Shown one piece after another: positions 1 to 64,000 of a DNA stretch of 64,000 bases. The stretch is from a virus. Where the stretch lies: positions 32,001 through 96,000 of IMG/VR virus record IMGVR_UViG_3300047444_000783; one strand, written 5' to 3'. The notes beneath the pieces were generated by a model that saw only the letters and a program-made list of their open reading frames with translations, was not told the DNA's origin and did no database searches. Both the position numbers and the translations under genes were made by a program. Numbering within the stretch: the stretch's first letter is position 1; every line of letters starts with the position of its first letter.

Positions 1-3000
1 TCTTGACCTTCGCGTCCGGATCCACCGGCCCCGGCGCTGGCGTCACGCTCGGATCGACTGCCGAATTCGCTTCGTCCTCGCCTTCGGTACTCTCGTCGGC
101 CGACAGATTGCCGGAGTCATCCTCGACGTCGATCGCCTTGATGTGATCCTCGTTCCCATCCTCGAGGAACATCTTGATCAGCCGTTCCTGATCGCCTCCG
201 ACCGGCACACGTGCGATCGCGCGGTAGAGATCCATGAAGATCAGTTGCGTATTGTCGCCCTGGTCGGACTGCTTCACCTGCTGGATGATCTCGTGGAGTT
301 TGGATCCTTCACGGCCGAGCAGCTTGCGGTAACGAATTGGGTTGTAGACCGCCAGATCGGCTGCGAGTTTGCGCGCGACCGTCAACAGGTTGATCGGGAT
401 CCAGCCGTTCGCCGCCGCTTCCTTGAAGTTCCGCGTGATCCAGTCGTCAATGTCAGCGATACGTGCGGCTTCGAAACTGGTCTCAGGCGACGGATTGAGA
501 ACGTGCTCGACGTACTGCGCCGTAGGCCGCTGCAGGGCGAACGCGCTCGTCGGCCGCATGTCGATATAGCGGCGGAAGATTGGCCGCAGGTCGTTCATGT
601 TCTTATAGCCAATAAAATTCACGCGGATCTTTGGCACGCCAGTCGTGCCGGCTTCTTCCGTCTGGCCGACGATCCCGAAGTTATTGACGAACTGCCCTGC
701 GTCGTTGATGCCGCGGTCCCTCCACTCATCGGGCGCAACATACTGCAGCATGTTGTAGATCTCGATCGGATTATTTGGCGTCGGCGTGGCCGTCAATCCC
801 CAGACGTTCTGGCCCTTACGCCCGGACTTGCGTTCGTGAATATAGCGGGTCTTGTACAGCATGTCGGCCGCGCGCTGCGAGTACGAGGCCGCGTGCAGCC
901 ATTCCGACATGTCCATGTACTGGACTGGTGCGTTTTTGTAGTTATGTAACTCGTCCCCAATGATGGAATCGATGCCCGTATCCTCGAAGAAGATTGCGTT
1001 CGTCTTCTTCATGTCCTGGATCGCCGCAAGTTTGCCGCGCATCTTGCGGATCTGCTCCTGGATCACGGTCTCCATCTTCCGGTTCGCCTGGGCACCCGTC
1101 TTCTCCTTCATCTGGCGTAGACGGTCCTCGTACTGCCGGATGTCTTCCTCGAAGTAGTCTTCAGCCGCGCGCAGCGGGATTTCCTTCATCCCCTCGTACG
1201 TCGCAATGATGTAGTCGGGGCTGGACATCGCCACCTGATGGAGCATCCGGTTGCGATTCTTCGAGTTCATTTCGCTCAGGTTGAGGATCTGGGCGGTCGG
1301 GAACAACTCTCCTATCTCATACGCCCAGTTGCCAGCGACCTTGGCTGGCACGACAAGCAGCGGTTTATTGATCAGCCCGCGCTGACGAGCAATCGCGATC
1401 ATCGTGATCGCCTGGCTGGTCTTTCCGGCGCCTACGCCGTGTGCATTAATTCCCGAGCGTGTGCGTAATAATTGCTCAGTCGCCTCCCACTGGTGTTTAT
1501 GAATAGCCAGCGGCTTGCCCTTGAAATTAGCAGCCAACCCTTCGATGGCCTGCTCCTTGCCTTCGAATGATGGATGGCGGAACGATCGGAACATCCGGTT
1601 GTACGTCGGCACCAGATGATCCACGCGGTCGAGGTTCGCCTTGAACCAGTCCTTAAAGACGTCGCCGAGTTGGTCCTGGATCGCCTGCTCGTGGAGGTCG
1701 AACACGGTCTTTGTCTTCTGCTTGCCGTTATAGTCGTACTCGCCGGTGCCGACGACCGTCGTCGCGCGCTTGTGGTTCAGGTACTGCTCGACCTGCTTGG
1801 CGTCGAACTCGTGATCACCTATTTCTCCGGTCTTTGCGTTCGTCACGACGCTCCGCTTGAACGTACCTTTGCCGCCGACCTTCCACATGTGCCGGTTGTT
1901 CTCTGGCACGTACTCGAGTTCGGCGTTCAGGCCGGCCGACTTCAGCCAATTCAGGACCGTCCCCTGGTCCATGAACGAACTGAACGGGTCTGCCGGTAAC
2001 TCATTGACCGTCGCCTGTGGAGGGAGCGCCGCCTCGAGTTCCTTCATCTGGCTGTCAAGTGCTGGTAAGATACCCTGATCGAATTTCGATGGGTCCGCCT
2101 GGACCTGCTGGATCATCGCCTCCGTCTGATCGATCTTCGGCCAGATCGGACCATACAGATACTCCTCGTTGATATCGATCGTCGGCTTGCCATCGGCGGA
2201 GAGCGCGCTGATGCTAAACCCAGGCCGACCGACCAGGAGTTCGTCGATCTGGCCGGTCCCGCGGTATCGCTGCTCGATCTCCCCACGGTTTAGCTCGCCA
2301 GTCTTTTCGTAAACAAACTTAGCGACGTCCTCGATATCCTTCGGGTCGTACTTCCGGTCCGGCGGAATCGGCTTCCAGATCGTGTTAGTCGTGAAGACCG
2401 CCGACGGCTTACCGTTCCGATCGGTCAGTCCAGCCAGCGACCAGATCCGCGGATCCGCAAAGCTGAGCGGATTGTTCTCGGTCCCGCCCCCGACCAGCAG
2501 ATATAGGTTGTTGTCGTACCCCGGCGGCGGGGCCATCTTCCCTTTGTTCTTGCCCGACTGGATAGCGAACTGAGTCCGGTAGTTCTGGATCGCCTGGAGC
2601 AACTGTGGCCGGATCTTGTCGGCCGCCTTCGTGTCGTCTTTACGGAGCGAGTCGTAGAGTTTGTCCGTCAGCTCCATCATGCGGACAGACTGAATCACAC
2701 GCTGGTGAGCGTTCGGTGCCAGCCCCTTCGGGAACGCCGGGTACATGTTCCCATCGCCTGACGCGTAATTGATCTGGTCTTTCTTCGAATCGTAGATCAG
2801 TGTCCCGTGGCGCGTGCCTTCCGGCGCCTTGCCTACCGGCTGTTCGGTTTCCGCAAAACCGGCGACCGACGCCTTAGTCTCCCGCGGTACCCACTTGATA
2901 TCGTCGCCGAGACTCCCGCTCATGAACTCTTCGATCGGCTTCGTCGGCCGGACGCCAATGCGGGTCACCTGGCGCACACCGTAGCCGGCTTCCGGCTTAC

Positions 3001-6000
3001 CCCACATCTGCTCCGGGTTCTTCAGGTAGTAATCGTTCAAGCGGGCAGGCGGCTGTCCGGACTTGGAAAACTGATCTGTCTCGCGCGCATTAATCCATTC
3101 GCCGGTCTTTGGCTCCTCGGTGATCTTGAATTCGAATTCAACGCCAGCGGCCTTAGTAACAGCCTGAATCGCCTTGATCGCCTCAATCTCTTCGGGCGTA
3201 CGCTTCCGCAGAAAGACCGCGTCGACGGACCCGCCGTACTGGGTGTTCTTCTGAAACTCGCCGGCTGGCGTTCGGTAGGCGCCAAGGAACTCCGCTTTCT
3301 CGCTGATCAGCTTGCGGATCTCCGGACTCAGCTTATCCATCGTGCCGGTCGACGTCAGGAAGGACACGACACCGTTTGGCTTTGCCAGATCCAGCGACTT
3401 CATGAAGAAGAAGTCGTGTAGCGTACTGATGTTCTTATAGGCTTCGGCGTCCTTGGAATATTGAAGTTGACCGCGCGAAGCACTGAACGGCACGTTCGAG
3501 AAGATGACGTCGAACAACTGCTTCGTGATGAATTCTTCGAACGGCTTGTTCTGAACGTTCGCCTGTGGGTACAGAAGCGCCGCGATCTTCGCGGCCGTCG
3601 GGTCGATCTCGACCATCGTGATCTTTGTGCCGGCCGGAGCGAAGCCCGCGTAGTTGCCGATGCCGGCAGCCGGTTCGAGCATGCTCGCGCCGTCGAGTGG
3701 ATAGCCCATGGCCTGTAGCTTGTTCCAGTGCCACTGCACCATCTTGTACGACGTGTAGTGCTCAAACAGCACGCCCTCTTCGGCCGACTGCAGTCCACCG
3801 TGGCCGGTGTACTGGCGCAGGATATCCTGCTCTTCGGGCGTCAGTGGGTCGCCCGGCTTCTTCGTCGCCGCGAGATCGGTCGCGCGCGCGTTGATATCCC
3901 GCCGTTGCTGCGGTGTCAGCACAACCGGTTCTTTGCCGATTAGGGTAAAACGTTCTCGGGCTGATCGTTCAACGCGTTCTGATTTAGCTGGCTGCGTAGC
4001 TGGTCGCTCGGCAGGCTGCCCGCCAGGTATTCCTTCGTTAGATCCGAGATCAGATTCGCCCGGCCGTACTCCTCCACCACCGCCGGCGGCAGGCTGTTGT
4101 CCACGAAGTCCGCCGCCATCTCCTCCGCCTGCTGAACCCGGTCCATCTCGTTCAACGGGATGTTCGTCAGGTCCGTGTCCCCCGATAGATCCGGTAGATC
4201 CTGTGGCATTGTCTTCCTCCCCTATAGCTTCAGGATGATCCTTAAACCACTGAGAAATCAAGTCAAATTGACTGCGAAGGTACGGACGGATGGCTTCACC
4301 GATGTCATCGATCATCCGCTCGGCCCAGGCACCGAACTCGCGCGCGCCGGCTTCGAAGTAATAGCCGCCGAGTTTGAACATGTCGGCCAGCATCTCCGGG
4401 TCGAATCCGACGTTCAGTTGCTTGAACTTATCGCGCAGCCGCTTGCGAGCCGCGTCCGCATCGTCCTCGGTAAAGAACTTGTTGCCCTGTCCGAAACCTT
4501 TCTTCGGTTCAGCCTCTGGTTCTGGCGGAGGCGGGATGTGTGGGCCACCGACTGGCGGAGGCGGAAGAGTCGGAGCAGGTCGCGTCTGAGTGGCGCCGCC
4601 CTTGCCGCTTTCAACGAAATCCTTCGCGGCCTTCCGATCCTTAAAAGGACCGTCTGTAATCATTCCATTTTCGGTACCGACAACCCACTTACCCTTATTC
4701 TGCCCAATCGGCGACTTGTAGACGACTCTCTTACCTGCGAAAATCTCGCCAGTTACGGACTTCTCGACACCCTTCTCGTCCTTGTACGGCAGTTCGATCT
4801 CATCCCATCCGCGCTCGGCAGGAGGCCCCTCGACAGGTTTCGGTGCCGCGGGCTTGGTTGTCGCAGGCGCTTCGACTGCTGCTCTTGTTACCCGGCTGGC
4901 TGGGATCCATTTGCTCAACTGCCCATTATCAAGGGCGATCTTGACGTCATTGCCGATGACCTGATAGACAAGGCCTGTACCCTCGTCTGCCGTGACGCGA
5001 TCTCCCCCCTTGAATGGGTTCGCCGTCTCGGCTTTCTCCGGCTTCGTCTCGGGCGGCGCCTCAACCGGCGCAGGAACTTCAGGTTTCGTCTCAGCCGCGG
5101 CGGGTTTCGCCTCGCTGTCGGTGTAGCCGTACAGTCGCAGCGTCTTGATGTATGCTGGCGATTTATCGATCGTGGATCCGTCGGCAAGCACGACCTGCTC
5201 GCCCCGGATGCTGACGACGTCCTGGCCATTCAGTTTGAATACTTTCTTGGGCTTCTGTAACTCTGGAAGTTCTGTCTTTTGTGACTCCGCCGGAGTCGTC
5301 GGGTCGGCGGCCTGCGGTGGCTTCGCCTCTTCCGGTGTCGCCTTCGTTGGCTTCGCGCCAGACTTCCCGTTCCACGCGGTCTCCCCATGGCGCACGAAGT
5401 AGATGCCGCCGGGGATCCGCTTGAAGTCCTTCAGGCCGTCGACGTCCTGAATCTTCCAGGTCCCGTCCTGATCACGCGACAGCCGGTGGACCGAACCTGG
5501 TTCCGTGTCGTCGCCGAATCCGGTGATCGTCTTATCGTCGGTCTTGAGGTCCTGGCCAACCCCAGCCTTGATCCATCCTTCGATCGTCTTGATCGATCGG
5601 CGATTGACGACGATCACGCGGCGACTGTCGGGGTTGTGGTCCAACTCCGCCATCTCGCTATAGACTTCCGGTAGGAGTCGGGCCTTGTACTGGTTGAAAC
5701 TTTCGCCGGGAGTCGACGAATGCTCGGACTGCCCTTCGAATTTCTCGTCTGGGCGGTTGATGATCTGATCGTTGATCTGATCGATGACGTCCGAACTCTT
5801 CTGTCCCTCGAGCGGACCGTACGCGATATCGCGGAGGTTCGGTGTCGTACGGACTGGCGTACCGGTCTCGCCAGCAAGCGCCTTGGCCGTCTGCTGGGTG
5901 CGCGTCAGGTCGGCCGCCGCGATTGAGTCGACGCCGCCCTTTTCCGCAAACTTCTTACCCAACTCCTGGACGTCCAACAATCCGTGGAGCGTCAGCGGGA

Positions 6001-8224
6001 GATTGACGGATCCGCGGATCCGGTCGTCGCGCTCATCCTGGGGCTTATCTGGCGTCGATACGATCTCGTCACCATGCGCGATGTGGCCTGGCGGAATCTC
6101 GTCCAGCCCGAGATGGTTACGCGCCATCTGATCGGTGATGTTCGGATGTGCTCGCCGGTCTGGAAAGTCGATCGGATGATCGCCCGTACGGCGGTCCGAG
6201 ACGGTCGTGTCTGCCGGAGTTTCTACCGGCGCCTCCGGAGTCGACTCCGGCATCGGCATGCCTGGGCCGCCGGCTGCTGCACCCACCTGCTGATCTGGCC
6301 CGGCGAATGCCTGCGGCCCTTTCGAGGCTGCCTTGACGCGCGCGACCTTGTCCTTAATCGACTGACGCTCGACCTGTTCGACCCCGCCCTGCTCGCCGAT
6401 CGCCTGATCAACGAGTTTGTCGGCCATGGCCTTCGCGCTCTCAGGGTCGAACGTATCCGGGCGCCGACCGTACAGGACTTCCGAAACCTCGGCCTTCAGG
6501 TCATTGATTGCCTGGATCTTTCGCGCTGTCCCGATCCCGCCGATCGTTTCAGCCACGGCATGGAAAATCGAGGCCGCCCCCATCGTGGTCGCGATACGCT
6601 CGAGGCGCGACTGATGGTATCCAACCTCCTGGTCCTTCTCGCCCGTATCTTCCTTCGGTTCGATCAGGCCGACGGTGAAGGCCGTGCCGAGCGTATGTTC
6701 AAGGCGCGTCAGAATATTCGCGGCAATCCCGGTCTCGGCCGTTCCGTACAGTGGGGCAAGTAATCGCGAGATCTTCGCCCATGGCGCGCCCATCGCGACC
6801 AGCCCGGTAATCGTATTCGTCGCCGCCTGCCATTTATCGGCGGGGGCGGCCAATCCAAGTTGCTGTAGGCGCTCTTCGGCGCCGGGCAGAAGTTTGAAGT
6901 TCTTATCGACGATCGGAATATGGAGGGTACCGGTCGCGGCATCGGCCATGCCGAGTGTTGCGGCAGACAGCCCGGCCTCGGCTCCGCGGACCGTCCGGCG
7001 ATACATGTCCTTCGCGACTTCCGTCCACGGGCTGGGTTCGGTAATCTGTCCTGGCGTCGCGAGATCGCGGGTCGCTAGGCGCTCGTACGACTCAACCTGC
7101 TGGCGAAGTTCTTCCGGGTCCTGCTGGAGTGGCGGACGGATTGGCCCGGCCATCGTTTCCGGTGGCATCCCGCCGCGCTGCGCCTGACTCTCGTGCAGGT
7201 TCTGCGCGAACGCGTCAGCGTTATCCGGGTTATCGAATTTACCAAGATGCTCGCCCGTCTGGTGGTAGTAGTCGATCGCCGGCTGCATCCACTTGCGCCA
7301 TGCCTGCTGCTTCTGCACGTCCGACATGCCGGGCGTGATCTTCGGCTGCATCCCGTCGGTCAGTCGCTTCCCGTTGACGACAGTCGGGATCAGGACTTCC
7401 TGGCCATTCTCTTCGAACGAGGCTGAACTTGTCGTCGAGACCGAACCGTCCGGATTCTTAAGGACCGGCCGGTTATACAACTCCTTGACTGTCCCGGGCG
7501 TGACCAGGCCTTTCGGCGCTAGCGGCTGACCCTGAGCGATCTTCTGCAGGTCGCGCGGCGTCAACTCCGGATAGCCGGAGTCGTGGTAGATCTGCAGGTT
7601 CTTCGTGCTCTGTGTGATCTGCGATCCGTCGTCCAGGACCAGCGCGTTGCCGTACGTACCGGCGATCGCGCGAGCGCCCGTCGATGGGAGCGGCGGCAAT
7701 GCCAACTGTGGCTTAGCCAAGACTGGAGGCGGTGTCGTCAGCGGCGTATTCGGAGGAACGACCGGCTGATTGATGCCCGTTACCGCCGGCGGCTTCGGAG
7801 CGGGCGGCACATTCTGGCTGGCCTGATAAGCCTTCTCGGATGCGACCGCCCCCTTGGCGGCCGACGCGATGGCGGCTGGTGCTCCGTACAGGTTGACCGT
7901 CGGGTGCAGGAGCGCACCCTTCACGATATCGAAGGTGCTTGGTTCGACGATCGGCGCGATCGGAGGCTTCGGCTGTGGCGGCTCGTACGTGTAGTACGTC
8001 TTCCAGAGCGAGGTCTTGGTGTCGGAGTCCGTTGGGAGCGCACGGATGTACGTCTCAAGTTGCGTTCGGTCCAGCGCCTTCTGGGCGAATACGCGCTGGA
8101 CGTCCTGCACCTTGTCGGGTGGCAATCCGGTAGTAAGCGAATCCAGACTCGCCTGGCGCTCCGTCTTTTCGACCGGCCCTAATGGCTGCGGTATTTGCGG
8201 TGGAGACTCAAGTGGTTCTGCCAT
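1..8224 (-). CDS. Giant polyvalent virion/ejection protein, DarB-like (N6-adenine DNA methyltransferase + SF2/SNF2-like helicase + extra domains); 3' end outside the window, >2740 aa
   Basis: ATG at 8224 with GGGGA upstream (MAEPLESPPQIPQ...). Hand translation shows LRQYTGHGG, MLEPAAGIG, VEIDP and FSNVPF (3485-3496) MTase motifs, Walker A HGVGAGKT (~1418-1441) and DELH (944-955). The track has no ORF in this frame, consistent with no stop before the window edge; the long + ORFs here are its in-register antisense shadows. Confidence 0.9.
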   Translation of the reverse strand, partial: MAEPLESPPQIPQPLGPVEKTERQASLDSLTTGLPPDKVQDVQRVFAQKALDRTQLETYIRALPTDSDTKTSLWKTYYTYEPPQPKPPIAPIVEPSTFDIVKGALLHPTVNLYGAPAAIASAAKGAVASEKAYQASQNVPPAPKPPAVTGINQPVVPPNTPLTTPPPVLAKPQLALPPLPSTGARAIAGTYGNALVLDDGSQITQSTKNLQIYHDSGYPELTPRDLQKIAQGQPLAPKGLVTPGTVKELYNRPVLKNPDGSVSTTSSASFEENGQEVLIPTVVNGKRLTDGMQPKITPGMSDVQKQQAWRKWMQPAIDYYHQTGEHLGKFDNPDNADAFAQNLHESQAQRGGMPPETMAGPIRPPLQQDPEELRQQVESYERLATRDLATPGQITEPSPWTEVAKDMYRRTVRGAEAGLSAATLGMADAATGTLHIPIVDKNFKLLPGAEERLQQLGLAAPADKWQAATNTITGLVAMGAPWAKISRLLAPLYGTAETGIAANILTRLEHTLGTAFTVGLIEPKEDTGEKDQEVGYHQSRLERIATTMGAASIFHAVAETIGGIGTARKIQAINDLKAEVSEVLYGRRPDTFDPESAKAMADKLVDQAIGEQGGVEQVERQSIKDKVARVKAASKGPQAFAGPDQQVGAAAGGPGMPMPESTPEAPVETPADTTVSDRRTGDHPIDFPDRRAHPNITDQMARNHLGLDEIPPGHIAHGDEIVSTPDKPQDERDDRIRGSVNLPLTLHGLLDVQELGKKFAEKGGVDSIAAADLTRTQQTAKALAGETGTPVRTTPNLRDIAYGPLEGQKSSDVIDQINDQIINRPDEKFEGQSEHSSTPGESFNQYKARLLPEVYSEMAELDHNPDSRRVIVVNRRSIKTIEGWIKAGVGQDLKTDDKTITGFGDDTEPGSVHRLSRDQDGTWKIQDVDGLKDFKRIPGGIYFVRHGETAWNGKSGAKPTKATPEEAKPPQAADPTTPAESQKTELPELQKPKKVFKLNGQDVVSIRGEQVVLADGSTIDKSPAYIKTLRLYGYTDSEAKPAAAETKPEVPAPVEAPPETKPEKAETANPFKGGDRVTADEGTGLVYQVIGNDVKIALDNGQLSKWIPASRVTRAAVEAPATTKPAAPKPVEGPPAERGWDEIELPYKDEKGVEKSVTGEIFAGKRVVYKSPIGQNKGKWVVGTENGMITDGPFKDRKAAKDFVESGKGGATQTRPAPTLPPPPVGGPHIPPPPEPEAEPKKGFGQGNKFFTEDDADAARKRLRDKFKQLNVGFDPEMLADMFKLGGYYFEAGAREFGAWAERMIDDIGEAIRPYLRSQFDLISQWFKDHPEAIGEEDNATGSTGSIGGHGPDEHPVERDGPGSAGGGDGGGLRGQQPAAGGGGGVRPGESDLGSNEGIPGGQPAERPATQPAKSERVERSARERFTLIGKEPVVLTPQQRRDINARATDLAATKKPGDPLTPEEQDILRQYTGHGGLQSAEEGVLFEHYTSYKMVQWHWNKLQAMGYPLDGASMLEPAAGIGNYAGFAPAGTKITMVEIDPTAAKIAALLYPQANVQNKPFEEFITKQLFDVIFSNVPFSASRGQLQYSKDAEAYKNISTLHDFFFMKSLDLAKPNGVVSFLTSTGTMDKLSPEIRKLISEKAEFLGAYRTPAGEFQKNTQYGGSVDAVFLRKRTPEEIEAIKAIQAVTKAAGVEFEFKITEEPKTGEWINARETDQFSKSGQPPARLNDYYLKNPEQMWGKPEAGYGVRQVTRIGVRPTKPIEEFMSGSLGDDIKWVPRETKASVAGFAETEQPVGKAPEGTRHGTLIYDSKKDQINYASGDGNMYPAFPKGLAPNAHQRVIQSVRMMELTDKLYDSLRKDDTKAADKIRPQLLQAIQNYRTQFAIQSGKNKGKMAPPPGYDNNLYLLVGGGTENNPLSFADPRIWSLAGLTDRNGKPSAVFTTNTIWKPIPPDRKYDPKDIEDVAKFVYEKTGELNRGEIEQRYRGTGQIDELLVGRPGFSISALSADGKPTIDINEEYLYGPIWPKIDQTEAMIQQVQADPSKFDQGILPALDSQMKELEAALPPQATVNELPADPFSSFMDQGTVLNWLKSAGLNAELEYVPENNRHMWKVGGKGTFKRSVVTNAKTGEIGDHEFDAKQVEQYLNHKRATTVVGTGEYDYNGKQKTKTVFDLHEQAIQDQLGDVFKDWFKANLDRVDHLVPTYNRMFRSFRHPSFEGKEQAIEGLAANFKGKPLAIHKHQWEATEQLLRTRSGINAHGVGAGKTSQAITMIAIARQRGLINKPLLVVPAKVAGNWAYEIGELFPTAQILNLSEMNSKNRNRMLHQVAMSSPDYIIATYEGMKEIPLRAAEDYFEEDIRQYEDRLRQMKEKTGAQANRKMETVIQEQIRKMRGKLAAIQDMKKTNAIFFEDTGIDSIIGDELHNYKNAPVQYMDMSEWLHAASYSQRAADMLYKTRYIHERKSGRKGQNVWGLTATPTPNNPIEIYNMLQYVAPDEWRDRGINDAGQFVNNFGIVGQTEEAGTTGVPKIRVNFIGYKNMNDLRPIFRRYIDMRPTSAFALQRPTAQYVEHVLNPSPETSFEAARIADIDDWITRNFKEAAANGWIPINLLTVARKLAADLAVYNPIRYRKLLGREGSKLHEIIQQVKQSDQGDNTQLIFMDLYRAIARVPVGGDQERLIKMFLEDGNEDHIKAIDVEDDSGNLSADESTEGEDEANSAVDPSVTPAPGPVDPDAKVK
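3940..4209 (-). CDS. Small acidic protein (89 aa) nested out-of-frame inside the giant gene
   Basis: Strong SD GGGGAGGA 5 nt before ATG. Codons in this frame end mostly in G/C, while the host frame here has many A/T-ending Gly/Pro linker codons. Confidence 0.6.
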   Translation of the reverse strand: MPQDLPDLSGDTDLTNIPLNEMDRVQQAEEMAADFVDNSLPPAVVEEYGRANLISDLTKEYLAGSLPSDQLRSQLNQNALNDQPENVLP

Positions 8225-8233
8225 CGGTCCCCA

Positions 8234-9838
8234 TTAGAACTTTGGAGCGGTCTGGCTGTTGACGTAGTCCGACAGCTTCTTGTGATCCTCCGGCGTCATA
8301 TCCGCGCCGTGATTAAGGAGATCAATCAGCGTCTCAAGCGATACGGCCGGGTCATGGGCCGAGTGCGCGCCGATCAGGCGGCTTGCGCTATAGCCATCAA
8401 TGGGCGGTCCTGGTAAATCTTTACCTGTTGGACCCTTAACCGGCGGTCCTGGAATCTTCTCCTGATAGCGTGACGGGATGAATTCCCCGCCGGGAGTTCG
8501 AATAGGAGTCTTTTCCATTGCACCGGTCCGCTCGTTCTTCGTGTAAATAAAACTCTGCTTCGTTACCGGATCGATTCCCGGGGTAGTCGAGAACATCGGC
8601 TGCGGCGGATGCGCGTGCGCCTGGTACTCATCCATCAGCGCCTTACCGGTCAGCCCCTTGTCCTTCAGTGACTGGTAGTAGCCCATCCGGACCTGCTCGT
8701 CGGCGTTGAGAGAGTTCGGATCCTTCTTTGCCTTATCCTCGAGCGATTCGATATGGCCGGCAATCCGACTCACCTGCTCGGGCGTGCGCTTCTCCTTCGG
8801 AGTCGAATATGCGGCTGTCAGTATGGCTTCGTCGCTGACTGGCGTGTCGAATTCGCCGGTCTCTGGATTCAACTTCTTGCCATCTTTGACATCCCGCTCG
8901 TTGTACTTTTCGCTTCCGAATAGAACGTCATGGAACCGCTTCTGCCAGGATTCCAGCCGCCCCTTTGGAATCATTCCCGCATTCTCGTACTGCTGCACCG
9001 AGTCCATCACGTGCGCGAAGTCCGGACCGAGCGTGGAGTACGCCTGTCTCAGGGTCTTAACTTCCGGATGCTGAGCGAGCATCCCCTCGACCGCCTGCAG
9101 CGCCGTATCCGCGTGCGCGCCAGCTACCGCCTGAACATACCTCTGCTCAAGCTGTGGGTTACGAACGCCCGCGCCAGGAGTCGTTGATCCTCCAGGAATA
9201 TGCGTAACCGTCTTGTTGATCGCTTCCTGTGCCAATTGCTCCGGCCGCGGCAAAAATTCATTACTCAGTGGCGTCGCCGGAGTAGCTGGGGTGGACGGCT
9301 GTGCCATCGGCCCCAGACCAGTCGGCGCTGCCGGTGTCGCCGCCGGTGCTGCAGGGGCAGCCGGGGCTGGCGGCGTCATGTGACTTAGGTCGCCACCAAA
9401 CGTCTGGCTACCAGGAGACATCGGCGGCAGCGGTGGAGATGGCAGCCGCTCCGGTATCGCGTTCGAGTCACCGCCTGACGCGCCGCCCTGATCGCCCGCG
9501 CGAGGCGGGATCGCATCGGCCGGCCCGGTCACATCGCCTTTCTTCTTGCCGCCAAACATATTCTTGAAGAAGTTGACGACCGAGCTGCCCTGCTGATCCT
9601 GGACCTTCGGAGGCTTCGGTAGGCCGGCGATCCCTTCATTCAGATGGCCGAGTAAGGTCGCCTGGAGTGTCGGGTCGCCCTGGAACTTGTCGATCGAGTC
9701 CGCCAGCATCTTCATGTCCTGAATCTTCTGCTGGTGCTGCTCCATCGCCTGCTGTGCGCCCTGCAGGCGCGCATTGAAGAATCCCTTCATGAATTCTCCG
9801 GCGGCCGTCCCGATTCCTGCTGCTGCCTCACCTGCCAT
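8234..9838 (-). CDS. Probable internal virion / DNA ejection protein (534 aa)
   Basis: Gly/Ala/Gln-rich N-terminus and Pro-rich linkers; lies between the pilot-like gene and the giant gene; SD AGGAG. Confidence 0.6.
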   Translation of the reverse strand: MAGEAAAGIGTAAGEFMKGFFNARLQGAQQAMEQHQQKIQDMKMLADSIDKFQGDPTLQATLLGHLNEGIAGLPKPPKVQDQQGSSVVNFFKNMFGGKKKGDVTGPADAIPPRAGDQGGASGGDSNAIPERLPSPPLPPMSPGSQTFGGDLSHMTPPAPAAPAAPAATPAAPTGLGPMAQPSTPATPATPLSNEFLPRPEQLAQEAINKTVTHIPGGSTTPGAGVRNPQLEQRYVQAVAGAHADTALQAVEGMLAQHPEVKTLRQAYSTLGPDFAHVMDSVQQYENAGMIPKGRLESWQKRFHDVLFGSEKYNERDVKDGKKLNPETGEFDTPVSDEAILTAAYSTPKEKRTPEQVSRIAGHIESLEDKAKKDPNSLNADEQVRMGYYQSLKDKGLTGKALMDEYQAHAHPPQPMFSTTPGIDPVTKQSFIYTKNERTGAMEKTPIRTPGGEFIPSRYQEKIPGPPVKGPTGKDLPGPPIDGYSASRLIGAHSAHDPAVSLETLIDLLNHGADMTPEDHKKLSDYVNSQTAPKF

Positions 9839-9866
9839 TTTTAAATGCTCCTAAGTTGTCGCCGGC

Positions 9867-10391
9867 TTACGCCGGCTTAGCCTTAAAGATATTGCCGAAT
9901 AGGGTCCCGAATCCGCCGGCAAGGCTGCCGATACCGCTTGTCCATGCACTCAACTGCTGGGCCGCCAGTTGGGCCAATTGTCCGCTAACGGTCGTCTGCC
10001 CCTGCGTCGCGCCAAGCGCTCCCTGCGTTTCTCCGAGTCCGAGGCCGGTCAGCGACTGCAGGGCGTTATTAATATTGTTCTGGTACAGGCCGCTGATCGT
10101 CTGCGCCTGACTCTGTGCCAGTTGCGTCCGGGCGGCCGGAACGTATCCGCCGGCGGGTGCCGTATCCTGCAACTGCCGGTTGGCGTTCGAAAACTGCTGC
10201 TTCGTGAACTCGGCGGCCGGCGCGACTGCCGCGTACGCCTGCGGTCCGCCTTTGATGATCGCGCTGTAGTAGTCCTGCGACTGCTTGAGTGCGGGCGCGG
10301 CCCCGCTGCTCAGGTTCCCGTAGAGGCTGCTGAAGTTATTGGCCGCCTGTCCTGCAATTTGCTGAGACTGTTTGGCCGCGCCCTTACCCAT
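9867..10391 (-). CDS. Probable small ejection/pilot protein (174 aa)
   Basis: MGKG start, Gln/Ala/Gly-rich, glycine-zipper-like C-terminus (GIGSLAGGFGTLFG); typical podoviral position. Confidence 0.6.
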   Translation of the reverse strand: MGKGAAKQSQQIAGQAANNFSSLYGNLSSGAAPALKQSQDYYSAIIKGGPQAYAAVAPAAEFTKQQFSNANRQLQDTAPAGGYVPAARTQLAQSQAQTISGLYQNNINNALQSLTGLGLGETQGALGATQGQTTVSGQLAQLAAQQLSAWTSGIGSLAGGFGTLFGNIFKAKPA

Positions 10392-10392
10392 A

Positions 10393-10962
10393 TTACAGAC
10401 CCTCCGCCTCGAGGCGTGCTTCGAACTGGCCGCGAGTGAGCGTGCAGATCTTTGCTGCTACGGTCTCGCCATCATAACTGACGAACCCCGGTATCTCCGC
10501 CAGATAGTTGAACCCCAAGCGCTTGCAATACCGAATGGCCAGCCGGTTGACGCTCGGCGTAATCCCGTAGATCATCGTCATCTCGACGAGCGCGAACCAC
10601 TGGGAGAGGCAGATGTCGCCGAAGACCTTCGTCAGCGGCGCGCTCCAATAGTCCCGGAAAAAGCAGAAAGACCCGATCCCTTTCCGGAGCGTGTCGCAGT
10701 CTTCGATGTTCGTCAGCCAGGCTAGCCCGACATACCGGCCGTTCGTCTGGTCGAGAAAGATACTGGTCACCGCGTCGTGCTCGGCGAAGTGGACGAACTC
10801 ATCTTCGGTAACCTGCTTGTTATGGAACAGCATGCGGTCCAACTGCTCGGCGCACAGGCGCCGATAGATCAGCCGGAGGACGTCTTTGGGCAGGTTGTCC
10901 TTCTCCCGGTAGTACGGGATGACGGCCGGAACGAACTGGGTGGGCCTCAGTACTGTACTCAT
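10393..10962 (-). CDS. GNAT-fold acetyltransferase-like protein (189 aa)
   Basis: YVGLAWL...GITPSVNRLAIRYCKRLGF motif. Start moved to ATG 10962 because the longer track call overlaps a real + strand gene. Confidence 0.7.
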   Translation of the reverse strand: MSTVLRPTQFVPAVIPYYREKDNLPKDVLRLIYRRLCAEQLDRMLFHNKQVTEDEFVHFAEHDAVTSIFLDQTNGRYVGLAWLTNIEDCDTLRKGIGSFCFFRDYWSAPLTKVFGDICLSQWFALVEMTMIYGITPSVNRLAIRYCKRLGFNYLAEIPGFVSYDGETVAAKICTLTRGQFEARLEAEGL

Positions 10963-11029
10963 TGCGTTTATTATCCGATGGCTGGCAAGCGGTTGACGGT
11001 ACCCATAGGATAAGACAGAGGAGATTATT

Positions 11030-11356
11030 ATGCCTGTCGTCCCCGGAGCGACCGTCACAGCCACGGTCTCGAATACCGCGTACCCGTTGATCGCCGCTGG
11101 TACCCATAAGCTGGTCAAGACGCTGTATATCCAGCCCAAGTACAACAACACGGGCGTCGGATTCGTCGGAGACTCGACGCTCAACCCGTCGTCCGATACG
11201 GGAATCGATAAGCAGTTCGCGATTCCGGCCGCCAACGCCCTGCAGGACTATCAGATCACGGAGGCCGAAGCGCCGAACGGCATCGACCTTGGGAACTTCT
11301 ATGTCGCCTCGACCGTCGGTGGAGACAAGTTCTACTGGTCGTACGACGAGCGTTAA
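11030..11356 (+). CDS. Small beta-rich protein (108 aa), lone inverted gene
   Basis: SD GAGGAG before ATG, high GC3, LYIQPKYNNTGVGFVG motif; stop overlaps the convergent gene's stop (TTAA). Confidence 0.8.
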   Translation: MPVVPGATVTATVSNTAYPLIAAGTHKLVKTLYIQPKYNNTGVGFVGDSTLNPSSDTGIDKQFAIPAANALQDYQITEAEAPNGIDLGNFYVASTVGGDKFYWSYDER

Positions 11357-12522
11357 GTCGGGGCCGAGTATCCGATAATCAATCCCTGGTTGTTGAACGA
11401 GATCGATCCTGGAGACCCACCGCCGGTGAGCGCTGCAAGTCCGAGCGTCGTACCCGTGATCGTCGGGAAAGCGACGCCGGAGTCCAGGAGAAGCGCGCCG
11501 CCGCCGCCTACCGCTATATTGCCGAATCCAATCGCCCCGCTCTCGTACGGGATGTTGCCATCCGCATCGGGGAACGTGTAAGAACGGTCTGCCGAATTCG
11601 AATGGAAGAGTTGGCCGGAAAACGATCCGCCGGAAAACCAGAAGAGCGTCCCTTGCAATAGCGCGACCGCCTTATTGAACTCGAAGCACGAGACCGCGGA
11701 CGCGCCGCTCCGCATCAACAAGAATCTGAAGCGCGACCCCTCATTGCCGCCCGTCGGCACATCCCACAGAACGTCCATCGCGCCCGCGTCTTTGACCTGG
11801 CCCGCCGAGTTATGTAGCTGGAAGTTCTCGCGGACCGCGAAGTTTGTGGCGGCAGCCGCACTCGTCAGGTGAACGAGGTTCAAGGCCGTCGTCGGCGTAT
11901 TCGTTGCCGAGTCCGATACGCTCTGGATCGCCCCACCGACCGTTATCCAACTCGTTCCAGTCCACAGGTATTCCGTCTGTATCAGATTATCGGTCTGGAA
12001 GAACTTAAACCCCGAATCGTCCACGCCAAGATCGGCCGGTCGGTTGGCGATCGCGTCAATCATCTGGCCGGAATGGTATTTCCAGATCTGGATGTTCGAC
12101 GCGTTCAACTCATTGATATACGTGACGGTCCGATCGAGTTCCCAGAGTGCTGAACCAACACCATAACTACCGGCGTCCGGACGGTCCGCGTGATCCGACT
12201 CGAGGAATACCGGGCTGCCCTGGCCGAGCAATGGAGACAGGAGCGGAGCCGTACCGCCGATCAGTAGCTGCTGCTGGATGGCCGGAGGGCTAAAGTTAGC
12301 GTTCGCGTACTCGAGAGTCACGAGGTCGGCCGGATCCTTCGGGTCGGCCGCCCCGACAGCGCGGTGACCGTTCAGGTTCAGGTCGTTGCCGAGCGGGACA
12401 TTCCCGCGTCGACCGCTGAGCGCGTCCACCTGATCGTAGAGATAGCGGAGCGCCCGGTTGAGATCATCCCAGTCGTCGTTGCGAACCTGAATGTATAGAC
12501 CGGTCCCTTCGTTCTTGCTCAT
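11353..12522 (-). CDS. Tail-associated/fibre-like structural protein (389 aa)
   Basis: N-terminal helix plus LNLNGHRAVGAADP..DLVTLEY fibre-type motif, beta-rich remainder; tail gene context. Confidence 0.55.
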   Translation of the reverse strand: MSKNEGTGLYIQVRNDDWDDLNRALRYLYDQVDALSGRRGNVPLGNDLNLNGHRAVGAADPKDPADLVTLEYANANFSPPAIQQQLLIGGTAPLLSPLLGQGSPVFLESDHADRPDAGSYGVGSALWELDRTVTYINELNASNIQIWKYHSGQMIDAIANRPADLGVDDSGFKFFQTDNLIQTEYLWTGTSWITVGGAIQSVSDSATNTPTTALNLVHLTSAAAATNFAVRENFQLHNSAGQVKDAGAMDVLWDVPTGGNEGSRFRFLLMRSGASAVSCFEFNKAVALLQGTLFWFSGGSFSGQLFHSNSADRSYTFPDADGNIPYESGAIGFGNIAVGGGGALLLDSGVAFPTITGTTLGLAALTGGGSPGSISFNNQGLIIGYSAPT

Positions 12523-14186
12523 TGAAACAATGGAAGCCAGTAGGTTGCCCCGTTTAGCGACAATTCGAGATATTTCACAACTACCTGCGCTGTCGCTGGC
12601 CCGCTCCCGCCGCCTTTCGTTGTCGTCGTGACCGGCGTGCCTGCCGATCCAGCGCCAACGCCTTCGGTCGTACCGATGCCGACGTAGCCACTGAGCGGGG
12701 TCGGGGTATTGCCGGCGGCCTGGATTCCGTTTATGACGCTCAACAACCCACCGTTCGTCAGGTTAAGTCTGTCCGCACCGGACGGGACTCCGGAGGCTGT
12801 TACGCGGAGCGCGAAACTGGCGTCGCCTTTTTCCGTCAGCAGCCACCCGTTGGTTGTTTCTCCAAGGAAGATGCCTTCCGCTCCCGTCGCCCCCGATCGG
12901 ACATCCAATATTCCGTAGGCGCCGGACACCAGATTAAGGCCAAGGCGCGTCCCCGTATAGATGCCGCCATCTGAGGTCTGGACCTTATTGCCGAATTGGC
13001 TAGTCCTCGTTCCACCATCGGTTATCTGGTCGGAACTGTTGCTCAGTACGAGGTTGAATGACACCTGTGTGTCCAACGCGCCGGCCGTGACGACAAGGCC
13101 GTGCACATTGCCGGTGCAGGTATTGTTTCTGAACTGGTTCTGGCTGAAAGTCGCGACCGACCCGTCTCCGAGAACGCCGTACCGCTGGTTGCCGATACAG
13201 ATGTTGTTGGCCACGAGATTGCCAAGGAGCGTCCCAACGTCTGAACCGTCGAGCGTGATGCCATCGCCGTTCCCGCCAGATCCGGTGTTGGCAATGCTTT
13301 GGTTGTTTACGATAAGGTTGTAGTTCGTGGCCTGAGATGTCGTCGGTTTGACGATGATCCCCTGCCCGAAATTCGCCGAAACGATGTTATTGGAAACCGT
13401 GTTGTCGTTTGCGTCCGCTCCCGGAACGGCCGCGATCAGGATTCCCCAGCAGTCGGTTGAGCCGGCATGGCGCGCGCCATTCGACCGCACCTGGTTCGCG
13501 TTGATCAGGTTGCGCGAACCGTTGACGTCGATTCCATTGGATCCGTTTCCGTAGACTTCATTGGCTTCGACAATGCAGTCCGTGCTTCCGATGCCAAGGA
13601 AAATTCCGTCTTCCTTGTTATTTCTGATCCTACAGCCGCGGATGATCCAGCGGGCAGCAAACCCGCCAGTATTGATGCCCGCCTCACCCCAGTTTTCGAC
13701 TACGAGGTTTTCGAGTGTGACGTCGGAGACGCTACCTGAGTTGATCCCGGAATACCCGATACTCGAGGCGTTCGGTCCGCGGATTGTCAGGTCCGAGACG
13801 TGTGTCAACGCGTCGGCGATGTTGAGGCCAATGACCCCCAGGTTGGGGAAGCTGAGAATCGTTGCGCCCGGACCGCTGCCAATTATCTTGAGTGGCCGAC
13901 CGTTCGTCGTTAGCCCGGTCAGACACTTATAGGTACCGGCCGGAAGAATGAGCGTGCCGGCCGTGCTTATCTGGTTGATGGCCGCCTGAATGGCCGTCGT
14001 CGAGTCCGAAGTTCCGGATATGTCGGCGCCGAAATCGACAGCGTTAAAGATCTCCTGACCGAGCAGCGAGTGGATGCCGATCTTATCCAGCGCGGCCGAT
14101 GACCCGTCCGCAAGGATAACCGTGTCCTGGCCAAACCCAAGCTGCAGGTCCTGCTTATACGATGGTCCAAAGATAAAACTTTCCAT
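12519..14186 (-). CDS. Tailspike 1, right-handed beta-helix (pectate-lyase-like), 555 aa
   Basis: DFGA...DSTTAIQAAIN...LILPAGTY motif followed by Asn/Gly beta-helix repeats. Confidence 0.85.
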   Translation of the reverse strand: MESFIFGPSYKQDLQLGFGQDTVILADGSSAALDKIGIHSLLGQEIFNAVDFGADISGTSDSTTAIQAAINQISTAGTLILPAGTYKCLTGLTTNGRPLKIIGSGPGATILSFPNLGVIGLNIADALTHVSDLTIRGPNASSIGYSGINSGSVSDVTLENLVVENWGEAGINTGGFAARWIIRGCRIRNNKEDGIFLGIGSTDCIVEANEVYGNGSNGIDVNGSRNLINANQVRSNGARHAGSTDCWGILIAAVPGADANDNTVSNNIVSANFGQGIIVKPTTSQATNYNLIVNNQSIANTGSGGNGDGITLDGSDVGTLLGNLVANNICIGNQRYGVLGDGSVATFSQNQFRNNTCTGNVHGLVVTAGALDTQVSFNLVLSNSSDQITDGGTRTSQFGNKVQTSDGGIYTGTRLGLNLVSGAYGILDVRSGATGAEGIFLGETTNGWLLTEKGDASFALRVTASGVPSGADRLNLTNGGLLSVINGIQAAGNTPTPLSGYVGIGTTEGVGAGSAGTPVTTTTKGGGSGPATAQVVVKYLELSLNGATYWLPLFQ

Positions 14187-17100
14187 CTATCGCTGCCTCG
14201 TTGCTGGCAAGTACTCCTGATCTGCCAATGGCGCGCGCTGGTAACCGCGCTCGCCCGCCATCGGATACCACTCGACGTCCGACTGATTCAAGAACACCTT
14301 GAACCCGCTCGTGCTCGTGATGACGAAACGGAAGGTCTTGCCCTTCAGCCCTGGCGGAAGAATCAACTCGTACTTGATCCAGCCGCTCGCCGACTGAATC
14401 AAGATGGGCGGGCTGGTGTACCGCAAGGATTCATCGACCGATATCTGAACGATGATCGTGCTCGGCGTCTGCGCGGCAATCCACAGCCGACGGATGTATT
14501 TCCAGCGCGTGTACCCGAAATCCAGATCGATCGTGTCGTACCGCGTCATCTGCAGCGGATCCGCCAGGAATTCGAACTGATGCGAGTAATAGCGGAACGG
14601 GCTGGCGCTCGAGAAGATCAGCCGCGTCAGTTTGCCGATTGTGTCGGCAAGCAGCGAGAACGGGACGATCTGTCGGCCGATCGTGGTTATCTGGAGCGTC
14701 TGGGTCGTCTGGTTATCGACCTGGACCTCAACGCTTGTCACATCCTGAGTGTCGATCTCGATCTGCAATTGCCGGAGTCGCTTGTCTCCTGCGTACCCGA
14801 GGTTGTCCCAGTCGGTCGGCAGCTTGGTGACCGGCGACCGGAGCGGGATGTAAAAGAAAGTGATTTTGTAGAACTTTACGGCCTGGCTGCCGTTCGTGCC
14901 CTGCACGCCAAGGCTGACGTTGCGGCACTGTGTGTCGTCCGACAGCGGGAAATAGACCGGGCCGCGCGCGCTGTTCGTCAGGCCGACGCTCTGGGCAGGT
15001 GCCTGGCCGTTATCGAAGCCGGCAAAGAATGGGATGGTCTGCCCCTGCAGGTCGCAGTCGATTACGATCTCGGTAATCTGCTTGGTCACGCTCTGCCCGC
15101 CGAAATCCAGATACGGGGTCGTGAAGCGGATGTTGATCGGAACCCCCTGATCGGTGTTCCCGTTGTTACGCTGATATACCAGACCGTCAGAACTCCCGCT
15201 GTAGAGTTGGCCGATGTCGTCCAAGCGCACATATGACGTGGCCGGCCGGTCCGTCGGTTCCCACCGGCTCAGGTCGAAGTCGAACGTGATCTCCTGGCGG
15301 ACGGTATTCTCGTCCGTGTAGGCGTACCAGATCTTCGAACCGTGGTACTCCATAGCCTCCGTGCCTTTATAGAACACGGCGATCGGCGCCATCGATCCGT
15401 CCGGACTGCCAAAGCCGACACCGTCGAATAGCGGCTGGATCGGCAGCGTCATTTTTTCCGAGAACCCGCTTCCGGGTAGCGCGTAGATTCCTCCGGCTGC
15501 CCGGTAATAGATACGGCCGCGACCGCGGCAGATCGCGTTGCCGAAGAGTCCGACCTCGCTGCCGGTCGGAATCAACTGGAACGAGTCCGGCGCCGATCCG
15601 ATCAGGCGGTCGACTGTCGCCTGGCTGAAGACAAATAACTGATCGTCAAGCCCGAACGGCCGGACAATCGGATCCCCGGAACGGGAGCGGGCCACGTAAT
15701 TATTAGCCAGAAAGATCTCGGGCGTAAATCGCTCGGAGTACCAAATGCGGTCCTTGTGGCGGCTGTCGTTCGACCATAGCCGGCCGTTAAAGACCTCCAT
15801 CGTCACCGGGTCAAACGCGTTCGCGCCGACCCGCGCTTCGGCCACGCGGACGACCGCCGAAAGAGTCGCCGAGACGCTCAGCCGGACGTAATAGGCGTCG
15901 ATGCCGTTAACGCTCGAGATCGCCCAGTCGCTCGGTATATCAAACTCGACCGTCCCGCTCAGCCCGAGCGTCGCCCCAATGTTATCGGTCCCATCGATCT
16001 GGTCCTGTACCGCATACCAGGACGAACCATTCCAGTATTGAACTGTTAATACACTTTGGTTCGTGTTCGCGCCGGCCATGATGACAAGGATCTGACGGAA
16101 TAGCTGGTCCGCTCCAATCACCAGCCAACCCCCGCCGCCGAGGTTCGGCAGACTCGAGAGGTCGGCGTATGTTGTCGTGTTATCGTCGCTGACGGCTGCC
16201 GTGACGTCCGTGTACGTGCCGCCAGAGTTGGCGGTCTTCTGGGCGCTCGTGCACGTCTGGCTTGCCAACTGCTCGAGGTTCGCCAGTTCGATCTGGGTTA
16301 GATCTGGAACGTTCCCCTGATTCTGATCGGCTGTGCTGTCCGTAATCGTCGTCGTGCCCGTCCAGGCCGCCACCACCTTCTCAGCCGCGAACGAGAATAC
16401 GCTTGTCAGACCGCCTTTCCGGTATAACTCGATGTGCGTTGCCTGCAGATCTCGCGGATTCCGCACGGTCACCGTCGCATTCGTCGCGTCGACCTCGACC
16501 TGCGAAGTCATGACCGGGCTGAAGGGGCTAGTCATGCCCGTCAGATTGTTCCGGTACCGGTAGATCCATTCGTAGTTATTCGCATTCAGCCCGTTACCGG
16601 ACTGCATGATCAGGTCGTCCATCCCCAGATTTACGGCCCCGCTGTCATTCGTCTGGATCTGAATCCGGATGCCTGCGACATTCGACCAGTTGGTTGTAGC
16701 GGTCCCCACGCGAACGAACTCCGATTTCCGGATGAAGATCTGCAGCCACTGCGACGTTCCGGTCGGCAAGTTGGCCGGCTGGAGTGTCGCAGCCAGCGCC
16801 TTGTTGGCCGCCGCTATCTGAGATGGATCAAGGGAATTATTGATCGCCAGTAATTGACTCTGCGACAGCTTCCCGTTCAGTTGTCCCGGGAATTGGAGTT
16901 GCAGCGCCGCCAGGCTGACCGTGCTGGAGAATGCCTGTGGCGCCGTCTGAATTCCTTGGGCCGCCGCGTTGGAGACATCGGCGACGATCGACTTCCAGTA
17001 ATAGTTATGCGCGAAATCATTGACCAGCGGGTCGACATCGAACATTAACCGGACTTCCGTTATGTTGGCTGCCACGTCAACCCGGAGCGCGATCGAGATG

Positions 17101-17771
17101 AAATCGTTATCGTCACTGTCGCCGGCGACCGTGAACTTCCCGAGATCGAACGGCGCGATCATCGTCATGTAGCCGGTTGTCGATTTGGCGACCGCGAGGC
17201 TGCCGGCATACGTTCCCTGGAACGGGTCGGTCGATGATGATGTTACCGTCGCAGCGAACGTCGGCCAGGCCGCCTGGATTGACGTGTTGTCCGGATATTC
17301 GAACAGATCGATCGTCTTGGAAGTGATGGCCGTCTCTACCGCGCTCGCCATCGCCATCGGCCCGGCGATCCCAAAGCCGGTGACATTCACCCCGTCATCT
17401 TTAACGCGCCGCAGCGAATCCCATACGATCTCGAACGGAGTGACCGACAGATCCGGGCCACCGTCACGCATCGTCAGCGGGTTACCCGAGAATCCGTGCT
17501 CGATCTCAACCCAGTTGCGGAAGAGTTTCGTGCCGGCCCCCTGGTAGGTATGAGGAGTTCCCTGGACGGTGATCCGGCCCAACGAATGGACGGGGCCGAT
17601 GTTCGTGCCATTGACCCGCGCGGTCCCCCCGCGACTCATCAGGAAGCCGCTCTTGTCGGCCGTCATGTTGAGCAGGTTCGGCAGGTAGCCGTCCGGCAAC
17701 ACGTCTCCCGGGCGACTGATCAGGAGTCCCTTGTTCTCGAGGTCCAGCGTAAATGATTGCGGTTCTGGCAT
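14187..17771 (-). CDS. Tail nozzle / tail tubular protein B-like (1194 aa)
   Basis: N-terminal NM...GFLMSRGG, central FNGRLW...RIWYS, C-terminal TPYLDFG...K; size and position fit a podoviral nozzle. Confidence 0.7.
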   Translation of the reverse strand: MPEPQSFTLDLENKGLLISRPGDVLPDGYLPNLLNMTADKSGFLMSRGGTARVNGTNIGPVHSLGRITVQGTPHTYQGAGTKLFRNWVEIEHGFSGNPLTMRDGGPDLSVTPFEIVWDSLRRVKDDGVNVTGFGIAGPMAMASAVETAITSKTIDLFEYPDNTSIQAAWPTFAATVTSSSTDPFQGTYAGSLAVAKSTTGYMTMIAPFDLGKFTVAGDSDDNDFISIALRVDVAANITEVRLMFDVDPLVNDFAHNYYWKSIVADVSNAAAQGIQTAPQAFSSTVSLAALQLQFPGQLNGKLSQSQLLAINNSLDPSQIAAANKALAATLQPANLPTGTSQWLQIFIRKSEFVRVGTATTNWSNVAGIRIQIQTNDSGAVNLGMDDLIMQSGNGLNANNYEWIYRYRNNLTGMTSPFSPVMTSQVEVDATNATVTVRNPRDLQATHIELYRKGGLTSVFSFAAEKVVAAWTGTTTITDSTADQNQGNVPDLTQIELANLEQLASQTCTSAQKTANSGGTYTDVTAAVSDDNTTTYADLSSLPNLGGGGWLVIGADQLFRQILVIMAGANTNQSVLTVQYWNGSSWYAVQDQIDGTDNIGATLGLSGTVEFDIPSDWAISSVNGIDAYYVRLSVSATLSAVVRVAEARVGANAFDPVTMEVFNGRLWSNDSRHKDRIWYSERFTPEIFLANNYVARSRSGDPIVRPFGLDDQLFVFSQATVDRLIGSAPDSFQLIPTGSEVGLFGNAICRGRGRIYYRAAGGIYALPGSGFSEKMTLPIQPLFDGVGFGSPDGSMAPIAVFYKGTEAMEYHGSKIWYAYTDENTVRQEITFDFDLSRWEPTDRPATSYVRLDDIGQLYSGSSDGLVYQRNNGNTDQGVPINIRFTTPYLDFGGQSVTKQITEIVIDCDLQGQTIPFFAGFDNGQAPAQSVGLTNSARGPVYFPLSDDTQCRNVSLGVQGTNGSQAVKFYKITFFYIPLRSPVTKLPTDWDNLGYAGDKRLRQLQIEIDTQDVTSVEVQVDNQTTQTLQITTIGRQIVPFSLLADTIGKLTRLIFSSASPFRYYSHQFEFLADPLQMTRYDTIDLDFGYTRWKYIRRLWIAAQTPSTIIVQISVDESLRYTSPPILIQSASGWIKYELILPPGLKGKTFRFVITSTSGFKVFLNQSDVEWYPMAGERGYQRAPLADQEYLPATRQR

Positions 17772-17772
17772 A

Positions 17773-19554
17773 TTAAGTTGCGTAAATTCTCATGGCTACA
17801 ACTCGGTATACCCCGGTCGCCGGAGTTTGCGGGCTAGCGCTCGGATTTACCCAGGTAACATTGAGTATGTCGGTCCCGGCCCGGACTCCAGCAATGCCCA
17901 CGGCGCCAGCACTTCCCGGCGGCGTGTTGATTATTATCGTGTCGTCCGAACTAAGGCCTGGCACACTGTACGTCTGCTCCGCTACCTGAAAAGGACCTAC
18001 GGCGCTTGATATAAGAGTCGGGTTAAAGATTTGGACGTAGTTGATCTGCGCTGCAGTGACAGCGCCTTCCGAGCTGATCCATAGTGGTCCCCGTATCTTG
18101 GTAATGATATTGGCATTGTCGGCGATCTGAACTATGTCGTGGGCATCCGTACCGATGACCTTGTTTTGCAATGCACCGGTGCTGTCGCGCGCGCCCAGAT
18201 ATGTATTCTTTGGCAGCATCAACTGCTCGGTCAGAACCAACCCCTGCGGAATTCCAATCCCGACATTGTCGTTGAGATAGATGCCTCGCAGCGAACCAGG
18301 AGTGATATCCAGTGGCGTGTTGACGGTAAGCGCATTTATCCCGAGGAACACCTGGCCGTATCCAGCACCGATCCTGATACCGACAGTGCTGCCGCCGAGG
18401 CTGAACATCTGGTTGCCGTCGATCATCGCCTGATCGCCGTTTCCGTTGCCTTCAAGAAGGATGCCGATCGATGACGAACCAAGATTAAGCAGATTGCCGA
18501 TGATCTTCAGGTCGGACGTCCATTGCGCGGCAGCAGTAGCGAACCAGATGTGGGTGCCGTTGTACCCATGGACCGGGTCGCTCGTCATAAAGTTATTGGC
18601 GATAATGATCCCGCCGAGAGTCCCGGCCGTCCTGTTGAACTTAACGATCGCCGTCTTCTGCGCCTCGCAGAAGTTGTCGATAAAGGTAACCTGGCTGCTG
18701 TTTCCCGACGTGTTCCAATTAACGGCGAGCGCGATATCCCATGTCTGGAATTGGTTCGCCGTAACCTTTAAGCCGCCGCCGGCGATCAATTCGATCGCGT
18801 AATTACCTGTCAGGGCGACGTCTGACGAGAACCCGTTCCCGTGAATCAGATTGTTGCCTTCGTCTCCGCTCCCGGTGTTATTCAGCCGGACTCCACGGAA
18901 TCGCGAATTCTGGAACTGGTTGTTCAGGATTCGCATGCCGCTGACCTGCCCGGACTCGATAGCAACGTATTGGCTTTCAAACACGTTATGGGCAATCACG
19001 GACTGCTGATTAGTTCCGGTAATTGGCACTCCGTTGCCAGTCAGGGCGATCGCGGCGCCGGAACTCTGGTTGCCAGTGCTGTTAAAGATCGCATCGCGAA
19101 TCTGAAATGAACCCGTCGTCGCAACGCTGAATACGGTGGCCGTGCTTGTCGTCTGCCGAAAGACGCTGACGCCGCGACCGTCGCAGATAACATTCAGCGC
19201 GGCCTGAGCGTTGAACGCAGGCGATGCGCTGATCATGAACGTCGTAGCTCCGACGATCAGTACGACCGGGCGGTCGATCAGGGCCGTCGTCGTGAAAGCG
19301 TAGTTCCCGACCAGCCCCCGGCAGTCGACGACTCCGCCGGTCGATGGCAGCGCCTGGACAGCCGCCGAGATCTGGACTCCCGCCTCGGTACCCGTAAAGT
19401 CAGCCGCACTGACGTATGCCGGCCCGAGCAGCTTATGGATCCCAAACTTATTCAACGTCGAGACAGTCCCGTCCGCGATCGTCACCGGGGCACTTCCGAA
19501 CCCGATCGCTATATCCTCCGCGTAGGACTGTCCGAAGATGAAGGTCTCGCTCAT
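17773..19554 (-). CDS. Tailspike 2, beta-helix (593 aa)
   Basis: Shared N-terminal anchor, ALPSTGGVVDCRG, beta-helix repeats. Confidence 0.8.
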   Translation of the reverse strand: MSETFIFGQSYAEDIAIGFGSAPVTIADGTVSTLNKFGIHKLLGPAYVSAADFTGTEAGVQISAAVQALPSTGGVVDCRGLVGNYAFTTTALIDRPVVLIVGATTFMISASPAFNAQAALNVICDGRGVSVFRQTTSTATVFSVATTGSFQIRDAIFNSTGNQSSGAAIALTGNGVPITGTNQQSVIAHNVFESQYVAIESGQVSGMRILNNQFQNSRFRGVRLNNTGSGDEGNNLIHGNGFSSDVALTGNYAIELIAGGGLKVTANQFQTWDIALAVNWNTSGNSSQVTFIDNFCEAQKTAIVKFNRTAGTLGGIIIANNFMTSDPVHGYNGTHIWFATAAAQWTSDLKIIGNLLNLGSSSIGILLEGNGNGDQAMIDGNQMFSLGGSTVGIRIGAGYGQVFLGINALTVNTPLDITPGSLRGIYLNDNVGIGIPQGLVLTEQLMLPKNTYLGARDSTGALQNKVIGTDAHDIVQIADNANIITKIRGPLWISSEGAVTAAQINYVQIFNPTLISSAVGPFQVAEQTYSVPGLSSDDTIIINTPPGSAGAVGIAGVRAGTDILNVTWVNPSASPQTPATGVYRVVAMRIYAT

Positions 19555-19973
19555 CCCATCCTTCTCATCGCTTGATTGGCTGGCTGCGTTTTCTGGATCT
19601 TCTCAAGCAGGTTTGCCGTCACCCGCTGCATGACCGCCAGATTCTCCCGGTCGCTGAAGTTGGAGTTCATGGTGATATTCATGCTCTCATCGACGTCCAG
19701 GGCGATCCGCCGGTCCTTGTTCCTGGATAGTCTGTTATGAATATCGAGTTGCAGGAGGTACAGCCAGGACATCGCCAGCGGCCAATTGGCCATCGGGTAG
19801 AACCAGAACAGCACGGCCGCCGCGATCGCTCCCCAGACGGACATGCAGCGTACGCACGTCCAGAGGTAGATGGGGAATCGCTCGCGCAGTCGCGCGGTAA
19901 GTCGGTCCATCGTGAACAACTCGGTAATCCGCCAGGCGGACAGAACAGCAAAGATAATGTGAACAATCTGCAT
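19551..19973 (-). CDS. DUF1360-like membrane protein (140 aa)
   Basis: LSAWRITELFTMD...R...LWTCVRCMSVW motif and hydrophobic helices. Confidence 0.7.
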   Translation of the reverse strand: MQIVHIIFAVLSAWRITELFTMDRLTARLRERFPIYLWTCVRCMSVWGAIAAAVLFWFYPMANWPLAMSWLYLLQLDIHNRLSRNKDRRIALDVDESMNITMNSNFSDRENLAVMQRVTANLLEKIQKTQPANQAMRRMG

Positions 19974-22319
19974 TCAAACGGTCCTCCCAAATTCTCTAAA
20001 TTCAACCCCAGGTGTTATAAGGCAGATGGTGAGTGTGTTGCCAGGTGTCGCCGCGTAATCGGCGCTACCGGCGAGAAACAGCGGGGTAAAGCTGGCGCCA
20101 CAAGATTGGCCATTTTTAATCGTTGGACTACCCGAGAACTCTATGTAAATCATCGCGCCTTGCTGCCAGCCGGTGTGCTCAATGCAATGAATCGGGGTGT
20201 TGCCAGCGATGACAAATACGATCCCGCCGGTGCCCAGCGTCGTGTTGTTCGCGGCCGTAACCGGAGTTATATCCAGAGAGAACTGGACCCGCGCGCGACC
20301 GACCGTCAGCCCGCCGTTGAGCGTCGAATGGTTGCCGACAACAAGTCCGTCCTGAATGGTTAAATCCCCGAATTCAGCCTGGGTTATTCTGGTCGCCCCG
20401 TTGAAAGTCCCATCGGTGTACCCGCCATACGCAGTCCCGTTCAGCGAGATGTTTTCCGCTCCATTCACGATGTTATGGGCGAGTGTCGTGATCGTGTTTA
20501 CGTACTGAGTTTCCAGCCAGTTGACCGGAGTCCCAAGGTCTCTAATATGGTTGTTTGTTACGATCAGGGCGAGATATGCGCTGACAATAATTGTCGAACT
20601 TGCGCCCCCGGTGTTGATGTCCCGCAATTCGCAGTTTGTGATATTCAGCCGACGTCCACCACCGGCCCCCGTATTACCGTGGATCACAGTCCCGGTATAC
20701 TGCGTGCCGCTGATGATCACTCCATCGATGTCATAACTTCCGGACGGCCCGGTCGCACCAGCCCCGTCAACTCGAATAGCCTTATCCGGATGTCCGTTGT
20801 TGTTGATGATCTGACCGCCTTTTAAAATCAGGTCCGAGTTGAAGGCATAGACATCGTAAGGCTGGGCAACGGCAGCGTTCCGGACATTATCGATAAAACT
20901 GAACCCCGACAGAGTGACGCTCGAAGCATTGCAAATGAGCGCCTGTCCCTGGTAGGAGTTGGCGATAAAGTTAGAGATGGTTATGTTCGTCGCGTTCAGA
21001 GTTGAGATGCCGAATTCTTGAGGCTGAACAGTGAGATTCGTTCCATCGCCGACAACGTTTGAGATTGCCACGCTGTCGATGTCGCCAGGATTGGCACCGT
21101 TAAATTGAATAATTCCTGCGCCGCCATGATTCGAGCGGATATCGCTGATGACAGACTTGTACAGATGGTCGGCGGTGACGCAAAGATTTCCACCGAAGCA
21201 GTCGAGATCTGCGATCGTCAGACCTTGCGGTGCGAGCGAGGAACCGCCGGTTCGCGTGACATACACACAGTTTACGACCCCGCCCCCGTTGTTGATCCAG
21301 TCGCACTGGTTGTGAATGATCTTTGTCCCGGCCGTATCCACGGTCGCCGTCGATTCGACGAGCACGCCAATGCTGGACAGGAACCAATTGTTTTCAATGC
21401 TGGTTAAGTTCCCTCTTACTCGGATCGCGGCATGTGCCGCATCCTGGCCACTGGAAGTGATCATCATGTGTTTAACGGCTGACGGGCAGGCCCAGTTGAA
21501 CATCTGGATCAGATCGACGTTTTGATCGCTGAATAGGGTCGTGGTCCCCCTACCCTCCCCGACTAGCGTCAGACAGGCATTGATCACCCCGACTGGCACG
21601 CCTCTACCGACGTCTCCAGGGCACCCGTTGTAATGACAGGTCGACACGGCCTGGGTGATGTAGTACGTGCTTGCCGGAAACTTGACGATCCCGGCCGGAG
21701 CAATCTCGAGGGTATTGCTGACAGACCCGGCGACCACGAAGTCTACGGCCGCCTGGATCGGCGCCCAGTCGTCGGTCACGCCATCACCAACCGCGCCGAA
21801 CCACTGTGGATAGATGCAGGCGGCTACCCCGGCCGCTACCGGGGCGGTCGTGCCAGCGAAGATCTTATAGAGGCCGGCAATGATCTGGCCGGCGAACGAG
21901 AGCGTTACGCTGGACGTCGACAGGATGGACCCGGGCGCGAACGAGATCGATACGTTGAGCGGAACTGTCGTATTGACCGCAACGGTTGTCGTCCCGACGC
22001 CGAGGTACAGATGCACCGGCTTGGTCGACGACAGTCCGGTAAACGGGTTAGTTGACCATGTTTGAGCACCATGTAAGGACCGCGCATCGACGACCCCGCC
22101 GGTCGATGGCAGGGCCGCGATCGCCGCCGCGATCTTGAGCGAGGCATCGGCCCCCGCGAAATCCGCGGCGCTCAGGTACGCCGGACCGAGCAGCGAATGG
22201 ATCCCGATCAGGTTCAACGTCTCGGTCGACCCGTCCGGCAGCGTAACGCCGGCGATCGGGCCATGGCCGAACGCCAGGTCCTCCTCGAAGTTGGATCCGA
22301 ATATAAATGTCTCTGCCAT
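19974..22319 (-). CDS. Tailspike 3, beta-helix (781 aa)
   Basis: Shared anchor; PQWFGAVGDGVTDDWAPIQAA motif; beta-helix repeats. Confidence 0.85.
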   Translation of the reverse strand: MAETFIFGSNFEEDLAFGHGPIAGVTLPDGSTETLNLIGIHSLLGPAYLSAADFAGADASLKIAAAIAALPSTGGVVDARSLHGAQTWSTNPFTGLSSTKPVHLYLGVGTTTVAVNTTVPLNVSISFAPGSILSTSSVTLSFAGQIIAGLYKIFAGTTAPVAAGVAACIYPQWFGAVGDGVTDDWAPIQAAVDFVVAGSVSNTLEIAPAGIVKFPASTYYITQAVSTCHYNGCPGDVGRGVPVGVINACLTLVGEGRGTTTLFSDQNVDLIQMFNWACPSAVKHMMITSSGQDAAHAAIRVRGNLTSIENNWFLSSIGVLVESTATVDTAGTKIIHNQCDWINNGGGVVNCVYVTRTGGSSLAPQGLTIADLDCFGGNLCVTADHLYKSVISDIRSNHGGAGIIQFNGANPGDIDSVAISNVVGDGTNLTVQPQEFGISTLNATNITISNFIANSYQGQALICNASSVTLSGFSFIDNVRNAAVAQPYDVYAFNSDLILKGGQIINNNGHPDKAIRVDGAGATGPSGSYDIDGVIISGTQYTGTVIHGNTGAGGGRRLNITNCELRDINTGGASSTIIVSAYLALIVTNNHIRDLGTPVNWLETQYVNTITTLAHNIVNGAENISLNGTAYGGYTDGTFNGATRITQAEFGDLTIQDGLVVGNHSTLNGGLTVGRARVQFSLDITPVTAANNTTLGTGGIVFVIAGNTPIHCIEHTGWQQGAMIYIEFSGSPTIKNGQSCGASFTPLFLAGSADYAATPGNTLTICLITPGVEFREFGRTV

Positions 22320-23413
22320 TATTGAGGCGTCCCCTGCGGTTGCGAAACCTTGTCGTGCACGGCGCTGATCAGCCGGCGGAATAGCTGGACCCCGAAATCG
22401 AATCTCAGCTTGCAGTATTTGGCGCGCGGCAGATCCTGCCCCTCGCCCTGCTTGTTCAGCATCACCATCAGCGTCCAGAACTTAATGTACGGGAGCACGA
22501 AGTCCGGCACGCGCATCAGATCGTCCAGCCTCGACACGTCATCGATCAGCCGCGTCCCCAGGATCTCGAAGTTCGTCAGACCGGTCAGCATCTGACGGAT
22601 GGTCCCCGCGTACGGCCGGCCGTGAGGGAGGACCCCGTTGATTGCCGGGACCCCAATGGAATACCGGAATAAACCGCCCCCGCCGCCGCCTGGCAGCGTC
22701 GCCGAGTAAAAGGTAGTATCGGCCGTCCAGGCCGCGCTCGCGCCTGTAACGGTCACTGTGGCGTTCGCCGTCAACGTTACCTGGTGGGTTGTGTTGAATC
22801 CGCTGATCGTTGTGATCAGCGCCCCGCCGGCCGGCCCGGCTCCGGCAACCGCGATCCGTTTCCCGATATCGTCAGTCGTGAAGGTCGCGCTCGCGCTGTT
22901 GAGTACGTTCGTTGTCGCGTTGATCGCCGCGTCGGTCACGTTCGTCGTCGCGTGCATCATGTACCGAAGGGTCCCGAGGTTACCGACCGTTCGGTAGCCT
23001 GTTCCGGTCATCACACTCGTCGGCGCCCGGTCCATTTCGAATGTCTTGGTCGACAGTTGATCCTGGTGATACTGCCGCGGGACCCCCGGGAGCGTCCGCC
23101 ACTTCGGATTATCGCGATCCAGATTCAGCCGGGTTGTCCGGTAAGTCGCTTTGTTGTTGAAGGCGATCCGGTCCAACTGCATCGTGAAGTACGGGTCCGC
23201 GTAGATCCGCTGGTTTGTCACGCTCTGGACCGCCGCAATCACCTTAATCAACTGTGTTTGCAGCACGAACTCCTTCGCCGCCGCATTCAGGTACCCAATG
23301 ATCTCATCGGGCGACCACAGTCCTGTCGACCAGTCGATGCCTCCACGATTGGAGTAATCCTCCTGCACGAGTACAGCGAGTTGTGAAAGTACGGTCGCGA
23401 CGGTTGTGCTCAT
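22319..23413 (-). CDS. Head-tail adaptor/ring protein with inserted beta domain (364 aa)
   Basis: WSPDEIIGYLNAA N-terminal adaptor motif and helical C-terminus; insertion DAAINAT...FTTDDIGKRIAVAGAG. Confidence 0.65.
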   Translation of the reverse strand: MSTTVATVLSQLAVLVQEDYSNRGGIDWSTGLWSPDEIIGYLNAAAKEFVLQTQLIKVIAAVQSVTNQRIYADPYFTMQLDRIAFNNKATYRTTRLNLDRDNPKWRTLPGVPRQYHQDQLSTKTFEMDRAPTSVMTGTGYRTVGNLGTLRYMMHATTNVTDAAINATTNVLNSASATFTTDDIGKRIAVAGAGPAGGALITTISGFNTTHQVTLTANATVTVTGASAAWTADTTFYSATLPGGGGGGLFRYSIGVPAINGVLPHGRPYAGTIRQMLTGLTNFEILGTRLIDDVSRLDDLMRVPDFVLPYIKFWTLMVMLNKQGEGQDLPRAKYCKLRFDFGVQLFRRLISAVHDKVSQPQGTPQ

Positions 23414-24069
23414 CAGCTTCTATCGACTGTCGAATACTCGTTGCCCGTATCCGCGTTCGGATCACGACTCCAGATCGTGAACTCGGCTGCGAATGTCCTC
23501 TGCGCTTTGTGGCCGGCGATCAAGCGATACTGATCATAGGCTTCCATCGCCTGCTGCAACTCAGCCCCGCTCTCCTTGAACCGCGCCATGTGATACACGT
23601 ACATGGTCAACGCCTCGATGTACTCCGCCTCTAGATCGATCACCGTGTTCTCATCGATCGCCCCGGGTTCGTCGAGAGTCGTAAGCGTCACGTTGTACGC
23701 GCCGGTCGGAGTCCGGTCGCAGAACCAGCGGTCGAGGCCGCATGGCGCCCACTTCGTCAGGATCCCGGTCAGGCCGTCCCATAGTGGGTTCGCCCGGTCA
23801 AAATTCTCGATCGAACTCTTTTCGATCTTCTGATTCGAGACCTGAATATTGATGATCGCGATCGCCCCCTCTGGGGTTGACTGGGCCTTCGCTCCGATCA
23901 TCGCGTACGTACGTTCGCTCGTCAGTTGCGAGGCCATCAGCGTGAACTCGAGAAACCCCTCGTTCAGCAAGACCAGCAACTCCGAGCGGGACCAGAAGAT
24001 CGGGGTCGCCTCCTCTTCAGCGAGACGGTCCAGCACCTGGTCGAGAATCTGTCCGGCGGTCGCGCTCAT
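23413..24069 (-). CDS. Head-tail adaptor/ring protein (218 aa)
   Basis: TAGQILDQVLDRL...FWSRSELLVLLNEG motif; C-terminal ALTMYVYHMARFKE. Confidence 0.7.
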   Translation of the reverse strand: MSATAGQILDQVLDRLAEEEATPIFWSRSELLVLLNEGFLEFTLMASQLTSERTYAMIGAKAQSTPEGAIAIINIQVSNQKIEKSSIENFDRANPLWDGLTGILTKWAPCGLDRWFCDRTPTGAYNVTLTTLDEPGAIDENTVIDLEAEYIEALTMYVYHMARFKESGAELQQAMEAYDQYRLIAGHKAQRTFAAEFTIWSRDPNADTGNEYSTVDRS

Positions 24070-25229
24070 ACGTTATACGAGTCATAGTCGACGTTAAACC
24101 AGTCCTGGCCGCCGCCCGGGCCGACGCGGTACCGTTTGTACTGGTAGACCAACTGCATGATCGCCGTACTATCGTCCTCATTCTTCATGAAGTTGATATC
24201 CCGCTCCGCTTCCTCGATGTACGCCTTACCGAGCGCCGGGTCGTAATAGATTCCGCCGGCGAGCGCCTTGTGGCCGGGCCAGCGCGCGGCCTCCGCCTTC
24301 GCCAGCTTGATCAGCACGTCCGACCGGATCCCGTTCGGCAGGATATCGAAGTCCTCGGCGAGCGGCGGAAAGGAGCGCACATAGATGTAGGGGAAGGCTG
24401 CGCTCGAGGTTGGCCGCGGCCACATTTCATAGAGCGGGCTGCCGGCCGGGTCCGTCTCGTGGAAGGCCAAGCGCCATGGCATGCTCACGACGTTCCGACG
24501 CGGGTCCATCCCGTCGAGTAAGGTCTTGGGCGTCGCGATATCGAACGCGTACTGCCGGTCCTGGTTGACCATCGTCAGTAGTTCTTTGACGTCCTGGCCG
24601 AGCGATATATAGACAAGCGTGACCTCGTAACTGTAACCGGTGAGCGCCGCGTACGGCCACGGTACGTTGATCAGCATCCGCGTATCCGACGTGAAGCCCG
24701 TGCAGGTGACGAACGGAGTTAACGCGTTGATCCTAAACTGTCGGCCGGCCATCGAGCTGCCGCCGACCTGGACTCCCGCCGAGTGAGTGAGGGTCGTGCG
24801 TGCACGGAAACTGCTGGAGTTCAGATCGACCGAGATGACGAACACCGCCTCTTCCCCGGCGTTCCGGCCGTCGAGGACCAGCCATCGGCCTGGCGCAATC
24901 CCGCTCATCGATACCGGCTTGAGGTCGATAACTCCGGTCGTTATCGTGCCCTCCAGTAGCGTCGTGTCCACGACGTCGTTGAACGGCCACACGGTATTCG
25001 TTCCCGTGACTACACTTGAAAGCGGAGTAACTGTAACCAGCCCAGCGGTATACGTATTCGGTACAGGGAGGATGTTGTACTTGACGAGGCCGGACCAGGC
25101 GCGCCGCGCCATGATCATCCGCAGGCTGTCGTTGATATCCCGGCGGGCGAACGACCGGTCGTACAGCGGGAATTTTTGCATGACCGAGTCGGTCATCTGC
25201 TGAAAGTTTTCGTATTGCGGTGTCGGCAT
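24066..25229 (-). CDS. Head-tail adaptor/ring protein with insertion (387 aa)
   Basis: ARRDINDSLRMIMARRAW...YEMWPRP adaptor-like pattern. Confidence 0.6.
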   Translation of the reverse strand: MPTPQYENFQQMTDSVMQKFPLYDRSFARRDINDSLRMIMARRAWSGLVKYNILPVPNTYTAGLVTVTPLSSVVTGTNTVWPFNDVVDTTLLEGTITTGVIDLKPVSMSGIAPGRWLVLDGRNAGEEAVFVISVDLNSSSFRARTTLTHSAGVQVGGSSMAGRQFRINALTPFVTCTGFTSDTRMLINVPWPYAALTGYSYEVTLVYISLGQDVKELLTMVNQDRQYAFDIATPKTLLDGMDPRRNVVSMPWRLAFHETDPAGSPLYEMWPRPTSSAAFPYIYVRSFPPLAEDFDILPNGIRSDVLIKLAKAEAARWPGHKALAGGIYYDPALGKAYIEEAERDINFMKNEDDSTAIMQLVYQYKRYRVGPGGGQDWFNVDYDSYNV

Positions 25230-25279
25230 ACCATCTTCATTTTAGAGGGTATGTAAAGGCGGGTCTGGCTAGAGGATGG

Positions 25280-25903
25280 TTACTTTTGAACGCACTCGCT
25301 GTCCGGCAGGCACCAGACTGTCCAGCCATGCTTCTGCGCGAAGCGGCAGAACCGGACGCCCATCGAACGCTCAGTCTCGTCGTAGTTGAAGATCCACCGG
25401 GTATCGTTTAAGGACTGAAGGACTTCGGTCTTGATCAACATGCAGCCGACGGCAACCGCCGCACACTCAAAAACGCCGGTCTTCGGATGGTCGTACCAGA
25501 CCAATTCGCCAATATCTTGATCCGTATCGAGATAGGACTGGATCGCGCCAATGGGATCAGAAATCTTCGGTTCTCGCCAGACCAGCGGATCACCATTATC
25601 CCGGTGAACAAGCGCGCCGACAATCGGCTTATCGCATTCCAGCAGTCTGGCCAGGATATCGCGAGGAGTCGTAATGTCGTCGTCCAGGAAGAATAGATGC
25701 GTGGCCTTTAACTCCAGCGCCTTGCGGATTGCCAGATCTCGAGCACCGCGTATCGCGTGTTTCGGCCCGAGCACGAACGACGCGGTTAGGTATATGTCAT
25801 TGTGCTCGTCTTCGTGTATTTCTTTGAGCATCCCGATCCGATTGGAATAAACGTCCGGCTCTATCGCGTGGTAAATCGGTTCGGCGATCAGGACTTTATT
25901 CAA
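25280..25903 (-). CDS. GT-A (GT2-like) glycosyltransferase (207 aa)
   Basis: RDLAIRKAL...ATHLFFLDDD, KPIVGA, AVGCMLIK; TTG start. Confidence 0.8.
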   Translation of the reverse strand: MNKVLIAEPIYHAIEPDVYSNRIGMLKEIHEDEHNDIYLTASFVLGPKHAIRGARDLAIRKALELKATHLFFLDDDITTPRDILARLLECDKPIVGALVHRDNGDPLVWREPKISDPIGAIQSYLDTDQDIGELVWYDHPKTGVFECAAVAVGCMLIKTEVLQSLNDTRWIFNYDETERSMGVRFCRFAQKHGWTVWCLPDSECVQK

Positions 25904-26079
25904 AACTCACTCGCTTTCCAGCATTCGGTGCTGCAATATTCCATCATCCATGCCGCCCACCAGTGGTGGCCGGACTTAAACGGCAGGCCGCCCCAGTACC
26001 AGCGACCGCACGCAATGCAGGGCTGAAACGGGAACCATCCGAAGTAACGCCTGTACCAATATCGCCATCCGGTAATCAT
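25900..26079 (-). CDS. Trp-rich zinc-finger microprotein (59 aa; below track cut-off)
   Basis: MITGWRYWYRRYFGWFPFQPCIACGRWYWGG...EYCSTECWKASEF; fills the gap with 4-nt overlaps at both ends. Confidence 0.65.
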   Translation of the reverse strand: MITGWRYWYRRYFGWFPFQPCIACGRWYWGGLPFKSGHHWWAAWMMEYCSTECWKASEF

Positions 26080-26414
26080 GTGTGTCGCTCACACGTCCGG
26101 CCAGCCACGCACGCGCACGTGCGGAATGTCTCGAGCGTCATCAGCCCGTTGACGAACTTGGCCGCCATCAGCCTCAGCGCCTCGGCCGGCACTTCGTCCT
26201 CATTGAAGACGAGGTTGACCTGGAAGTACGTTCCGTCAGACCGAAGCGCCGCAAGTTTGATGTTCGTCGCGAAGGTCGGCGGATAGTGCGTCCCATCCTC
26301 CATCGTGTGGCCGTACTCGTCGACGGCCGGACCGTACATTTTCAACATGTGCCAGCCGGGCGACTCGACGACCTCCCGGACTTTCGGATGCAGTTCAGGC
26401 TTCTCGGATGACAT
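26076..26414 (-). CDS. Hypothetical protein (112 aa)
   Basis: Coupled ORF with protein-like composition; C-terminal CxC...C..H. Confidence 0.65.
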   Translation of the reverse strand: MSSEKPELHPKVREVVESPGWHMLKMYGPAVDEYGHTMEDGTHYPPTFATNIKLAALRSDGTYFQVNLVFNEDEVPAEALRLMAAKFVNGLMTLETFRTCACVAGRTCERHT

Positions 26415-27444
26415 TGCAGATCCTTTCTACTTCAGCGTCGGTTAACGCGCTGGAGAGCGGGAGGCATAGGCCGCGCTCGCTGATGGAACGCGCGGCCCGT
26501 CCAGCGAATCCTCTTGGCATTGGGAAGAACGGTCGGCACTCTATATTTTCGCGGTCACACGCATCGATCGCCGCATCCCTATTCGCAGGTATACCCGCAA
26601 ATAGCCAAGGTGCACACTCCTCGGTTGGTTCGATGCGCGGATACGTCCAGCGCCCGACTCCCGCATCTCGGTAGCGCTTCAAGATCTCACGGCGCCGCCT
26701 GAGCATCTTCGGCATTCGCTCCAACTGAGCGCACAGCACGGCAGCCTGGAGGTCCGTCATGCGCGCGTTCAGCCCATCCAGTACCGGCACGTAACTCTTA
26801 TCGGCGATCCCGTGGTTGACGATCAACCGCATGCGTGTGTACATCTCCTCGCTGTTGCAGAGGATTGCCCCTCCTTCGCCGGCGGTCACGATTTTATTCG
26901 CGTAGAATGAAACGACGGAAACGCTGCAATAGAAACTGCCGGGGTATCCGCTTCCGGCAGGTCGGCTTTCATAAGAACCGCCGAACGATTCCGCGGCGTC
27001 CTCAATCATCTCGCATCGTACGGACGATCGGAGGTCTAAGTCTGCGGCAACAACTTTCCCGTAGCAAGGCGCGACTACCGCATAGTCAAACGTGCAGCCT
27101 TTCGGCGTATAAGCCTGCCAAGTCGCCGGGTATGCGTCCTGGTGCCAAACATCGCCGCCGGTCAGCCGGATAGCGTTATGGACGGCCGCGAAGGTCATTG
27201 CGGGTGCCGCGACCAGGCGGTGCGGTTTGATGTTCGTATCCAGCAGGGCTACCATCAGCGCCATCGTCCCGCTCGAGCAGCAGATCGCGTACTTCCGCCC
27301 GGTGATTGCCTTCAGGCGCTCCTCCGCCTCGGCGACGAACTTCCCCTGCGTGATCCAGCCGGAGCGCATGACCTCGTTGACGTTCAGGCGCTCGGCGCGA
27401 CCGATGTCCGGGCGGGCGATCGGGATGCGCGACTTAGCCGCCAT
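26395..27444 (-). CDS. DegT/DnrJ/EryC1/StrS sugar aminotransferase (perosamine-synthase-like)
   Basis: SGWITQG, SSGTMAL, IEDAAES, SFYANKIVTAGEGG (PLP lysine), NARMTDLQAA, LCLP. Confidence 0.93.
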   Translation of the reverse strand: MAAKSRIPIARPDIGRAERLNVNEVMRSGWITQGKFVAEAEERLKAITGRKYAICCSSGTMALMVALLDTNIKPHRLVAAPAMTFAAVHNAIRLTGGDVWHQDAYPATWQAYTPKGCTFDYAVVAPCYGKVVAADLDLRSSVRCEMIEDAAESFGGSYESRPAGSGYPGSFYCSVSVVSFYANKIVTAGEGGAILCNSEEMYTRMRLIVNHGIADKSYVPVLDGLNARMTDLQAAVLCAQLERMPKMLRRRREILKRYRDAGVGRWTYPRIEPTEECAPWLFAGIPANRDAAIDACDRENIECRPFFPMPRGFAGRAARSISERGLCLPLSSALTDAEVERICNVIREA

Positions 27445-27634
27445 ACGTCATCTCCGTGATATCTGGGTCACCTATCGGGATGATCTGGTTCTCGTCCGGG
27501 CAGATAAAGCCGCTGCTCGGCGGGTGGACGATAAACGCCCGTACGCCCCCACCTTCCTTCGGTTCCAGATTTATGCCGACATAGGACAGGCATTTCGTAC
27601 ATTGAAATTGCGGGATAACGTAGACGCTGATCAT
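27434..27634 (-). CDS. Hypothetical Cys-containing protein (66 aa)
   Basis: ATG overlapping the GT stop (ATGA); CTKC...HP....C. Confidence 0.55.
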   Translation of the reverse strand: MISVYVIPQFQCTKCLSYVGINLEPKEGGGVRAFIVHPPSSGFICPDENQIIPIGDPDITEMTYGG

Positions 27635-28665
27635 ACGCCAATCACCTTCTTCCACCGGTCTCTCAGGACGGACCAGGAATGATCCCGCTCGACGATGGCG
27701 CGGTTGGCCTCCGAGATCGTGCTCATATCGTTCTCGGCACACCAGCGGATCTTTTCCGCCAGATCGTCGATGTCGACCTTGTGCGCCAGACAGTGCGGAT
27801 TGACCGTTCCCGCATGCTGGTGTTCGGCGGCCTTCACGCATAGTTGATACCCGGGCGTCCAGAACTCGTTCATCGGCTCGGCATCCGTTGTGATGACCGG
27901 CAGACCGCTAGCCATCCCCTCGAGGCCGACAAGCGAGTGACCGTCGTAATGCGACGGATAGATCAGGACGTCTCCCTCGTCGTAGAGTTCGGCGCGCGTA
28001 TCGCGGGACCCGTAATCGATCTTGACGTTCGACGGCAGGTTCCCATCGAACTCCGGACAGATCCGGCTAAAGACTTCCTGGCAGCGAACAAGCAGCGTCG
28101 CGCCTGGGACGTCCGCCTTGATGAATCCGCGGATGGTCTCACGCGTCCCCTTGCGGCCGTTCATTCCGCCGGATCCTGCATTGTGAATGAAGATCTTTGC
28201 CGGTCCCGATCGCTGGATAAACGGGAACTCGTCCAGGTCGACCGGGTAGGGCAGGAAGATCTTGTTGTCTCGCGGTACCTCCTGGAACGCCTTATACGAT
28301 GGGCAGACATACAGGTCGACGTTCTGATAGGCCGGCAGGTTCGGATTGAACGACTCCCACATGACGATCAGAATCGTCCGCATTCCCAACTCTTTCGCCG
28401 TCTTGAACGTCCGATCGCCGAAACCGGTCTCGATCGAGACCAGCGTGTCGATCTTGTCCGTCGACTGCCAGGCCTCGAGGTCCTGGGGCGCGATCTCCCA
28501 CTGCTGCAGGTAGAACTCCTCGCCGTTTGCCCATTCGAGTGAGTACGGCCAGTCCGGACCGTCCGGGATCACGAGTTGACGGTTGATCCCCAGTTGCTGA
28601 CGGAGATCGTGGGCCATCGTGCCCAGCCCGCGCTTGGAAAGATATGAGACGATTCCGACTGTCAT
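27631..28665 (-). CDS. GT-B (GT4-like) glycosyltransferase (344 aa)
   Basis: RKG, DVLIYPSHYDGHSLVGLEGMASGLPVITTD motif. Confidence 0.9.
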   Translation of the reverse strand: MTVGIVSYLSKRGLGTMAHDLRQQLGINRQLVIPDGPDWPYSLEWANGEEFYLQQWEIAPQDLEAWQSTDKIDTLVSIETGFGDRTFKTAKELGMRTILIVMWESFNPNLPAYQNVDLYVCPSYKAFQEVPRDNKIFLPYPVDLDEFPFIQRSGPAKIFIHNAGSGGMNGRKGTRETIRGFIKADVPGATLLVRCQEVFSRICPEFDGNLPSNVKIDYGSRDTRAELYDEGDVLIYPSHYDGHSLVGLEGMASGLPVITTDAEPMNEFWTPGYQLCVKAAEHQHAGTVNPHCLAHKVDIDDLAEKIRWCAENDMSTISEANRAIVERDHSWSVLRDRWKKVIGV

Positions 28666-28877
28666 ACGCGCTCAGGCCACGACCACTGGCAAGGCCCGGT
28701 TCCGAAAACAGCCCAGTCCTGGTGCTGACCTTTAGGTCCAAATACGAAAAGCTGAACCTTGCCTTCTACGGTAGGGTCCAACTCTCTGATGATTGCCGGC
28801 GACGTCGTTGGCGCGTACTTACCGTCCGCGCTGCCGGGGTGATGATAGATCACGATTCGTCCTACGCTTGGTTTCAT
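28662..28877 (-). CDS. Conserved-type small phage protein (71 aa)
   Basis: MKPSVGRIVIYH...PAII...WSWPERV pattern; SD GGAGG. Confidence 0.75.
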   Translation of the reverse strand: MKPSVGRIVIYHHPGSADGKYAPTTSPAIIRELDPTVEGKVQLFVFGPKGQHQDWAVFGTGPCQWSWPERV

Positions 28878-28887
28878 CGGTCCTCCG

Positions 28888-28915
28888 AAAAATAAGGCCG
28901 ACCGCCGGCCGGCCT
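28888..28915 (-). terminator. Intrinsic terminator-like hairpin
   Basis: AGGCCGGCC-GGC-GGTCGGCCT followed by TATTTTT on the minus strand. Confidence 0.6.
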
Positions 28916-28976
28916 AGAATAAGCGTCATAAACAGTACGGAAACCGGCCGCACTCCGGACCGCCTGACTCTAACGT

Positions 28977-29903
28977 TCAGGCTGGAAATTGTTGCACCTG
29001 CAAATCGGCTGGCCACTCGGACGGATCGCCGCCATTCTTATCTTCAAGCGAGACCAGCCGGTAGCAATTCGGTGCGAATTCCATGGGCCGGGACCCTAGT
29101 TGTTTAACAAATACCGGGACGCCGGCCGCACGACACTGACGGACGATCGAGCGCGCCCACCCGATATCAAATACCCGTGCGCCTGGACCACTCTCGCCGC
29201 CGACGATCACCCATCCGATCGCATTGTCGCTCTTGTCGGAGACCATGCAGCTAGTGTCCTCCGAGCACCATTCGCCGCGTAGCGCGTCCATCGAATGGCC
29301 CATGATCTCGAAGTTCGTGAAATCGACCGGGCCGAGCGCCGGTTCGTAACTGACGAATCGGACGGCCGCAGGCGTCTGTATCAGACTCGGGATACGCTCG
29401 TTCGCCGTCTTCTGGTCTTCGACGGACGTTCCCAACCAGACGTTCGGCAGATCCGCGCCATAGCCTTCACGCAGTGTGAGGCCGTCGAGCATCCATTCCT
29501 GCAGGATCGCCGCCATTCGCTGTGGCCGTTTCGTCAACACCTGAAACGTATGCCAGTGGGCGCGCGCCATCACGGAAAAGACCGCGCGGATGAAATCCTC
29601 CGGCACGTCCTTATGAAACAGATCCGACTGGCTGTTGACGAAGATGCGCCGCGGCTTCTTCCAATGCAGCGGGATCTCCAGTCGATCCTCGAGGGTCCGG
29701 ACGGCGCCCGTCCAGTTCAGCCGTCCGTTCAGGCTATAGACTAATCCGGAGTACGCACGGTTGACCTTCTCGTTCGGATTGTGGCCCATCCGCCAGCCGT
29801 CGCGGATCGCGTAGCAGTTATCGCAACCGGCGCTCACCTTCTGACAGCCGACGACCGGGTTCCAAGTCGCTGAAGTCCATGAAATATTGGAATGCTCAGA
29901 CAT
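28977..29903 (-). CDS. DUF5131 / phage Gp37-Gp68 family radical-SAM-like protein
   Basis: ISWT.ATWNPVVGCQKVSAGCDNCYA, IFVNSQSDLFH, FQVLTKRP, WVIVGGESG, VFVKQLG. Confidence 0.92.
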   Translation of the reverse strand: MSEHSNISWTSATWNPVVGCQKVSAGCDNCYAIRDGWRMGHNPNEKVNRAYSGLVYSLNGRLNWTGAVRTLEDRLEIPLHWKKPRRIFVNSQSDLFHKDVPEDFIRAVFSVMARAHWHTFQVLTKRPQRMAAILQEWMLDGLTLREGYGADLPNVWLGTSVEDQKTANERIPSLIQTPAAVRFVSYEPALGPVDFTNFEIMGHSMDALRGEWCSEDTSCMVSDKSDNAIGWVIVGGESGPGARVFDIGWARSIVRQCRAAGVPVFVKQLGSRPMEFAPNCYRLVSLEDKNGGDPSEWPADLQVQQFPA

Positions 29904-30311
29904 TTATCTTAAGAACTCCTCCTCAACTTCATCGCCTTCATTCGTCACGGTCTCCGGGAGTTGGTACCCATCCGGCAGGCTGAGCAGCATCAGCGGCCGA
30001 GCATACATCCCCTCGACGGCGGCTTTCATCGCCTCTTCGGTGCACGGGTGGAGGCGGAAGACCGCGCCAGGGCCAACGTACTCGGAGCGCGCTTCCGTTT
30101 TCGGTCGGCGCACCTTCGAACCTTTCGGCCGCCAAACATGGTCCACATACTGTGGTTCCGGTAATTCGTATTCGCGCTCCGGAAGTTCCGGCGTATCGAC
30201 TCGGAACAGGCAGGCGGTGCCGAACGTCTCCGTCGTCACGTAGCCGGCCGCTTTCGAATGTCCATAAATCTCCACGATCGCGAAGCCTTTAAAACTCGAC
30301 TGTTCGTCCAT
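29904..30311 (-). CDS. Hypothetical phage protein (135 aa)
   Basis: SD GGAGG before ATG 30311; AIVEIYGH...AGYV pattern. Confidence 0.7.
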   Translation of the reverse strand: MDEQSSFKGFAIVEIYGHSKAAGYVTTETFGTACLFRVDTPELPEREYELPEPQYVDHVWRPKGSKVRRPKTEARSEYVGPGAVFRLHPCTEEAMKAAVEGMYARPLMLLSLPDGYQLPETVTNEGDEVEEEFLR

Positions 30312-30319
30312 CGGTCCTC

Positions 30320-30754
30320 CTAGTAAGTCTCCACCCATTTCAACTCTCGCTGCATGTATTCAGGCCTGTCCGGTACCGGTTCGAACTCCAGATCGAGCGC
30401 GATCGCCTTCGCCGCATCGTTATCCACCTGAATGACGATTAGCCGGTACCGGTTACGGATTGCCAGATCGACGGCGAAGCGACTCATGAATCGTCCGATG
30501 CCGAGGCCGCGACGGTCGGGCTTCACGCAGACGTAGGCGGTGACACAGTTCTTATCGATCTCGATCAGCGTGCCGTATGCAATGGCGCCCTGATCGATCC
30601 GGGCCACCCATTCGCTTATGTGCTCCAACCACCAAGAGTCAGTCTCGCCAATCGAGGCCATGATCTCTCTACGTTCTATCGTCTCCAGTAGCCGGTCGGT
30701 CACAACCACCAGATCGTTCTCGATCTGCATGGTCCCCAACTGTCGGCCGGTCAT
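30320..30754 (-). CDS. GNAT N-acetyltransferase (144 aa)
   Basis: VCVKPDRRGLGIG acetyl-CoA motif A; DN..A...LEF. Confidence 0.8.
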   Translation of the reverse strand: MTGRQLGTMQIENDLVVVTDRLLETIERREIMASIGETDSWWLEHISEWVARIDQGAIAYGTLIEIDKNCVTAYVCVKPDRRGLGIGRFMSRFAVDLAIRNRYRLIVIQVDNDAAKAIALDLEFEPVPDRPEYMQRELKWVETY

Positions 30755-31260
30755 GCGGGCCTCCTCGCAATGATGATTGCGCACACGTGTAGCCGCCGCT
30801 TCTCCAGGATCTCGAGGCCGAGGAGTTCCAGTACGTATGCCAGTTCGTCCATGTCGAATACCTGATAATGATGGTCCAAGGTGTTTGTTGATTCGCCGAA
30901 GAGTACACGGTTTAACGTTCGGAAGTCGATATCGCGGGCGCAGTAGCGGTCGATAATCGCGTGGATATCCGGCACCTGGATCCGGATTCGCCCGCCAGGC
31001 GCAAGGTATTTAATCCACAGCTTAAGCGCGTCATGCCATCGAGTCAGGGCGCTCTCCCGATACGGAACGTGCTCCAGAATGTCGTTCGCTTCAATCTCAT
31101 CGACGGTCCCGAACTCGACGCCCGGGAATGGGAACTCAACACTCCCGACGATATCAGGATGGACGTCCGCGTCGTAATCAACGTTAATCCAGCGGATGGA
31201 TGCGGTTGTCGGCCGGACGTCCCGCCCGCAGCCAAGATTGAGGCCAAGTTTTTGACTCAT
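30751..31260 (-). CDS. Class I SAM methyltransferase (169 aa)
   Basis: LNLGCG, WINVD, ILEH, LAPGGRIRIQVPD. Confidence 0.88.
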   Translation of the reverse strand: MSQKLGLNLGCGRDVRPTTASIRWINVDYDADVHPDIVGSVEFPFPGVEFGTVDEIEANDILEHVPYRESALTRWHDALKLWIKYLAPGGRIRIQVPDIHAIIDRYCARDIDFRTLNRVLFGESTNTLDHHYQVFDMDELAYVLELLGLEILEKRRLHVCAIIIARRPA

Positions 31261-31463
31261 CGGGATTGCCTTCCGTATTTAAACGCCGGCGGCCCGGTCG
31301 CGATCGTTCGCCCGGAGTCCGTGTTGCCGAGGTCCGCTTCTCGCGGCTTCTTCTTGCGCCCACGCGTTTCAGGCTTGCCTTTTTCTTTGCGGTCCAGAAT
31401 TCTGGAGAACGCGCCTTCAAAGCCGACGCTACGCTTCATGCTTAAACCAACCTTACGTTTCAT
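31257..31463 (-). CDS. Small basic hypothetical protein (68 aa)
   Basis: Exactly bridges its neighbours with ATGA overlaps; Lys/Arg-rich. Confidence 0.5.
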   Translation of the reverse strand: MKRKVGLSMKRSVGFEGAFSRILDRKEKGKPETRGRKKKPREADLGNTDSGRTIATGPPAFKYGRQSR

Positions 31464-32956
31464 ACGTTTTTCAACTTCCAGTCAATGCGCGCGAAATCTT
31501 CCTCGAGGAAGAGAATGCGTCCGCCCGGGCGGAGCACGCGCTTCAACTCCGCCTCCACCTTATTTAAGATCGCGGCAAACGAGGACAGGCAGGCGATCGC
31601 GACCACGAGGTCAAACGCCCCATCTTGGAACGGCAGCGATGTGGCATGCGCTACCAGGAATTCGAGGTCGGGTAGCGATTCACGCGCCTTATCCACCAAC
31701 TCTGGTATAAAGTCGGTACCGATGTAGCTTTTCGCAAGACGTGAAATCGGCCAACTCATTCGCCCCCATCCGCAGCCAACCTCAAGCACGTCCTTATCCC
31801 GCGCGTGCTCCTGCAGGATCGACATATGCTCTGCCGTGAATTCGTTGATCCGCGCCTGCGGGGTCGTCAGGAACGTCGACGCGTGAGCGCCGTGCTGCTT
31901 CACCCGCGTAGACCAGAACTCGAATGTCGATCTGGCCTCCAGGCCGGAGGCCTCGGTCCAGACGGATGGCGGCAAACCTTCCTCGCCGTACATGATCGGA
32001 TCGCGAATCAGATCGCGGAAAGGCTTCGGCATGCACGATTGCTCAGATCCTAATGTGAATATCGGCTGGTAATGCTGCCTCATGAAAGTATTGATCGCGT
32101 CCAAGCTAAGACCTTTCTTCGGCAACTGCTCGAGTCCGCCGTGATTCTGCACGTACTTACGTACGCCGTCGATTCCGCCGACCGACTCCCACCAGGCGTT
32201 CCCCTCGTCGCGTACTTTCTTGACCTCCGCGTCGTACTCCGGGTAGTCGTTCGACAGCACCTGATCTTCCTTCAGATTGAGCAACTTCACCGGAACCTTC
32301 GAATACATCGCGAATCGCCAGTCCGAGTACGCCGAGGCTTCCTGAATGTAGGCGCCCCATCCAGAGATCAAGCACCGGTCATCCGGCCCGGCACCGGGCG
32401 CACGCGGGAACTTCTCGAATAGCAGGCCGCGTTCTCTTATCATGGCCATGTTAATCAGGACTCCGGTGCCGAGGCAGGCCGGGTTGAAGTAGAGCGTATG
32501 CTCACCGAACGGATACTTTGGCATCGCCGCGTACCAATCCACAGCCTTTAGCCCGGGAGGGCGCAGGCAAGTGCCACTCACTGCGCCGATTGGGTTATAT
32601 TTGCCCATCGTGCTTGTCATCACGTCCATCAGGTCCGCCAGCCAGTTATCCGGCAGGATCGTATCGTTATCACATTTGACAACATACGGAGCGCCCGCAT
32701 GCCTACGGAAGAACCAGTTCATGGCTGGAGCGAGGCCGACGTTTTTCGGACTAAAGTGGATATGCGGGCCTATCGCATTCCGCTGTTGACGCCAGGAGAT
32801 TTCCTCCTTTAGCCACTCGACTGTCCCGTCGGTAGATCCGTTGTCCCAGATCACCAATTCGATCGGCAGGCCCGGGCTGTAGCAGATAGATTCAAGCGCC
32901 TGCTTCGAGTACTCCAGCCGGTTGTAAGTCACAAACAGAACCGGTATCGGATTCAT
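31460..32956 (-). CDS. GT2 glycosyltransferase - SAM methyltransferase fusion
   Basis: N-term VTYNRL, WDNGSTDGT, KCDND; C-term VLEVGCGWG, LPFQDGAFD, RVLRPGG. Confidence 0.9.
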   Translation of the reverse strand: MNPIPVLFVTYNRLEYSKQALESICYSPGLPIELVIWDNGSTDGTVEWLKEEISWRQQRNAIGPHIHFSPKNVGLAPAMNWFFRRHAGAPYVVKCDNDTILPDNWLADLMDVMTSTMGKYNPIGAVSGTCLRPPGLKAVDWYAAMPKYPFGEHTLYFNPACLGTGVLINMAMIRERGLLFEKFPRAPGAGPDDRCLISGWGAYIQEASAYSDWRFAMYSKVPVKLLNLKEDQVLSNDYPEYDAEVKKVRDEGNAWWESVGGIDGVRKYVQNHGGLEQLPKKGLSLDAINTFMRQHYQPIFTLGSEQSCMPKPFRDLIRDPIMYGEEGLPPSVWTEASGLEARSTFEFWSTRVKQHGAHASTFLTTPQARINEFTAEHMSILQEHARDKDVLEVGCGWGRMSWPISRLAKSYIGTDFIPELVDKARESLPDLEFLVAHATSLPFQDGAFDLVVAIACLSSFAAILNKVEAELKRVLRPGGRILFLEEDFARIDWKLKNV

Positions 32957-33942
32957 TCCCACCCCCACACTGTCTGCTTGATCTCTCGCGCCTGGACGGC
33001 CGCGGCCGGAAGATCGTACTGACTGACGCGCTTCATCGCCCGGTCACGGCAATCCTTATAGAAGTCGTCATCCCCCAGGAGTTGGCTAACCAACATGCGG
33101 ATTCCGTCCGGATCGTATAGATCATCCAAATATAGATCAGGAAATAATTCCCGCTGTATATCCAATTCGACGTTCCCGACGCACGGGATCCCGAGCGCCG
33201 CGAATGCAATCTGGTCCCGGCCGGCAGCCGCCGCCGGCATCGGGTGCACGGCAATGTAGGCGCCGGAGATCGCGGCTAGCCATTCATACCAGCCGCTGTG
33301 TGGGATTTCCTTTGCGATCCGCGTGTCGCACAGATACGGCATCTCGCGATTCTGCTCCTCGTAGCCGGTCGACCGGTCGTGATGCCAGAGCGGGTATCCC
33401 ATGCCTTTACAGGCGAGCAGCCCGGTAAGACCGTTCGCACGGCTGTTGTAACTGGATCCGCAGAGGATCGCTCGCTGCTTCTCCGCCGGATCGATCGACA
33501 GCCTGTGCAGTCCACCCAGGTCCAGACAGGTGCGCCACCGTATGGCCGTCCCTTTGCGGCAAAACTGCCCCCATAGCCGAACATCCCGCTCGTTGTGCGT
33601 CAAGAACAGGTGAACCTTGCCAAGTAGTTCGATGAAATCCCTCTGTTCTTCCCACGACCGACCCATCGGCCACGAGGTCTCGGCTTCCTGGAAGAGCACG
33701 ACACGCTTGCCGGCATCGGCTAGACGGTGAGCGACGTCCATCCACCGCGATTCGAAAGACTCTCTGATCTTGAACATTGTGACAAAGATCGCATCGAACT
33801 CCATCAGGCGGTCGTACGCGAGCGGGCTAATATGCTCGGTCGCCCCGAACGCGCGCGCGGCAATCTGATCGTTGCAGTTGGGGCTGCACATCCGATCGAT
33901 CGGGGCGGTCGTCAGGCGGACGCTCGTGCTACACCACTTCAT
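32953..33942 (-). CDS. GT-B-like glycosyltransferase (329 aa)
   Basis: C-terminal AYIAVHPM...GR...AALGIPCVG...LFP donor-binding pattern. Confidence 0.7.
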   Translation of the reverse strand: MKWCSTSVRLTTAPIDRMCSPNCNDQIAARAFGATEHISPLAYDRLMEFDAIFVTMFKIRESFESRWMDVAHRLADAGKRVVLFQEAETSWPMGRSWEEQRDFIELLGKVHLFLTHNERDVRLWGQFCRKGTAIRWRTCLDLGGLHRLSIDPAEKQRAILCGSSYNSRANGLTGLLACKGMGYPLWHHDRSTGYEEQNREMPYLCDTRIAKEIPHSGWYEWLAAISGAYIAVHPMPAAAAGRDQIAFAALGIPCVGNVELDIQRELFPDLYLDDLYDPDGIRMLVSQLLGDDDFYKDCRDRAMKRVSQYDLPAAAVQAREIKQTVWGWE

Positions 33943-34349
33943 GCTTCTCTCTTTGTGAATTTAGCAGACCGCCACATTTCAGCCGCGCTCAGCATCTCGC
34001 CAACGCCGACCTCCTCCGTGGAGTACGAATACGTCAGCTTGACTTTCACGATTCGCGTCTGGACGCACAACGCATGGAACGGCAGTTCTCCGGAACTCGG
34101 TTCGGACATAAACCAGGTGGCCCGCGCAAGCGCGGCCTCGTAGTTGAGCAACTGGAGTTCATCGGCGATACGGCTATAGGTGAGCGTCTTGATGCCGATC
34201 GGACTCTCCGGGAAATAAACTCGACGCCATTGGCCGTCAAGAATCATGCCGCAGTGGACTTCAGGCGAAATGTAACTAGTGCGGGCCTCAACAATATAGA
34301 GATCCTGCGCCCCAGATGCGGCGCCGTAGGTTTTGCCTTCGTTTGTCAT
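33939..34349 (-). CDS. Hypothetical protein (136 aa)
   Basis: Coupled ORF (ATGA overlaps). Confidence 0.65.
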   Translation of the reverse strand: MTNEGKTYGAASGAQDLYIVEARTSYISPEVHCGMILDGQWRRVYFPESPIGIKTLTYSRIADELQLLNYEAALARATWFMSEPSSGELPFHALCVQTRIVKVKLTYSYSTEEVGVGEMLSAAEMWRSAKFTKREA

Positions 34350-34780
34350 AAATCTAAATTCTCCGCATTCGGGTCCGAAATGATTGACTGCATGAGTTCC
34401 TTAACTTCATCAACCGCCTTCAGGCCGGACGTCTCATTGGGCGAGAAGTGAATGATGTACGTGCGATTCTCGCCGGTCACGCCGATCACGAGGATGGTCT
34501 CGACGCCGAGCGTCGGGCCGAGCATGCCCTTCAGGAGCGCCCCCAGCGCGTCCCGGTCGGCCTCGAGCGCGAGGTCCAAGGCGGGCCGCGGTTCAATCAG
34601 CCGGTTCATCGCCGTGTCGATCGACTCGTCCCGCTTCTTCATATCCATCGCCTGCAGGATGTACGACATCATCAGGAATCCGCCGGGAATCAACTGGGGC
34701 TTATCCTTGTGATAGTCGTTGATGAACTGGTGGCCCGCGTTGTTCAGGACAATCGCGAGTTCGGGCATCGTCAGAATCAT
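34346..34780 (-). CDS. Hypothetical protein (144 aa)
   Basis: Coupled ORF, good codon usage. Confidence 0.7.
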   Translation of the reverse strand: MILTMPELAIVLNNAGHQFINDYHKDKPQLIPGGFLMMSYILQAMDMKKRDESIDTAMNRLIEPRPALDLALEADRDALGALLKGMLGPTLGVETILVIGVTGENRTYIIHFSPNETSGLKAVDEVKELMQSIISDPNAENLDL

Positions 34781-35040
34781 TCAACTACCCAGCCGAGCGA
34801 GAGTCGTTCCCTTAATCGAGGCAGGTTTATGGGAATGCACCGAGTCTCCTCGATTTCCATCCGATGGAGTTTCGCCAGACAGATAAACGGCTCGCCCCAG
34901 GCGTTTGACACCATTCCGACTGGACATAGATGCTGCGCACATACGCGCAAGTCAAATTCGCTCGCGATCTCGCCGGTCGGTGGACTAACGGTTCTCTTTG
35001 GCATGCGCCGCTCCGCCCATTCCACTTGGTCTGGATTCAT
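34777..35040 (-). CDS. Hypothetical protein (87 aa)
   Basis: Coupled ORF. Confidence 0.6.
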   Translation of the reverse strand: MNPDQVEWAERRMPKRTVSPPTGEIASEFDLRVCAQHLCPVGMVSNAWGEPFICLAKLHRMEIEETRCIPINLPRLRERLSLGWVVE

Positions 35041-35963
35041 AACTTCTCCAACTCTTCGGTCATCCGCTGGATTCGCCGATCGTACGTATGCTCCCGATGG
35101 ACCAGCCGCTGTCCCTCGACCGCGATCGCGCGGCGCTCGGCCTCGCGCGGGAGGTAGTACTCGATCAGCTTATGCAGCCCCTCAAAGTCGTGCCACCATA
35201 CAAGATGTCGGTGATTCTCGAATTCATTCTCGAGGCCTGGCACGTACGCCGCCAGGAAGAATCCGCCGCACGCGAGCGTCAGATACACGCGGTCCGACCA
35301 GTAGCCAGGGACATTGTTGACGAAGTTATCGCCGATCACGATCTTGGACAGGTGGCAGACGGCCGCGAACTCGTTACCCCATAACTGGTGCCCAGGTTCG
35401 CCCCACTTCCGGAAGCCCTTATATCGTGCAAGTTCGTCGAACAGGCTTTGCCGGCGCTGCGTGTACGAACTCCCGATGAACGCCAGATCGACGCCGTATG
35501 TCGACAGACCGTAGCGTATCGGCCTGAAGTCCGCCCGCGGGAGACCGTGCAGGCCCGGCACACACCCCTGGTGGAGTTCGACGCGGTTGATCCCGTGGAA
35601 CGCATAGAACTTGTCGGCGTCCGTACCGTCCGTCTGAAAGGAGATATCGGCCTCGGTCGCCAGCGGCATGAACCATTCCCAGTTCTGCGGGTGCGCCATC
35701 CAGTCGAACGACCAGAGGGCGACCTTCATTCGCGTGTGCGCGCGCAGGCTTCGTAGATTTTCAGGTTGGACTTCCGGGGCCTTGGAGATCAGGAGATAGT
35801 CGGCACCGTACTTGTTCGCGATCTCGATGACCGGCTCTTCCTTGAACTCCCGGCGCCGCTGGATCCGCAGGCAGTGATGCCCATTGCGATCCAGCGCATC
35901 GGCGATCCAGTTTTCACAGTAGCCGAAATGTTGGAAGTCGCCATAATAAAGGAAGGTCGCCAT
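35037..35963 (-). CDS. CgeB-like GT-B glycosyltransferase (308 aa)
   Basis: DLAFIGS.Y..R, SKIVIG, YWSDRVYLTLACGGF, YYL...ER..IA..G...V...HTY..R. Confidence 0.88.
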   Translation of the reverse strand: MATFLYYGDFQHFGYCENWIADALDRNGHHCLRIQRRREFKEEPVIEIANKYGADYLLISKAPEVQPENLRSLRAHTRMKVALWSFDWMAHPQNWEWFMPLATEADISFQTDGTDADKFYAFHGINRVELHQGCVPGLHGLPRADFRPIRYGLSTYGVDLAFIGSSYTQRRQSLFDELARYKGFRKWGEPGHQLWGNEFAAVCHLSKIVIGDNFVNNVPGYWSDRVYLTLACGGFFLAAYVPGLENEFENHRHLVWWHDFEGLHKLIEYYLPREAERRAIAVEGQRLVHREHTYDRRIQRMTEELEKL

Positions 35964-35972
35964 CGAGCAATG

Positions 35973-36015
35973 GTTTTACGCGAAACCTATCGTAGAGTCA
36001 ATTTAATTTCTTAAA
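35973..36015 (-). promoter_or_regulatory. Candidate sigma70-type promoter for the glycan cluster (near-leaderless)
   Basis: AT-rich UP tract, TTGACT (36001-35996), 17 nt, TAAAAC (35978-35973), 9 nt, then ATG; no SD. Confidence 0.5.
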
Positions 36016-36032
36016 GCAGAATAAACGGGCGA

Positions 36033-36071
36033 GAAAATAGCCAGCGGTCGCGTTCTCACCTACCGCTGGCT
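36033..36071 (-). terminator. Intrinsic terminator ending the capsid operon
   Basis: 10-bp stem AGCCAGCGGT/ACCGCTGGCT followed by ATTTTCT. Confidence 0.7.
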
Positions 36072-36075
36072 GTCT

Positions 36076-36321
36076 TTAGTGGTTGTCTGCGTAGACGACG
36101 AGATTGCCGGTTAACGTACCACCGCTCTGAAGGGTAATCGTCTTTCCTGAGATCGTCACCCCTGACGATGCGTTGGTCGTTGGCGTGAATTCCGCGTTGA
36201 TAACCGCCGCGTATTCACTCACGAACGTATCACCATTGCCCCATGTCACGTTCGTAATCTCGATCGCCGTACGACCGAAAACGTCGACATACCGGTCCGC
36301 ATTTTCGACTGCTGCTGGCAT
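36076..36321 (-). CDS. Small virion protein (81 aa)
   Basis: Strong SD AAGGAG, beta-rich, follows capsid genes. Confidence 0.7.
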   Translation of the reverse strand: MPAAVENADRYVDVFGRTAIEITNVTWGNGDTFVSEYAAVINAEFTPTTNASSGVTISGKTITLQSGGTLTGNLVVYADNH

Positions 36322-36379
36322 AGATTGTTCTCCTTTCTTTTAAGAGTGTAAGAGCGGCCCGGTTGCCCGGGCCGGATTC

Positions 36380-36940
36380 TTACCAATCCATGTTCATTAA
36401 CAGCGCCGGGACCTGACCGGCGACACACGCACCGACGACGCGAGCCGCCGGAACGTTCGTGACCGTCGATCCGTCCGCGATAACGGCGAACTGGTTGTCC
36501 GTCGTCGACCCGATCAGGATGTTCGACTGGGCCGTGACGCCGGTACCGACGCACTGCGCGACTCCGCCTACCTGAACCCACGTATAGAACGCGACGAGCG
36601 GTAGCGTGATCGTGAACGGACCCATGACGCCCTGAACCTGCAGGGAACTCGTCGCACCCGTACCATCGTAGTCGGTTGCGAGAGTGATGACCGGCACGGT
36701 CGTGCCCGGTACTCCGCCTGGCGTAAACGTCAGTGCGTACAGCGGGGCGCCTGCGACAGGAACGACCGTCACGTCGATTTTCACGTACCGGATGACGATG
36801 TTTCCGTAGCGGACTTTACCGCCGATTGGGTTCTTCGGCGTCAGGTCGGCCTGGTTGTACCAACCCAATGGGCTGATCTGCGGCTGGGCAATCGCAATAT
36901 TGCCGTACGTTCCGCCGGGGACTAGACTTGGCTGTGTCAT
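36380..36940 (-). CDS. Capsid decoration/cement-like protein (186 aa)
   Basis: Directly after MCP; RYVK and YTWVQVGG motifs; SD GGGGAGG. Confidence 0.65.
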   Translation of the reverse strand: MTQPSLVPGGTYGNIAIAQPQISPLGWYNQADLTPKNPIGGKVRYGNIVIRYVKIDVTVVPVAGAPLYALTFTPGGVPGTTVPVITLATDYDGTGATSSLQVQGVMGPFTITLPLVAFYTWVQVGGVAQCVGTGVTAQSNILIGSTTDNQFAVIADGSTVTNVPAARVVGACVAGQVPALLMNMDW

Positions 36941-36955
36941 TGTTTTATCCTCCCC

Positions 36956-37942
36956 TTAGCTCAGCGTTGGGATGTTGGTAAGACGGAAGTTGTACCGTGG
37001 GTTCGCCACGATAATATTTCCGGCCCAGAGGTACTGACCACTTCGGTCATCCGAATTGTAGATTTCCTTGAAGCCGGTGAACCCAAACTGGTACCGCTTC
37101 AGGGTCGAAGTGAAGAACATCAGGTTCTCCTGCTTCGTGTTCATTCCGTACATGCTGCCGGCAGGGGAATACTGGTCGACAACAACCTGGGCGCCAATGA
37201 AATTGAACGAGCGGAAGCCGGCTTTCGCCACATCCGAGGACTCCTCGTTGAACCGCTGCATCGGCTGCAGTTTGTTGAAGAACCAGTTCCACGAGTTCTG
37301 ATCCGATACCAGCATGTCCACATGCTGCACACCGAACCAGCAACTACCCATCGCGAGTTCGACCGCCTTCAGGGAGAAGCCGCTCGAGAGCGATGCTACG
37401 TATCCGTTGGCACCCTGGTTGTTCGTGCCGTTCGATACGCCGAGGTCCGTGCGGGTGATACCGCCGACCGTCGTGAAGAGGGATCCGTTGTCGAACCACT
37501 GATTGAAGCCGTCGACGGATTTCGTGCTGCTGCTCGTACCGAGACCGTCCAAATACATGTCGGTCGCGATCAGCTTCGCCATCTTGCCAGCCGCGTTGGC
37601 CAATTTGCTGCCAACGAACGGGACGGCCTGCATCGGTCCGCGTGCCAGAACGTCGTCCGTGCCGTAGAGCGACACGTTGACGTAATAGAACTTCGGATCG
37701 ACAGCGAATGCTGTGTCAGTCTGAACGTAATCCGTATTGAAGGTTTCCCCGCGTCCGAACGGTCCGCCGTTCAACTCCGCGTAGCCGATGTTCTGGCGAA
37801 TTTTGATGCCACCATCGAACTGCTGGCCGTTGTTCGTGCGAATACGAACGAAGACGGGAGAACTCTTGTATACGACGTCCGCTACAGTGGGGATGATTTT
37901 GTCCTGAACTTTTCCGTTCAAGTCTTCCCACGTTAACGCCAT
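36956..37942 (-). CDS. Major capsid protein (328 aa)
   Basis: IIPTVADVVYKSSP...GG..I...I.Y podoviral-type MCP pattern, MYLDG.G; strong SD AAGGAG; follows the scaffold gene. Confidence 0.85.
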   Translation of the reverse strand: MALTWEDLNGKVQDKIIPTVADVVYKSSPVFVRIRTNNGQQFDGGIKIRQNIGYAELNGGPFGRGETFNTDYVQTDTAFAVDPKFYYVNVSLYGTDDVLARGPMQAVPFVGSKLANAAGKMAKLIATDMYLDGLGTSSSTKSVDGFNQWFDNGSLFTTVGGITRTDLGVSNGTNNQGANGYVASLSSGFSLKAVELAMGSCWFGVQHVDMLVSDQNSWNWFFNKLQPMQRFNEESSDVAKAGFRSFNFIGAQVVVDQYSPAGSMYGMNTKQENLMFFTSTLKRYQFGFTGFKEIYNSDDRSGQYLWAGNIIVANPRYNFRLTNIPTLS

Positions 37943-38068
37943 AACTTAGTCTCCTTTGAAAAATTTGGGTCTGTCCATGTGACCACTGTCGCTAAATCGA
38001 CGGTCTGACTGACCTTCCGGGCTGGCCGGCCTCGGTTACGGTCGCAAACTAAGTCGTGGCGTTGGTCG

Positions 38069-38950
38069 TTAAAATTTGCCCTCGTTGACAAGTTCCTGGC
38101 CGGCCGCAGCCGCCGCTTCCTGCCACGTGGCGTATCCTTTGTCACCCGTGCCGCCGCTCGTGCGGTTGCGCTCCTGCTCCAGCCGTAACTCGAGCGGTCC
38201 GCGTCCTGGCGCTCCTGGACCACCCGGTCCGCCGCCGCCTGGCACGTTCTGATTCGTGTTGTGCTTTTCAGCCCATTCCTTTTCCCACTGAGCGCGCTCG
38301 AGTTTCTTGAGTTCGTCCGCGTTCTTGGCCGTGTAGGCTTCGGATAGATCGAGGTTCTTACCGAGAGCCGCCTGATCGTTCGTGAACTTGATCAACTCGG
38401 TGATCTCGGCCTTCGTCATGCGCTTGCCGAACTTCTCGATGTGGCTGGCCTGGATTTCGTTGATCGTCAGGATCTGGTCGCCGATAAATCCAATCCCGTC
38501 CTGCCATTTCTTATTCAACTCGTCTGGCGTCACGACGCTCTTCAGCCGCTCCTGGAGACCAGTGATGCCGGCGCTGAGTTTCGCGATTTCCTTGGATACC
38601 GCATCCTCTTCAGCGGGCGTCCGCTCGCCACCGCGGCCCGATCCGCCAGCGGCTTCGAGTTCGGCGATTCGTGCCTGGGCTGCCGTGACCGCGTCATTCG
38701 CCTTCTTGACTTCGTCTTTCCATGCGGTGACAGCGGCATTCGATTTGTCGTAAAAGTCTTTGTTCTTGACGTCCCAATCGGCTTTCTCAGCCTTCAGGGC
38801 ATTCGCCTGGCGGGTGTAATCTTCGCGCGACATCCACAGATTCTGAACATCGGCCGGCGCGTCCTCGAGCGTGGCAATCAGGTTCGCTCGGTACTTCTCG
38901 TCCATCTGCGTCTTTTCAAGCTGCTCTTTGAGTTTCGGATTAATTGGCAT
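38069..38950 (-). CDS. Capsid scaffolding protein (293 aa)
   Basis: EDYTRQ motif, charged coiled coil, Gly/Pro tail; immediately upstream of MCP. Confidence 0.8.
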   Translation of the reverse strand: MPINPKLKEQLEKTQMDEKYRANLIATLEDAPADVQNLWMSREDYTRQANALKAEKADWDVKNKDFYDKSNAAVTAWKDEVKKANDAVTAAQARIAELEAAGGSGRGGERTPAEEDAVSKEIAKLSAGITGLQERLKSVVTPDELNKKWQDGIGFIGDQILTINEIQASHIEKFGKRMTKAEITELIKFTNDQAALGKNLDLSEAYTAKNADELKKLERAQWEKEWAEKHNTNQNVPGGGGPGGPGAPGRGPLELRLEQERNRTSGGTGDKGYATWQEAAAAAGQELVNEGKF

Positions 38951-39015
38951 GGTCCCTCGCTTCCGGATCCTTCGCGGCCATCTCTGGCTAAGCGCTACGG
39001 ACTAACGGCTACGCG

Positions 39016-39065
39016 TTTAATAAATTAAATTAACGTTTGACCGTCGTAAGGGAGGGTGTTAGGCT
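39016..39065 (+). promoter_or_regulatory. sigma70-type promoter for a + strand small RNA
   Basis: AT-rich UP tract, TTGACC (39037-39042), 17 nt, TG-n-TAGGCT (39060-39065). Confidence 0.65.
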
Positions 39066-39070
39066 GGGGT

Positions 39071-39154
39071 TCTACTATCGTTCCCTGGCCGATCGCTCCC
39101 ACGCGGTCGCCACTGAAAGCGGTCGGCCCGGCAAGGTCGGCCGCTTTTCTTTCT
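39071..39154 (+). ncRNA. Candidate ~85-nt small regulatory RNA
   Basis: Bounded by a promoter and an intrinsic terminator; internal hairpin CGATCGC-TCCCAC-GCGGTCG; no ORF with an RBS. Confidence 0.55.
39116..39154 (+). terminator. Intrinsic terminator (+ strand)
   Basis: GCGGTCGGCC-CGGCAA-GGTCGGCCGC followed by TTTTCTTT. Confidence 0.75.
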
Positions 39155-39177
39155 ACAACTTTAGGCTAATCGGTCTG

Positions 39178-39372
39178 TCAAGAGCGGTTCCAAATCTCTG
39201 TCAAATCCTGCTTGACGCTCAGGTATGTGGGTGTGATTTTGAGGCGTTGGAGTTGCGTGAACGACAGGATGTACGAGCCGTTCCCGACGATGATGCTCGT
39301 CAGACCGCCGGATGACGAGTTCGGGGTCGTGTCACCGAAATAGGTCTGACCGAAATAGAAGGCGCCGAACAT
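39178..39372 (-). CDS. Small protein with FG-repeat N-terminus (64 aa)
   Basis: MFGAFYFGQTYFG start; directly abuts the GT stop. Confidence 0.6.
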   Translation of the reverse strand: MFGAFYFGQTYFGDTTPNSSSGGLTSIIVGNGSYILSFTQLQRLKITPTYLSVKQDLTEIWNRS

Positions 39373-40101
39373 TTACATACACTCCGATGGGCACTCTCTG
39401 TGGGCGCGCCACTCATCCGCGTACGGCGCGTCCTCATATCCAATGACGTCCGGCACCCCTTCGGTGTAGTGGACGATCGCCGGGTCGAGATCGGGCGACG
39501 AATGGCCGGCCAGCCAGTTCCACTCCTCCGGCAGCCGTCCGATCTGGCTGTCATCCAACCAGCAGAACCGATGGAGGTCGCGGCCTGGCAGACTGTTCAG
39601 CGCCGTCAGCGTCAGCTTCTGGTGCGCCGGATGCTCGAGATTCCAGAGCATCACCGAACTCCAGTTCTTACGCGCGTACGGCAGTTGAGGGTCTCCGTCC
39701 TTCTTCGTAGGCGTCTGCGGTGTGTAATCGTGCTGGACTACCATCACCGCGTACTGTGGATGCGCCAGTTTGACCAACTCCGCAATCCCGCGACGGAAGA
39801 GCACGTCACCATCGGTAAAGAGCGCCCAGCCCTTGGCCGGCAGCATCTGTGGTATGAAAAACCGTGCGATCGCATGGTCGGTCGACATCGGCGCATCCGA
39901 TACGACATCCCAGAGGCGGCCGGACCGTAAAGCCTCGGCCTGCCGCATGACCGTCCGGCGCCAATAAAGGCTTGGGATCATCCGGTAGTAAAGCGGCTGC
40001 ACGTCGACCGGCAGTTGCGTGGTGTACAGCAGCGAGTCCTTCGCAACCCTCCAGGCTTCCCGCTCGTGCGCGCTGTATCCGATAAAGACCGGGAAACTCA
40101 T
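39373..40101 (-). CDS. GT-A (GT8-like) glycosyltransferase (242 aa)
   Basis: VFIGY...E, GWALFTDGD, YAVMVVQHDY, RKNWSSVML, LPEEWNWL, HYTEG.P. Confidence 0.88.
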   Translation of the reverse strand: MSFPVFIGYSAHEREAWRVAKDSLLYTTQLPVDVQPLYYRMIPSLYWRRTVMRQAEALRSGRLWDVVSDAPMSTDHAIARFFIPQMLPAKGWALFTDGDVLFRRGIAELVKLAHPQYAVMVVQHDYTPQTPTKKDGDPQLPYARKNWSSVMLWNLEHPAHQKLTLTALNSLPGRDLHRFCWLDDSQIGRLPEEWNWLAGHSSPDLDPAIVHYTEGVPDVIGYEDAPYADEWRAHRECPSECM

Positions 40102-40241
40102 TCCGTCGGCTTGGCTTTGAGTGCCGCCCGGGCTGCCTTTAATTCGCCGAGATGACCTGTCTTAGCCAGGATGTCCGATCGAAGCGCATTGATCAGGTCG
40201 TTCAATTTTGCGAGTTCAGCCTGCTTTTCGTCTGCTGTCAT
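40098..40241 (-). CDS. Small coiled-coil protein (47 aa)
   Basis: SD AAGGAG before ATG 40241 (MTADEKQAEL...). Confidence 0.55.
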   Translation of the reverse strand: MTADEKQAELAKLNDLINALRSDILAKTGHLGELKAARAALKAKPTE

Positions 40242-41595
40242 GCTTGTTCTCCTTCTTTGACTTTGGTGCGACAACGACATAAAGTTCGGCGCCGCGGGCG
40301 ATAATCTGTCCAATCTTGAAAAACTTCTCGAGTTTCTTCCGCCACCAGGCCGCGCCCTTCTGGATCAGGTGCGTATTCCGGCCGTCCGGCAGTGTCTTGG
40401 CCGCCGGTCCGGTATTGATGGTGAAGAATCCCAACTGCCGCACGCAGCGACACAGATCGTCGAGTACGTAGAATAGTTTGTCAGGTTCGACGTGCTCAAG
40501 GACGTCCGTACAAATAACGAGGTCTGCCGATCTGGGCGACTCCTGCTTTCCCGGGATCCCTGGATCGTATTCATAGATGGGAAAGGCTAGCGCCTTCTGC
40601 AGTTGCGACTTCCCGCATCCGTAGTCCAGGACCGAGACCGGCCGGTCACTCTTCTTGGCCAACAGTCCGACCAGTTTCTGTACGGTCTCGGCATGCTTCC
40701 CACCGCCTACCCCGTACGCCAGGTTGTCCCGATGGAGTTGCGCGTTCAATTCTGCGTATTCCGCCGAAATCAATTCTGGCTTGGCGAACCCGATAACCGC
40801 CGGTGTGGCCGGTGCTCCGGACTTCTGCTGGTAATCCTTGGCCATCGCCTGGACGAGGCCTTCACCATAGAACGTCGCCTTAACATCTGGCATCTGATCC
40901 AACTCGTGCCAGGTCTCCTGCGCGCAGTGCATCACCGAAGAATTTGTGAAATATTCCTTCCCTTTGTACTCCGTGATGGCCCAGTTCCTAGGTTGATTAG
41001 GATGAGCGGCGGCATGATTGCCAACGTCTTTGCGGAAACAGCCGTCCATGCCAAAGATATGAAGTTCAGTGAATCCCATAAAGCGGGCGATCGTAAGCGC
41101 CCTCAGCCCAACACTCGAACCGCCTGTGAGCGCCCACTCGCCAGCCGGCAGCACCCGATGCACGTCCTCGTGTGGCGAGAATACGTGCCACAGTTTGACA
41201 TTGGCGCCGTGCTCCATAAGGTGTTCGATGTATTTGGGATGGCACGTCGAGGACGGCAGGTATTCGACCTCGGCATGTGGAAGCCCAAGCAATTCAACTT
41301 TATGATCGCGCGGATCTACTTCGACATGCCAACTTGGGACGATCCCGCGCTCGAGTAAGAACTTGTGAGCGCCCGAACAGGAGATGATGAACGGGAAGCC
41401 CCGGACCTGTTCCCAGGTCTCGTTGAGAGATGGCCCGTAACAGACGATAGCTACAGGGTCCTGGCGCTTGTCGTAATTCGGCTGGATACGTCCAGGCACT
41501 CGCGCGGAATTAACGCGCACCTGTTCATCGCGTAGCCAGAGAGGTACCGCGTATTGGACGTCCTGCTTTTCGTTGATATCGAGTCGCTTGCTCAT
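40216..41595 (-). CDS. Maf/DUF115 (MptE-like) glycosyltransferase - SAM methyltransferase fusion (459 aa)
   Basis: N-term VAIVCYGPSL...GIVPSWHVEVDP...GGSSVG..AL..A..MGF..LHIFGMD; C-term SVLDYGCGK, DLVICTDVLEHV. Confidence 0.82.
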   Translation of the reverse strand: MSKRLDINEKQDVQYAVPLWLRDEQVRVNSARVPGRIQPNYDKRQDPVAIVCYGPSLNETWEQVRGFPFIISCSGAHKFLLERGIVPSWHVEVDPRDHKVELLGLPHAEVEYLPSSTCHPKYIEHLMEHGANVKLWHVFSPHEDVHRVLPAGEWALTGGSSVGLRALTIARFMGFTELHIFGMDGCFRKDVGNHAAAHPNQPRNWAITEYKGKEYFTNSSVMHCAQETWHELDQMPDVKATFYGEGLVQAMAKDYQQKSGAPATPAVIGFAKPELISAEYAELNAQLHRDNLAYGVGGGKHAETVQKLVGLLAKKSDRPVSVLDYGCGKSQLQKALAFPIYEYDPGIPGKQESPRSADLVICTDVLEHVEPDKLFYVLDDLCRCVRQLGFFTINTGPAAKTLPDGRNTHLIQKGAAWWRKKLEKFFKIGQIIARGAELYVVVAPKSKKENKHDSRRKAG

Positions 41596-42644
41596 GCGTT
41601 GAATACTCCAGGCCGCGCTGCCATTTTTTGTGGCGTGAAAGACGCCGGGACCAGTGTGCCTTTCGTCCAGAAGTTGCCCAAGTTTACCTGATTATTGTAT
41701 TCCGTCGTAATCCAACTTGCCGATCTGGCGATGTTTGATAAATGGACTTCGTCGATCAGCCCGTTCCATTCACGGCCCGCTGTCCCAGGATCACGCCCGA
41801 TCGTGGTGATGACCGTGCCTGAAACGATGGTCCCGTTTGCTGCGAACGTGCCGTCCGAGGCCGAATTTACATATACCACCAGTCCGGACACGCTGTCGTA
41901 GGTCATGGCGATATGAGTCAAAGTTCCCGTACTCACCGTGTGGCTGCCTGGATCAACAAGCACCGTCCCGGAATTCAGCGTCGTATTGACATAGCACGCC
42001 ATCTTACCCGTGCTCTTGACATGGAGGGCGGCGAAAATAGTATTCGCGGCGTCTTGACTGGTGAGCGGCGTATTGTAAGTAGCACTGAGCGTCGTGGGGT
42101 TAATCCAGCCACTCATCGTGATCGCGGCCGGCTGCGACACGGCAGTCTTATCCATGTATTGAGTGCTGGCGCTGGCAAAACTACCGGCATTACCGATCTG
42201 GCCGGATGCTGATGATGACACGCTATTGTGATTCGTCAGGGTGTTGCCGCCCTGTGATGCGTCGGTACCGGTCGATGGGTCGTGGTATACGCCGTAAAAA
42301 TTAGAATCCCAGACCGACGTGCTGCTGCCGTCTGTGGACACTGCGTTGTCGCCGACAGCCATGTAGACAGTAACTCCGTCCTGGGCCGTCGGCAGAAGAA
42401 CCCACATTTCAAAAGCGCCGGTCGCCGCGCTGTACGAAACCAGTTGGAAGGTGAGTGCAACAGTTAGGCCGGAATCTGCGTAAGGACGGATATCAAATCC
42501 GTCAGTGCGCGCTTTTCCGCCGTTCGCCACAGAGGCGAAATCGGCATCGCCAGCCAGGAAGGGGACCAGCGCCGGGAAATTGGTTTGAGCAGTCCCCGCC
42601 TGGCCTGTCTGGATCCGCACGCCCTTGTAGAAACCGAATGCCAT
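41592..42644 (-). CDS. DUF2341 + LamG/ConA-like lectin-domain protein (350 aa)
   Basis: TNFPALV, DGFDIR, VWDSNFYGVYH, TMSGWI, HIAMTYD, NGLIDEV....ARSASWI..EYNNQ. Confidence 0.85.
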   Translation of the reverse strand: MAFGFYKGVRIQTGQAGTAQTNFPALVPFLAGDADFASVANGGKARTDGFDIRPYADSGLTVALTFQLVSYSAATGAFEMWVLLPTAQDGVTVYMAVGDNAVSTDGSSTSVWDSNFYGVYHDPSTGTDASQGGNTLTNHNSVSSSASGQIGNAGSFASASTQYMDKTAVSQPAAITMSGWINPTTLSATYNTPLTSQDAANTIFAALHVKSTGKMACYVNTTLNSGTVLVDPGSHTVSTGTLTHIAMTYDSVSGLVVYVNSASDGTFAANGTIVSGTVITTIGRDPGTAGREWNGLIDEVHLSNIARSASWITTEYNNQVNLGNFWTKGTLVPASFTPQKMAARPGVFNA

Positions 42645-42648
42645 GAGG

Positions 42649-45051
42649 CTACCCGATGCGGAATAGCCGCATGTAACTGCCGCGCTGGATCACCATTGCC
42701 GCGGTCGTCGTGCTGGCCGCCGCCTGCAATTGGACAACCCCGTTCGTCGAGACGACGAATATACCCTCGTATGTCGCGAAAGTACTCAAGTACGTTACGG
42801 ACGCCGGCGCGTTCGACAGGGTCGTCGAACCGGAAGCGGAATCGCCCTTCCATGGTGCGAATACGCCGACGGCCGAGATCGTTGGAGCCGCCGCGGCTGC
42901 GCTCGTCGGCATGAAGATGTAGCCGCGGGTCTGCGCCATCGCCGGGAACGTCAGCCCGAACTTCGTCGGCGCCGAGGTCGTTCCGCGGTTGAACATGATA
43001 AGCGCTTCAATGCGGTATATCTTAGCGGCGTCCACCGAAAGACTCATCCCGCTGATATTCGTCAGTCCTGTCGCGGATATCGTCTGCACCGTGCTCACAA
43101 TCACCGTCCGGACCGTGTCCAGGACGGAAACCGTCTGCGAGATGACAGATACGGCCTGCGACAGGACGGACACCGCCTGCGACAAAACGGACACCTGCTG
43201 CGAGAGGACCGACACAGCCTGGCTTACGATCGATGCCGCATTTGACGCGGCATTAGCGACGGACAGCGCGTTTGAAGCCGCCGTCGAGACAACCGAGACC
43301 GCCTGACTGACGATCGAAGCGGCATTCGATGCGGCATTCGCTACCGACAGCGCATTCGACGCGGCCGTAGAGACGATGGAAACGGCCTGCGACACGATCG
43401 ACGCCGCATTTGACGCCGCGTTCGCTACCGACAGCGCATTTGACGCGGCCGTCGAGACGATCGATACTCCCTGCGAAAGCACTGAGATCTGCTGGGAATG
43501 AAGAGAAAGCGCCTGCGATATGATGCTGATCGCATTCGATGTGACGGTCGCGCTCCCGCTGCCGCCAGTTGCATCGGCAGCCCACGCCCAATCGTAGTCC
43601 GTATTCGTATTCTTCTTGAGGACCTGGCCTGTCAGCCCTCCGGCTAACGTGCTCATCCGCTGGCTGAGAACCGAGTGGGCCTGAGATAAGACCGAAACCT
43701 GCTGCGAGAGAACGGATACTTGCTGGGAGATAATCGAAGCTGCGTTGCTGACGACGTTGATCGCGGATCCACGATTCGAGATCTCATTCGACAGGGCGTT
43801 CGATACGATCGAAGCGGCATTCGATGCGGCATTCGCCACAGATAGTGCGTTCGAGGCTGCATTTGATACGATCGACGCGGCGTTCGACGCGGCGTTGGCG
43901 ACGGATAGCGCGTTTGAGGCCGCTGTCGATACGATGGAAACAGCGTTCGATACGACGTTGATCGCGGATCCGCGGTTCGAGATCTCATTCGACACGGTCT
44001 GCGAGAGAACGGAGTGGGCCTGCGAGAGGACCGAATGCGCCTGCGATAAGACCGATACCTGCTGAGACAGGATCGAGATGGCGTTGGACAGCGCGTTGGC
44101 TATCGAAATCCGATTGGACGTCTCATTCGACAGTGCGTTCGAAACGATCGATGCAGCGTTGGATGCAGCATTCGCGACCGACAGGGCATTCGAGGCCGCT
44201 GTGGATACGATGGAAACTGCTTGGCTGACGATCGATGCCGCGTTTGATGCGGCATTCGCCACTGACAGCGCGTTTGAGGCGGCCGTCGAAACGATCGAAA
44301 CCGCCTGACTGACGATCGATACGGCGTTTGAAATGACGTTGTCCGCCGAGACTCGATTAGATATCTCATTGGAAACCGCTTGCGAGATCAGCGAGACCTG
44401 CTGGGAGATCACCGAAATCGCGTTCGAGAGGACGTTGTCGGCAGATATCCTATTCGAGGTCTCGTTCGACAGGGCATTGGATACGACAGAAACGCCCTGC
44501 GACAGCACGGAGACAGCCTGGGATAGGATAGACACGGCATTCGAAAGCGTGTCGGCCTGGGCGATCCTGGCGGCCGTTTCGACCGACAGCGCCTGGCTGA
44601 CGACAGAAACCCCCTGGCTGATCGTGTTGTCGGCCGCGACCCGAGCAGCCGTCTCTACAGATAAGGCCTGCGATACGATGCTGACACCCTGCGAGAGGAC
44701 GTTGTCGGCCGCCGCTCGAACGCTGAGTTCGTTCGAAATCGCATCCTCGACGTCCGTGAGGACCTTGGCGGTTATCGAGTTATCGATGACGTCGCCGACC
44801 AGGATCGTGCGGGCGAACGTGCCTTCCTGCGCGCGGATGATCGTGAATATACCGCCAGACGTATCGGTAACCCGAACGATCTCGCTATTGGCCTTCGTCG
44901 GTGCCGTGTTGGCTGGAGCGATCGTACAGTTAAACGGGGCAGCCGGGAAGCTGGTCGGGTCGACAGGCGTGAGCGTTGTCCCGCTCGAGGCCGGCGACGG
45001 AGCCGTCCCTACAGTGCTTTGCCCTAAATTCGCATGATTGTCGAACGACAT
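42649..45051 (-). CDS. Serine-rich coiled-coil fibre protein (800 aa)
   Basis: Fibre anchor EIVRVT...TIIRAQEGT; ~500 aa of Ser-periodic repeats; GGLTGQVLKKNTNTDYD knob; beta-sandwich tip. Confidence 0.8.
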   Translation of the reverse strand: MSFDNHANLGQSTVGTAPSPASSGTTLTPVDPTSFPAAPFNCTIAPANTAPTKANSEIVRVTDTSGGIFTIIRAQEGTFARTILVGDVIDNSITAKVLTDVEDAISNELSVRAAADNVLSQGVSIVSQALSVETAARVAADNTISQGVSVVSQALSVETAARIAQADTLSNAVSILSQAVSVLSQGVSVVSNALSNETSNRISADNVLSNAISVISQQVSLISQAVSNEISNRVSADNVISNAVSIVSQAVSIVSTAASNALSVANAASNAASIVSQAVSIVSTAASNALSVANAASNAASIVSNALSNETSNRISIANALSNAISILSQQVSVLSQAHSVLSQAHSVLSQTVSNEISNRGSAINVVSNAVSIVSTAASNALSVANAASNAASIVSNAASNALSVANAASNAASIVSNALSNEISNRGSAINVVSNAASIISQQVSVLSQQVSVLSQAHSVLSQRMSTLAGGLTGQVLKKNTNTDYDWAWAADATGGSGSATVTSNAISIISQALSLHSQQISVLSQGVSIVSTAASNALSVANAASNAASIVSQAVSIVSTAASNALSVANAASNAASIVSQAVSVVSTAASNALSVANAASNAASIVSQAVSVLSQQVSVLSQAVSVLSQAVSVISQTVSVLDTVRTVIVSTVQTISATGLTNISGMSLSVDAAKIYRIEALIMFNRGTTSAPTKFGLTFPAMAQTRGYIFMPTSAAAAAPTISAVGVFAPWKGDSASGSTTLSNAPASVTYLSTFATYEGIFVVSTNGVVQLQAAASTTTAAMVIQRGSYMRLFRIG
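43100..44740 (-). repeat. Degenerate 7/11-residue coding repeats (SQAVSIV, SNALSVANAAS, SNExSNRxSA)
   Basis: Visible in both translation and DNA; boundaries approximate. Confidence 0.85.
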
Positions 45052-45552
45052 CTACGCGTGCACCTTTATTAACCCGTTTGTCTGGTCGAAGGAAATCGCG
45101 AAAGACTGGCCGTTTCCTATACTTACGCTAGCACCGCAGTCAATCCAGGAGATGAGCGGTCCGGCCGTCGGAGTCGAGTTGTAGACCACGAGATATCGGA
45201 ACGGTCCGACCGTCCCTCCCGAGGCGGTGAGCGAGATCGGCGCGAGGACCAATCGATACAGCCCGTTGGACTGTTTGGACGAAACGACAGTCAGCAGCCT
45301 CGAGGAACAATTGACGTACGAAATCTCTGAGATGTCAGACAGGACCGCATTCGTGTTGACCGGCGACGTGGCAGTTAGGGCAAACTTCAGAGCGTCGGCC
45401 GCGAGGTCGTGCACCTTGTTCGCCAGATCCGCCACAAACTGGTTGAACGCGTTGTACTTCCCAACCGGAGGACCGGGAGTCGTACCGCTCGATGGTATGT
45501 ATCCCCCGGGGAAATACCCCCCGGGGAATCCTGGGAGATGGCTTCTCGACAT
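45052..45552 (-). CDS. Fibre-associated structural protein, paralog of 52729-53148 (166 aa)
   Basis: FNQFVADLANKVHDL...LKFALT...GPFRYLVVYN..T...LI.WID.G; TAATG coupling. Confidence 0.75.
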   Translation of the reverse strand: MSRSHLPGFPGGYFPGGYIPSSGTTPGPPVGKYNAFNQFVADLANKVHDLAADALKFALTATSPVNTNAVLSDISEISYVNCSSRLLTVVSSKQSNGLYRLVLAPISLTASGGTVGPFRYLVVYNSTPTAGPLISWIDCGASVSIGNGQSFAISFDQTNGLIKVHA

Positions 45553-48176
45553 TAGTTCAAGGTCAGCGTGCAGGTTGTCCGGTTGCCGTTGACGTCGACC
45601 GTGCAACTAATCACGTTCTTCGTATCGGCCGGGTCGCGGAAAACAATCGTCGAGGTCCCGCTGCCGGACGTTTTACCTCCAAGGGCGGATGCGATTAACC
45701 TCATAGCCTGGCGAAGGGTTTCATCGGCCCCGCTCGCCCGATCTAGTAAAGCGTCGGCCGCGCTGTTGTTACCAGCCGTCGAGAGCGAATAGCCGGCCTT
45801 GTCGTTATTGGTTCCGACCTTTACCTGTCCGGTCGTCAGATCGACCTGCCCGACGCCGGTTCCCTGGCTGACCTTCATCGTGTCTCCGGCCTGGGCTGCA
45901 GTCTTTGCCTGATCGTAGGCGGCCGTCAGAGCGTAGCCCGTCTTGTCGTTGTTGGTCGTGACGGTGACCCCGCCAGAAGCCAGACGCGAGGAGATAGCCA
46001 CGTCGATATTGTCCTTCAGGAGTTTGCCGACCGAACTGGCGGTCGCGAAGTCGCTCGAGGCTAGCAGGTCCTGCCAGACGGTAGCCGCTACCTGTGCGGC
46101 CGTCGGTGCCGTCGCACCCGGGATCGCATCGTACGGCAAGATCGCGAACGTGCTCGTGTTGTCTGGATTCGTCACCCAGGTCGCGACCGTCGCAATCTTC
46201 GTGCTGCCGACGTATGAGGTAATGAACTTCGCCTGCCCGGCGCCGGTTCCGCCCGTGATCAGAAGAAGATCGTTGCTGTAAAAATTATCAGTTGCCGAGG
46301 CCGATGCGTCGAGAGTGATCGTCGTCGCGGCTCCCGCCTGCGCGGTATTGCTACGAACGGTCTGCAGTCCCGTGTCTGCGGCGAAGGTCGCGCGATCGAT
46401 CGCGCCGTCGGCGATCACGCTCGCGTTCACGCTATTGGCCGCGAGCGATGCGACCTTGACCTGACCGGTCACAAGATCAATCTGGCCGGCGGCCGTGCCC
46501 TGGCTGACCTTCATCGTATCGCCAGCCTGAGCTGCTGTCTTTGCCGGGTCGTAAGCCGAGGTTAGAGCATAACCAGTCTTGTCGAGGTTCGTCGCGACCG
46601 TGACGTTCCCGCTCGCCAAACGACTCGAGATCGCCGCGTCGATGTTGTCGTGCAGCAGCTTGCCGATCGAAGCAGACGTCGAGAAGTCCGCCGAAGCAAG
46701 TAGGTCCTGCCAGACGGCCGTTGAAATCTGGCCGACCGTTGGGGCGCTCGCTCCAGGTACGACGTCGAATGGAAGGATGGCGAACGTGCTCGTGTTGTCC
46801 GGGTTCGTCGCCCATGTGCCGACGGTCGCGATCTTGGTCGCGCCAACATAGGCCGTGATGAACTTCGCCTGCCCGGCGCCGGTCCCGCCCGTGATCAAGA
46901 TCATGTCGTTGACGTAGAAGCTATTCGTCGCCGAAGCCCCGGCATCGAGCGTGATCGTCGTGGCCGCGCCAGCCGCCGCCGTATTCGACCGGATTGTCTG
47001 CAGCCCAGTGTCGGCCGCGAAAGTCGCTCGATCGATCGCCCCGTCTGCGATCGCGGCGGCCGTCACGCTATTCGCCGCCAGAGATGCGACGGCGACCGCT
47101 CCGCTCGACAGGTTGATCTGGTTCGCGCCCGTTCCCGAGCTGACCTTCATGATGTCGCCGGCTTGCGACGCTGTCTTTGCCGGATCGTAAGCGCTCGTCA
47201 GAGCATAGCCCGTCTTATCCAGGTTGGTCGCTACCGTCACATTGCCGGACGCCATTCGGGAGGAGATTGCCGCATCGATGTCGTCATGCAGCAGCTTACC
47301 TATCGAAGCGGCTGTTGAGAAATCGCTCGAGGCGAGCAGATCCTGCCAGACTGCCGTCGAGATCTGGCCGACTGTCGGGACGCTCGCGCCCGGGACGGAG
47401 TCGAATGGGAGGATAGCGAATGTGCTTGCCGCGGCTGGGTTTGTGGCCCAGGTCGCGACGGTCGCGACTTTCGTGCTGCCGACATACCCCGTTATAAATC
47501 GCGCCTGCCCGGCGCCGGTCCCACCCGTAATGAGAATGATGTCATTGTTGTAGAAGTTGTTTGTTGCCGACGCTCCGGCGTCGAGCGTAATCGTTGTAGC
47601 GGCTCCCGCCGTCGCGGTATTCGAACGGATCGACTGAAGCCCCGTGTCGGCGTTAAGGGCTGCGCGGTTGATCGCACCAGCCGACGCGCTGACCGTATTC
47701 ACGCCCAATTGAGCGGTCGCCGTGTTGACGGCCGCGCCAACAATCTGCCGGACGTCCACCTGGGCGTTCGTGATGTACCCGGTTGCGCTCGCTCCGTAGA
47801 AGGCGTCGTAAACGGCCGGCGTCACGACATAGCAGGGCTTGAAGACGTACAGAGCGCCCGCAACGTGAACGTTGATCTCGAGCGTCCCGACCGTCGATGT
47901 ATCTGTCGCATCGAGGGTTATATAATAATTGCCAGCCTCTTTGAAGGTCGCCCCTCCCGAGTTTTTGGCCACCGGATCAGCGCTTGCCTTCGCCAGGCGG
48001 ATATCGCTCGCGTTGATCGTCAGCGCGTTCTTTTCGGTATTCCCGTCTGACGGATCCAGGAACGGACCGATCAGATGGGTCTGAGCGCCAGTCGATTGCC
48101 GCAAGAAACACTGAGACCATGCTGGCGTCGAGACGGCGCAGAACAAAAGAATCCAGAGTAGCCGCAGTCGTTTCAT
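45552..48176 (-). CDS. Signal-peptide-bearing repeat protein (874 aa)
   Basis: MKRLRLLWILLFCAVSTPAWS|Q Sec-type leader; LRQST...IGPF.D..DG domain; three 212-aa repeats; TLRQAMRL...GNR C-terminus. Confidence 0.8.
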   Translation of the reverse strand: MKRLRLLWILLFCAVSTPAWSQCFLRQSTGAQTHLIGPFLDPSDGNTEKNALTINASDIRLAKASADPVAKNSGGATFKEAGNYYITLDATDTSTVGTLEINVHVAGALYVFKPCYVVTPAVYDAFYGASATGYITNAQVDVRQIVGAAVNTATAQLGVNTVSASAGAINRAALNADTGLQSIRSNTATAGAATTITLDAGASATNNFYNNDIILITGGTGAGQARFITGYVGSTKVATVATWATNPAAASTFAILPFDSVPGASVPTVGQISTAVWQDLLASSDFSTAASIGKLLHDDIDAAISSRMASGNVTVATNLDKTGYALTSAYDPAKTASQAGDIMKVSSGTGANQINLSSGAVAVASLAANSVTAAAIADGAIDRATFAADTGLQTIRSNTAAAGAATTITLDAGASATNSFYVNDMILITGGTGAGQAKFITAYVGATKIATVGTWATNPDNTSTFAILPFDVVPGASAPTVGQISTAVWQDLLASADFSTSASIGKLLHDNIDAAISSRLASGNVTVATNLDKTGYALTSAYDPAKTAAQAGDTMKVSQGTAAGQIDLVTGQVKVASLAANSVNASVIADGAIDRATFAADTGLQTVRSNTAQAGAATTITLDASASATDNFYSNDLLLITGGTGAGQAKFITSYVGSTKIATVATWVTNPDNTSTFAILPYDAIPGATAPTAAQVAATVWQDLLASSDFATASSVGKLLKDNIDVAISSRLASGGVTVTTNNDKTGYALTAAYDQAKTAAQAGDTMKVSQGTGVGQVDLTTGQVKVGTNNDKAGYSLSTAGNNSAADALLDRASGADETLRQAMRLIASALGGKTSGSGTSTIVFRDPADTKNVISCTVDVNGNRTTCTLTLN
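45810..47670 (-). repeat. Three tandem ~636-bp (212-aa) diverged repeats
   Basis: TCCTGCCAGA at 46069, 46705 and 47341 (exact 636-bp spacing); boundaries approximate. Confidence 0.9.
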
Positions 48177-51100
48177 TGTCGGTGTCTCCTGAAGAGTTCC
48201 ATTAAAATAGGTGCGATCGGGTTGGTAGCTCCGGCTGGTTTAAACGTCGCGACGTTCGCCAGCCAAGGACCGCTGTTGGAAGTCCAGGTCGCGGTCGCGG
48301 TGCCGCTCGACATCGCTATCTCGTATTGATTCCGCGCATCCTGCATTTGATTGAATCCAGCGCCGATCACTTCGCCACCGTTAATGTTCGCGCCAAAACC
48401 GAGGACGAGGTCACCCGTTGTGGCCGTTGCCGATGCCGATAAGGACGTGCCCGTCCCGTTGTTCGTCCCGGTATGGTCCAGCGGCGCCGTCTTGTCCGCG
48501 CCAACCCACTCGCTGACGTTGACCGTCAGGTAGTAGGGCGTGCTGATACCAGCCGTGTTCACCGTGATCGTGTTGGCGCCACCGGTGATATTTTTCGCGT
48601 AGTTCACGCATCCGATGACCCCGGTAGTCCCGAGATTGAGAATCGCTGACGGGTAGCTGTTTAATTGGCTGTCGGTGATGCTGCACGATCCGCCGGCATT
48701 GCTCAGGACGCAAGAGGCGTCCGGGCAATAGGTGATGGTGATGATATTCAGGTTCCCTGTAGTCTCAGGGATCGTGAGAGTCTGGCTTAGCGTCCCTCCA
48801 GGGCCGAGAATGATGCTCGACTGCAATTGGACCAGGCAGATCTGGTTGATCACGCAACTCTGGATATACGCGCCGATGCTCCACGGCGTCGTCCGGGGGT
48901 TACCATCCGCGTCCGTCGTGAACGTTGCGGATAGATCTAAGCCGGTGCCTGCCGCAGGGCTGCCTGGGCGAATATGGAAGTTGCCGGCCGCCGCATTAAC
49001 AAAGAGCGGATCGGTCATGCCTTCCGCTGTGCCGCATGGGGTGACGCTGCCGGCGTTCAGGTTGTTGCTGCACGTCTGTCCCGCCGTAGCATCGTTAATC
49101 GCATGACCATCCATATAGAAAATGTTGTTTTTAGCAATGACGCCGCTAGGAAGACCAGAGCCAAAGTTGTCAAAGGAGAGCGCATAGCCGGAGTTATTGA
49201 AAAGCGTATTGTTGTAGATAAAGGCTGAAGTGACCGGAGTAGAAGAAACATCAATGCCGTTGAAGTTACCGTAAACAACGTTGTTATATGCGGAGTTTCC
49301 TGCCCCAAGGCTGATAAGGATTCCGACGCACGTATCGCCTGTCACCGTGTTGTTGCGGATTACGTTCGCATGGTTGGAATGGTAAAGAACGATCGACTGG
49401 CAATAGGTATTCGTGATTCGGTTGCCGTCTATTATCGTATTGTGAGAATCCGTCGTATCGTCGCCTACATAAACGGCATGGTCGAACGCTGAAGAATTCG
49501 CTCGCCCTGTATCGATGATGTCGTTGTTCAGAATTGAACTGTTGCTAAGATCTCCTTCAATGGCGCTCCCTTCACTGACGTTCGTTCCATCGCCACCCGC
49601 CTTGTAGACCGTCCCATTTTTGACCGTCACGTCAGTCAACGCACTCCCCGGAGGAGCTAGGACGCCACCGCACTGGGCAACGAAATGAGCGTTGCAGTCG
49701 ATATAGAAACCATCAATCGTGATGTGACTGTGGGTCAACAGAAACCCGTAGTGCGTGTTGGCTGGACGGATCTTGGCGGCGTTACGGTTCGCCGCTTGGA
49801 TGATCGTCGGCGCACCCATTGAACCAACTGGCGGATTGATGTCCTGTTCGTCGTAGTTTCCATCGCCGACGATGAGCGTGTTACCGCCGACAAGGCAGCC
49901 AACTCCTCCACCAATCGTCTGCCGCGCGTGCGCGTCATCGTTTACTGTCGCCAGCGCGCACGGGTGCGTATCGTCGCCGGTCGTCCGCACGTAGTAGGTC
50001 GTCGCATTCGCAATGAAAGCCCCGGCATCCCAGGCGCCCATGCTCGGACGTGGGTTACCATCGAAGTCCGTGCAAAACGTTCCACAGAGATTCGTGCCGA
50101 ACCCGGCGGCCGGGCTGCCTGGATTAACGTGGAAATCGCCAGATCCGGCGGCGGCGAAGAGTGGGTCAGTCATCCCTTCTGTTGGATTGCATCCTGGGGC
50201 TATATTGAAATTGTTGCTGCAGGTCTCGCCGGAGAAAGAGGTCATCCCATCAGTGTTGATGCCAACACCATTATTCATATAGCAGAGGTTGTTTTCGATG
50301 GTGTTCCCTACTTGAGTGCTTCCTGAAGAACTTCTATAGATGCAACCCCCAGTATTTCCATAGATGGTATTATTCGCGAATAAAACATTTGCAGGGTCGG
50401 CATAGAAATTTACCCCGTATCCCCCATTGGTCACACCGGTGATGGTTACGTTGTAAACTTGGGTACCGCTTGTGCAATTTGCTATGAAAATCCCAACGCG
50501 AGGACTGCCATTTATGGAGCTATTGCGCAGAATGTTATTGAGGCCAGCACCAGCGTCGCAGGAACCATTTCTGAACTGGACCGCCCCTTCTGCGATGTTG
50601 ACAAACGTGTTGCCGTCGATAGTGTTATCTGATTCCTGAATGTAATAGCCTAGACCTTCATAGTTGTTGTCGAGACCGGCGCAAAATCCTCCAATGTCGT
50701 GAATATAGTTATTGGTGAATTGGTCGAAGGTAGAACCGTGCGTTCCTGGCCCAAGGTTGTCTGTGACTTCAACCGCATTTGAAGTGCTGGAGCAGTTCGA
50801 ATTATCGATGTGTTGAAAATGATGTATCTCTGAATTGACGATATCGATGTGATCGCTGTGGTTCAACCGGAACCCGTCATTCGTTGCTGGCGTATTCGCC
50901 CCATCTTCCGCTATCCCGTCGAATCTGATGTAGGATCTGCTCAACATCCAAATGACGCCAACTCCGCCGGCTGGAAGATTGATCGTCGGCTTGATGACAG
51001 CCATCCGATTATTAACAGCCTTGATGGTGGTTGGGGCACCCATCGAGCCGGACGGAATCGTGTCCGGAATGAGGGTATCGTACGTTCCGTCGTTCAGCAT

Positions 51101-52726
51101 CAACGTGTCGCCGGCAAGTGCTGTCAAGCACGCAATCCCGCCCGCAACCGTCTTCTTCGCGTGCGCGTCGTCGTTCGTCGTCGCCGAGGCGCAGGACCCT
51201 GCGTCGGAGGCGGCGGTCGTGCGAACGTAGTACGTCGCTCCCGTATAACCGGCTGGAAACGAGCAGCCGCCGGTATTGACATGCAAACGATTTTGCACGT
51301 CGAAAGCCGACTGTCCGGCGACATCATTTAATCCGCCAACGGCTGCTCCATGGGGAAATGCGCCAGTTGACGCGTCCCACAACCTGGCAGTCGTCAATAT
51401 TCCATTGACATATTCATAAAGAACGTTAGCCCCAATATCAGATCCGCCCAATCCAGCGCCGTGAAGATTAGACGCTGCCGGGATCCAGGCATAGCATGTA
51501 CCGAGTCCTGTCGGAGCGGATGTGGATGCGTTCGTAATGTTCGCATTCGGCGGCGCTGGACTATAGTTGGTTCCATTGCCGCTGGCCACCGTGTAGTTCA
51601 GGGTCCAGGTCGTCGTGGCCGTTATCTCAAATCCAAAACTTGACGAGTTGTTAATCGAGAGGCACCCCGTGCAGAAGAATGAAGGCGACGGCGCCGGGTT
51701 CGTACCGGCCGGCGCATCTGCCACAATTCCAATGCTGGTTCCGCTGCCAAACACCGACACGTTCGAGACCTGGGTATTAAGTGCCCCTCGTGGATAGATC
51801 CCCGCTTGATTTGGGTTGATGACGACCGCGTTTTTGATCGTGGTATTGGTCGGGAATGTTCCAGGATTTCGCGAGGCCTCCGTAGCCCCGTAATAATCGT
51901 TCAGCGAAATGTTTCCCAACTCCTGGTTGCTGTCGGATGTGGCCGTCGCTTGAATATCGATCCCGTCATCATTATTCTCCGAGATGTTGTTTTCAAGGAT
52001 GTCGCCGCTTTCCGGGTACGGATTGAACGCCGCATCGCCACGCAACACGTTACTGGAGACGAAGCCACTGGGGATATCCGCATACAACCTGGAATTCGCG
52101 TAGTTCCTCCTGTACGTGTTGTTCGACCCATTCTTTGTGACCACCGCGCTCCGGTGAAAGTAATAAAACTCGTTCTCCTCGATCAGAGAGTTCGTGATCG
52201 CAATGAACAGCAAGTGCTCACAATTGCAATACCGGTTATTGTGGTCGAAAATGTTTCGTCGGACCGTGATGTGGTCCCCGGTATTGAACGCCAGTAGGTC
52301 ATCGAACAGCCCGACTCCTGGCTGATCCGCGCTTTGAAAGTGCAAGCCGAGCACGCTCCAGTAGGAGCAGTGAGTCGCGAACATCGCAAACGTCGAGTTC
52401 ATTGCAGTCGCGTCGATCAGCGCCTGCCGTTCGTTCTCTGCAACGATTGTCACGGGGTTGCCTGCCGTCCCGTTATGAGCCGTCCCACTACAGTCAGCCG
52501 AAAGGAACCCGCTATTGCTCCCGTTGTAAGTCCCGTTCCGAAGAGTCAGGGTGTCGCCTGCGGTGATGATTGGGACTGCGTGAGCAAACGTCTTCCATGG
52601 AGACCCTGAAGACGTGCCCGGATTGGCGTCAGAACCGGTGGGCGAGATCCAGTATGTCGTGGCCGAGACTGTCCCCGGCAGCGCGATTAAAAACAGGCAA
52701 AGTAGAAAGATGATTTTCTTAAACAC
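48173..52726 (-). CDS. Signal-peptide-bearing protein with three tandem beta-helix (DUF1565/pectin-lyase-like) modules (~1517 aa)
   Basis: GTG start after GGGGTAGGT: MFKKIIFLLCLFLIALPGTVSA|TTYWISPTGSD. Modules open with TYWISPTGSD / TYYVRTT / TYYVRTT; DPLF...FH..PGSPA...D.DGNPR endings; many Cys pairs. Confidence 0.85.
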   Translation of the reverse strand: MFKKIIFLLCLFLIALPGTVSATTYWISPTGSDANPGTSSGSPWKTFAHAVPIITAGDTLTLRNGTYNGSNSGFLSADCSGTAHNGTAGNPVTIVAENERQALIDATAMNSTFAMFATHCSYWSVLGLHFQSADQPGVGLFDDLLAFNTGDHITVRRNIFDHNNRYCNCEHLLFIAITNSLIEENEFYYFHRSAVVTKNGSNNTYRRNYANSRLYADIPSGFVSSNVLRGDAAFNPYPESGDILENNISENNDDGIDIQATATSDSNQELGNISLNDYYGATEASRNPGTFPTNTTIKNAVVINPNQAGIYPRGALNTQVSNVSVFGSGTSIGIVADAPAGTNPAPSPSFFCTGCLSINNSSSFGFEITATTTWTLNYTVASGNGTNYSPAPPNANITNASTSAPTGLGTCYAWIPAASNLHGAGLGGSDIGANVLYEYVNGILTTARLWDASTGAFPHGAAVGGLNDVAGQSAFDVQNRLHVNTGGCSFPAGYTGATYYVRTTAASDAGSCASATTNDDAHAKKTVAGGIACLTALAGDTLMLNDGTYDTLIPDTIPSGSMGAPTTIKAVNNRMAVIKPTINLPAGGVGVIWMLSRSYIRFDGIAEDGANTPATNDGFRLNHSDHIDIVNSEIHHFQHIDNSNCSSTSNAVEVTDNLGPGTHGSTFDQFTNNYIHDIGGFCAGLDNNYEGLGYYIQESDNTIDGNTFVNIAEGAVQFRNGSCDAGAGLNNILRNSSINGSPRVGIFIANCTSGTQVYNVTITGVTNGGYGVNFYADPANVLFANNTIYGNTGGCIYRSSSGSTQVGNTIENNLCYMNNGVGINTDGMTSFSGETCSNNFNIAPGCNPTEGMTDPLFAAAGSGDFHVNPGSPAAGFGTNLCGTFCTDFDGNPRPSMGAWDAGAFIANATTYYVRTTGDDTHPCALATVNDDAHARQTIGGGVGCLVGGNTLIVGDGNYDEQDINPPVGSMGAPTIIQAANRNAAKIRPANTHYGFLLTHSHITIDGFYIDCNAHFVAQCGGVLAPPGSALTDVTVKNGTVYKAGGDGTNVSEGSAIEGDLSNSSILNNDIIDTGRANSSAFDHAVYVGDDTTDSHNTIIDGNRITNTYCQSIVLYHSNHANVIRNNTVTGDTCVGILISLGAGNSAYNNVVYGNFNGIDVSSTPVTSAFIYNNTLFNNSGYALSFDNFGSGLPSGVIAKNNIFYMDGHAINDATAGQTCSNNLNAGSVTPCGTAEGMTDPLFVNAAAGNFHIRPGSPAAGTGLDLSATFTTDADGNPRTTPWSIGAYIQSCVINQICLVQLQSSIILGPGGTLSQTLTIPETTGNLNIITITYCPDASCVLSNAGGSCSITDSQLNSYPSAILNLGTTGVIGCVNYAKNITGGANTITVNTAGISTPYYLTVNVSEWVGADKTAPLDHTGTNNGTGTSLSASATATTGDLVLGFGANINGGEVIGAGFNQMQDARNQYEIAMSSGTATATWTSNSGPWLANVATFKPAGATNPIAPILMELFRRHRQ

Positions 52727-52728
52727 AC

Positions 52729-53148
52729 CTACCCCAATTGCAGTTGAATCAATCCGGTCGGGCCGTTGAACGTCAGCGGCCACGACTCAGACTCGTTAAG
52801 AAAGACGGATGCCCCGTAATCAAACCAGGCGATCAGCGGATGATTGCTCGGCGTCGCGTTATAAATCACGATGTACCGGTATGGGCCGACGGACCCGTGT
52901 GACGCCTGGAGCGCAAGATCCTTGCACACCAGTTTGTACAGGCCGGCGGTCTGAGTCGATGAGATGACCGTGATATCGCGCGCGCTGCAGTGCCTGTAGC
53001 GGACTTCGTGGATGCTCGAGAGTACCCGATTTAACGGGCTGGGCTGGGTATTGGTGAGCGCGACCTTAAGGTCGTCGGACCCGAGGTTGTGAACCCCATT
53101 GGCGAGATCCGCCACGAACTGCTGGAACAGATTGTAGACGGCCGTCAT
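52729..53148 (-). CDS. Fibre-associated structural protein (139 aa)
   Basis: FQQFVADLANGVHNL...LKVALTN...GPYRYIVIYNAT...LIAWFDYG. Confidence 0.8.
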   Translation of the reverse strand: MTAVYNLFQQFVADLANGVHNLGSDDLKVALTNTQPSPLNRVLSSIHEVRYRHCSARDITVISSTQTAGLYKLVCKDLALQASHGSVGPYRYIVIYNATPSNHPLIAWFDYGASVFLNESESWPLTFNGPTGLIQLQLG

Positions 53149-53160
53149 TCATCGTCATCC

Positions 53161-53787
53161 TCAGTACGTTACTGGAATCTTGCTCAACATCGAATCGTTC
53201 GGCGCTACCTGGGGCGGCGGAGACACGGCTTCCGTGTCTCCCTGGACAACTTTCGGGACTTCCTCACGCATGCGCGCGATAAAGCCCTGAATGAATGGCA
53301 TAAGCGTCGGATCTTCTTTTCCGATCGGCGGCAACTGCATTTCGATCTGCATTGCCGTATCCATTGCCCCGCCCGTCGATGGGGCGGCTGGCATCGATGG
53401 CGGCCCCGGAGGTGGCGATCCCCCGGGACCGACTGGGCCGGCTGCAGGGACGGGAGGACCGGCGCCCGCAGACGCTGCTGGAGGGGGTGGACCTCCAGCT
53501 AGACCCGCAAGAGCGGCCGGCAAGCCGCCCATGCGTGATTGCAATTCGACGTTGAGACGATCGACGTCCGGGCCGAGAGCCGGCACCTGGCGCGCGACCG
53601 TCGTGAGTAGCGGCTGCACCTGCTGAATCTTCTGAGTCAGATCCGGGTTGGTTGCGGCAGGTGGTGCTCCACCGCCGAGGCCGGCCAGGATAGAACTCAG
53701 ATCCAACGGTCCGCCGCCCGCAGGCTTCATCTGGGCCTGGACGTCCGGCGGTGGTGGAGGCGCTAGACCAACGTCAGGGATGGGCAT
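53161..53787 (-). CDS. Pro-rich head-associated protein (208 aa)
   Basis: Post-portal position, duplicated helical segment. Confidence 0.65.
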   Translation of the reverse strand: MPIPDVGLAPPPPPDVQAQMKPAGGGPLDLSSILAGLGGGAPPAATNPDLTQKIQQVQPLLTTVARQVPALGPDVDRLNVELQSRMGGLPAALAGLAGGPPPPAASAGAGPPVPAAGPVGPGGSPPPGPPSMPAAPSTGGAMDTAMQIEMQLPPIGKEDPTLMPFIQGFIARMREEVPKVVQGDTEAVSPPPQVAPNDSMLSKIPVTY

Positions 53788-53790
53788 GAA

Positions 53791-53985
53791 TTAGCGACCG
53801 CCGCCCTCCGGAATACCGGTCTCGCCGTACTTCGTGCGGACATTCAGACCGTCCGCGCCAGTCTGCAGCGGAGCGTGTGTCCCCGGAGAATCAAGGAACG
53901 GTGCGCGCGGTGCTTCGACCGTGCCCTCTTCGTGGCCCACGAATGCGCCACCGCTTGTCGGAAACTGTACTTTACCGTCAGCCAT
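53791..53985 (-). CDS. Small hypothetical protein (64 aa)
   Basis: SD AGGAGG. Confidence 0.7.
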   Translation of the reverse strand: MADGKVQFPTSGGAFVGHEEGTVEAPRAPFLDSPGTHAPLQTGADGLNVRTKYGETGIPEGGGR

Positions 53986-54008
53986 GAGAACCTCCTGAAT
54001 TAGTGAAC

Positions 54009-54221
54009 TTACCGACCGGCCGATCGGCCAGGCCGACGACCACTCTTTTTGGCGAAGCGATTGGCTGTGCTGTGGAGTCGCCCGACGGCTCTGCCGAGGC
54101 GCTTCGGATCCGCATGGATTTCGTCCGTGCGCATCAGATTCTGCACGTCATCCCGAGTCTGCCATTCGTCATGGTCGGGATCCAGTGATGACGGCATCGC
54201 CACATTGCCCTTCTTCGCCAT
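54009..54221 (-). CDS. Small basic hypothetical protein (70 aa)
   Basis: SD GAGG; WQTRDDVQNL.R..EI..DP.R pattern. Confidence 0.7.
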   Translation of the reverse strand: MAKKGNVAMPSSLDPDHDEWQTRDDVQNLMRTDEIHADPKRLGRAVGRLHSTANRFAKKSGRRPGRSAGR

Positions 54222-54253
54222 AGAACCTCTCAGACTTTAGAGTAAGCGGACTG

Positions 54254-56218
54254 TCAAGACGGCTTTAACAGACTCATCGGGTTGTCCGACCCCTTCCCTT
54301 TATGGGCTGGCGGGCCGCCGGCTGGAGAGGCGCTCCCGGGTGGAGGCGGCAACTCCGGCATGCCACCGGGCGCGCCACCGCCGGTCAGTGCCTGCCCAGC
54401 CTGGGCGGCCATCAGCCGCTGCGCCTGCTTGTCCTGCTCCTGGTCGAGTTCCTTCTCGACGTTGTCGTACAGGCTTTCCATGTCCATTTCCTTGTACAGG
54501 GTCTTGCGACTCATGTCGCCAGTCCGGCGCAAGGCCATGGCAATCATCTGGTTGTTCTGCTGGTTGACGTTCAGCATCGTCCCACCACCACCGATATCGA
54601 AGAAGAAGTTTTGCGCGTGATCCTCGGCTCGTCGCCCGGTCGGTACCATCGTGCTCGTGTTTGCATCGAATACGTCCTGGGAGGTCACACCCGCGCGCCC
54701 GTACATCCACATACGTCGCGACAGCGTGTAGAACTGCATCTCGTTCGGCACCATCTGGTCGCCGATATCCCGGACGCCGATCTCCATGTACCGGCCGCGC
54801 AGTCTCATGATCGTCTGCTGGGTTTCCTTCAGCCCCTGTAGGGTGTCGCCCGCTGGCGTGACTTTCTTACGCGCCAACCCATTGACGTCCAGAAGCCCTG
54901 AATCGTCGTCCATTTCGTTCTGGGCGTACATCCCCATGTTCGAAACGTAGTTCGGGAGCATCGGCGGATTCTGCCATGCCGGCGGTGACGGTGACATCGG
55001 GTTGTATCCGATCTTCGCGTTCGGCATGTTCGGATCCAGCGCATTCTTGATCGCGTCGGAGAACGCGCTATCCGGGAACAGGAATGGCGGGTTCACCGCC
55101 TTTTTAATCATATCGAGGGTCCCGGCCAGGACGGTGTTGACGATGTCCTGAAGCGGGATCTTCGACCGCAACTCGGATATTCCATGGAACTGCCACGGTA
55201 CCGGCTTCAGCCGGAGCGCGACGAACGGGAATTTCCCATGCCAGAAGAAGTTCGGACCGTCATACAGCGGATAGAGTTCGGTCCCTCCGGTGATGATCAG
55301 CCGGCCGCGAGGATAGAGCGGGGCGCCGGGCTTCACTTCGTAGTACCAGTTGGTTCCGGGCGTCCCCATCTTCACGATGTTCTGGCTGGTGTTGATCGAA
55401 TAATCCTTGATCCAGAATTCTCGATACCATGCCTGAGCAACCGCAGACTCCCCGAATTCTCGAGGACTGCCGACCCACCGCTGCATCTGCGGGCTGAGCA
55501 TGTCGAAGTTCATGGCGCCCGCCTGGCGTGGCCGTTGGAACGGCTTCGCGTAACGGGAGAGCGAATCGTCTGGCTGGACGAACGAACCGGGGCCAGGGAA
55601 GTTCCGACGGAACCAACTGATGTTCCGGACAGACTCGTATATGCAGCCTTCCCAGTCCTGCAGGTTATGCGCCGGGCCGATCGGGATCAGATCGTACGGG
55701 CTGAGCGGGTAAAGCTGGAAGTCGCCACGGCCGCCACATAGCTGCTTGTTCCAGGCGATCCGCAGGTATCCGGTCGTCAAATAGGCGTAAATGACGGCCA
55801 TCGACAGTTGGAAGTCGATGTCGTTCTTCACCCACCAGGATTTCGTGATCTTTGTCAGGAGTTCGGCCTGGTCGTCCCACGTATCCTCGTGGGCCTTGAC
55901 CTCGTAGATCGGCCGGATATCCGTCAGGATCGCGACCGTCTGCTCCATCGAACGCAGGAGGCGGTTATTGACCGGGCTGGCTTTGTAACTCGGGCGCCGG
56001 TTCGGCCACTGGTCGCCCATCAGGTAGACGATATCCTGTGGCAGGTTCTGGATTTCCTTCGAATCGCGCATCCATGCCGACCCCTCATCGAGCGCCGCAC
56101 GTAGCCACGCGCGGCGCCGGGCCGACTGCTGATCGGCAGTCAGATTCGGGTTGAAGTCCAGGAACTCGTAAGGGTGACCTTGGGCGCTAGGACCCGCCCA
56201 CGATTGAACGGTTGACAG
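54254..56218 (-). CDS. Portal protein (P22-like); probable CTG start at 56218 (track start 56071)
   Basis: YLMGDQW, NRL, GKFPFV, IPLQD.VN motifs; the open frame extends upstream through ARRRAWLRAALDEG to GGAGG-CCTT-CTG. Confidence 0.85.
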   Translation of the reverse strand: MSTVQSWAGPSAQGHPYEFLDFNPNLTADQQSARRRAWLRAALDEGSAWMRDSKEIQNLPQDIVYLMGDQWPNRRPSYKASPVNNRLLRSMEQTVAILTDIRPIYEVKAHEDTWDDQAELLTKITKSWWVKNDIDFQLSMAVIYAYLTTGYLRIAWNKQLCGGRGDFQLYPLSPYDLIPIGPAHNLQDWEGCIYESVRNISWFRRNFPGPGSFVQPDDSLSRYAKPFQRPRQAGAMNFDMLSPQMQRWVGSPREFGESAVAQAWYREFWIKDYSINTSQNIVKMGTPGTNWYYEVKPGAPLYPRGRLIITGGTELYPLYDGPNFFWHGKFPFVALRLKPVPWQFHGISELRSKIPLQDIVNTVLAGTLDMIKKAVNPPFLFPDSAFSDAIKNALDPNMPNAKIGYNPMSPSPPAWQNPPMLPNYVSNMGMYAQNEMDDDSGLLDVNGLARKKVTPAGDTLQGLKETQQTIMRLRGRYMEIGVRDIGDQMVPNEMQFYTLSRRMWMYGRAGVTSQDVFDANTSTMVPTGRRAEDHAQNFFFDIGGGGTMLNVNQQNNQMIAMALRRTGDMSRKTLYKEMDMESLYDNVEKELDQEQDKQAQRLMAAQAGQALTGGGAPGGMPELPPPPGSASPAGGPPAHKGKGSDNPMSLLKPS

Positions 56219-56549
56219 AAGGCCTCCGCGCCGGCTCGTCCGACAGGATGATTCGTTTTGCGACGTACGGTCGCGTGACTTCGATCAGCCGCCGGCAGAT
56301 CCGGCAGCGGAACGGGATTCGATCTTCGCCCGGTGTATGGTAATTTTCGGCCTCGTACATCGATTGCCGATTCCGATGGCCACACTTGGGGCTGGGGCAG
56401 ACGAATACGATGTAATCGGTGCCCGTGTCCTTCTTCTCCATCGCCCGCAGTTTGGACGGGTCGTCCTCGACCGGCACCCACCGCCGCATCGTCCCGCCGC
56501 CCTTGTTCACGATCTTTAGCGCGGTCGTCCGCAGAATGATCTCGCTCAT
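56187..56549 (-). CDS. Zn-ribbon protein (120 aa)
   Basis: CPSPKC and CRIC; SD GGAGG. Confidence 0.7.
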   Translation of the reverse strand: MSEIILRTTALKIVNKGGGTMRRWVPVEDDPSKLRAMEKKDTGTDYIVFVCPSPKCGHRNRQSMYEAENYHTPGEDRIPFRCRICRRLIEVTRPYVAKRIILSDEPARRPSVNRSIVGGS

Positions 56550-56893
56550 CGGCGGCCTCCCATGTCAAAGACCTTGCCGATCTTAGGCGTCTTCTTTCGG
56601 ATCTCGCCGCCGACGGCCTCGAGGTCGGGGTCATCATAGTCATGACGTACCCCGTACTCGCGAGCGATGAACTCCAGGTCTCCCTTTGAGGCTATTTTCA
56701 TCGGCTGCCCATCCGGGCGCACGTGCCGGGTTTCGAACGCTTCGAATACCTTGACGGAGATTTTCAGTCCTCCGAGTACCCGGAACATCTTCGCTCCACA
56801 GCACGACGGATCGTCGTCATGATTCTGCGAGGAGCAGACGGTGTTTGGCTGGATGGCCCCGCATGTTTCACATTCAAAATCGTGGATTATCAT
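56546..56893 (-). CDS. FmdB-like zinc-ribbon protein (115 aa)
   Basis: MIIHDFECETCG...CCGAKM.RV; ATGA coupling. Confidence 0.7.
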   Translation of the reverse strand: MIIHDFECETCGAIQPNTVCSSQNHDDDPSCCGAKMFRVLGGLKISVKVFEAFETRHVRPDGQPMKIASKGDLEFIAREYGVRHDYDDPDLEAVGGEIRKKTPKIGKVFDMGGRR

Positions 56894-57483
56894 GCGCGTT
56901 GCGGCGCCCTGTTGAAGTACGTTTCGATGTAGGCAGAGAATTCTTCCTGACACCATTCCTGCACGGTCTTGTCCGAGTACTCCGCGGCCTCGGCAAGGCC
57001 GCCCTCGAGCGCCCATTCCGGCAGGTCGATGACAACCTGCGTACCAGTCGGCTGGACGCCGCCCGGGCGCAGCGGCGCGCGCGAGCGAACGGTCGCGATC
57101 TGTGCGCGTAACGAACGGATTTCCGCTTCCTTGTCTTTGTTGTCCGTCACGTACGCGAAGATTGCCCCCTTCAGGTCCGGGCCGCCGGTAAGCACGGTCC
57201 CCGTGATTTCCTCGATCGCCTTCTTGGTCTCCGGGTCGATCACGATGTTCATGGCGGCGCGGGCAGCCGGATCCATCACGACCGGCGCATCAGGCGCCTT
57301 ATAGAAGTTCGGGTATTTCGTTCGCGCCTGTGCGCGCAACATGTTGAGTTCTTCCGTATCCTCAAACTTGTGGCCGGCGCGACAGTTCGTGAAGAACTGC
57401 CCCGGACGGTCCATCAACGGGTTGACTACCCCGTTATTCAGACAGATCGGGCACGGGTCTTTTGTTGTGATATCGGTCGACAT
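56890..57483 (-). CDS. Hypothetical protein with N-terminal Zn finger (197 aa)
   Basis: CPIC...C..GH; SD AGGAG. Confidence 0.75.
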   Translation of the reverse strand: MSTDITTKDPCPICLNNGVVNPLMDRPGQFFTNCRAGHKFEDTEELNMLRAQARTKYPNFYKAPDAPVVMDPAARAAMNIVIDPETKKAIEEITGTVLTGGPDLKGAIFAYVTDNKDKEAEIRSLRAQIATVRSRAPLRPGGVQPTGTQVVIDLPEWALEGGLAEAAEYSDKTVQEWCQEEFSAYIETYFNRAPQRA

Positions 57484-57492
57484 GTCTCTCTC

Positions 57493-58110
57493 CTATTCTG
57501 ATTTGGCCGTCAAGGGCAGGTCGGAGAATTCAAGGAAGACGACCGGCGGTTTGAATTTCCGGCCGATGTATTTGCACTGAACGCCTCCCAGTTGCGGAGA
57601 GGTCGCGAACGGATGCTCGTACCGGCCGCCCTTCATTCCGGTCAGGGACGGGCTGTCCAGGCGTAGCCCGCAGGCGGGGCAATTGAAGACACCGCCGACC
57701 ATCTGGAGACTCAGCCCGCGGTCGCTGATTTCCGAGCGGATCTGGTCGCGGACGTGCGCGATCTCGGCGATCATCTCAGCGCGGAGCGCGGAATCCATCT
57801 CCTTCGCAGTTCCAACTGCAAGGCCAACTGCAGCGTCTGCGTTGAAAGTTACGCCGTCGCCGACATACGAAACGCCTTCGTCCAGGCCAAGCCCCATTGC
57901 CGACATTTTCGCCATGTTCTCCTGGCTGGTCGGAACCTCAATGTCGGGCTTCGCTCCGGCGATGAACTTACGGGCGCCCGTCTCGTCCTGAACCCATTGG
58001 CCATCTTTCTCCTCCGGCAATTCGGTCCCCGGCAGTATCATCTCGGCGACTGGCGGGCCTCCCGCGGTCCCGCCTTCCTGACTGTGCTTCTCGTGATCTT
58101 TCTTCGGCAT
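57493..58110 (-). CDS. Hypothetical protein (205 aa)
   Basis: SD AAGGAG; CPAC...H...C. Confidence 0.75.
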   Translation of the reverse strand: MPKKDHEKHSQEGGTAGGPPVAEMILPGTELPEEKDGQWVQDETGARKFIAGAKPDIEVPTSQENMAKMSAMGLGLDEGVSYVGDGVTFNADAAVGLAVGTAKEMDSALRAEMIAEIAHVRDQIRSEISDRGLSLQMVGGVFNCPACGLRLDSPSLTGMKGGRYEHPFATSPQLGGVQCKYIGRKFKPPVVFLEFSDLPLTAKSE

Positions 58111-58119
58111 GGTCTCTCC

Positions 58120-60117
58120 TTAAAGGTGGTTGTATTCCGGAGTTCCGGAATTCTCCTGTTTGTCAAATAGTGAAAAGTCGGTGTTGTGGGCGCCGCGGCC
58201 GTCATCCGGGAGCGGCGCCTCGTCGAGCATCGTGAACAGGCGTGGATCGAGTTCCATCAGGCAGTAGCAGCAGATCATCGCGCCAAACAGCGCGTCGTCG
58301 TGCTCACCGCCTGCCGCCTCGAAACGGTCTGTCTGGTCCGGGTTTTCGTTGATGAATGCCTGGCATTCAGAATGGAGTCGAGAACTCCGGATCTCTACCG
58401 AATCGTCGATCAGGAGCGTGCGGAAGCGCGTGATCAGATCGTTCCGCGCTTTCTCGGTACCCGTGTCCCATCCCCAGAAGTTCGTAAACCGCGACTTCGC
58501 AGTCTTATCCTGCCGGCGCCACCGGTAGACCTTCGGGTACCGATGCACATGCAGGATGTTTCCGATGTGCTCGGTCATGTTGTTCGACTCGGGCGAAATC
58601 TCGCACGTGTTGTACATGTGCCCGAGCGCACAGACCATCTGAGCCAATTCCTTCGGGTTCGCGTACCCGCGGTACTCGACGCACTGGCGGATCCGTTCGC
58701 CCTTACGGCGGGGGACCCGAAAGAACTGGGCTGCCGAGAAGTCCAGTCCGGGAATACCCTTCGCCGGGTCGGATGCCCCGTAATAGATCTCCTTGGTTGT
58801 CGGCCATTCCCAGATCCAGAGCGGTGCCTGGTTGAGCATGCTCAACTGCTCGTTCGTCAACGGGCCGGTCGCGCTCGCGCTACGGGCGAAGTACCGGACG
58901 AGTAGTGGCTTATCTTCCTTGAAAATCAACTCGCCGGCCCATATCGGGTACCGGACGTCCCGGACTTCGATCTGCGCCAGTTTCTTTAACGGGAACGCCG
59001 GAATGCCCTTAGAGCGGAACGCCGATCGCGCAAACGACGGGTATTCCTGTTCAACCTTCTCGGCATCTCCTTCGGTCGCTTCGAACTGCTCGGCCTGCTC
59101 TCTCCGCCAGGCCATCTGTTCCTTCGAGATTTCGAACGCATATTGATCGCGGACCTTCGAGGCCAACTCGGTTTCTTCTTTGGTGAAGTAGAACTGCGAC
59201 TTCTCGACCTCCGAAGTGAACGGCTTCGAGTACGTCTTTTCCTTCCACCATCCGGCGAATACCGGTTTGAACTGCCCGCGCCCGCGCATGGCCGCATCCC
59301 ACATCTTGAGGAACGCGTACTTTTCGCCCGACCCCTTGGCTGTCCCCTCGACCACACAGATGACGTACGGGTTCTTCTTTGGCAGCGACGGCAGGATGTC
59401 CGACGTCAGAATCTCCGGGTGTGTCCAGAGACCGAACTCGGTCGCGTGCACGTTGTGGAGGGTGAAACCTCGAGAGGAACCGCTCGGCTTGTTCGCCGCG
59501 TCGACGAAGAATGCGCTATTCAGACCGGGGTTGCGCATCTGCTCTTCTTTGTCCTTGCGGTTGAATCGAAGGATACCGTCCCCGTGGTTATTGACCTCGA
59601 TCTCCGGGCGCATCCACCACGGCAAAAAGCTGTAGGCGAGCACGCTCATATTGAAGATCTGTTTGGAGCGCTTCATCTCGTCGGCGATCACGAGCGAGTT
59701 CGTCAGACGGTTACATGTCGTTTCCTGGAATAGCGCGCCCTGAACGAGCGTCGACCAGCGGATCTGGCGGGCCTTCAGCAGGAGGAACCACGGCGGAAGT
59801 CCGGCTTCCCAGGCGGCAACGAATTCGGCCCACAGGATCTCCTGGGTTTCGGTGAACGGGCTGACGGTCTGCAGGCGGGGCGCCTGCCAATCCTCACCCT
59901 TCGTGTTGATGACGAAGTAGTTTTCGAGGTAGTAGCGCTTGCACTGGTGGGTCCGGCCGGTCGCGCGCGCGAGTTCGATCTGGATCGCGCCGATCTCCTT
60001 CTCGGACAGCCGGGCGAGCGTCGCCCGTCGGTCGCCCTTGTTCTCGGCAAGACGGGCGTCCAGGAGTTCGATCAGATCCGAAACGTATGCGTCTCGGCGT
60101 GGGATCCGCTGTGCTAT
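58120..60117 (-). CDS. terL: Terminase large subunit; non-canonical (ATA/ACG) start, ~665 aa
   Basis: Walker A-like LLKARQIRWST lies upstream of the track start (59691); RGFT...HATE Walker B, VEGTA, ASDPAKG..DFS, HDD. The frame is open to TGA at 60151-60153 with no ATG/GTG/TTG. Confidence 0.9.
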   Translation of the reverse strand: MAQRIPRRDAYVSDLIELLDARLAENKGDRRATLARLSEKEIGAIQIELARATGRTHQCKRYYLENYFVINTKGEDWQAPRLQTVSPFTETQEILWAEFVAAWEAGLPPWFLLLKARQIRWSTLVQGALFQETTCNRLTNSLVIADEMKRSKQIFNMSVLAYSFLPWWMRPEIEVNNHGDGILRFNRKDKEEQMRNPGLNSAFFVDAANKPSGSSRGFTLHNVHATEFGLWTHPEILTSDILPSLPKKNPYVICVVEGTAKGSGEKYAFLKMWDAAMRGRGQFKPVFAGWWKEKTYSKPFTSEVEKSQFYFTKEETELASKVRDQYAFEISKEQMAWRREQAEQFEATEGDAEKVEQEYPSFARSAFRSKGIPAFPLKKLAQIEVRDVRYPIWAGELIFKEDKPLLVRYFARSASATGPLTNEQLSMLNQAPLWIWEWPTTKEIYYGASDPAKGIPGLDFSAAQFFRVPRRKGERIRQCVEYRGYANPKELAQMVCALGHMYNTCEISPESNNMTEHIGNILHVHRYPKVYRWRRQDKTAKSRFTNFWGWDTGTEKARNDLITRFRTLLIDDSVEIRSSRLHSECQAFINENPDQTDRFEAAGGEHDDALFGAMICCYCLMELDPRLFTMLDEAPLPDDGRGAHNTDFSLFDKQENSGTPEYNHL

Positions 60118-60177
60118 CGTTCCGCCCTTTAGGGGGGAAGGTCTTACATATCAGCCGGCGGCAACCGGCGTACGAAG

Positions 60178-60627
60178 CTATTGGGCTTCCAGGCGGTCAA
60201 TCAATGCGTACATTCTAAACAAGCCTTCTTCGAAGTGCTGCTCTCGCTCTGACTCTGGCGTCAACTCTGTCACGAGCATTTCCTCGCCGATATCAAACAT
60301 TTGACCGCGCTGGTACTCACAGTCAAACTTGGCTAGTGCCCCGACCATGACAGCCGCGTGACGTTCATTAGGTGCACGACGATCTTTGGCGGCAAGCCAT
60401 TGGGCGACCAGTCTTTCGGGGCGGTTATCTGGATAGACGCATGTCCAGTGGCTGTCGCCGGCCGCGAAATTACGAAATACGAAATCGCCAGTATGGATCT
60501 CGCGGTTGCATGTATGGCACGGATCACCATCAAACCCAGCCTCGATCTTGACCTTTTGACCCTTCCAGCCCGTCCACTTCCAGATCTCCCAACCTCGATA
60601 GATAATCGGCAGCGCTGGCGTGCTCAT
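60178..60627 (-). CDS. Hypothetical protein (149 aa)
   Basis: SD GGAGG; WTGWK, C..C...H..C. Confidence 0.7.
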   Translation of the reverse strand: MSTPALPIIYRGWEIWKWTGWKGQKVKIEAGFDGDPCHTCNREIHTGDFVFRNFAAGDSHWTCVYPDNRPERLVAQWLAAKDRRAPNERHAAVMVGALAKFDCEYQRGQMFDIGEEMLVTELTPESEREQHFEEGLFRMYALIDRLEAQ

Positions 60628-61145
60628 TCGGTCCTCCCGCGTTCTTTCAGGATCGTCTTCAGGCCGATCTCCTTCGCCATCGTCTCGAGGTCCATCGTAT
60701 CGGTATCGGTTAGAAATCCTTGTTTCTTCAGCAGTTCAAACTGCTCGCGCATATAGAGCGCCTCGTCACTGTTCGGGATGAACGAACCGCCGGTCGCAGT
60801 CAGCGGCGTCTGCGGATTCACCGGGAGCGCCGGCATCAGCCCGGGCATTGTCCCGGCGACCGACCGCCGCTCGATCTGAACGACCCGCACGATCAGCACT
60901 CCGCACACGTAGAGGAAGGCGGTGGCGACCAGCAGGAATATCGTGGCGACGAAGATCAGGAGCAGGGCCGAGAATGGCGCGCTCGGGACCGGCGATAGCC
61001 TGAGCACCCAATAGCGCTCGACCGGGGGGAAGGTTAGAACGATGATCAGTGCAAGCATCGCCAGGCGCACATACGGCCAGACGGCTCGACCAGTCCCCCA
61101 GACAACCGATCCCACGCGCGCGCCAGCTAACCAGAATTTATTCAA
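60624..61145 (-). CDS. Membrane protein (173 aa)
   Basis: Two hydrophobic segments; coupled ORF. Confidence 0.65.
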   Translation of the reverse strand: MNKFWLAGARVGSVVWGTGRAVWPYVRLAMLALIIVLTFPPVERYWVLRLSPVPSAPFSALLLIFVATIFLLVATAFLYVCGVLIVRVVQIERRSVAGTMPGLMPALPVNPQTPLTATGGSFIPNSDEALYMREQFELLKKQGFLTDTDTMDLETMAKEIGLKTILKERGRTE

Positions 61146-61341
61146 TGAAACCCCTTAGATGACAGTTCCGTATCTCTACGCCAACAACGCCAGCAGGAAC
61201 CACGATCATCGGAGAATGCTTAAAAATAAAGCGGCCTCGCGTCGATCCGGTGCGTTCAATTCTCACGCCGTCCAATATCTGTCCGTCGCTCATCACGTAA
61301 GATGGCGGGTCTGTAACATGCTGATATTTAACATCTGCCAT
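61138..61341 (-). CDS. Hypothetical protein (67 aa)
   Basis: TGATG coupling, SD AGGAG. Confidence 0.55.
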   Translation of the reverse strand: MADVKYQHVTDPPSYVMSDGQILDGVRIERTGSTRGRFIFKHSPMIVVPAGVVGVEIRNCHLRGFIE

Positions 61342-61946
61342 CAAAACATCTCCTCGTTTTCTTCCGTGACTTCCGTCGCCTGGGTTTCGATGATCTGACG
61401 AGAGGCCGGAATCGGGGCACCGCGCTGGCGCTCGTGAATCCGGTCGATCATATCCTCGTACGTCAGTTCGCCCGCTCGAGACCCGTCGTTGTTATTGATC
61501 TGCGTATTCATGTTGATCGCCACCTGCGTGCTTGCCGGCTTCTCGTTCAGCCCCAGGATCTTACTCGCCGCCTCGATTCCCATCGCAAGGGTTTCCGGGT
61601 CGATGATCTTTTCCGTGTGGATCTCGCCCGTCTTTGGGTCGATTCCGACGACAATCTTTTCGCCAGTCAGTAGCGCATCAATGGCTTCCTCGAGTTGGTT
61701 CTTGTCGAGTTTCTTGCGCAGCCGCTTTCTCAGCTTCTCGTTCTCGAGCGCGCTTTCAAACCGCGCGTCCCGCAACGCCATTTGCTGCTCGACCTCGCAG
61801 ATCGCGCGACCCCGCTTGACGCTCTCCTGGACGACCGCTGGCGTCACCTGGTCGATCGTCGCAACCTCAACGATCGTCATCTCGTGATCGCGCACCATCT
61901 TGTACCGGCGCACGTCCACCGACGCCTCGTCGATCTTGGCCGGCAA
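61341..61946 (-). CDS. Probable terminase small subunit
   Basis: N-terminal HTH-like segment, helical oligomerisation region, SKILGL...VAINMNTQINN tail; upstream of terL. Confidence 0.55.
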   Translation of the reverse strand: MPAKIDEASVDVRRYKMVRDHEMTIVEVATIDQVTPAVVQESVKRGRAICEVEQQMALRDARFESALENEKLRKRLRKKLDKNQLEEAIDALLTGEKIVVGIDPKTGEIHTEKIIDPETLAMGIEAASKILGLNEKPASTQVAINMNTQINNNDGSRAGELTYEDMIDRIHERQRGAPIPASRQIIETQATEVTEENEEMF

Positions 61947-61982
61947 GTTAGTCTCGTCTTTTCGCCGCGTACCCCACTCCTA

Positions 61983-62390
61983 TTACAACTTGGAGTTCTT
62001 CTTTAACTGTACATGGTACGCCAGTTCGATGAACCGACGTATTGAATCGGGAGACCGATCCTTAAGCCGCCTCGACTGCAGGTACGACCTAACCTGCACG
62101 ACGCTAACGCCAATCAGCCGGGCCGTCAACTCGACAGGTAACTCCTGATCGACTGACGTTATGAAAGCCCTTAGCCGGCCTGATCTACGCCGGCGTTCGG
62201 CAATGAACGTGTCGAGGTCGGAGACTTTAAACCGGACGGTACACCCCATCTTGACGTACGGCAGGTACCCGCGGCGCTGCCAATTCTTGACCGCGTGGAA
62301 CGTCACGTCCATATAGGCCGCCGCATGATGGACATCGAACAGGCGGGAGTCCATCATGACGATCTCCTCGAGAGACCCCTTCTCGATCAT
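61983..62390 (-). CDS. Excisionase/MerR-like HTH DNA-binding protein
   Basis: LFDVHHAAAYMDV...VKNW...G.LPYVKMG..VRF...DLD.FI. Confidence 0.8.
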   Translation of the reverse strand: MIEKGSLEEIVMMDSRLFDVHHAAAYMDVTFHAVKNWQRRGYLPYVKMGCTVRFKVSDLDTFIAERRRRSGRLRAFITSVDQELPVELTARLIGVSVVQVRSYLQSRRLKDRSPDSIRRFIELAYHVQLKKNSKL

Positions 62391-62647
62391 GCACGCTTCG
62401 CCGGCTGCTGCGCCATCTCAACCCGGATCTTCCGGCCGAGCACGGGACAATCCCGCATCTGCTCGATCGCTTTATCCGCGTCCACCCCGTCCTTCAGGGT
62501 GACGAAGCCGAAGCCGCGGGATACCGATTCCTCGTCCCGCATGATCTTGACGGCCGCGACCCCGAAGCCGTCCGATTCAAACGCGGCCTTGAGGTTGTCC
62601 TCTGTCGCGTCGTAATTAATATTTCCGATAAACAACTGCTTTCCCAC
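62387..62647 (-). CDS. RRM (RNP-1/RNP-2) RNA-binding protein (86 aa)
   Basis: RNP2 LFIGNI, RNP1 RGFGFVTL, A..AI..M....V.GRKIRVE.A; SD AGGAGG. Confidence 0.93.
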   Translation of the reverse strand: MGKQLFIGNINYDATEDNLKAAFESDGFGVAAVKIMRDEESVSRGFGFVTLKDGVDADKAIEQMRDCPVLGRKIRVEMAQQPAKRA

Positions 62648-62655
62648 TGGTCCTC

Positions 62656-62925
62656 CTAAGTTTTCTCAACCTTGTCTTCCCGTACCCGCTTGATATCCTT
62701 GAACGCGTTCAGGATCAGCCTCAACTCGCCCGTACCCGAATAATCTTCGATGTCGGCCAGCAAGACCGTGATCTGCTCGACGATCAGCCGCCCGGCGATC
62801 ACCCATTTCTGGACCTCGGATTCGTTCGCTGCGTTCGTCTTCGCCCAGGTCTCGCGCATCGCCTGGTACATGCGCATCAGTTGTAGCAGCCTGCCTTCGA
62901 ACTCCTGATCGTCCTTAATGGCCAT
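62656..62925 (-). CDS. Hypothetical helical protein (89 aa)
   Basis: ATG 62925 downstream of a promoter-like element; the track's GTG start lies within that promoter. Confidence 0.65.
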   Translation of the reverse strand: MAIKDDQEFEGRLLQLMRMYQAMRETWAKTNAANESEVQKWVIAGRLIVEQITVLLADIEDYSGTGELRLILNAFKDIKRVREDKVEKT

Positions 62926-62940
62926 GTCCGTTAGGTTTAT

Positions 62941-63000
62941 AGAATACTTCGGCCTAAATTGCACTTGAAATAATTAAACTTAGCGCGTATCGTGCTCGCC
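62941..63000. promoter_or_regulatory. Back-to-back sigma70-type promoters
   Basis: + strand: TTGAAA (62965)-17 nt-TATCGT (62988)-7 nt-ATG 63001 (leaderless). - strand: TTCAAG-17 nt-TATTCT. Confidence 0.6.
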
Positions 63001-63204
63001 ATGTCTGTCAAATACGACGAACCGAAAGCCGGCCAATGGGTACAGCCGGTGAGGAAGGGCTACAAGTTGTCCTGCTGCGATTGCGGACTCGTCCACCGTA
63101 TGGATTTCAGAATCCACGAGGGGCGCATCCAATTCCGCGTATTCCGGCACAATCGCGCGACCGGACAAATGCGTCGGCACATGAGGAAGAGGGGCGGGTT
63201 ATGA
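63001..63204 (+). CDS. Small phage Cys-motif protein (67 aa)
   Basis: W.QP...Y...CCDCGLVH...FR...R.NRAT pattern. Confidence 0.75.
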   Translation: MSVKYDEPKAGQWVQPVRKGYKLSCCDCGLVHRMDFRIHEGRIQFRVFRHNRATGQMRRHMRKRGGL

Positions 63205-63404
63205 GCGCAGAATTTAAGCCGACGAAGAAATATCAGATCTGGTACTACACCGGCGAAGGGTATTCGTTCGAGGAATTCGACACCCAGGAAGAGGTCGCCC
63301 GATATCTCGAAAGTGGCGTTACGTTTGGCCGATGGTTCGCCACGAGACTCCAGGAGTTCGACGTCTATCTCCGTGATTGGGTTCCACCGAAGGCGGCCGA
63401 GTGA
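63201..63404 (+). CDS. Hypothetical protein (67 aa)
   Basis: ATGA coupling, GAGGGG upstream. Confidence 0.65.
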   Translation: MSAEFKPTKKYQIWYYTGEGYSFEEFDTQEEVARYLESGVTFGRWFATRLQEFDVYLRDWVPPKAAE

Positions 63405-63946
63405 TTACGCGATCGCTCAAGCTGGGGCGCCGGGAACACGAGAGTCAGGCCGAGTGGCGGGAGGCCGCTTACTCCGATGACGAGATCTACCGGTACCGCC
63501 TGGATATAACGTTCGACCCGGAAAATCCACGGACGCTCGTGACGATCGGCCTCAACCCGTCGACCGCGACCGAGAACAAAGACGATCCGACGATCCGCGT
63601 ATGCAAGCGCATGGCAAAGGATCTGGACTGCGGGACCTACCGGATGCTCAACGCCTTCGCCTTCCGGTCGACCGACTACAAGGCGCTGTTCCGGAACCCG
63701 GATCCGATCGGGCCGGAGAATACCCTCGAGTACCTGCGATACTGGTGTGACGGCGCGACCGTCGTCGCCTGCTGGGGCGCTCACATTACTGAGCGGCCAT
63801 GGCGCCACTTCTACCGCGGGAGAGAGATCGCTGCGGCGATTCCAAACCTCCAGGCGTTGAAGGTTACGCAGAGCGGCCACCCGCATCATCCGCTTTATCT
63901 TCCGGTCGACATCCGCCTCCAGCCATTCGCTTATGCTATCGATTGA
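63401..63946 (+). CDS. DUF1643 family protein
   Basis: YRYRL, IGLNPSTA...DDPTIR, N.FA.RST, GPEN, CWG, P.HPLY. Confidence 0.9.
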   Translation: MITRSLKLGRREHESQAEWREAAYSDDEIYRYRLDITFDPENPRTLVTIGLNPSTATENKDDPTIRVCKRMAKDLDCGTYRMLNAFAFRSTDYKALFRNPDPIGPENTLEYLRYWCDGATVVACWGAHITERPWRHFYRGREIAAAIPNLQALKVTQSGHPHHPLYLPVDIRLQPFAYAID

Positions 63947-63980
63947 CCAGTCTGTCAGTATGAGAAACAGAGGTAGCACA

Positions 63981-64000
63981 ATGCGCGCGATCGTGACCGG
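63981..64000 (+). CDS. 5' fragment of next gene (MRAIVTG...)
   Basis: GAGG SD then ATG; truncated by the window. Confidence 0.45.

Follow-up and report, generated by a model that had tools for sequence, protein, structure and literature searches.

The histidine phosphatase fold, known from dPGM, PhoE, fructose-2,6-bisphosphatase, SixA, PGAM5 and Sts, is among the best-studied enzyme scaffolds. The locus considered here raises the question of whether a phage protein builds this fold with its chain in a different order and, if so, what such a domain might do. The locus lies in a window of 64,000 nucleotides (the whole stretch of DNA analysed), which corresponds to bases 32001-96000 of an IMG/VR virus record, that of an uncultivated phage, of 109,586 bases with a CheckV completeness of 100%. 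A first-pass annotation had proposed that a giant, virion-type protein encoded at one end of this window embeds a circularly permuted histidine phosphatase, with the strand carrying the catalytic RHG placed last.

The translation of positions 5300-6100 reproduced all the sequence strings quoted in that annotation and placed the RHG codons at 5384-5392, exactly where they had been reported, the Asn of VVNRR at 5603-5605 and the Asp of LRDIAYG at 5828-5830. The core, i.e., the part running from just after the RHG to the last strand, stands first in the domain and the strand GIYFVRHGETAWN stands last. The RHGxxxxN motif with its nucleophile His is present (R945-H946-G947...N952, equivalent to PhoE 9-16) and follows the whole core, whereas in the canonical arrangement it lies on the N-terminal first strand. 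A Pfam search with the giant protein retrieved His_Phos_1 (PF00300) at E 1.6e-22 and 80.6 bits, the cut-off being 21.7. The larger segment of this match spans residues 732-873 but no more than profile positions 13-146 of 194, and a second short one falls at the downstream C-terminal RHG strand.

PhoE (YhfR) is the broad-specificity phosphatase of Geobacillus stearothermophilus (PDB 1H2E, 1EBB). A phmmer comparison with these two chains aligned query residues 233-245 (IYFVRHGETAWN) with chain residues 4-16 and query residues 27-149 with chain residues 19-136. Moreover, a family profile built from 67 family members found in PhoE its best sequence match (1H2E, E 4.8e-26), positions 216-230 corresponding to chain residues 4-18 and positions 11-175 to chain residues 18-172, so that the two pieces join exactly at chain residue 18. 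The resulting residue map (this protein/PhoE) is R945/R9, H946/H10, N952/N16, R775/R59, D799/E83 and N874/H151. The second catalytic His is therefore replaced by Asn874, in agreement with the earlier reading of VVNRR, and the proton-donor column is occupied by Asp799, a conservative change. The NCBIfam equivalogs (GpmB, CobC, PspA and others) gave matches that were all far below their cut-offs and all began at model position ~17-19, and the ESM Atlas returned generic His_Phos_1 clusters only. The permutation is thus borne out by Pfam, phmmer and the family profile, and residues 732-955 are confirmed as a branch-1 histidine phosphatase in permuted order (Table 1).

Table 1. Features of the permuted domain and of the open reading frame that embeds it (window positions; residue numbers are those of the giant protein unless PhoE is named).
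Feature	Position	Strand	Basis or remark
In-window part of the giant polyvalent DarB-like protein, residues 1-2741	2..8224	(-)	One continuous ORF, 3'-open, leaves the window
Whole circularly permuted histidine phosphatase domain, residues 732-955	5360..6031	(-)	Pfam, AF2, VIA, translation
Core, equivalent to PhoE ~18-201, all after the canonical RHG strand	5429..6031	(-)	VIA, family profile
DFKRIPG, a new connector joining the last canonical strand to the relocated one	5408..5428	(-)	pLDDT ~96; family-conserved Pro-Gly/Gly-Gly before the strand
Relocated first strand and catalytic motif GIYFVRHGETAWNG (R945, nucleophile H946, T949, N952)	5366..5407	(-)	pLDDT ~98; alignment with PhoE 4-18
N874-R875-R876, Asn at the second catalytic His site (PhoE H151), followed by two Arg	5597..5605	(-)	Conservation columns
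D799...Y802 (LRDIAYG), Asp at the proton-donor Glu site (PhoE E83), subclade-specific Tyr	5819..5830	(-)	Register against PhoE LREIHLG
R775, second phosphate-binding Arg (PhoE R59)	5900..5902	(-)	Arg in every aligned relative
IAHG tetrapeptide upstream of the domain, outside the fold	6071..6082	(-)	Unconserved; pLDDT ~52

The predicted structure agrees with this assignment. AlphaFold2, run on the 67-sequence alignment, gave a model with a mean pLDDT of 90.0 and a pTM of 0.83, in which the block with the relocated strand reaches ~98, the connector ~96 and the first 20 residues, which include the IAHG, ~52. In model numbering, the N-side comprises a helix (38-53), a strand (59-62), a helix (66-79), a strand (83-85) and two helices (102-115 and 135-155); on the C-side, a strand at 160-165, ending in the Asn, is followed by helices, by the strands 204-209 and 215-219 and by the strand 232-237 (GIYFVR). 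The model has the alpha/beta fold of the dPGM/PhoE type according to AF2, Foldseek and VIA: the best Foldseek matches were dPGM, CobC and PhoE, with a probability of 1.0 to dPGM and CobC, and VIA-align superposed it on iPSP1 (4ij6_A; Z 17.7, 2.6 A over 179 residues) and on PhoE (1h2e; Z 17.5, 2.8 A over 176 residues, model 25..224 on chain 18..201). In 50 of the 50 VIA rows listed, the alignment enters the solved chain at about residue 15-45, immediately beyond that chain's own RHG strand, and the first strand of the solved enzymes has no partner at the N-end of the model. For the AlphaFold check of the RHG strand that the first-pass annotation had put forward, these data suggest that the relocated last strand (940-945) would fill the central slot between the two central strands (767-770 and 868-873) and bring His946 close to Arg775 and Asn874, as judged from the confidence values, the unmatched first strand of the solved relatives and the identity of the motif.

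One part of the earlier reading did not hold. The IAHG had been taken for a vestige preceding the domain; the tetrapeptide is there, but none of the homologues aligned over this stretch has it, and it falls in the segment with a pLDDT of ~52, and it is, therefore, a chance tetrapeptide. We rejected it as a vestigial first strand, being unconserved and predicted to be disordered, and since stand-alone members of the family have no N-terminal strand at all.

The same permutation, which had been suggested as something to look for in other phages, turned out to be widespread. An exhaustive HMMER search over 1.84 billion cluster representatives retrieved 1361 proteins at E <= 1e-3, of which 294 remain at <= 1e-10 and 46 at <= 1e-30. 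In about 138 of the best 152 representatives, an RH(G/A/S)xT strand comes after the core and the order is colinear with the query; in eight the RHG strand is N-terminal, and the remainder are truncated. The rewiring is, then, shared by considerably more than a hundred phage protein groups. The family signature, which the window domain also carries, is a core starting from xRGSxxxPL and an end G(I/V)Y(L/F)(I/V)RHGxTxWN past the last canonical strand. The proteins hosting the permuted domain range from ~200 to 5366 residues, and in one of them (P0074) an insert of ~220 residues separates the core from the relocated strand. Many representatives of ~220-250 residues may be fragments.

Among INPHARED phages, neither tblastn of the domain nor megablast of 20 kb gave any match, and an IMG/VR scan with the single protein gave none either; the scan with the subclade alignment retrieved seven loci, on viral contigs of 47-103 kb, two of which are stand-alone genes. 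Some stand-alone permuted proteins have ~220 residues and are encoded in phage head modules. The clearest picture comes from the stand-alone gene L004 (4992-5657 of its contig), whose ATG at 4992 is preceded, at a distance of 8 bases, by a GGAGG site and lies directly past the stop of a portal gene; the neighbour on the other side encodes a virion structural protein (phrog_1645, E 3e-105). Its product has five residues ahead of the RGS motif and ends directly behind RHGATDWNG, and its AF2 model has a pLDDT of 93.2 and a pTM of 0.86, with 97-98 on the final strand. The permuted unit is therefore self-sufficient, and this leaves no role for an upstream strand such as the IAHG.

As for the origin of the permutation, the close canonical-order phage relatives share with the permuted copies the private motifs IRG(S/W)xDxPL, LxPWxLG, PGGESFNxFKxRF and VTHYR. 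Trees were built on the shared core, excluding the RHG strand, with 54 permuted rows sampled. FastTree implied four changes of the RHG position and a quick IQ-TREE run three, both with weak, unresolved backbones. We do not take these apparent changes for separate origins, since the tree in which the 54 permuted rows are constrained to one group is 73 log-likelihood units above the quick free tree (p-AU 0.963). In this best tree found, the canonical-order relatives form the other side of a single split from the permuted copies. Since it keeps all of them together, the permutation likely arose once, which is the best-supported history so far. No tandem or double-RHG intermediate (N- plus C-terminal) was found among the relatives.

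The window copy belongs to a clade of 14 members with a support of 100 in both FastTree and the quick IQ-TREE, whose pairwise identity to it is 36-59%. This subclade was compared with the other 123 permuted representatives and with 41 canonical-order relatives. Asn874 is found in 14/14 members, against a His in 111/123 of the other permuted sequences and in 41/41 of the canonical-order ones. Four further positions are subclade-specific, the Asp, Tyr and Arg changes among them co-varying with the Asn: Arg875 (13/14; Tyr, Ser or Gly in the other permuted copies), Asp799 (12/14; Pro in 78/123, Ser in 28/123, also Ala), Tyr802 (13/14; Leu) and Thr880 (12/14; Leu or Ala). All five fall in or close to the two canonical catalytic columns. 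The nucleophile His is invariant in 14/14 members and in 137/137 permuted relatives; within the subclade, Arg775, Thr949 and Asn952 are conserved in 14/14 and Arg945 in 13/14, and R876 is invariant or nearly so. The departures from the textbook set differ within the phage family: the subclade has an Asp at the Glu site but lacks the second His, whereas the other members, canonical-order ones included, have no acid there. Because the nucleophile His and the two Arg do not vary, we read the subclade pocket as rebuilt and selected, and not decayed; the conservation pattern by itself would fit catalysis as well as binding.

The protein that embeds the domain (P0003) has 4179 residues in its complete form. 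Its residues 1469-2964 match the DarB-like antirestriction family phrog_10089 (E 9.8e-174), and Pfam matches include an Eco57I-like MTase, SNF2 and Helicase_C. It can thus be classified as polyvalent/DarB-like, being giant and combining several unrelated enzymatic modules with a DarB MTase-helicase body, which supports the earlier statement that the domain sits in a giant virion-type protein. The precomputed annotation of this protein also names Pfam PF28555. The gene comes after tail and wall-hydrolase genes: the co-oriented genes upstream code for tail-fibre-like proteins and for a 1194-residue protein with an amidase stretch. In phage P1, DarB is a 250-kDa head protein thought to pass into the cell (PMC9024508). 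The DarB-like body, together with the gene position behind the tail and wall-hydrolase genes, suggests, by analogy with P1 DarB, that virions would package the giant protein and carry it into the host along with the DNA.

On the whole, we lean, by a little, towards the following scenario: the permuted fold would be a working phosphomonoesterase, carried on a DarB-like virion protein and acting early in infection, with a remodelled pocket. The chain begins just past the position of the canonical RHGxTxxN motif, traverses the core and then passes through the connector into the central strand with Arg945, His946 and Asn952. With this changed connectivity and the RHG strand last, the phosphate pocket would be assembled from the same residues as in PhoE and dPGM, the nucleophile being supplied from the C-terminal end. 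A phosphoryl group would be transferred to His946 and hydrolysis would come next. The domain would enter the host on the DarB-like protein and act at the beginning of infection, with Asn874 and Arg875 in place of the second His and Asp799 in place of the Glu. Turnover may be poor, given that the second catalytic His is absent and the proton donor is an Asp and not a Glu; the pocket changes probably alter the rate or the substrate without abolishing the function. Of this picture, the permutation, the fold, the family, its conservation pattern and the DarB-like body are shown directly, and catalysis, packaging, injection and substrate are inferred; as to the last, a nucleotide or RNA 2'/3'-phosphomonoester is our best guess, held with low confidence.

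A different, less probable possibility, which we nevertheless take seriously, is that the domain is a pseudo-enzyme whose pocket binds a phospho-ligand, be it a phosphoprotein, a nucleotide signal or the end of a DNA or RNA; it would then act either as a sponge or as a module that targets the DarB-like enzyme body. The replacement of His by Asn at the PhoE H151 site throughout the subclade would agree with it, as would the charge that the new Arg875 adds to the pocket, and sponge proteins that soak up immune nucleotides are well established in phages. The nucleophile His, however, is needless for binding and yet does not vary in any subclade member or permuted relative, and the subclade-specific Asp at the proton-donor site, where the others have Pro, Ser or Ala, resembles a compensation for catalysis. 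A phosphotransferase, either mutase-like or acting as a long-lived phospho-enzyme, in which the altered acid and second-His sites would slow the hydrolysis of phospho-His946 and the phosphate would be held or handed to an acceptor, appears distinctly unlikely: dPGM, the archetype of the fold, does work as a transferase via a phospho-His, and most of the phage family, with its frequent Pro, lacks the acid at the canonical Glu site, but the closest solved relatives by sequence and fold (PhoE, iPSP1 and CobC) are hydrolases, and no acceptor-binding feature was identified. Finally, it is very improbable that the permutation is only apparent, with the RHG strand as a remnant of a second, decayed tandem domain and the first domain either completed by the IAHG or lacking its first strand. 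An HG dipeptide is found 17 residues ahead of the domain, and the duplication-deletion route to a permutation goes via tandem copies; against this, the IAHG is neither conserved nor predicted to be ordered, a low-complexity linker alone follows the RHG strand, the core-then-RHG order recurs across the family down to stand-alone proteins ending right after the motif, and no relative was found with an RHG at both ends.

Returning to the phosphomonoesterase that we favour, a hint about its substrate comes from the neighbours of the domain. The partner domains in 23 long relatives are ddrB-ParB, ART-PolyVal, LPD38 and DUF7178. Furthermore, in five representatives the permuted domain is directly adjoined by a 2H phosphoesterase with weak-to-threshold similarity to Acb1. 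These five fall in three clades of the tree and show both orders: the phosphatase precedes the 2H domain in P0123, and follows it in P0068, P0051, P0073 and P0077 (in the last of these, the 2H match is below the cut-off). The 3'-phosphate of GpAp is the kind of phosphomonoester that histidine phosphatases remove. GpAp with such a phosphate is what Acb1, an anti-CBASS 2H phosphodiesterase, leaves when it opens cyclic oligonucleotides via a cyclic-phosphate intermediate (PMC9117128). The adjacency in the relatives hints, in turn, at nucleotide or RNA 3'-phosphates as the substrate. Neither PF13563 nor PF23474 (2H/Acb1) had a match with E <= 1 anywhere in the 109,586 bases of the genome, and the hint may not apply to the window phage since its genome has no 2H partner. 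An action on defence nucleotides, as the first-pass annotation had envisaged, may be entertained on the strength of the fusions to Acb1-like 2H domains in these relatives.

A wider and more speculative reading, which we consider unlikely as it stands, is that the permuted histidine phosphatases are undescribed, phage-delivered counter-defence enzymes, removing 2'/3'-terminal phosphates from the products of nucleotide-signal or RNA cleavage, with the subclade having a distinct substrate or chemistry. If this were true, they could finish off cyclic-oligonucleotide alarm signals that Acb1-like 2H enzymes have already opened or, alternatively, heal RNA ends cut by host anticodon nucleases, and the Asn/Arg/Asp/Tyr subclade might represent a chemistry of its own, e.g., a long-lived phospho-enzyme. 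In the full-text literature, no histidine phosphatase in phage counter-defence, and no permuted histidine phosphatase or phosphoglycerate mutase, was found to be described; the rewiring of this textbook fold is real, widespread and apparently undescribed.

In comparison with known systems, the giant protein resembles P1 DarB and the polyvalent proteins in being a giant multi-enzyme protein with an N6-MTase and SF2 helicase body, and the relatives of its domain carry ddrB-ParB, ART-PolyVal and LPD38, hallmarks of the polyvalent proteins of Iyer, Burroughs, Anand, de Souza and Aravind (2017). It differs from that survey in the histidine phosphatase module, an addition that the survey does not describe; the word "phosphatase" does not occur in its main text (PMC5512222). 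Acb1, fused beside the permuted phosphatase in the five relatives, has another fold and another chemistry. The canonical-order phage histidine phosphatases (P0144, P0133, P0154, P0155-P0185) have the same family-specific motifs, some of them in proteins of ~3000 residues, and differ in having the RHG strand at the N-terminus.

Among the solved enzymes, PhoE, iPSP1 (4IJ5/4IJ6) and the alpha-ribazole phosphatase CobC share the fold of the window domain. The likeness to PhoE extends to the RHGxTxxN motif, the second Arg and the GES motif, all of which are present. The connectivity is different, as PhoE chain residues 4-18 correspond to the C-terminal end of the window domain, and so is the pocket, with H151 changed to Asn and the proton donor E83 to Asp; moreover, PhoE is an enzyme of ~200 residues, whereas the window domain is embedded in a protein of 4179 residues. 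The permuted family thus offers a natural test of chain connectivity in a fold whose nucleophile lies on the central first strand, and the Asn subclade provides a naturally occurring variant of the active site for the study of mechanism. In many uncultivated phages, virion proteins appear to bring a putative phosphatase activity into the cell, and its recurrent fusion with Acb1-like 2H domains represents a testable lead to immune-signal or RNA-end chemistry.

In P0074, a metagenomic protein and member of the permuted phosphatase family, an insert of about 220 residues separates the permuted core (residues 643-831) from the relocated RH strand (VTRHAET at 1076); the new connector seems to accommodate an entire extra domain. 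The match at the viral locus L009 stops at position 208 of the query, and no RH strand was visible in the approximately 25 residues past its end; the strand may have been lost in this relative, or a further insert may be present.

The permuted phosphatase is also encoded by stand-alone genes in two IMG/VR contigs. The gene of L004 is translationally coupled to the stop of the portal gene, and next after it comes the gene of a virion structural protein. The large terminase gene lies downstream of the phosphatase gene of L006.

Coordinates of the permuted phosphatase relatives, the adjoining domains, and other genes of the window phage
Feature	Sequence	Position	Strand	Remark
Family member	P0074	643-1090		metagenomic protein
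2H/Acb1-like phosphoesterase domain	P0123	684-775		adjoins permuted phosphatase
same	P0068	1519-1607		same
same	P0051	838-923		same
same	P0073	36-123		same
same	P0077	62-179		same
Stand-alone permuted phosphatase gene	L004	4992-5657	+	IMG/VR contig
same	L006	2813-3526	+	IMG/VR contig
Permuted phosphatase relative	L009	30-395	+	match stops at query position 208
Aminotransferase, glycosyltransferase, methyltransferase	window	26395-28665 and 40216-41595	-	PHROG matches
1194-residue protein	window	14187-17771	-	amidase-like stretch at residues 522-740; phrog_5107
Two neighbouring ORFs, 874 and 1536 residues	window	45552-52783	-	

The giant protein of the window phage (P0003) bears Pfam PF28555.1 in the precomputed annotation of the collection. 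Upstream of its gene sits that of the 1194-residue protein with the amidase-like stretch, probably an ejected cell-wall hydrolase. The regions with PHROG matches to aminotransferase, glycosyltransferase, and methyltransferase may represent a sugar- or DNA-modification cluster within this phage; the 874- and 1536-residue ORFs had no match in the PHROG search at 1e-5.

Lastly, the adjacency of the permuted phosphatase to phosphoesterase domains of the 2H type, resembling the anti-CBASS protein Acb1, was found in three clades and in both domain orders.

Follow-up and report, generated by a model that had tools for sequence, protein, structure and literature searches.

A short intergenic module of an uncultivated soil phage (positions 39016-39152, + strand) looks like a self-contained gene for a trans-acting regulatory RNA of ~80 nt, with the layout of a classical base-pairing small RNA (sRNA). 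To judge from its sequence, the module very probably encodes an RNA. The large terminase gene of the same phage, terL, is the probable target, whatever the sign of the effect, and opinion is evenly balanced on the full repression model, in which the phage sRNA would act in trans by pairing over the terL initiation region and occluding it.

All positions are given in the window, the 64,000-nt stretch of DNA that was analysed, which corresponds to bases 32001-96000 of a 109,586-bp IMG/VR phage record (CheckV rating: complete). The phage is of lytic type, with a genome of ~110 kb; the GC content is ~59% and nearly all the long open reading frames (ORFs) are on the - strand. The surroundings of the module are as follows:

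36956-37942, - strand: major head protein gene (MCP; PHROG 9953)
38069-38950, - strand: gene for a 293-aa protein, probably the scaffold gene, flanking the gap on one side
38951-39177 (227 nt): intergenic gap that hosts the + strand module, antisense to all genes
39178-39372, - strand: 64-codon ORF, flanking the gap on the other side

The 293-aa gene was assigned as scaffold gene because of its position directly upstream of the major head protein gene. The genes upstream of the gap encode glycosyl- and methyl-transferases. Each phage of the pair compared below (the window's phage and G001) carries ~31-32 tRNA genes, one of them with a CAU anticodon (G000 101212-102869; G001 21472-23067).

The module was dissected into the following elements:

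39016-39036, + strand: AT-rich UP-like element with the AAATTAAA motif
39037-39042, + strand: -35 hexamer TTGACC, with a 17-nt spacer to the -10
39057-39065, + strand: extended -10, made of TGt (39057-59) and the -10 hexamer TAGGCT (39060-65)
39072-39152, + strand: predicted non-coding RNA of ~80 nt, with its start placed 7-9 nt past the -10 and its end in the U run
39075-39084, + strand: seed CTATCGTTCC (RNA CUAUCGUUCC) in the unpaired 5' end, with extended pairing over 39074-39086
39086-39112, + strand: hairpin 1, core stem 39091-96 / 39103-08, loop UCCCAC (39097-39102)
39116-39152, + strand: intrinsic terminator, 13-14-bp stem (39116-28 / 39135-47), loop CGGCAA
up to 39152, + strand: terminator tail TTTTCTTT (RNA UUUUCUUU)

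From 5' to 3', the predicted RNA comprises the seed, a hairpin whose C-rich loop is anti-SD-like, a short spacer rich in A/U and a terminator that ends in a long U tail. The sequence features named in the first-pass annotation were all present, within 1-2 nt of where it had placed them. They include the UCCC anti-SD-like loop, found as UCCCAC in hairpin 1, and the unstructured 5' part said to hold the seed: the first ~14 nt, seed included, are unpaired in the minimum-energy fold (start near 39072-74). Compared with shuffled sequence, the + strand folded with a z of -4.4 (-4.2 for the predicted transcript). The - strand fold (z -1.8 and -2.3) was not exceptional, because two G-U pairs turn into C-A mismatches on that strand.

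Within 39072-39152 there is no start codon with a ribosome-binding site, which leaves the predicted RNA without coding capacity; the listed + strand ORFs begin before the predicted transcript does, and neither of the relatives L002 and L015 conserves them. With cmscan and 4227 Rfam models, nothing in the whole window reached the gathering score and nothing at E<=1 was obtained on 38950-39200. No tRNA was found at the module, and BLAST of the module with its surroundings against GenBank phages returned no similar phage.

Close relatives were found via capsid searches (L002, L003, L015 and L026; MCP 86-88% identical to that of the window). L002 belongs to a genome, G001, that is complete at 107,420 bp, and L003 is identical to L002 at the locus, while L015 and L026 are contigs of 4.7 kb and 3.1 kb, respectively (L026 being Ga0126377_10068815). 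L002 and L015 also carry the module, with position and orientation as in the window, so that three lineages could be compared. The claim that a + strand promoter and terminator enclose a gene-free unit was borne out by this comparison, as the -35, the -10 and the terminator are kept in all three.

In the promoter, TTGAC does not vary (TTGACC in the window, TTGAC(C/A) in L002 and L015) and TAGGCT is identical in the three lineages; the spacer is 17 nt in the window and 18 nt, of unrelated sequence, in L002 and L015. A generic sigma-70 scanner listed the terminator and missed the promoter at 39037-39065, because TAGGCT matches TATAAT at 3 of 6 positions only. A recurring motif, consisting of (T)TAA(G/A)AAATTAAA-TTGAC, 17-18 nt and a TA-led hexamer (TAnnnN), was found ahead of gene-sense intergenic positions in both phages: at g0 68001 (window 36001, - strand), 23183 and 107327 in the phage of the window, and at 10895, 13991 and 41978 in G001. 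From this recurrence, the AAATTAAA-TTGAC motif looks like a phage-wide promoter class, of which the sRNA promoter is the sole antisense member in the two genomes compared. Its use as a gene-sense promoter class argues that the sRNA promoter is functional; the time in infection at which it would fire is not indicated by it. In silico, the putative sRNA has an independent promoter, as a trans-encoded base-pairing sRNA should.

The RNA-level features were also retained. The + strand fold had z values of -4.2, -4.7 and -3.4 in the three lineages, and the ~14 open 5' nt that precede hairpin 1 were found in L002 and L015 as well. The core stems of hairpin 1 are unrelated (GAUCGC/GCGGUC, ACCGCUC/GAGCGGU and ACGGAUCA/UGAUCCGU), while the loops stay C-rich: UCCCAC in the window, UCCCC in L002 and CCC in L015. 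The terminator loop CGGCAA is identical in the three lineages and an A/U-rich spacer precedes the terminator; the U run, 8-9 long in L002 and L015, is on the + strand only. When the terminator was aligned without gaps, 94.9% of cells were paired, versus 26-63% when the partners were slid, and 6 of the 13 pairs had changed on both sides. Five G-U cells become A-C mismatches on the opposite strand and thus fit the + strand only. Stem, U run, covariation and + strand G-U pairs are together those of an intrinsic terminator for the same strand as the RNA. A - strand or bidirectional terminator was ruled out by the C-A mismatches and the absent U run on the - strand.

The fourth relative, L026 (MCP 86% identical), has only ~85 nt (L026:611-695) from the scaffold ATG to the upstream stop. 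As this gap leaves no room for the module, L026 lacks it, and the sRNA gene is a presence/absence polymorphism (indel) among close relatives. Beyond these genomes, a single-sequence covariance model (R1) searched against 87 sources found the module only in the window, L002 and L015, and a covariance model did not find it genome-wide in five complete distant relatives. A scan of IMG/VR with the DNA pattern of the sRNA gave the three known lineages only, plus chance matches. The scaffold protein gave no matches when used as a query for relatives, the metagenome scan with the MCP gave one contig, the 3.1-kb L026 without the module, and the scan of GTDB genomes gave three distant capsid relatives in Acidobacteriota MAGs, none of them close. 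These three (L027, L028 and L029, contigs binned into the MAGs, one labelled Terracidiphilus) are the only capsid relatives in GTDB genomes and give a weak hint that Acidobacteriota is the host phylum of the phage family.

A separate feature of the gap is the scaffold leader on the - strand (38975-39012), a strongly conserved stretch flanked by the AT-rich element and the ribosome-binding site of the scaffold gene, with CGTAGCnnTTAGnC present twice in tandem. The stretch is kept in L002 and partly in L015, and L026 keeps its proximal part only (CTAAGCG...). It may be a late promoter or operator of the scaffold/capsid operon.

The evidence for a target comes from the seed. Two copies of the 10-mer CTATCGTTCC, and no more, are present, both on the + strand (39075 and 60114-60123), as the first-pass annotation had noticed, and the second occurrence lies over the start region of terL. 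The elements concerned are:

58120-60117, - strand: terL (large terminase; PHROG terminase match), AUA start at 60117-60115
60113-60127, - strand: proposed target GGG-C-GGAACGAUAG in the terL mRNA, with an SD-like GGA and the AUA; 10-bp core at 60114-60123
L004:1487-1500: homologous terL site in G001

In the window, the predicted duplex consists of the 10-bp core and 2-3 more pairs across one bulged mRNA C; GGAACGAUAG spans -6 to +4 of the terL AUA, and with the bulged C and two extra pairs the span is -10 to +4. Taken alone, this match is at chance level: in the mRNA sense of the 109.6-kb genome, the 19-nt 5' region of the sRNA has three other perfect helices of at least 10 bp, and five if one G-U pair is allowed. 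The annotation had itself conceded that a 10-mer can recur by chance.

It had also named covariation of the seed and the terL leader in related phages as a check, and here the comparison with G001 is informative. The 5' end of the G001 sRNA (GUGUCUAGUCCUUC) and the G001 terL leader (CGAACGGAUUAGACA-AUC) have both changed, and their likeness to the window is limited to CGGA and UAG. The G001 seed UGUCUAGUCC pairs with the leader at GGAUUAGACA over 10 bp, with one G-U pair, in a helix that ends at -1 of the AUC. This helix begins at the same CGGA as in the window, and the bulged C recurs as well, with UUC paired to GAA across it. Relative to the start codon, one duplex is shifted by 4 nt against the other: that of the window includes the AUA, and that of G001 stops just short of the AUC. 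The G001 sense strand has only four non-self helices of that quality in 107 kb; for a helix within +/-15 nt of a site named beforehand, this gives p ~ 4 x 30 / 107,420 ~ 0.001. Complementarity between an accessible seed and the target initiation region was thus found in both of the lineages available as independent seed/leader pairs (window and G001). Scans based on terL for the leader of the L015 lineage gave nothing new.

Genome-wide scans were carried out with the seed only, in place of full-length sRNA duplexes with accessibility scoring, which were uninformative because long imperfect GC-rich duplexes dominate them. By hybridisation energy, the rank of the terL site among ~21,000 overlapping windows was 6 for the phage of the window and 14 for G001; with target accessibility, it was 43 and 11, respectively. 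Among the top 149 sites per genome, there were four coincidences at homologous positions, versus ~2.4 expected by chance, and terL was the only pair that ranked high in both genomes (chance expectation ~0.02). Next comes a weaker coincidence, at the purine-rich SD that serves the gene following MCP (36380-36940); it lies at ~36945-36970 (- strand) in the window and ~41008 in G001, with energies of -13.9 and -15.8 kcal/mol. This match probably reflects the pyrimidine-rich 3' part of the seed (UUCCCU / UCCUUC); the site could be a secondary target, or else the pairing is a generic anti-SD effect. The proposal of a trans-acting sRNA on terL therefore stands in part: the structure of the unit and the G001 covariation speak for it, whereas the match in the single genome is at chance level and the energy rank is not the first.

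The target was said to lie over a putative terL start, and the position of this start was supported by the relatives: the AUA at 60117-15 aligns with their ATG. The terL frame is open from 60150 (58120-60150, - strand) and has no ATG, GTG or TTG before 59691, the first GTG being preceded by 153 codons. The N-terminal motif I-P-R-R-D-x-Y-V-x-D-L-I-E is common to the window, G001 and L108 with many synonymous changes, so this upstream stretch is real coding sequence, and more distant TerL homologues begin with M a few residues before the IPRRDxYV motif. The codon homologous to the relatives' ATG is AUA in the window, AUC in G001 (L004:1501-1503) and AUC in L108 (1321-1323); in-frame stops lie 1-11 codons upstream of it, with no ATG, GTG or TTG between. 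The terL of this clade is accordingly read as initiating at a near-cognate AUH codon (AUA or AUC). In eight distant relatives compared at the DNA level (six distinct sequences), ATG (in most) or TTG stands at or near the homologous position, and no sRNA copy was detectable in the DNA examined from them. L108, with its AUC start, and the sRNA-less L026 possibly come from one sample, to judge from IMG sample naming; if they are one phage, the non-AUG start is independent of the sRNA.

A minimal start-stop pair, ATG-TAA, is present at 60144-60149 (- strand), 27 nt upstream of the terL AUA and just past the hairpin located behind the upstream gene; no such pair is conserved in G001. A conserved structure of the terL leader was also considered and is unsupported, as the leaders fold no better than shuffles (z -1.5, -1.1 and +0.2).

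Upstream of the packaging genes, the window encodes an 86-aa RRM_1 protein (62387-62647, - strand; E 8.5e-15), and an RRM protein 53% identical to it is encoded upstream of terL in G001. The RRM protein was not found in three distant relatives that lack the sRNA (two complete, one 88% complete). It could be an RNA chaperone for the sRNA system. That the sRNA, co-evolving with the AUA/AUC terL leader, and the RRM protein form one clade-specific translational control module for packaging genes is a tentative and rather doubtful proposal.

In the proposed mechanism, the RNA would be transcribed from the + strand, against every protein gene, between a promoter of the phage class and the strand-specific terminator, and its 5' seed would pair with the terL mRNA, encoded 21 kb away. 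The duplex would cover the SD-like GGA and the weak non-AUG start (AUA; AUC in the relative). Since it falls inside the 30S footprint, repression is the expected outcome: most likely, 30S binding would be blocked and the synthesis of the large terminase lowered or delayed. More speculatively, late read-through of the - strand would yield a perfect antisense, which could act as a sponge for the sRNA or bring about its destruction and so relieve the effect; equally speculative is the alternative that pairing with this read-through antisense is the cis function of the RNA.

Other readings of the same observations were weighed against this one. The small RNA could be real and terL not its target, the RNA acting instead on host mRNAs or, by way of the pyrimidine-rich end of the seed and the C-rich loop of the hairpin, broadly on phage ribosome-binding sites, and the terL matches being coincidental. 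We regard this as unlikely, although much can be said for it: the evidence for the module is strong by itself, the C-rich loops (UCCCAC, UCCCC, CCC) are kept while the stems differ, the 3' part of the seed pairs with the SD after the MCP gene in both genomes, the terL site is not the top one by energy, and host genes are the targets of most characterised phage sRNAs (PMC12197685). Coincidence would nevertheless have to account for a terL helix in G001 with p ~0.001 after change in both partners, and for the bulged-C geometry common to the two duplexes, and no other high-ranking homologous coincidence was found. If terL is the target, the sRNA might conversely activate it, by opening small leader hairpins that hold the weak AUC/AUA start. 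Both G001 (GGAUU-AGAC-AAUCC) and L108 (GAUG-AGCC-CAUC) do have a small hairpin whose 3' arm contains the AUC, and the G001 seed pairs with the 5' arm and loop of the G001 hairpin. Activation is nonetheless quite improbable, given that the leaders fold no better than shuffles, that the window has no equivalent predicted hairpin, and that the duplex also covers the sole SD-like GGA and, in the window, the AUA itself.

Two further accounts do without a trans target. The RNA overlaps no ORF, lying within the 38951-39177 gap, and would be fully complementary to any - strand read-through transcript. It could thus act in cis through perfect pairing with late read-through, RNase III cutting the ~80-bp duplex and so detaching the scaffold/capsid message from the glycosylation genes that precede it; alternatively, the convergent promoter could interfere with the late transcription. 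A position just ahead of the scaffold and capsid genes, on the strand opposite to every gene, suits such a role, as does the lack of a good - strand terminator (two C-A mismatches, no U run), and no other partner in the genome comes close in strength to the perfect antisense. Cis action leaves the co-varying terL complementarity and the open 5' seed unexplained, however, and the close relative L026 manages without the module; as the main reading we judge it improbable. The two are compatible, because the antisense could act as a sponge. Highly improbable, in our view, is the absence of any RNA, in which case one protein would bind the 10-mer as DNA at both loci and the hairpins would be no more than a terminator/insulator. 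The two copies are indeed direct repeats on the same DNA strand, and those of G001 differ by a single base. This difference is G/A, exactly what a G-U pair tolerates; the unit that has the motif at its 5' end runs from promoter to terminator and shows covariation at the RNA level as well as G-U pairs specific to one strand, and nothing points to a cognate binding protein. Pairing of the sRNA with the terL leader was retained as the preferred reading.

The predicted RNA resembles the Hfq-type 5'-seed sRNAs RybB and OmrA/B in having its own promoter, a seed at the extreme 5' end, an internal hairpin, an A/U-rich spacer and a U-tailed terminator, and in forming, here by prediction, a short imperfect duplex over the SD and start of a distant mRNA. 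It differs from them in being encoded by a phage and aimed at the packaging gene of that phage, and there is no sequence or Rfam relationship. The c4 RNA of P1/P7 (immI system) is a phage RNA that pairs in trans with the ribosome-binding region of a phage mRNA; it is cut from a longer operon transcript, has two seed blocks and controls an antirepressor in lysogeny. As a trans antisense on a phage ribosome-binding site, c4 is the nearest phage RNA in function. Unlike c4, the RNA described here would be a stand-alone promoter-to-terminator unit with one 5' seed and a terminase target, and it has no Rfam match. OOP and aQ of lambda and sar of P22 are likewise small phage RNAs that run against the main direction and have intrinsic terminators, but they overlap their targets and pair perfectly, whereas here no ORF is overlapped, the proposed target is 21 kb away and the duplex is imperfect, with 10-13 bp.

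Trans-acting phage sRNAs that support the lytic programme have been described in vibriophage VP882 (VpdS) and lambda (PreS), with host mRNAs and host sRNAs as their reported targets (PMC12197685); the target proposed here differs in being the phage's own terL. A 2025 review of phage sRNAs contains no mention of terminase or capsid genes as targets (PMC12197685).

Phage-encoded sRNAs are only starting to be described, and those reported act mainly on host genes. If the terL model is true, the terL leader of the L015 lineage is expected to complement part of UCGUUUGUCAGUCUACGG, and the two sRNA/leader pairs of the window and G001 are predicted to be mutually orthogonal; a concrete, portable test system would also be gained. 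With its conserved AUA/AUC start, terL further prompts one to ask by what means, and to what extent, such starts are used. Under this model the sRNA would represent a new control point for virion packaging, at the phage's own large terminase, and an example of a seed and its target changing in concert from one relative to another.

Follow-up and report, generated by a model that had tools for sequence, protein, structure and literature searches.

A mobile phage cassette of a serine-rich fibre, a Maf-like methyltransferase fusion and a GT8-like enzyme

Gene content between the portal and the capsid

The window, by which we mean the whole 64,000-nt stretch analysed, belongs to the 109.6-kb (about 110 kb) genome of an uncultivated phage (IMG/VR record IMGVR_UViG_3300047444_000783, positions 32,001 to 96,000). 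It carries a block of genes (39178-53148) that is flanked upstream by the portal gene (54254-56071; phrog_156, 1.4e-6, residues 15-557) and downstream by the genes for a helical 293-aa protein (38069-38950) and the MCP (36956-37942; phrog_9953, 4.5e-28), the last of which has distant tblastn matches to the capsid genes of Mx8 and Mx9. The helical protein is a putative scaffold by its position directly upstream of the MCP, its matches being just weak ones of coiled-coil type. The genes named in an earlier, sequence-only reading of this DNA all lie between these flanks, and block and flanks alike are encoded on the minus strand. The tight coupling described in that reading was also found, with gaps of 0-12 nt or 4-nt overlaps, the exception being 114 nt ahead of the GT8-like gene. 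A 64-aa ORF (39178-39372, minus strand), for which no Pfam or PHROG family was found, abuts the GT8-like gene. A second glycan gene cluster is present in the window just past the capsid genes.

Several genes of the block appear to be specific to this lineage. Two small proteins, one of 139 aa (52729-53148; phrog_644, 2e-6) encoded directly upstream of a beta-helix gene and one of about 139-184 aa (45052-45606; phrog_644, 4e-10) encoded directly upstream of the fibre gene, are paralogues, as had been proposed (53% identity, E 4e-50). The ESM Atlas neighbours of the 139-aa protein are viral hypothetical proteins throughout, and a weak lead (0.86) points to the podophage GP4 fibre protein gp80. 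The beta-helix gene (48173-52783) encodes a depolymerase-like protein of 1536 aa with two right-handed beta-helix modules (PF13229, 3e-11; NF041518; TIGR03804) and a hydrophobic, signal-like N-terminus whose hydropathy is maximal (2.41) at residue 16. Its neighbour (45552-48176) encodes an 874-aa protein with three repeats of ~210 aa, visible in the translation, for which Pfam and PHROG gave nothing above noise. Both have Sec-like N-termini, assigned by eye from the translation, in agreement with the two signal-peptide proteins reported earlier. Between the fibre and the fusion enzyme, a gene whose stop overlaps the start of the latter by 4 nt (41592-42644) encodes a 350-aa LamG/concanavalin-like protein (PF13385, 8e-19, residues 170-312); it had been described as a DUF2341/LamG lectin, of which the LamG assignment stands, and a search at E <= 0.01 gave no DUF2341 match. 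By tblastn, the LamG protein is missing from all 77 related loci described below, and the beta-helix protein, the 874-aa protein and the small paralogues are likewise absent from these loci (tblastn E <= 1e-5) or do not cluster there, the exception being a short match to the C-terminus of the 874-aa protein in two of them. The proposal that the 14-kb block forms a single module was therefore not upheld, since only the fibre, the Maf-methyltransferase fusion and the GT8-like enzyme are kept elsewhere.

The fibre and its two neighbouring enzymes

The fibre gene (42649-45051) encodes a trimeric-type protein of 800 aa, our proposed acceptor, which is laid out as an N-terminal anchor (residues ~1-105), a Ser-striped heptad coiled coil (~105-640) and a TNF/C1q-like jelly-roll knob (~645-800). 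Residues 10-110 match a tail fibre family (phrog_8469, E 2.8e-9). The serine periodicity noted previously is pronounced: Ser makes up 18.9% of the fibre versus 3-13% of the other window proteins tallied, its autocorrelation peaks at lags 4, 7, 11, 14 and 21, and it fills 86% of heptad positions b and 82% of positions e, where it is placed between V, L or I. Modelled with AF2, the last 200 aa (pLDDT 77, with knob blocks at 83-95) form a helix followed by a beta-sandwich, so that a predicted TNF/C1q-like jelly roll closes the trimeric stalk at its C-terminus. Foldseek related the modelled knob with probability 1.0 to the TNF-like lectins PLTL and BC2L-C and to 4-1BBL, and its best BFVD matches were the knobs of collagen-like phage fibres (E 1e-11, TM 0.5-0.6); a sequence search of the PDB returned no relative of the knob.

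The enzyme encoded at 40216-41595 (459 aa, minus strand) is a fusion, as the sequence-only reading had it, of a Maf/DUF115-like domain (residues ~1-270) and a class I SAM methyltransferase (~275-445). PF01973 scores 75.1 bits against a cut-off of 34.6 (E 7e-21), PF13489 scores 25.5 bits, just below its cut-off of 27 (E 1.2e-5), and phrog_24759 matches at 2e-20. We read the protein as soluble, a TM-like segment or signal peptide being absent. In the AF2 model (pLDDT 83), the top structural match of the DUF115 domain is Maf 5MU5 (Z 20.7, rmsd 3.1, 218 residues aligned; Foldseek E 9e-9), compared with Z 15.1 over 192 aligned residues for the archaeal pterin kinase MptE (MjHPPK, 8SD5). Searches of the PDB with the single sequence and with the family profile gave Maf 5MU5 as the sole match (profile E 3.7e-5), and MptE 8SD5 was absent from both at E <= 1. 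By modelled structure and by sequence, the DUF115 domain is closer to the Maf glycosyltransferase than to MptE, on a fold common to both, which favours the first of the two relatives, glycosyltransferases and pterin diphosphokinases, between which the earlier reading had proposed to decide.

In the HMMER alignment, D94 and D184 of the fusion enzyme, both invariant in 20 homologues, pair with Maf chain positions 324 (E) and 415 (D). Two acidic residues at these positions are needed for activity of the Magnetospirillum magneticum Maf (10.1101/2020.06.03.131540), and both are thus kept in the phage enzyme, although the pair may be kept across all of the Pfam family and so is not proof of glycosyl transfer. 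The same paper writes Asp324 and Glu415, whereas the 5MU5 chain reads E324 and D415. The methyltransferase half has the Rossmann fold, motif I (D324-x-G-x-G) and acidic motif II of a class I SAM methyltransferase; D324, G326, G328, D344 and D364 are invariant, and residues 276-447 align to many SAM methyltransferases at Z about 12-15. The nearest clusters of the fusion enzyme are 94-100% viral by ESM Atlas labels, and in other viral clusters the DUF115 domain is joined to GT2, to an FkbM methyltransferase or to a P4H-type 2OG oxygenase.

The third gene (39373-40101) encodes a 242-aa, GT8-like retaining-type GT-A glycosyltransferase, consistent with its earlier description. It matches phrog_28018 at 2e-49 and PF01501 at 23.8 bits, just under the cut-off of 24.3 (E 3.8e-5), and a profile of 30 homologues matches the GT8 domain of WbbM (6U4B, 5e-6) and GlyE (5GVV, 1.5e-4), a GT8 enzyme that glycosylates a serine-rich adhesin. 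The invariant D97-x-D99 lines up with D-S-D in WbbM, and H211, invariant inside an H-Y-T-x-G motif, is presumably the GT8 C-terminal His.

Recurrence of the trio

At least 564 IMG/VR stretches contain the fusion, as do more than 1,380 protein clusters; 50,697 GenBank phages and the literature searched yielded no full-length copy. Among the best 80 of these at least 564 viral matches, 77 enzyme-bearing loci could be compared by shared clusters: the Maf-methyltransferase cluster is in all 77, the fibre cluster in 46 (a count from BLAST without a composition filter, which Ser/Ala-rich repeats may inflate), the GT8-like cluster in 44 and the next cluster in 17. The GT8-like gene lies downstream of the fusion in 47 of the 77. 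Viral contigs whose portals and capsids are unrelated carry the trio with gene order and strand unchanged, and portal, capsid and fibre N-terminal anchor vary from locus to locus. The conserved core is a mobile three-gene cassette of Ser-rich fibre, Maf-methyltransferase and GT8-like enzyme.

Co-occurrence of Ser-rich fibres with the fusion, which the sequence-only reading had suggested checking, is frequent. A fibre of the cluster is the nearest upstream gene in 36 of the 49 loci with upstream sequence, and in these 36 the median distance from fibre stop to enzyme start is 2.5 nt, frequently as a 4-nt overlap; a reverse search from the knob returned six loci, all with the fusion. In 29 related loci, the product of the gene preceding the fusion ends in this knob, and the mean Ser content of the clustered fibres is 15.5%, compared with a background of 6.3 +/- 2.9%. 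At one locus (L044), the same knob follows a collagen-like stalk of G-S-S triplets (37.5% Ser) encoded 21 nt upstream of the enzyme. The distribution of the cassette in hundreds of unrelated environmental phages suggests, without proving, that many phages sugar-coat their fibres.

A proposed route to a glycosylated fibre

We think it somewhat probable that the two enzymes O-glycosylate and methylate the exposed serines of the fibre in the cytoplasm, using sugar donors of the host. Late in infection, fibre and enzymes would be produced together in the cytoplasm, and the soluble enzymes would act on the fibre before or during assembly. The Maf-like domain, with its sialyltransferase-type fold, would attach an ulosonic acid in O-linkage to stalk serines that face away from the coiled-coil core, and the S/T-rich loops of the knob may offer it further sites. 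As donor it would use Kdo or a nonulosonic acid drawn from the CMP-sugar pool of the host. The GT8-like enzyme would add or extend a hexose from a UDP-sugar, and the methyltransferase would cap the glycan, giving a glycan-coated receptor-binding fibre whose coat may serve protection, solubility or adhesion. The sequence-only reading is thus partly supported: it is from the genes and their synteny that we infer fibre glycosylation, and the module is not self-contained as that reading had proposed, because neither NeuB (PF03102) nor a CMP-sugar synthetase (CTP_transf_3, PF02348) is encoded in the 109.6-kb genome.

It is possible, though we consider it unlikely, that the enzymes glycosylate or methylate virion proteins generally (capsid, decoration or several), as in mycobacteriophages, with the fibre neither a special nor the sole acceptor. 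At two loci, L064 and L108 (the latter a Rhodomicrobium prophage with the same MCP family, phrog_9953), the genes run MCP, a single small gene, GT8-like, methyltransferase-Maf, and no Ser-rich fibre lies within 8 kb of the enzymes. The methyltransferase homologue of phage CRP-9 comes after the coat gene, and in CRP-9-like loci (L061-L078) a stand-alone methyltransferase and a GT8-like gene come after the MCP and a 450-530-aa protein. This placement after the capsid gene in related lineages means that other virion proteins may also be targets, as does the glycan cluster past the capsid genes of the window. Against this, the full fusion neighbours a Ser-rich fibre at near-zero spacing in most loci, and the MCP of the window does not have an S/T-rich tail.

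We judge it improbable that the enzymes instead alter a surface glycan or flagellin of the host, masking the receptor of the knob for superinfection exclusion or to reduce the sticking of progeny to debris. The TNF-like lectin fold of the knob would suit this role, co-transfer of the knob with receptor-changing enzymes would account for their linkage, and it is well known that phages can convert the serotype of their host by means of glycosyltransferases (review text cited in PMC12619734). However, both enzymes are free of TM segments and signal peptides, are co-translated with late structural genes and occur mostly in contigs showing no sign of lysogeny; the 459-aa enzyme also does not have the C-terminal flagellin-binding domain of bacterial Maf, and the Ser-rich stalks would be left unexplained. 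Quite improbable is that the DUF115 domain resembles MptE, after which the Pfam family is named, in being a nucleotide-dependent kinase or another kind of transferase, with the cassette producing some other modification or a small molecule. The structural match of the domain to MjHPPK is strong, but Maf ranks higher by structure and is the sole match by sequence, the GT8-like partner is constant, other viral clusters are fused to GT2, and no pterin or folate genes are conserved nearby in the 77 loci. Hypermodification of phage DNA by base glycosylation or methylation, a frequent role of phage glycosyltransferases and methyltransferases (Pyle et al. 2024, cited in PMC12619734), is very improbable for genes that lie within the late structural operon, overlap a fibre gene and have no hydroxymethylase or nucleotide-metabolism genes conserved nearby.

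The proposed fibre glycosylation has counterparts in several known systems. The Maf proteins of Magnetospirillum (5MU5), Clostridium botulinum and Geobacillus have the central DUF115/Maf_flag10 domain in common with the phage enzyme. Their targets are Ser/Thr with apolar flanks in a helical filament protein, and the fibre serines are of like type; Maf enzymes take CMP-Kdo, which fits a phage without sugar-synthesis genes (PMC11339370; 10.1101/2020.06.03.131540). Maf is built of three domains, the C-terminal one helical and flagellin- or chaperone-like (PMC11339370), whereas the phage enzyme has a methyltransferase in place of this domain and the N-terminal Rossmann-like one, and adjoins a fibre gene rather than flagellin or CMP-nonulosonic-acid synthesis genes. 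In mycobacteriophages, phage-encoded glycosyltransferases beside structural genes decorate virion proteins (Freeman et al. 2023, cited in PMC12619734), and the glycosyltransferases of the window are likewise inside the structural operon. The mycobacteriophage acceptors reported there are the C-termini of capsid and tail-tube subunits, in phages of actinobacteria, and no Maf-like enzyme or Ser-lattice fibre is reported.

The cultured Caulobacter phage CcrColossus has, by annotation, the same enzyme triad as separate, unfused genes: in gp125-gp131, a tail protein not homologous to the window fibre is followed by DUF115-like, GT8-like (36% identity) and methyltransferase (38% to the methyltransferase half) homologues and a GT9. 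The DUF115-like gene is annotated as a sialyltransferase and is a weak match (PF01973, 1.5e-7; hhalign probability 22%). Serine-rich repeat adhesins, such as PsrP with GlyE (5GVV), also place a Ser-rich fibrous surface protein beside its own glycosyltransferases. The phage cassette has neither the dipeptide-type SASA repeats of these adhesins nor their GtfA/B initiation and accessory-Sec export. In BclA, a bacterial spore protein of the Bacillus exosporium whose collagen repeats are of the GxT type, the stalk is repetitive and O-glycosylated, the trimeric knob at its end is TNF/C1q-like, and the glycan terminates in a methylated sugar. To our knowledge, the BclA transferases are unrelated to the cassette enzymes. 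The collagen-like GSS fibre of L044 has the same layout as BclA.

Gene order and the mobile fibre cassette

The window covers bases 32001–96000 of the source virus record, which is 109,586 bp long and rated complete by CheckV. No tRNA genes were found in it, and the 14-kb block between portal and scaffold (39178–53148) gave no megablast match to GenBank phages. The capsid protein shares only ~23–25% identity with its counterparts in Myxococcus phages Mx8 and Mx9 and in a Microcystis phage. The genes of interest all lie on the minus strand. In transcription order, TerL (58120–59691) and the portal (54254–56071) are followed by a 208-aa protein, a 139-aa phrog_644 protein (52729–53148), a 1536-aa double β-helix protein and an 874-aa protein with three internal repeats (both within 45552–52783), a second phrog_644 protein (45052–45606), the 800-aa fibre (42649–45051), a LamG protein, a fusion of a DUF115 domain to a methyltransferase (Maf-MTase; 40216–41595), a GT8-like protein (39373–40101), a 64-aa ORF, a helical 293-aa protein that is probably the scaffold, and the MCP (36956–37942). 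The block content described in the sequence-only reading stands, in that the paralogues, the fibre, and the LamG and MptE-like/methyltransferase genes were confirmed in the window, and Pfam detected the LamG, MptE-like, and methyltransferase domains; the DUF2341 domain assigned to the LamG protein was not detected by the Pfam search. NCBIfam gave no match for the fibre, LamG, Maf-MTase, or GT8-like proteins.

The Maf-MTase fusion has more than 1,380 relatives in a collection of 5.8 billion proteins, the best 120 listed being roughly 57–68% identical to it. Relatives are encoded by at least 564 viral stretches of IMG/VR, and the DUF115 half alone retrieves 1,821 clusters at 50% identity (E ≤ 1e-3), making the cassette abundant in metagenomes. 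A single-protein search returned no related loci, and an alignment of homologues was needed as the query to find the IMG/VR relatives. The full-length fusion was present in no GenBank phage searched; among those phages, its methyltransferase half alone matches Caulobacter giant phages, Roseobacter phage CRP-9, and a few others. When the window proteins were compared with 77 related viral loci by tblastn and clustering, the proteins that traveled with the enzyme were limited to the fibre (tblastn, 37 loci; clustering, 46 loci) and the GT8-like protein (47 and 44 loci, respectively). The portal, capsid, LamG, and β-helix proteins and the paralogue pair did not, and the 874-aa protein gave a short C-terminal match in two loci, so that the 14-kb block, previously taken as one module, shares only its fibre, Maf-MTase, and GT8-like genes with these relatives. 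Their order is kept across loci on one strand, with the fibre followed by Maf-MTase, zero to three extra genes, and GT8-like. The cassette occurs both in podovirus-like head modules, whose portals and capsids come from two or more distinct families, and in T4-like tail-fibre regions; it is therefore a mobile unit and not a feature of one lineage.

Within the cassette, the fibre stop and the enzyme start are separated by a median of 2.5 nt (36 loci), and among the 49 loci whose upstream sequence is long enough, such a fibre is the nearest upstream gene in 36. The reverse search, started from the C-terminal knob of the fibre, for which a 28-sequence alignment was too divergent as a query and a 4-sequence alignment provided a narrow pattern and a small sample, recovered six loci, including one new locus. 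Maf-MTase is present in every one of them, and the new locus also carries GT8-like. The predicted co-occurrence of Ser-rich fibres with Maf-MTase across phages is supported by both searches.

The fibre and possible targets of the enzymes

Serine makes up 18.9% of the fibre, against 3–13% for the other window proteins tallied, and recurs with a periodicity of 4/7/11/14/21. The stalk is a heptad coiled coil in which, with the a/d register set by large hydrophobic residues, Ser occupies 86% of b and 82% of e positions; in pooled related fibres the values are 47% and 58%. Fibres of the cluster average 15.5% Ser against a background of 6.3 ± 2.9%. Residues 10–110 match a tail-fibre PHROG, and this N-terminal anchor is common to only three other loci among the relatives. 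In 29 related loci, the last ~160 residues are kept at the extreme C-terminus of the protein encoded ahead of Maf-MTase. In the AF2 model (pLDDT 77), this region forms a helix followed by a β-sandwich, with structural matches to TNF-like lectins, to TNF-family ligands, to cyanophage fibre tips and, among predicted viral structures, to the knobs of collagen-like phage fibres (E 1e-11); neither the PDB nor GenBank phages yielded a sequence relative of the knob. A related locus (L044:717–4091; IMGVR_UViG_3300027887_000029) encodes a 1124-aa fibre of collagen-like G-S-S/G-T-S triplets with 37.5% Ser. It bears the same type of TNF-like knob, and Maf-MTase, which begins 21 nt downstream, is accompanied by a radical-SAM/SPASM gene.

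In the most economical interpretation, the enzymes would modify the fibre with which they are co-translated. It is possible that the target is instead virion proteins more broadly, or a host glycan. A prophage-like region of Rhodomicrobium sp. R_RK_3 (NZ_MWLK01000033.1) encodes GT8-like and a domain-swapped MTase–Maf gene downstream of TerL, portal, and an MCP that belongs to the same family as that of the window (phrog_9953, 1.5e-84). Both there and at a second related locus (L064), the enzyme genes come after the capsid gene, and the vicinity has no Ser-rich fibre. CRP-9-like phages likewise place a methyltransferase and GT8-like pair after the capsid gene with no such fibre nearby. Modification of the fibre as the preferred reading is directly testable in a cultured system, the Caulobacter phage CcrColossus (NC_019406, 93835–103385), which carries a counterpart of the enzyme triad as separate genes: directly after tail protein gp125 comes the DUF115-like gp126, whose annotation is sialyltransferase, and then the GT8-like homologue gp129, the methyltransferase homologue gp130, and the GT9 protein gp131.

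Predicted chemistry of Maf-MTase and the GT8-like enzyme

The closest PDB match to the AF2 model of the fusion (pLDDT 83) is the Magnetospirillum Maf structure 5MU5 (Foldseek E 9e-9; Z 20.7, rmsd 3.1, 218 residues aligned), as compared with Z 15.1 for the archaeal pterin kinase MptE (8SD5); a mammalian sialyltransferase is also among the structural matches. In PDB sequence searches 5MU5 was the sole match, at 4.8e-4 for the single protein and 3.7e-5 for the family profile, and 8SD5 was absent from both at E ≤ 1. A closer kinship of the DUF115 domain to pterin kinases than to glycosyltransferases, which the sequence-only reading had named as counting against itself, is therefore not what we find. 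Asp94 and Asp184, invariant across the phage family, pair in the HMMER alignment with Maf chain positions 324 and 415, where the residues are critical for Maf activity according to a preprint (10.1101/2020.06.03.131540). The DUF115 fold also supports kinase chemistry, and it is possible that the phage domain performs it. The narrower reading as a pterin kinase was dropped for its lower similarity and lack of pathway context, that of the gene 3′ of the fibre as a tail-fibre chaperone because the protein comprises two enzymes with invariant catalytic-type motifs, and DNA hypermodification because the genes lie in a late structural context.

The methyltransferase half has intact SAM motifs and generic class I structural neighbors. 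The nearest ESM Atlas clusters of the DUF115 half are labeled 94–100% viral and include stand-alone forms as well as proteins fused to GT2 or to methyltransferases of several types. Single-frame polyenzyme variants of 675–958 aa were observed downstream of fibre genes (L007:9968–12796, L050:9935–12811, and P0086), in which the Maf-like and class I methyltransferase domains are joined by a P4H-type 2OG-Fe(II) oxygenase (PF13640), an FkbM methyltransferase, or both; in only a single variant does the oxygenase match pass the Pfam cut-off. These additions hint at sugar methylation and protein hydroxylation. The assignment of the second enzyme to GT8 is supported by the homologue profile, which matches the GT8 domain of WbbM as well as GlyE, and falls just under the threshold in Pfam. 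GlyE is the GT8 enzyme responsible for glycosylating a serine-rich adhesin of pneumococcus. An invariant DxD motif and a C-terminal His are present in the GT8-like protein, and neither it nor Maf-MTase contains a membrane-like segment.

Donors, hosts, and neighboring genes

The module had been described as self-contained. NeuB and a CMP-sugar synthetase are absent from the virus genome, and no sugar-synthesis gene is conserved beside the cassette in the 77 related loci; host donors are therefore needed. CMP-Kdo is made by Gram-negative cells. Maf enzymes accept this donor according to two reports (PMC11339370; 10.1101/2020.06.03.131540). The capsid family shared with the Rhodomicrobium prophage points to alphaproteobacterial hosts for the lineage. 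A large, essentially virus-specific Maf-like clade paired with Ser-lattice or collagen-like fibres might represent flagellin-style protein O-glycosylation run on host CMP-Kdo or nonulosonic acids, a proposal that we consider possible, if somewhat doubtful. A second glycan cluster (25280–35963, minus strand) lies between the capsid genes and the neck/tail genes and encodes a DegT aminotransferase (26395–27444), a GT4 (27631–28665), a DUF5131 protein (28977–29903), a GNAT (30320–30784), a methyltransferase (30751–31260), a GT2–methyltransferase fusion (31460–32968), and a CgeB-like glycosyltransferase (35037–35963). It is not conserved with the fibre cassette and could supply or extend a glycan.

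To our knowledge, Maf enzymes are known only for flagellins, and glycosylation of virions by phage-encoded enzymes has been demonstrated in mycobacteriophages alone, the latter in work cited in PMC12619734. The literature searched contained no description of a phage Maf/DUF115 enzyme or of the fibre/Maf-MTase/GT8-like cassette, which escaped notice because cultured phages lack the fused form. If the proposal is correct, fibre glycosylation would be a common and so far unrecognized trait of environmental phages of Gram-negative bacteria, and in the fibre Maf enzymes would have their first natural substrate besides flagellin. Glycosylated fibres would matter for the interpretation of receptor-binding proteins when host range is predicted, and in phage therapy for virion stability and immune recognition; recombinant fibres used in structural work would be without the modification. 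Protein glyco-engineering could also make use of a compact Maf-like enzyme whose acceptor is simple and repetitive.

Several other genes of the structural module deserve mention. The two large proteins for which signal peptides had been noted do have Sec-like N-termini; export signals are unusual on virion-module proteins. The 1536-aa protein has a depolymerase-like look, and the repeats of the 874-aa protein are ~210 aa each. The phrog_644 proteins, 53% identical and so paralogous as proposed, each lie immediately 5′ of a gene for a large fibre or spike, show a weak ESM Atlas lead to the podophage GP4 fibre protein gp80, and may be adaptors. An ORF of at least 2741 aa (2–8224, minus strand) runs off the window end, and upstream of it in minus-strand transcription order is a 1194-aa protein with an amidase-like segment (14187–17771); both may be internal or ejection proteins.

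Follow-up and report, generated by a model that had tools for sequence, protein, structure and literature searches.

In the textbook account, tailed phages are assembled wholly in the cytoplasm. Among the phage proteins that leave it, T4 Spackle and T5 Llp are Sec-exported proteins of tailed phages, and the adsorption protein g3p, by which the virions of filamentous phages bind their receptor, carries a Sec leader and periplasmic disulfides. The T4 antiholin RI is likewise a Sec-exported tailed-phage protein, with a cleavable signal peptide (PMC8385771). Fibres of comparable layout are found in a bacterium: the mosaic adhesive trimer (MAT) fibres of Bdellovibrio bacteriovorus begin with a signal peptide and a beta-rich, conserved N-domain (about 130 aa), followed by a shaft and tip that vary and resemble phage fibres, with disulfides in the tip (PMC10769870). 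The MAT structures named there as solved are fragments from the C-terminus.

Here we analyse a 64,000-nucleotide stretch of DNA (the window) from an uncultured, 110-kb soil phage that appears to be virulent. The original prediction, made from the letters of the window, singled out two adjacent "virion-type" proteins with Sec-like signal peptides and triplicated modules, and proposed that both are exported, either to decorate the surface of the infected cell, to degrade its glycans or to join particles in the periplasm or after lysis. Export of both proteins, as predicted from sequence comparison, is well supported. The fuller account that we favour, in which an accessory, translationally coupled cassette is exported by Sec and acts on envelope or extracellular polysaccharide, stands in our estimate at about even chances.

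The locus and its leaders

The pair and its surroundings are laid out as follows.

38951..53160, no strand assigned: accessory block of 14.2 kb between a 208-aa gene and a scaffold-like gene, missing in relatives
52729..53148, minus strand: 139-aa protein without a leader (phrog_644), immediately upstream of the pair
48173-52726, minus strand: large gene, 1517 aa, GTG start at 52726, 2 nt past the upstream stop codon
52661..52726, minus strand: signal peptide of the large protein, residues 1-22, from the GTG start to a predicted cleavage at VSA|TT
45552-48176, minus strand: small (fibre) gene, 874 aa, ATG start at 48176
48114..48176, minus strand: signal peptide of the fibre, residues 1-21, predicted cleavage at AWS|QC
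45052..45606, minus strand: 53% identical paralogue of the 139-aa protein, immediately downstream of the pair and ahead of a leaderless 800-aa fibre

The ATG of the fibre gene has AGGAG 9 nt upstream and overlaps the stop codon of the large gene as ATGA. The family of the 139-aa protein is viral-only, and its nearest named cluster is fibre I gp80 of podophage GP4 (score 0.86, a lead only); the true start of its paralogue probably lies downstream of 45606.

A Sec/signal peptidase I leader was defined by a positive n-region, a hydrophobic core of 7-15 residues and small residues at -3 and -1. Read from the sequence, both N-termini are of this kind: the 22-residue leader of the large protein has two Lys in its n-region, a 12-residue core and a Pro-Gly before the site, and the 21-residue leader of the fibre has a charge of +3 and a 10-residue core. 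Neither contains a lipobox or a twin-arginine motif, the Cys residues in both cores having no lipobox neighbours and RR being absent. In a crude genome-wide census these two were the only large phage proteins with such N-termini; three other, small leader-bearing proteins of the phage gave no Pfam match, and no thiol-oxidoreductase was found.

It could be argued that the hydrophobic N-termini are not used for export at all, being wrong starts, uncleaved anchors or chance, and that both products are cytoplasmic virion parts. Public gene calls do begin past the leaders, at residue 25 of the fibre (P0005) and residue 92 of the large protein (P0125), but both calls remove conserved domain sequence. 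The large protein shares a conserved stretch, residues 22-91, with its homologues, and the sequence offers no start codon between the leader and this stretch. The alternative TTG at residue 25 of the fibre has no ribosome site ahead of it and would cut into the first strand, which is conserved. Since downstream starts would truncate conserved sequence, the true starts include the leaders, and the concern that translation begins beyond the hydrophobic segment falls away; one correction is that the large gene, previously given an ATG start, begins with GTG. The cores of 10-12 residues are moreover too short for a membrane anchor, and more than 30 diverged clusters again show leaders that end in AXA sites and are accompanied by matching Cys pairs. 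We therefore regard a reading without export as very improbable. On these comparisons the leaders are judged to be translated and selected, conserved as a feature and not as a sequence in dozens of diverged homologues. That public calls clipped both of them means that automated phage annotation hides such proteins.

A fibre from a largely leaderless family

The fibre is divided as follows.

47787..48113, minus strand: Ig-like N-domain, residues 22-130, with Cys23 and Cys115, model pLDDT >90
47043..47678, minus strand: repeat 1, residues 167-378, a small beta knob, helices and a beta linker, from sequence comparison and model
46407..47042, minus strand: repeat 2, residues 379-590
45771..46406, minus strand: repeat 3, residues 591-802
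45555..45770, minus strand: C-terminal domain with hairpin Cys858 and Cys869

The three 212-aa repeats noticed earlier are confirmed over residues 167-802, with 68-83% amino acid and 70-75% nucleotide identity and many synonymous differences between them, which indicates that the repeats are old and under selection. The repeat knob matches phage baseplate and tailspike domains (Z 8.9 to 8gtc_P, 8.1 to a tailspike depolymerase). A Foldseek search of the fibre model against the PDB gave generic Ig-like matches only, PDB sequence searches matched neither the fibre nor the large protein, and Pfam found no S74 chaperone domain in the fibre. As an anchor of the lactococcal-phage BppU type the N-domain was rejected, its Z of 6.6-6.8 lying inside the noise range. 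The fibre is built from phage tail and fibre domains, as the term "virion-type" implied, and is probably trimeric.

The N-domain begins at residues 22-24, right after the leader, and finds homologues with phmmer E-values down to 4e-46 in a family of 5500 representatives, most of them leaderless. Among the best 149 of these 5500, 112 are leaderless and about 33 have classical leaders, of 17-28 aa, with AXA-type sites 2-4 residues ahead of the domain; supported branches of the tree show at least 4 switches of leader state. Set against the leaderless homologues, as the original prediction had suggested, the fibre leader is an add-on, and cysteine pairs follow its presence. A pair of the Cys23/Cys115 type occurs in 18 of 37 representatives with an N-terminal extension and in 0 of the 112 leaderless ones (0/161 when a further 49 leaderless N-domain proteins are included). 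The hairpin pair of the C-terminal domain is found in 2/2 leader-bearing and 0/33 leaderless proteins, and a pair in the P0007-type C-terminal domain, which the source fibre does not have, in 10/12 and 0/30, respectively. These are raw counts that are not phylogenetically independent, and an independent-pairs test of leader versus Cys on the tree, with only 4 supported pairs, was underpowered. As far as these alignments go, the Cys pairs of three separate fibre domains are all but confined to members with a leader. An IMG/VR scan with P0152 gave matches confined to the repeat knob.

The proposed export is in this way supported by starts that include the leaders, by the recurrence of leaders in homologues and by Cys pairs that track leaders in three domains. 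Secretion-type leaders together with paired cysteines argue that folding of both proteins very probably takes place outside the cytoplasm, the compartment in which tailed phages assemble their particles. The shortness of the leaders suggests the periplasm as destination, so the host is probably a diderm.

The large protein and its bacterial relatives

The large protein contains, after its leader, the following parts.

51242..52660, minus strand: beta-helix module 1, residues 23-495, AlphaFold model pLDDT 94
50012..51241, minus strand: beta-helix module 2, residues 496-905, Pfam Beta_helix 31.2 bits, paralogue of module 3
48857..50011, minus strand: beta-helix module 3, residues 906-1290, Pfam Beta_helix 33.9 bits
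48176..48856, minus strand: C-terminal Cys-containing domain, residues 1291-1517, 227 aa, non-helix, no Pfam family

Three beta-helix modules had been predicted, and all three are right-handed parallel beta-helices, modules 2 and 3 by profile (the Pfam Beta_helix cut-off, PF13229 clan, is 25.9 bits) and module 1, whose Pfam match falls below the cut-off, by its model (pLDDT 94, Foldseek E 1e-11). Modules 2 and 3 are 36% identical (E 3e-43) and have two Cys pairs in common, while module 1 is distant from the others (31% over 123 aa, E 8e-7). The description of both proteins as triplicated modules therefore stands, but it left out the 227-aa domain at the C-terminus of the large protein. This end domain is also present in P0301, a protein of 641 aa with a leader and a single beta-helix module that is 39% identical to the large protein over 644 aa; since the alignment starts in module 3 and stops only a few residues short of the large protein's end, P0301 must carry the same domain after its helix.

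The closely spaced cysteines noted before are indeed there: 34 Cys are present in the mature protein, with spacings of 2-12 residues in many cases, and 17-18 of 19 sequences keep the module 1 pairs 79/120 and 411/488. Its Cys content is 2.3%, against a genome mean of 1.3%, and several leaderless proteins, including a 781-aa fibre, reach similar levels, so that Cys content alone was rejected as a marker of export.

The best PDB structure matches of module 1 are GH136 lacto-N-biosidases, Pel9A and PL6 lyases; the fold matches are spread over GH136, PL9, PL6 and GH87 with TM-scores of 0.4-0.55 only, and the P22 tailspike is only 44th among them. Homologues of module 1 are multidomain bacterial proteins on large contigs. 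Four of those that start at the domain have a leader directly before a TYY-type mature N-terminus. The 10 homologues of module 2 all bear leaders, nearly all of them in this position. In the large protein, as in these bacterial homologues, the mature N-terminus runs directly into the helix cap, and a tailspike-type particle-binding domain ahead of the beta-helix is absent. The label "virion-type" thus does not extend to this protein, which resembles the secreted glycan enzymes of bacteria; its activity is a prediction from the models.

One could accordingly consider the large protein an ordinary secreted carbohydrate enzyme, an auxiliary metabolic gene of bacterial origin, with the fibre as unrelated cargo. 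The multidomain bacterial homologues fit this idea, as does the GC content, which dips to 0.53-0.56 across 48-52 kb against 0.59 elsewhere in the genome, and SignalP leaders have been found on 5% of 64,678 prophage carbohydrate-active enzymes (PMC13507307). Such an origin would not, however, account for the conservation of the enzyme-fibre order, the 4-nt overlap and the leaders on both partners in two other contigs (L038 and L040), nor for a position within the late structural operon of an apparently virulent phage, and we find it improbable.

An accessory cassette and its possible roles

In three contigs (L038, L040 and L048) a beta-helix gene is followed by a fibre gene, and both products have leaders. 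L038 and L040, both from soil, have a distantly related portal homologue directly upstream, and in L038 each of the two genes has a canonical ribosome site and overlaps the stop codon of the gene before it. In a further contig (L083) both partners are present and neither has a leader. Judged by gene order and overlap, the enzyme and fibre pair is a conserved, translationally coupled cassette. Searches of the phage GenBank collection found no DNA relative of the region and no protein match to the large protein, for which an IMG/VR scan also gave no matches.

A complete close relative of the phage (G001, 107,420 bp, with terminal repeats) runs from portal to a 211-aa gene, a scaffold-like gene and the major capsid gene with nothing intervening, and contains no homologue of the large protein or of the fibre. 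The pair is therefore accessory and not a core virion part, and the relative offers a natural with-and-without comparison in this phage lineage. Several leaderless beta-helix or fibre proteins are encoded in the tail region of the source phage.

In the account that we favour, the cassette would be made late, alongside the structural genes; the host Sec pathway would take both products, signal peptidase I would cut them, and they would fold with disulfide bonds outside the cytoplasm, a route that is well supported. The large protein would be a three-headed glycan-cleaving enzyme of the bacterial secreted type, and the pair could act jointly on polysaccharide, in the envelope or outside the cell, of the infected host and around it, leading to receptor destruction or masking and to easier release, while particle building would not need it. 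Several points weigh against this account. The fibre retains an N-domain that mostly heads leaderless fibres, which are presumably bound to particles; it is hard to see what an exported fibre would do in free form; and the position in the structural operon, where a scan of the accessory block for promoters and terminators gave signals no higher than chance, fits a virion role as well.

A possible, although less probable, alternative is that both proteins are virion appendages matured in the periplasm, which would be exported, folded oxidatively and docked on cytoplasm-built particles when the membrane is breached at lysis, via the fibre N-domain and perhaps through the adjacent leaderless 139-aa protein, as an extra host-recognition and depolymerase appendage. 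The fibre consists entirely of phage tail and fibre domains, predicted cleavage restores the N-terminus of the leaderless fibres, and the N-domain is as conserved as in leaderless members. The genomic setting is also suggestive, as the cassette adjoins the portal in several phages and leaderless paralogues of the viral-only small protein precede both the pair and the leaderless fibre. In one contig (L037) a tape-measure-like gene and a 255-aa gene are followed by genes for a 705-aa protein and a fibre, both with leaders, and another (L117) has three consecutive leader-bearing fibre-like genes at the end of an unannotated gene cluster. Docking during or after lysis would, however, have to work against dilution, the pair is missing from the complete relative, the large protein is without a particle-binding N-domain, and no particle partner was identified.

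Our literature search brought up no account of tailed phages whose tail fibres carry leaders, nor any paper describing an export route for a tailed-phage fibre and glycanase. Widespread leader-bearing fibres with export-specific disulfides would imply either a use apart from the particle (receptor destruction, exclusion or help with release) or assembly in two compartments. We put forward the latter only tentatively: in some tailed phages head and tail would be cytoplasmic and Sec-exported host-recognition fibres and a depolymerase, disulfide-bonded in the periplasm, would dock at lysis, here as an optional, swappable cassette. In practical terms, fibres and depolymerases of this kind may need periplasmic, oxidising expression to fold when cloned.

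The closest known counterparts of the source fibre include leaderless fibres (for example XAN61292.1, 207 aa, of Microcystis phage Mvi-Yong1342-1, and IMG/VR L003 and L004), which have an N-domain 47-53% identical to it at their extreme N-terminus, variable distal parts and the same repeat knob, but start 2-4 residues ahead of the domain, with no leader and no Cys23/Cys115 pair. The MAT fibres resemble it in layout, with a signal peptide, a beta-rich N-domain and a variable fibre, but they are bacterial gene products that serve on the surface of the bacterium itself (PMC10769870). With the GH136 enzymes LnbX/BsaX (5gqc, 7v6i), Pel9A (1ru4) and PL6 lyases, module 1 shares the right-handed beta-helix (Foldseek E down to 1e-11), and in secreted bacterial beta-helix enzymes, as in the large protein, the helix cap follows the leader directly and Cys pairs are conserved; the large protein is unlike them in its three modules in one chain, its phage late operon and its translational coupling to a fibre gene. 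The P22 gp9 tailspike (5gai) and the large protein are both beta-helix proteins from a phage structural region, with glycan cutting a prediction in the latter, yet tailspikes lack a leader and bind the particle through an N-terminal domain, whereas the large protein has a leader and no such domain. T4 RI, Spackle and T5 Llp are also directed to the periplasm during infection, but they are small regulators or exclusion factors, whereas the proteins described here are fibre-like or enzyme proteins of 870-1500 aa. The phages that carry g3p, finally, are assembled at the membrane, whereas tailed phages are built in the cytoplasm.

Leaders, start codons and genomic setting

The window spans bases 32001-96000 of one contig of 109,586 bp. 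A terminal direct repeat of 243 bp indicates that this single contig is a complete phage genome, which has a GC content of about 59% and carries nearly all of its genes on the minus strand. Reading this strand from high to low coordinates, PHROG and Pfam scans gave the following gene order.

Gene order around the pair (PHROG/Pfam assignment unless stated)
58120-59691, minus: terminase
54254-56071, minus: portal
After the portal, minus: 208-aa gene (from gene order)
52729-53148, minus: 139-aa phrog_644 gene (PHROG)
48173-52726, minus: large protein, directly after the 139-aa gene
45552-48176, minus: fibre protein, after the large protein
After the fibre protein, minus: phrog_644 paralogue
Then, minus: leaderless 800-aa fibre
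Then, minus: LamG protein
Then, minus: MptE-like protein fused to a methyltransferase
Then, minus: GT8 glycosyltransferase
Then, minus: scaffold-like gene
36956-37942, minus: major capsid gene

Beyond the major capsid gene lie sugar-modifying enzymes, several leaderless beta-helix/fibre proteins and a giant protein of 4179 aa (2-8224, running on upstream of the window), which has zero cysteines. The tail region (12519-14186, 17773-19554, 22319-23413) encodes more leaderless beta-helix/pectin-lyase-type proteins, so the phage already owns a conventional, particle-borne depolymerase-like set. Outside the window, at G000:C1:8024-8554, 19034-19321 and 106320-106667 of the contig, N-termini resembling signal peptides occur in three small proteins (176, 95 and 115 aa), for which a Pfam search returned no family.

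The original prediction of Sec-like leaders on both proteins was borne out, both N-termini having the n/h/c layout of signal-peptidase-I substrates. Their hydrophobic cores, 12 residues in the large protein and 10 in the fibre, are too short for membrane anchors, and neither N-terminus contains a lipobox or a twin arginine; in a crude census of all ORFs, these two alone were flagged among the phage's large proteins. The large gene starts with GTG at 52726, 2 bases past the upstream stop, and yields a product of 1517 aa, while the fibre gene starts with ATG at 48176, preceded at 9 bases by AGGAG and overlapping the stop of the large gene in an ATGA. The public gene calls begin downstream of the leaders, at residue 92 (P0125, large protein) and residue 25 (P0005, fibre), and the signal peptides are thus hidden by automated annotation. 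True starts downstream of the leaders find no place in either gene: over residues 22-91 the large protein is closely matched by homologues such as P0127, with no alternative start between the leader and this conserved stretch, and the TTG at fibre residue 25 lacks a ribosome site and would cut off the beginning of a strand kept intact in 49 of 51 homologues. Judged from the sequence, both public start calls are wrong.

The fibre and its N-domain family

The three 212-aa repeats noted in the fibre are present, 68-83% identical in protein but only 70-75% in DNA, and by their many synonymous differences they are old and maintained. The repeat knob, a small beta domain, resembles domains of phage baseplates and tailspikes (Z 8.9 and 8.1), and BFVD matches are phage tail and fibre proteins. 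Residues 22-130 are modelled as an Ig-like domain (pLDDT >90), the N-domain; the very large family that it heads numbers 5500 representatives with E values of 1e-3 or better. Going by its members, this is a phage family and mostly leaderless: among the best 149 of the 5500, 112 are leaderless, starting 2-4 residues ahead of the domain, and about 33 have 17-28-aa leaders with net positive n-regions. These leaders end in AXA-type sites placed 2-4 residues ahead of the domain, so that the predicted cleavage would restore the N-terminus of leaderless fibres. Leader-bearing N-domain fibres also occur in a prophage of a Nitrospiraceae MAG (L009), on a contig of an Omnitrophota MAG (L014) and at 10 of 80 metagenome loci, and the N-domain tree contains 13 changes of leader state, of which at least 4 fall on supported branches.

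Cysteine pairs and leaders (counts include related proteins and are not phylogenetically independent; a formal tree test is underpowered)
N-domain, Cys near the mature N-terminus plus Cys115: 18/37 with N-terminal extension; 0/112 leaderless
C-terminal hairpin of this fibre, Cys858 plus Cys869: 2/2 leader-bearing; 0/33 leaderless
C-terminal domain of the leader-bearing homologue P0007, absent from this fibre: 10/12 leader-bearing; 0/30 leaderless

In the N-domain, the N-terminal Cys never occurs without Cys115. Despite the limits of these counts, adaptation to an oxidising compartment would predict just such a pattern, repeated across three unrelated domains.

Other leader-bearing genes were seen at these loci. 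In L009 (8092-11059), a leader-bearing 162-aa protein and the N-domain fibre directly follow a capsid/protease gene, and a 466-aa minor-tail-like protein has a hydrophobic N-terminus; in L014 (2581-5967), consecutive leader-bearing genes of 174 aa, 270 aa and 696 aa, the last an N-domain fibre, lie between terminase and head-tail adaptor. A leaderless 781-aa pectate-lyase-type fibre of this phage (19974-22319; 14 Cys) shares 48% identity with a 797-aa protein of IMG/VR contig L117 that has a leader; three consecutive fibre-like genes of this contig (797, 519 and 641 aa; 4052-9926) all bear leaders.

The large protein

The presence of three beta-helix modules was confirmed: the second and third are clear paralogues (36%, E 3e-43) and module 1 is more distantly related to them; a 227-aa C-terminal domain follows the third. 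Homologues of module 1 (36-46% identity over about 490 aa) are modular and bacterial in type, featuring PKD, dockerin, LamG or FG-GAP domains; some come from contigs of megabase size, and where the module comes first a leader directly precedes the same TYY-type N-terminus. Each of the 10 module 2 homologues begins with a leader or a hydrophobic segment, which in nearly all of them runs straight into a TYY-type start. One of the 10, P0301, a leader plus a single module, aligns with the large protein over module 3 and nearly all that follows it, so the same end domain is present, and on this alignment it is a one-module version of the large protein. Cys pairs 79/120 and 411/488 are kept in 17-18 of 19 sequences, and two further pairs are common to modules 2 and 3.

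The fold matches of the module 1 model (pLDDT 94) are led by GH136 lacto-N-biosidases, Pel9A and PL6 lyases; with P22 tailspike only 44th among them, identification as a tailspike was rejected. By architecture and fold, the large protein is a member of a secreted family, as a putative fused three-headed enzyme of bacterial secreted type. That it is only a plain auxiliary carbohydrate enzyme of the kind known in prophages, 5% of whose carbohydrate enzymes bear leaders (PMC13507307), is unlikely; this leaves the coupled fibre unexplained. GC falls to 0.53-0.56 over 48000-52000 (modules 1-2) vs about 0.59 elsewhere, which fits later acquisition of that part.

The cassette and its possible role

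Two soil contigs, L038 and L040, carry a portal homologue with 24-25% identity to the portal here, and directly after it come a leader-bearing beta-helix gene (27% to module 2) and then a leader-bearing N-domain fibre. In L038, each of the two starts that include the leader overlaps the stop before it and has a canonical ribosome site, the beta-helix/fibre junction being an ATGA overlap as in the window. The same pair recurs in L048, cut by the contig end, and in L083 the two genes adjoin, neither with a leader. The partners thus agree in having or lacking a leader, and this suggests that they act in one and the same compartment. In the closest relatives (portal 67-70%, capsid 86% identical), a 211-aa gene leads straight to the scaffold-like gene, and no homologue of either protein occurs anywhere in the complete relative G001 (107,420 bp). 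The missing stretch defines a 14.2-kb accessory block (38951-53160), absent from three relatives, one a complete genome, and comprising two phrog_644 paralogues, the leader-bearing pair, the 800-aa fibre, the LamG protein, the MptE/Maf-like-methyltransferase fusion and the GT8 transferase. By gene order, then, the pair is a conserved cassette, accessory in this phage. The presence of the Maf-like enzyme is a hint of possible glycosylation of the Ser/Thr-rich fibres.

We infer, at about even confidence, that the pair is an extracytoplasmic enzyme and fibre that would act on envelope or extracellular polysaccharide and would be dispensable for particle assembly. The main rival, in which both proteins mature in the periplasm and attach to particles at lysis, seems to us rather unlikely; the intact N-domain of the fibre, the position in a structural operon and the leaderless phrog_644 paralogues that bracket the pair agree with it. 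The literature searched contained no account of tailed-phage fibres with leaders; the nearest published analogue is the MAT fibre family of Bdellovibrio, which is bacterial (PMC10769870).
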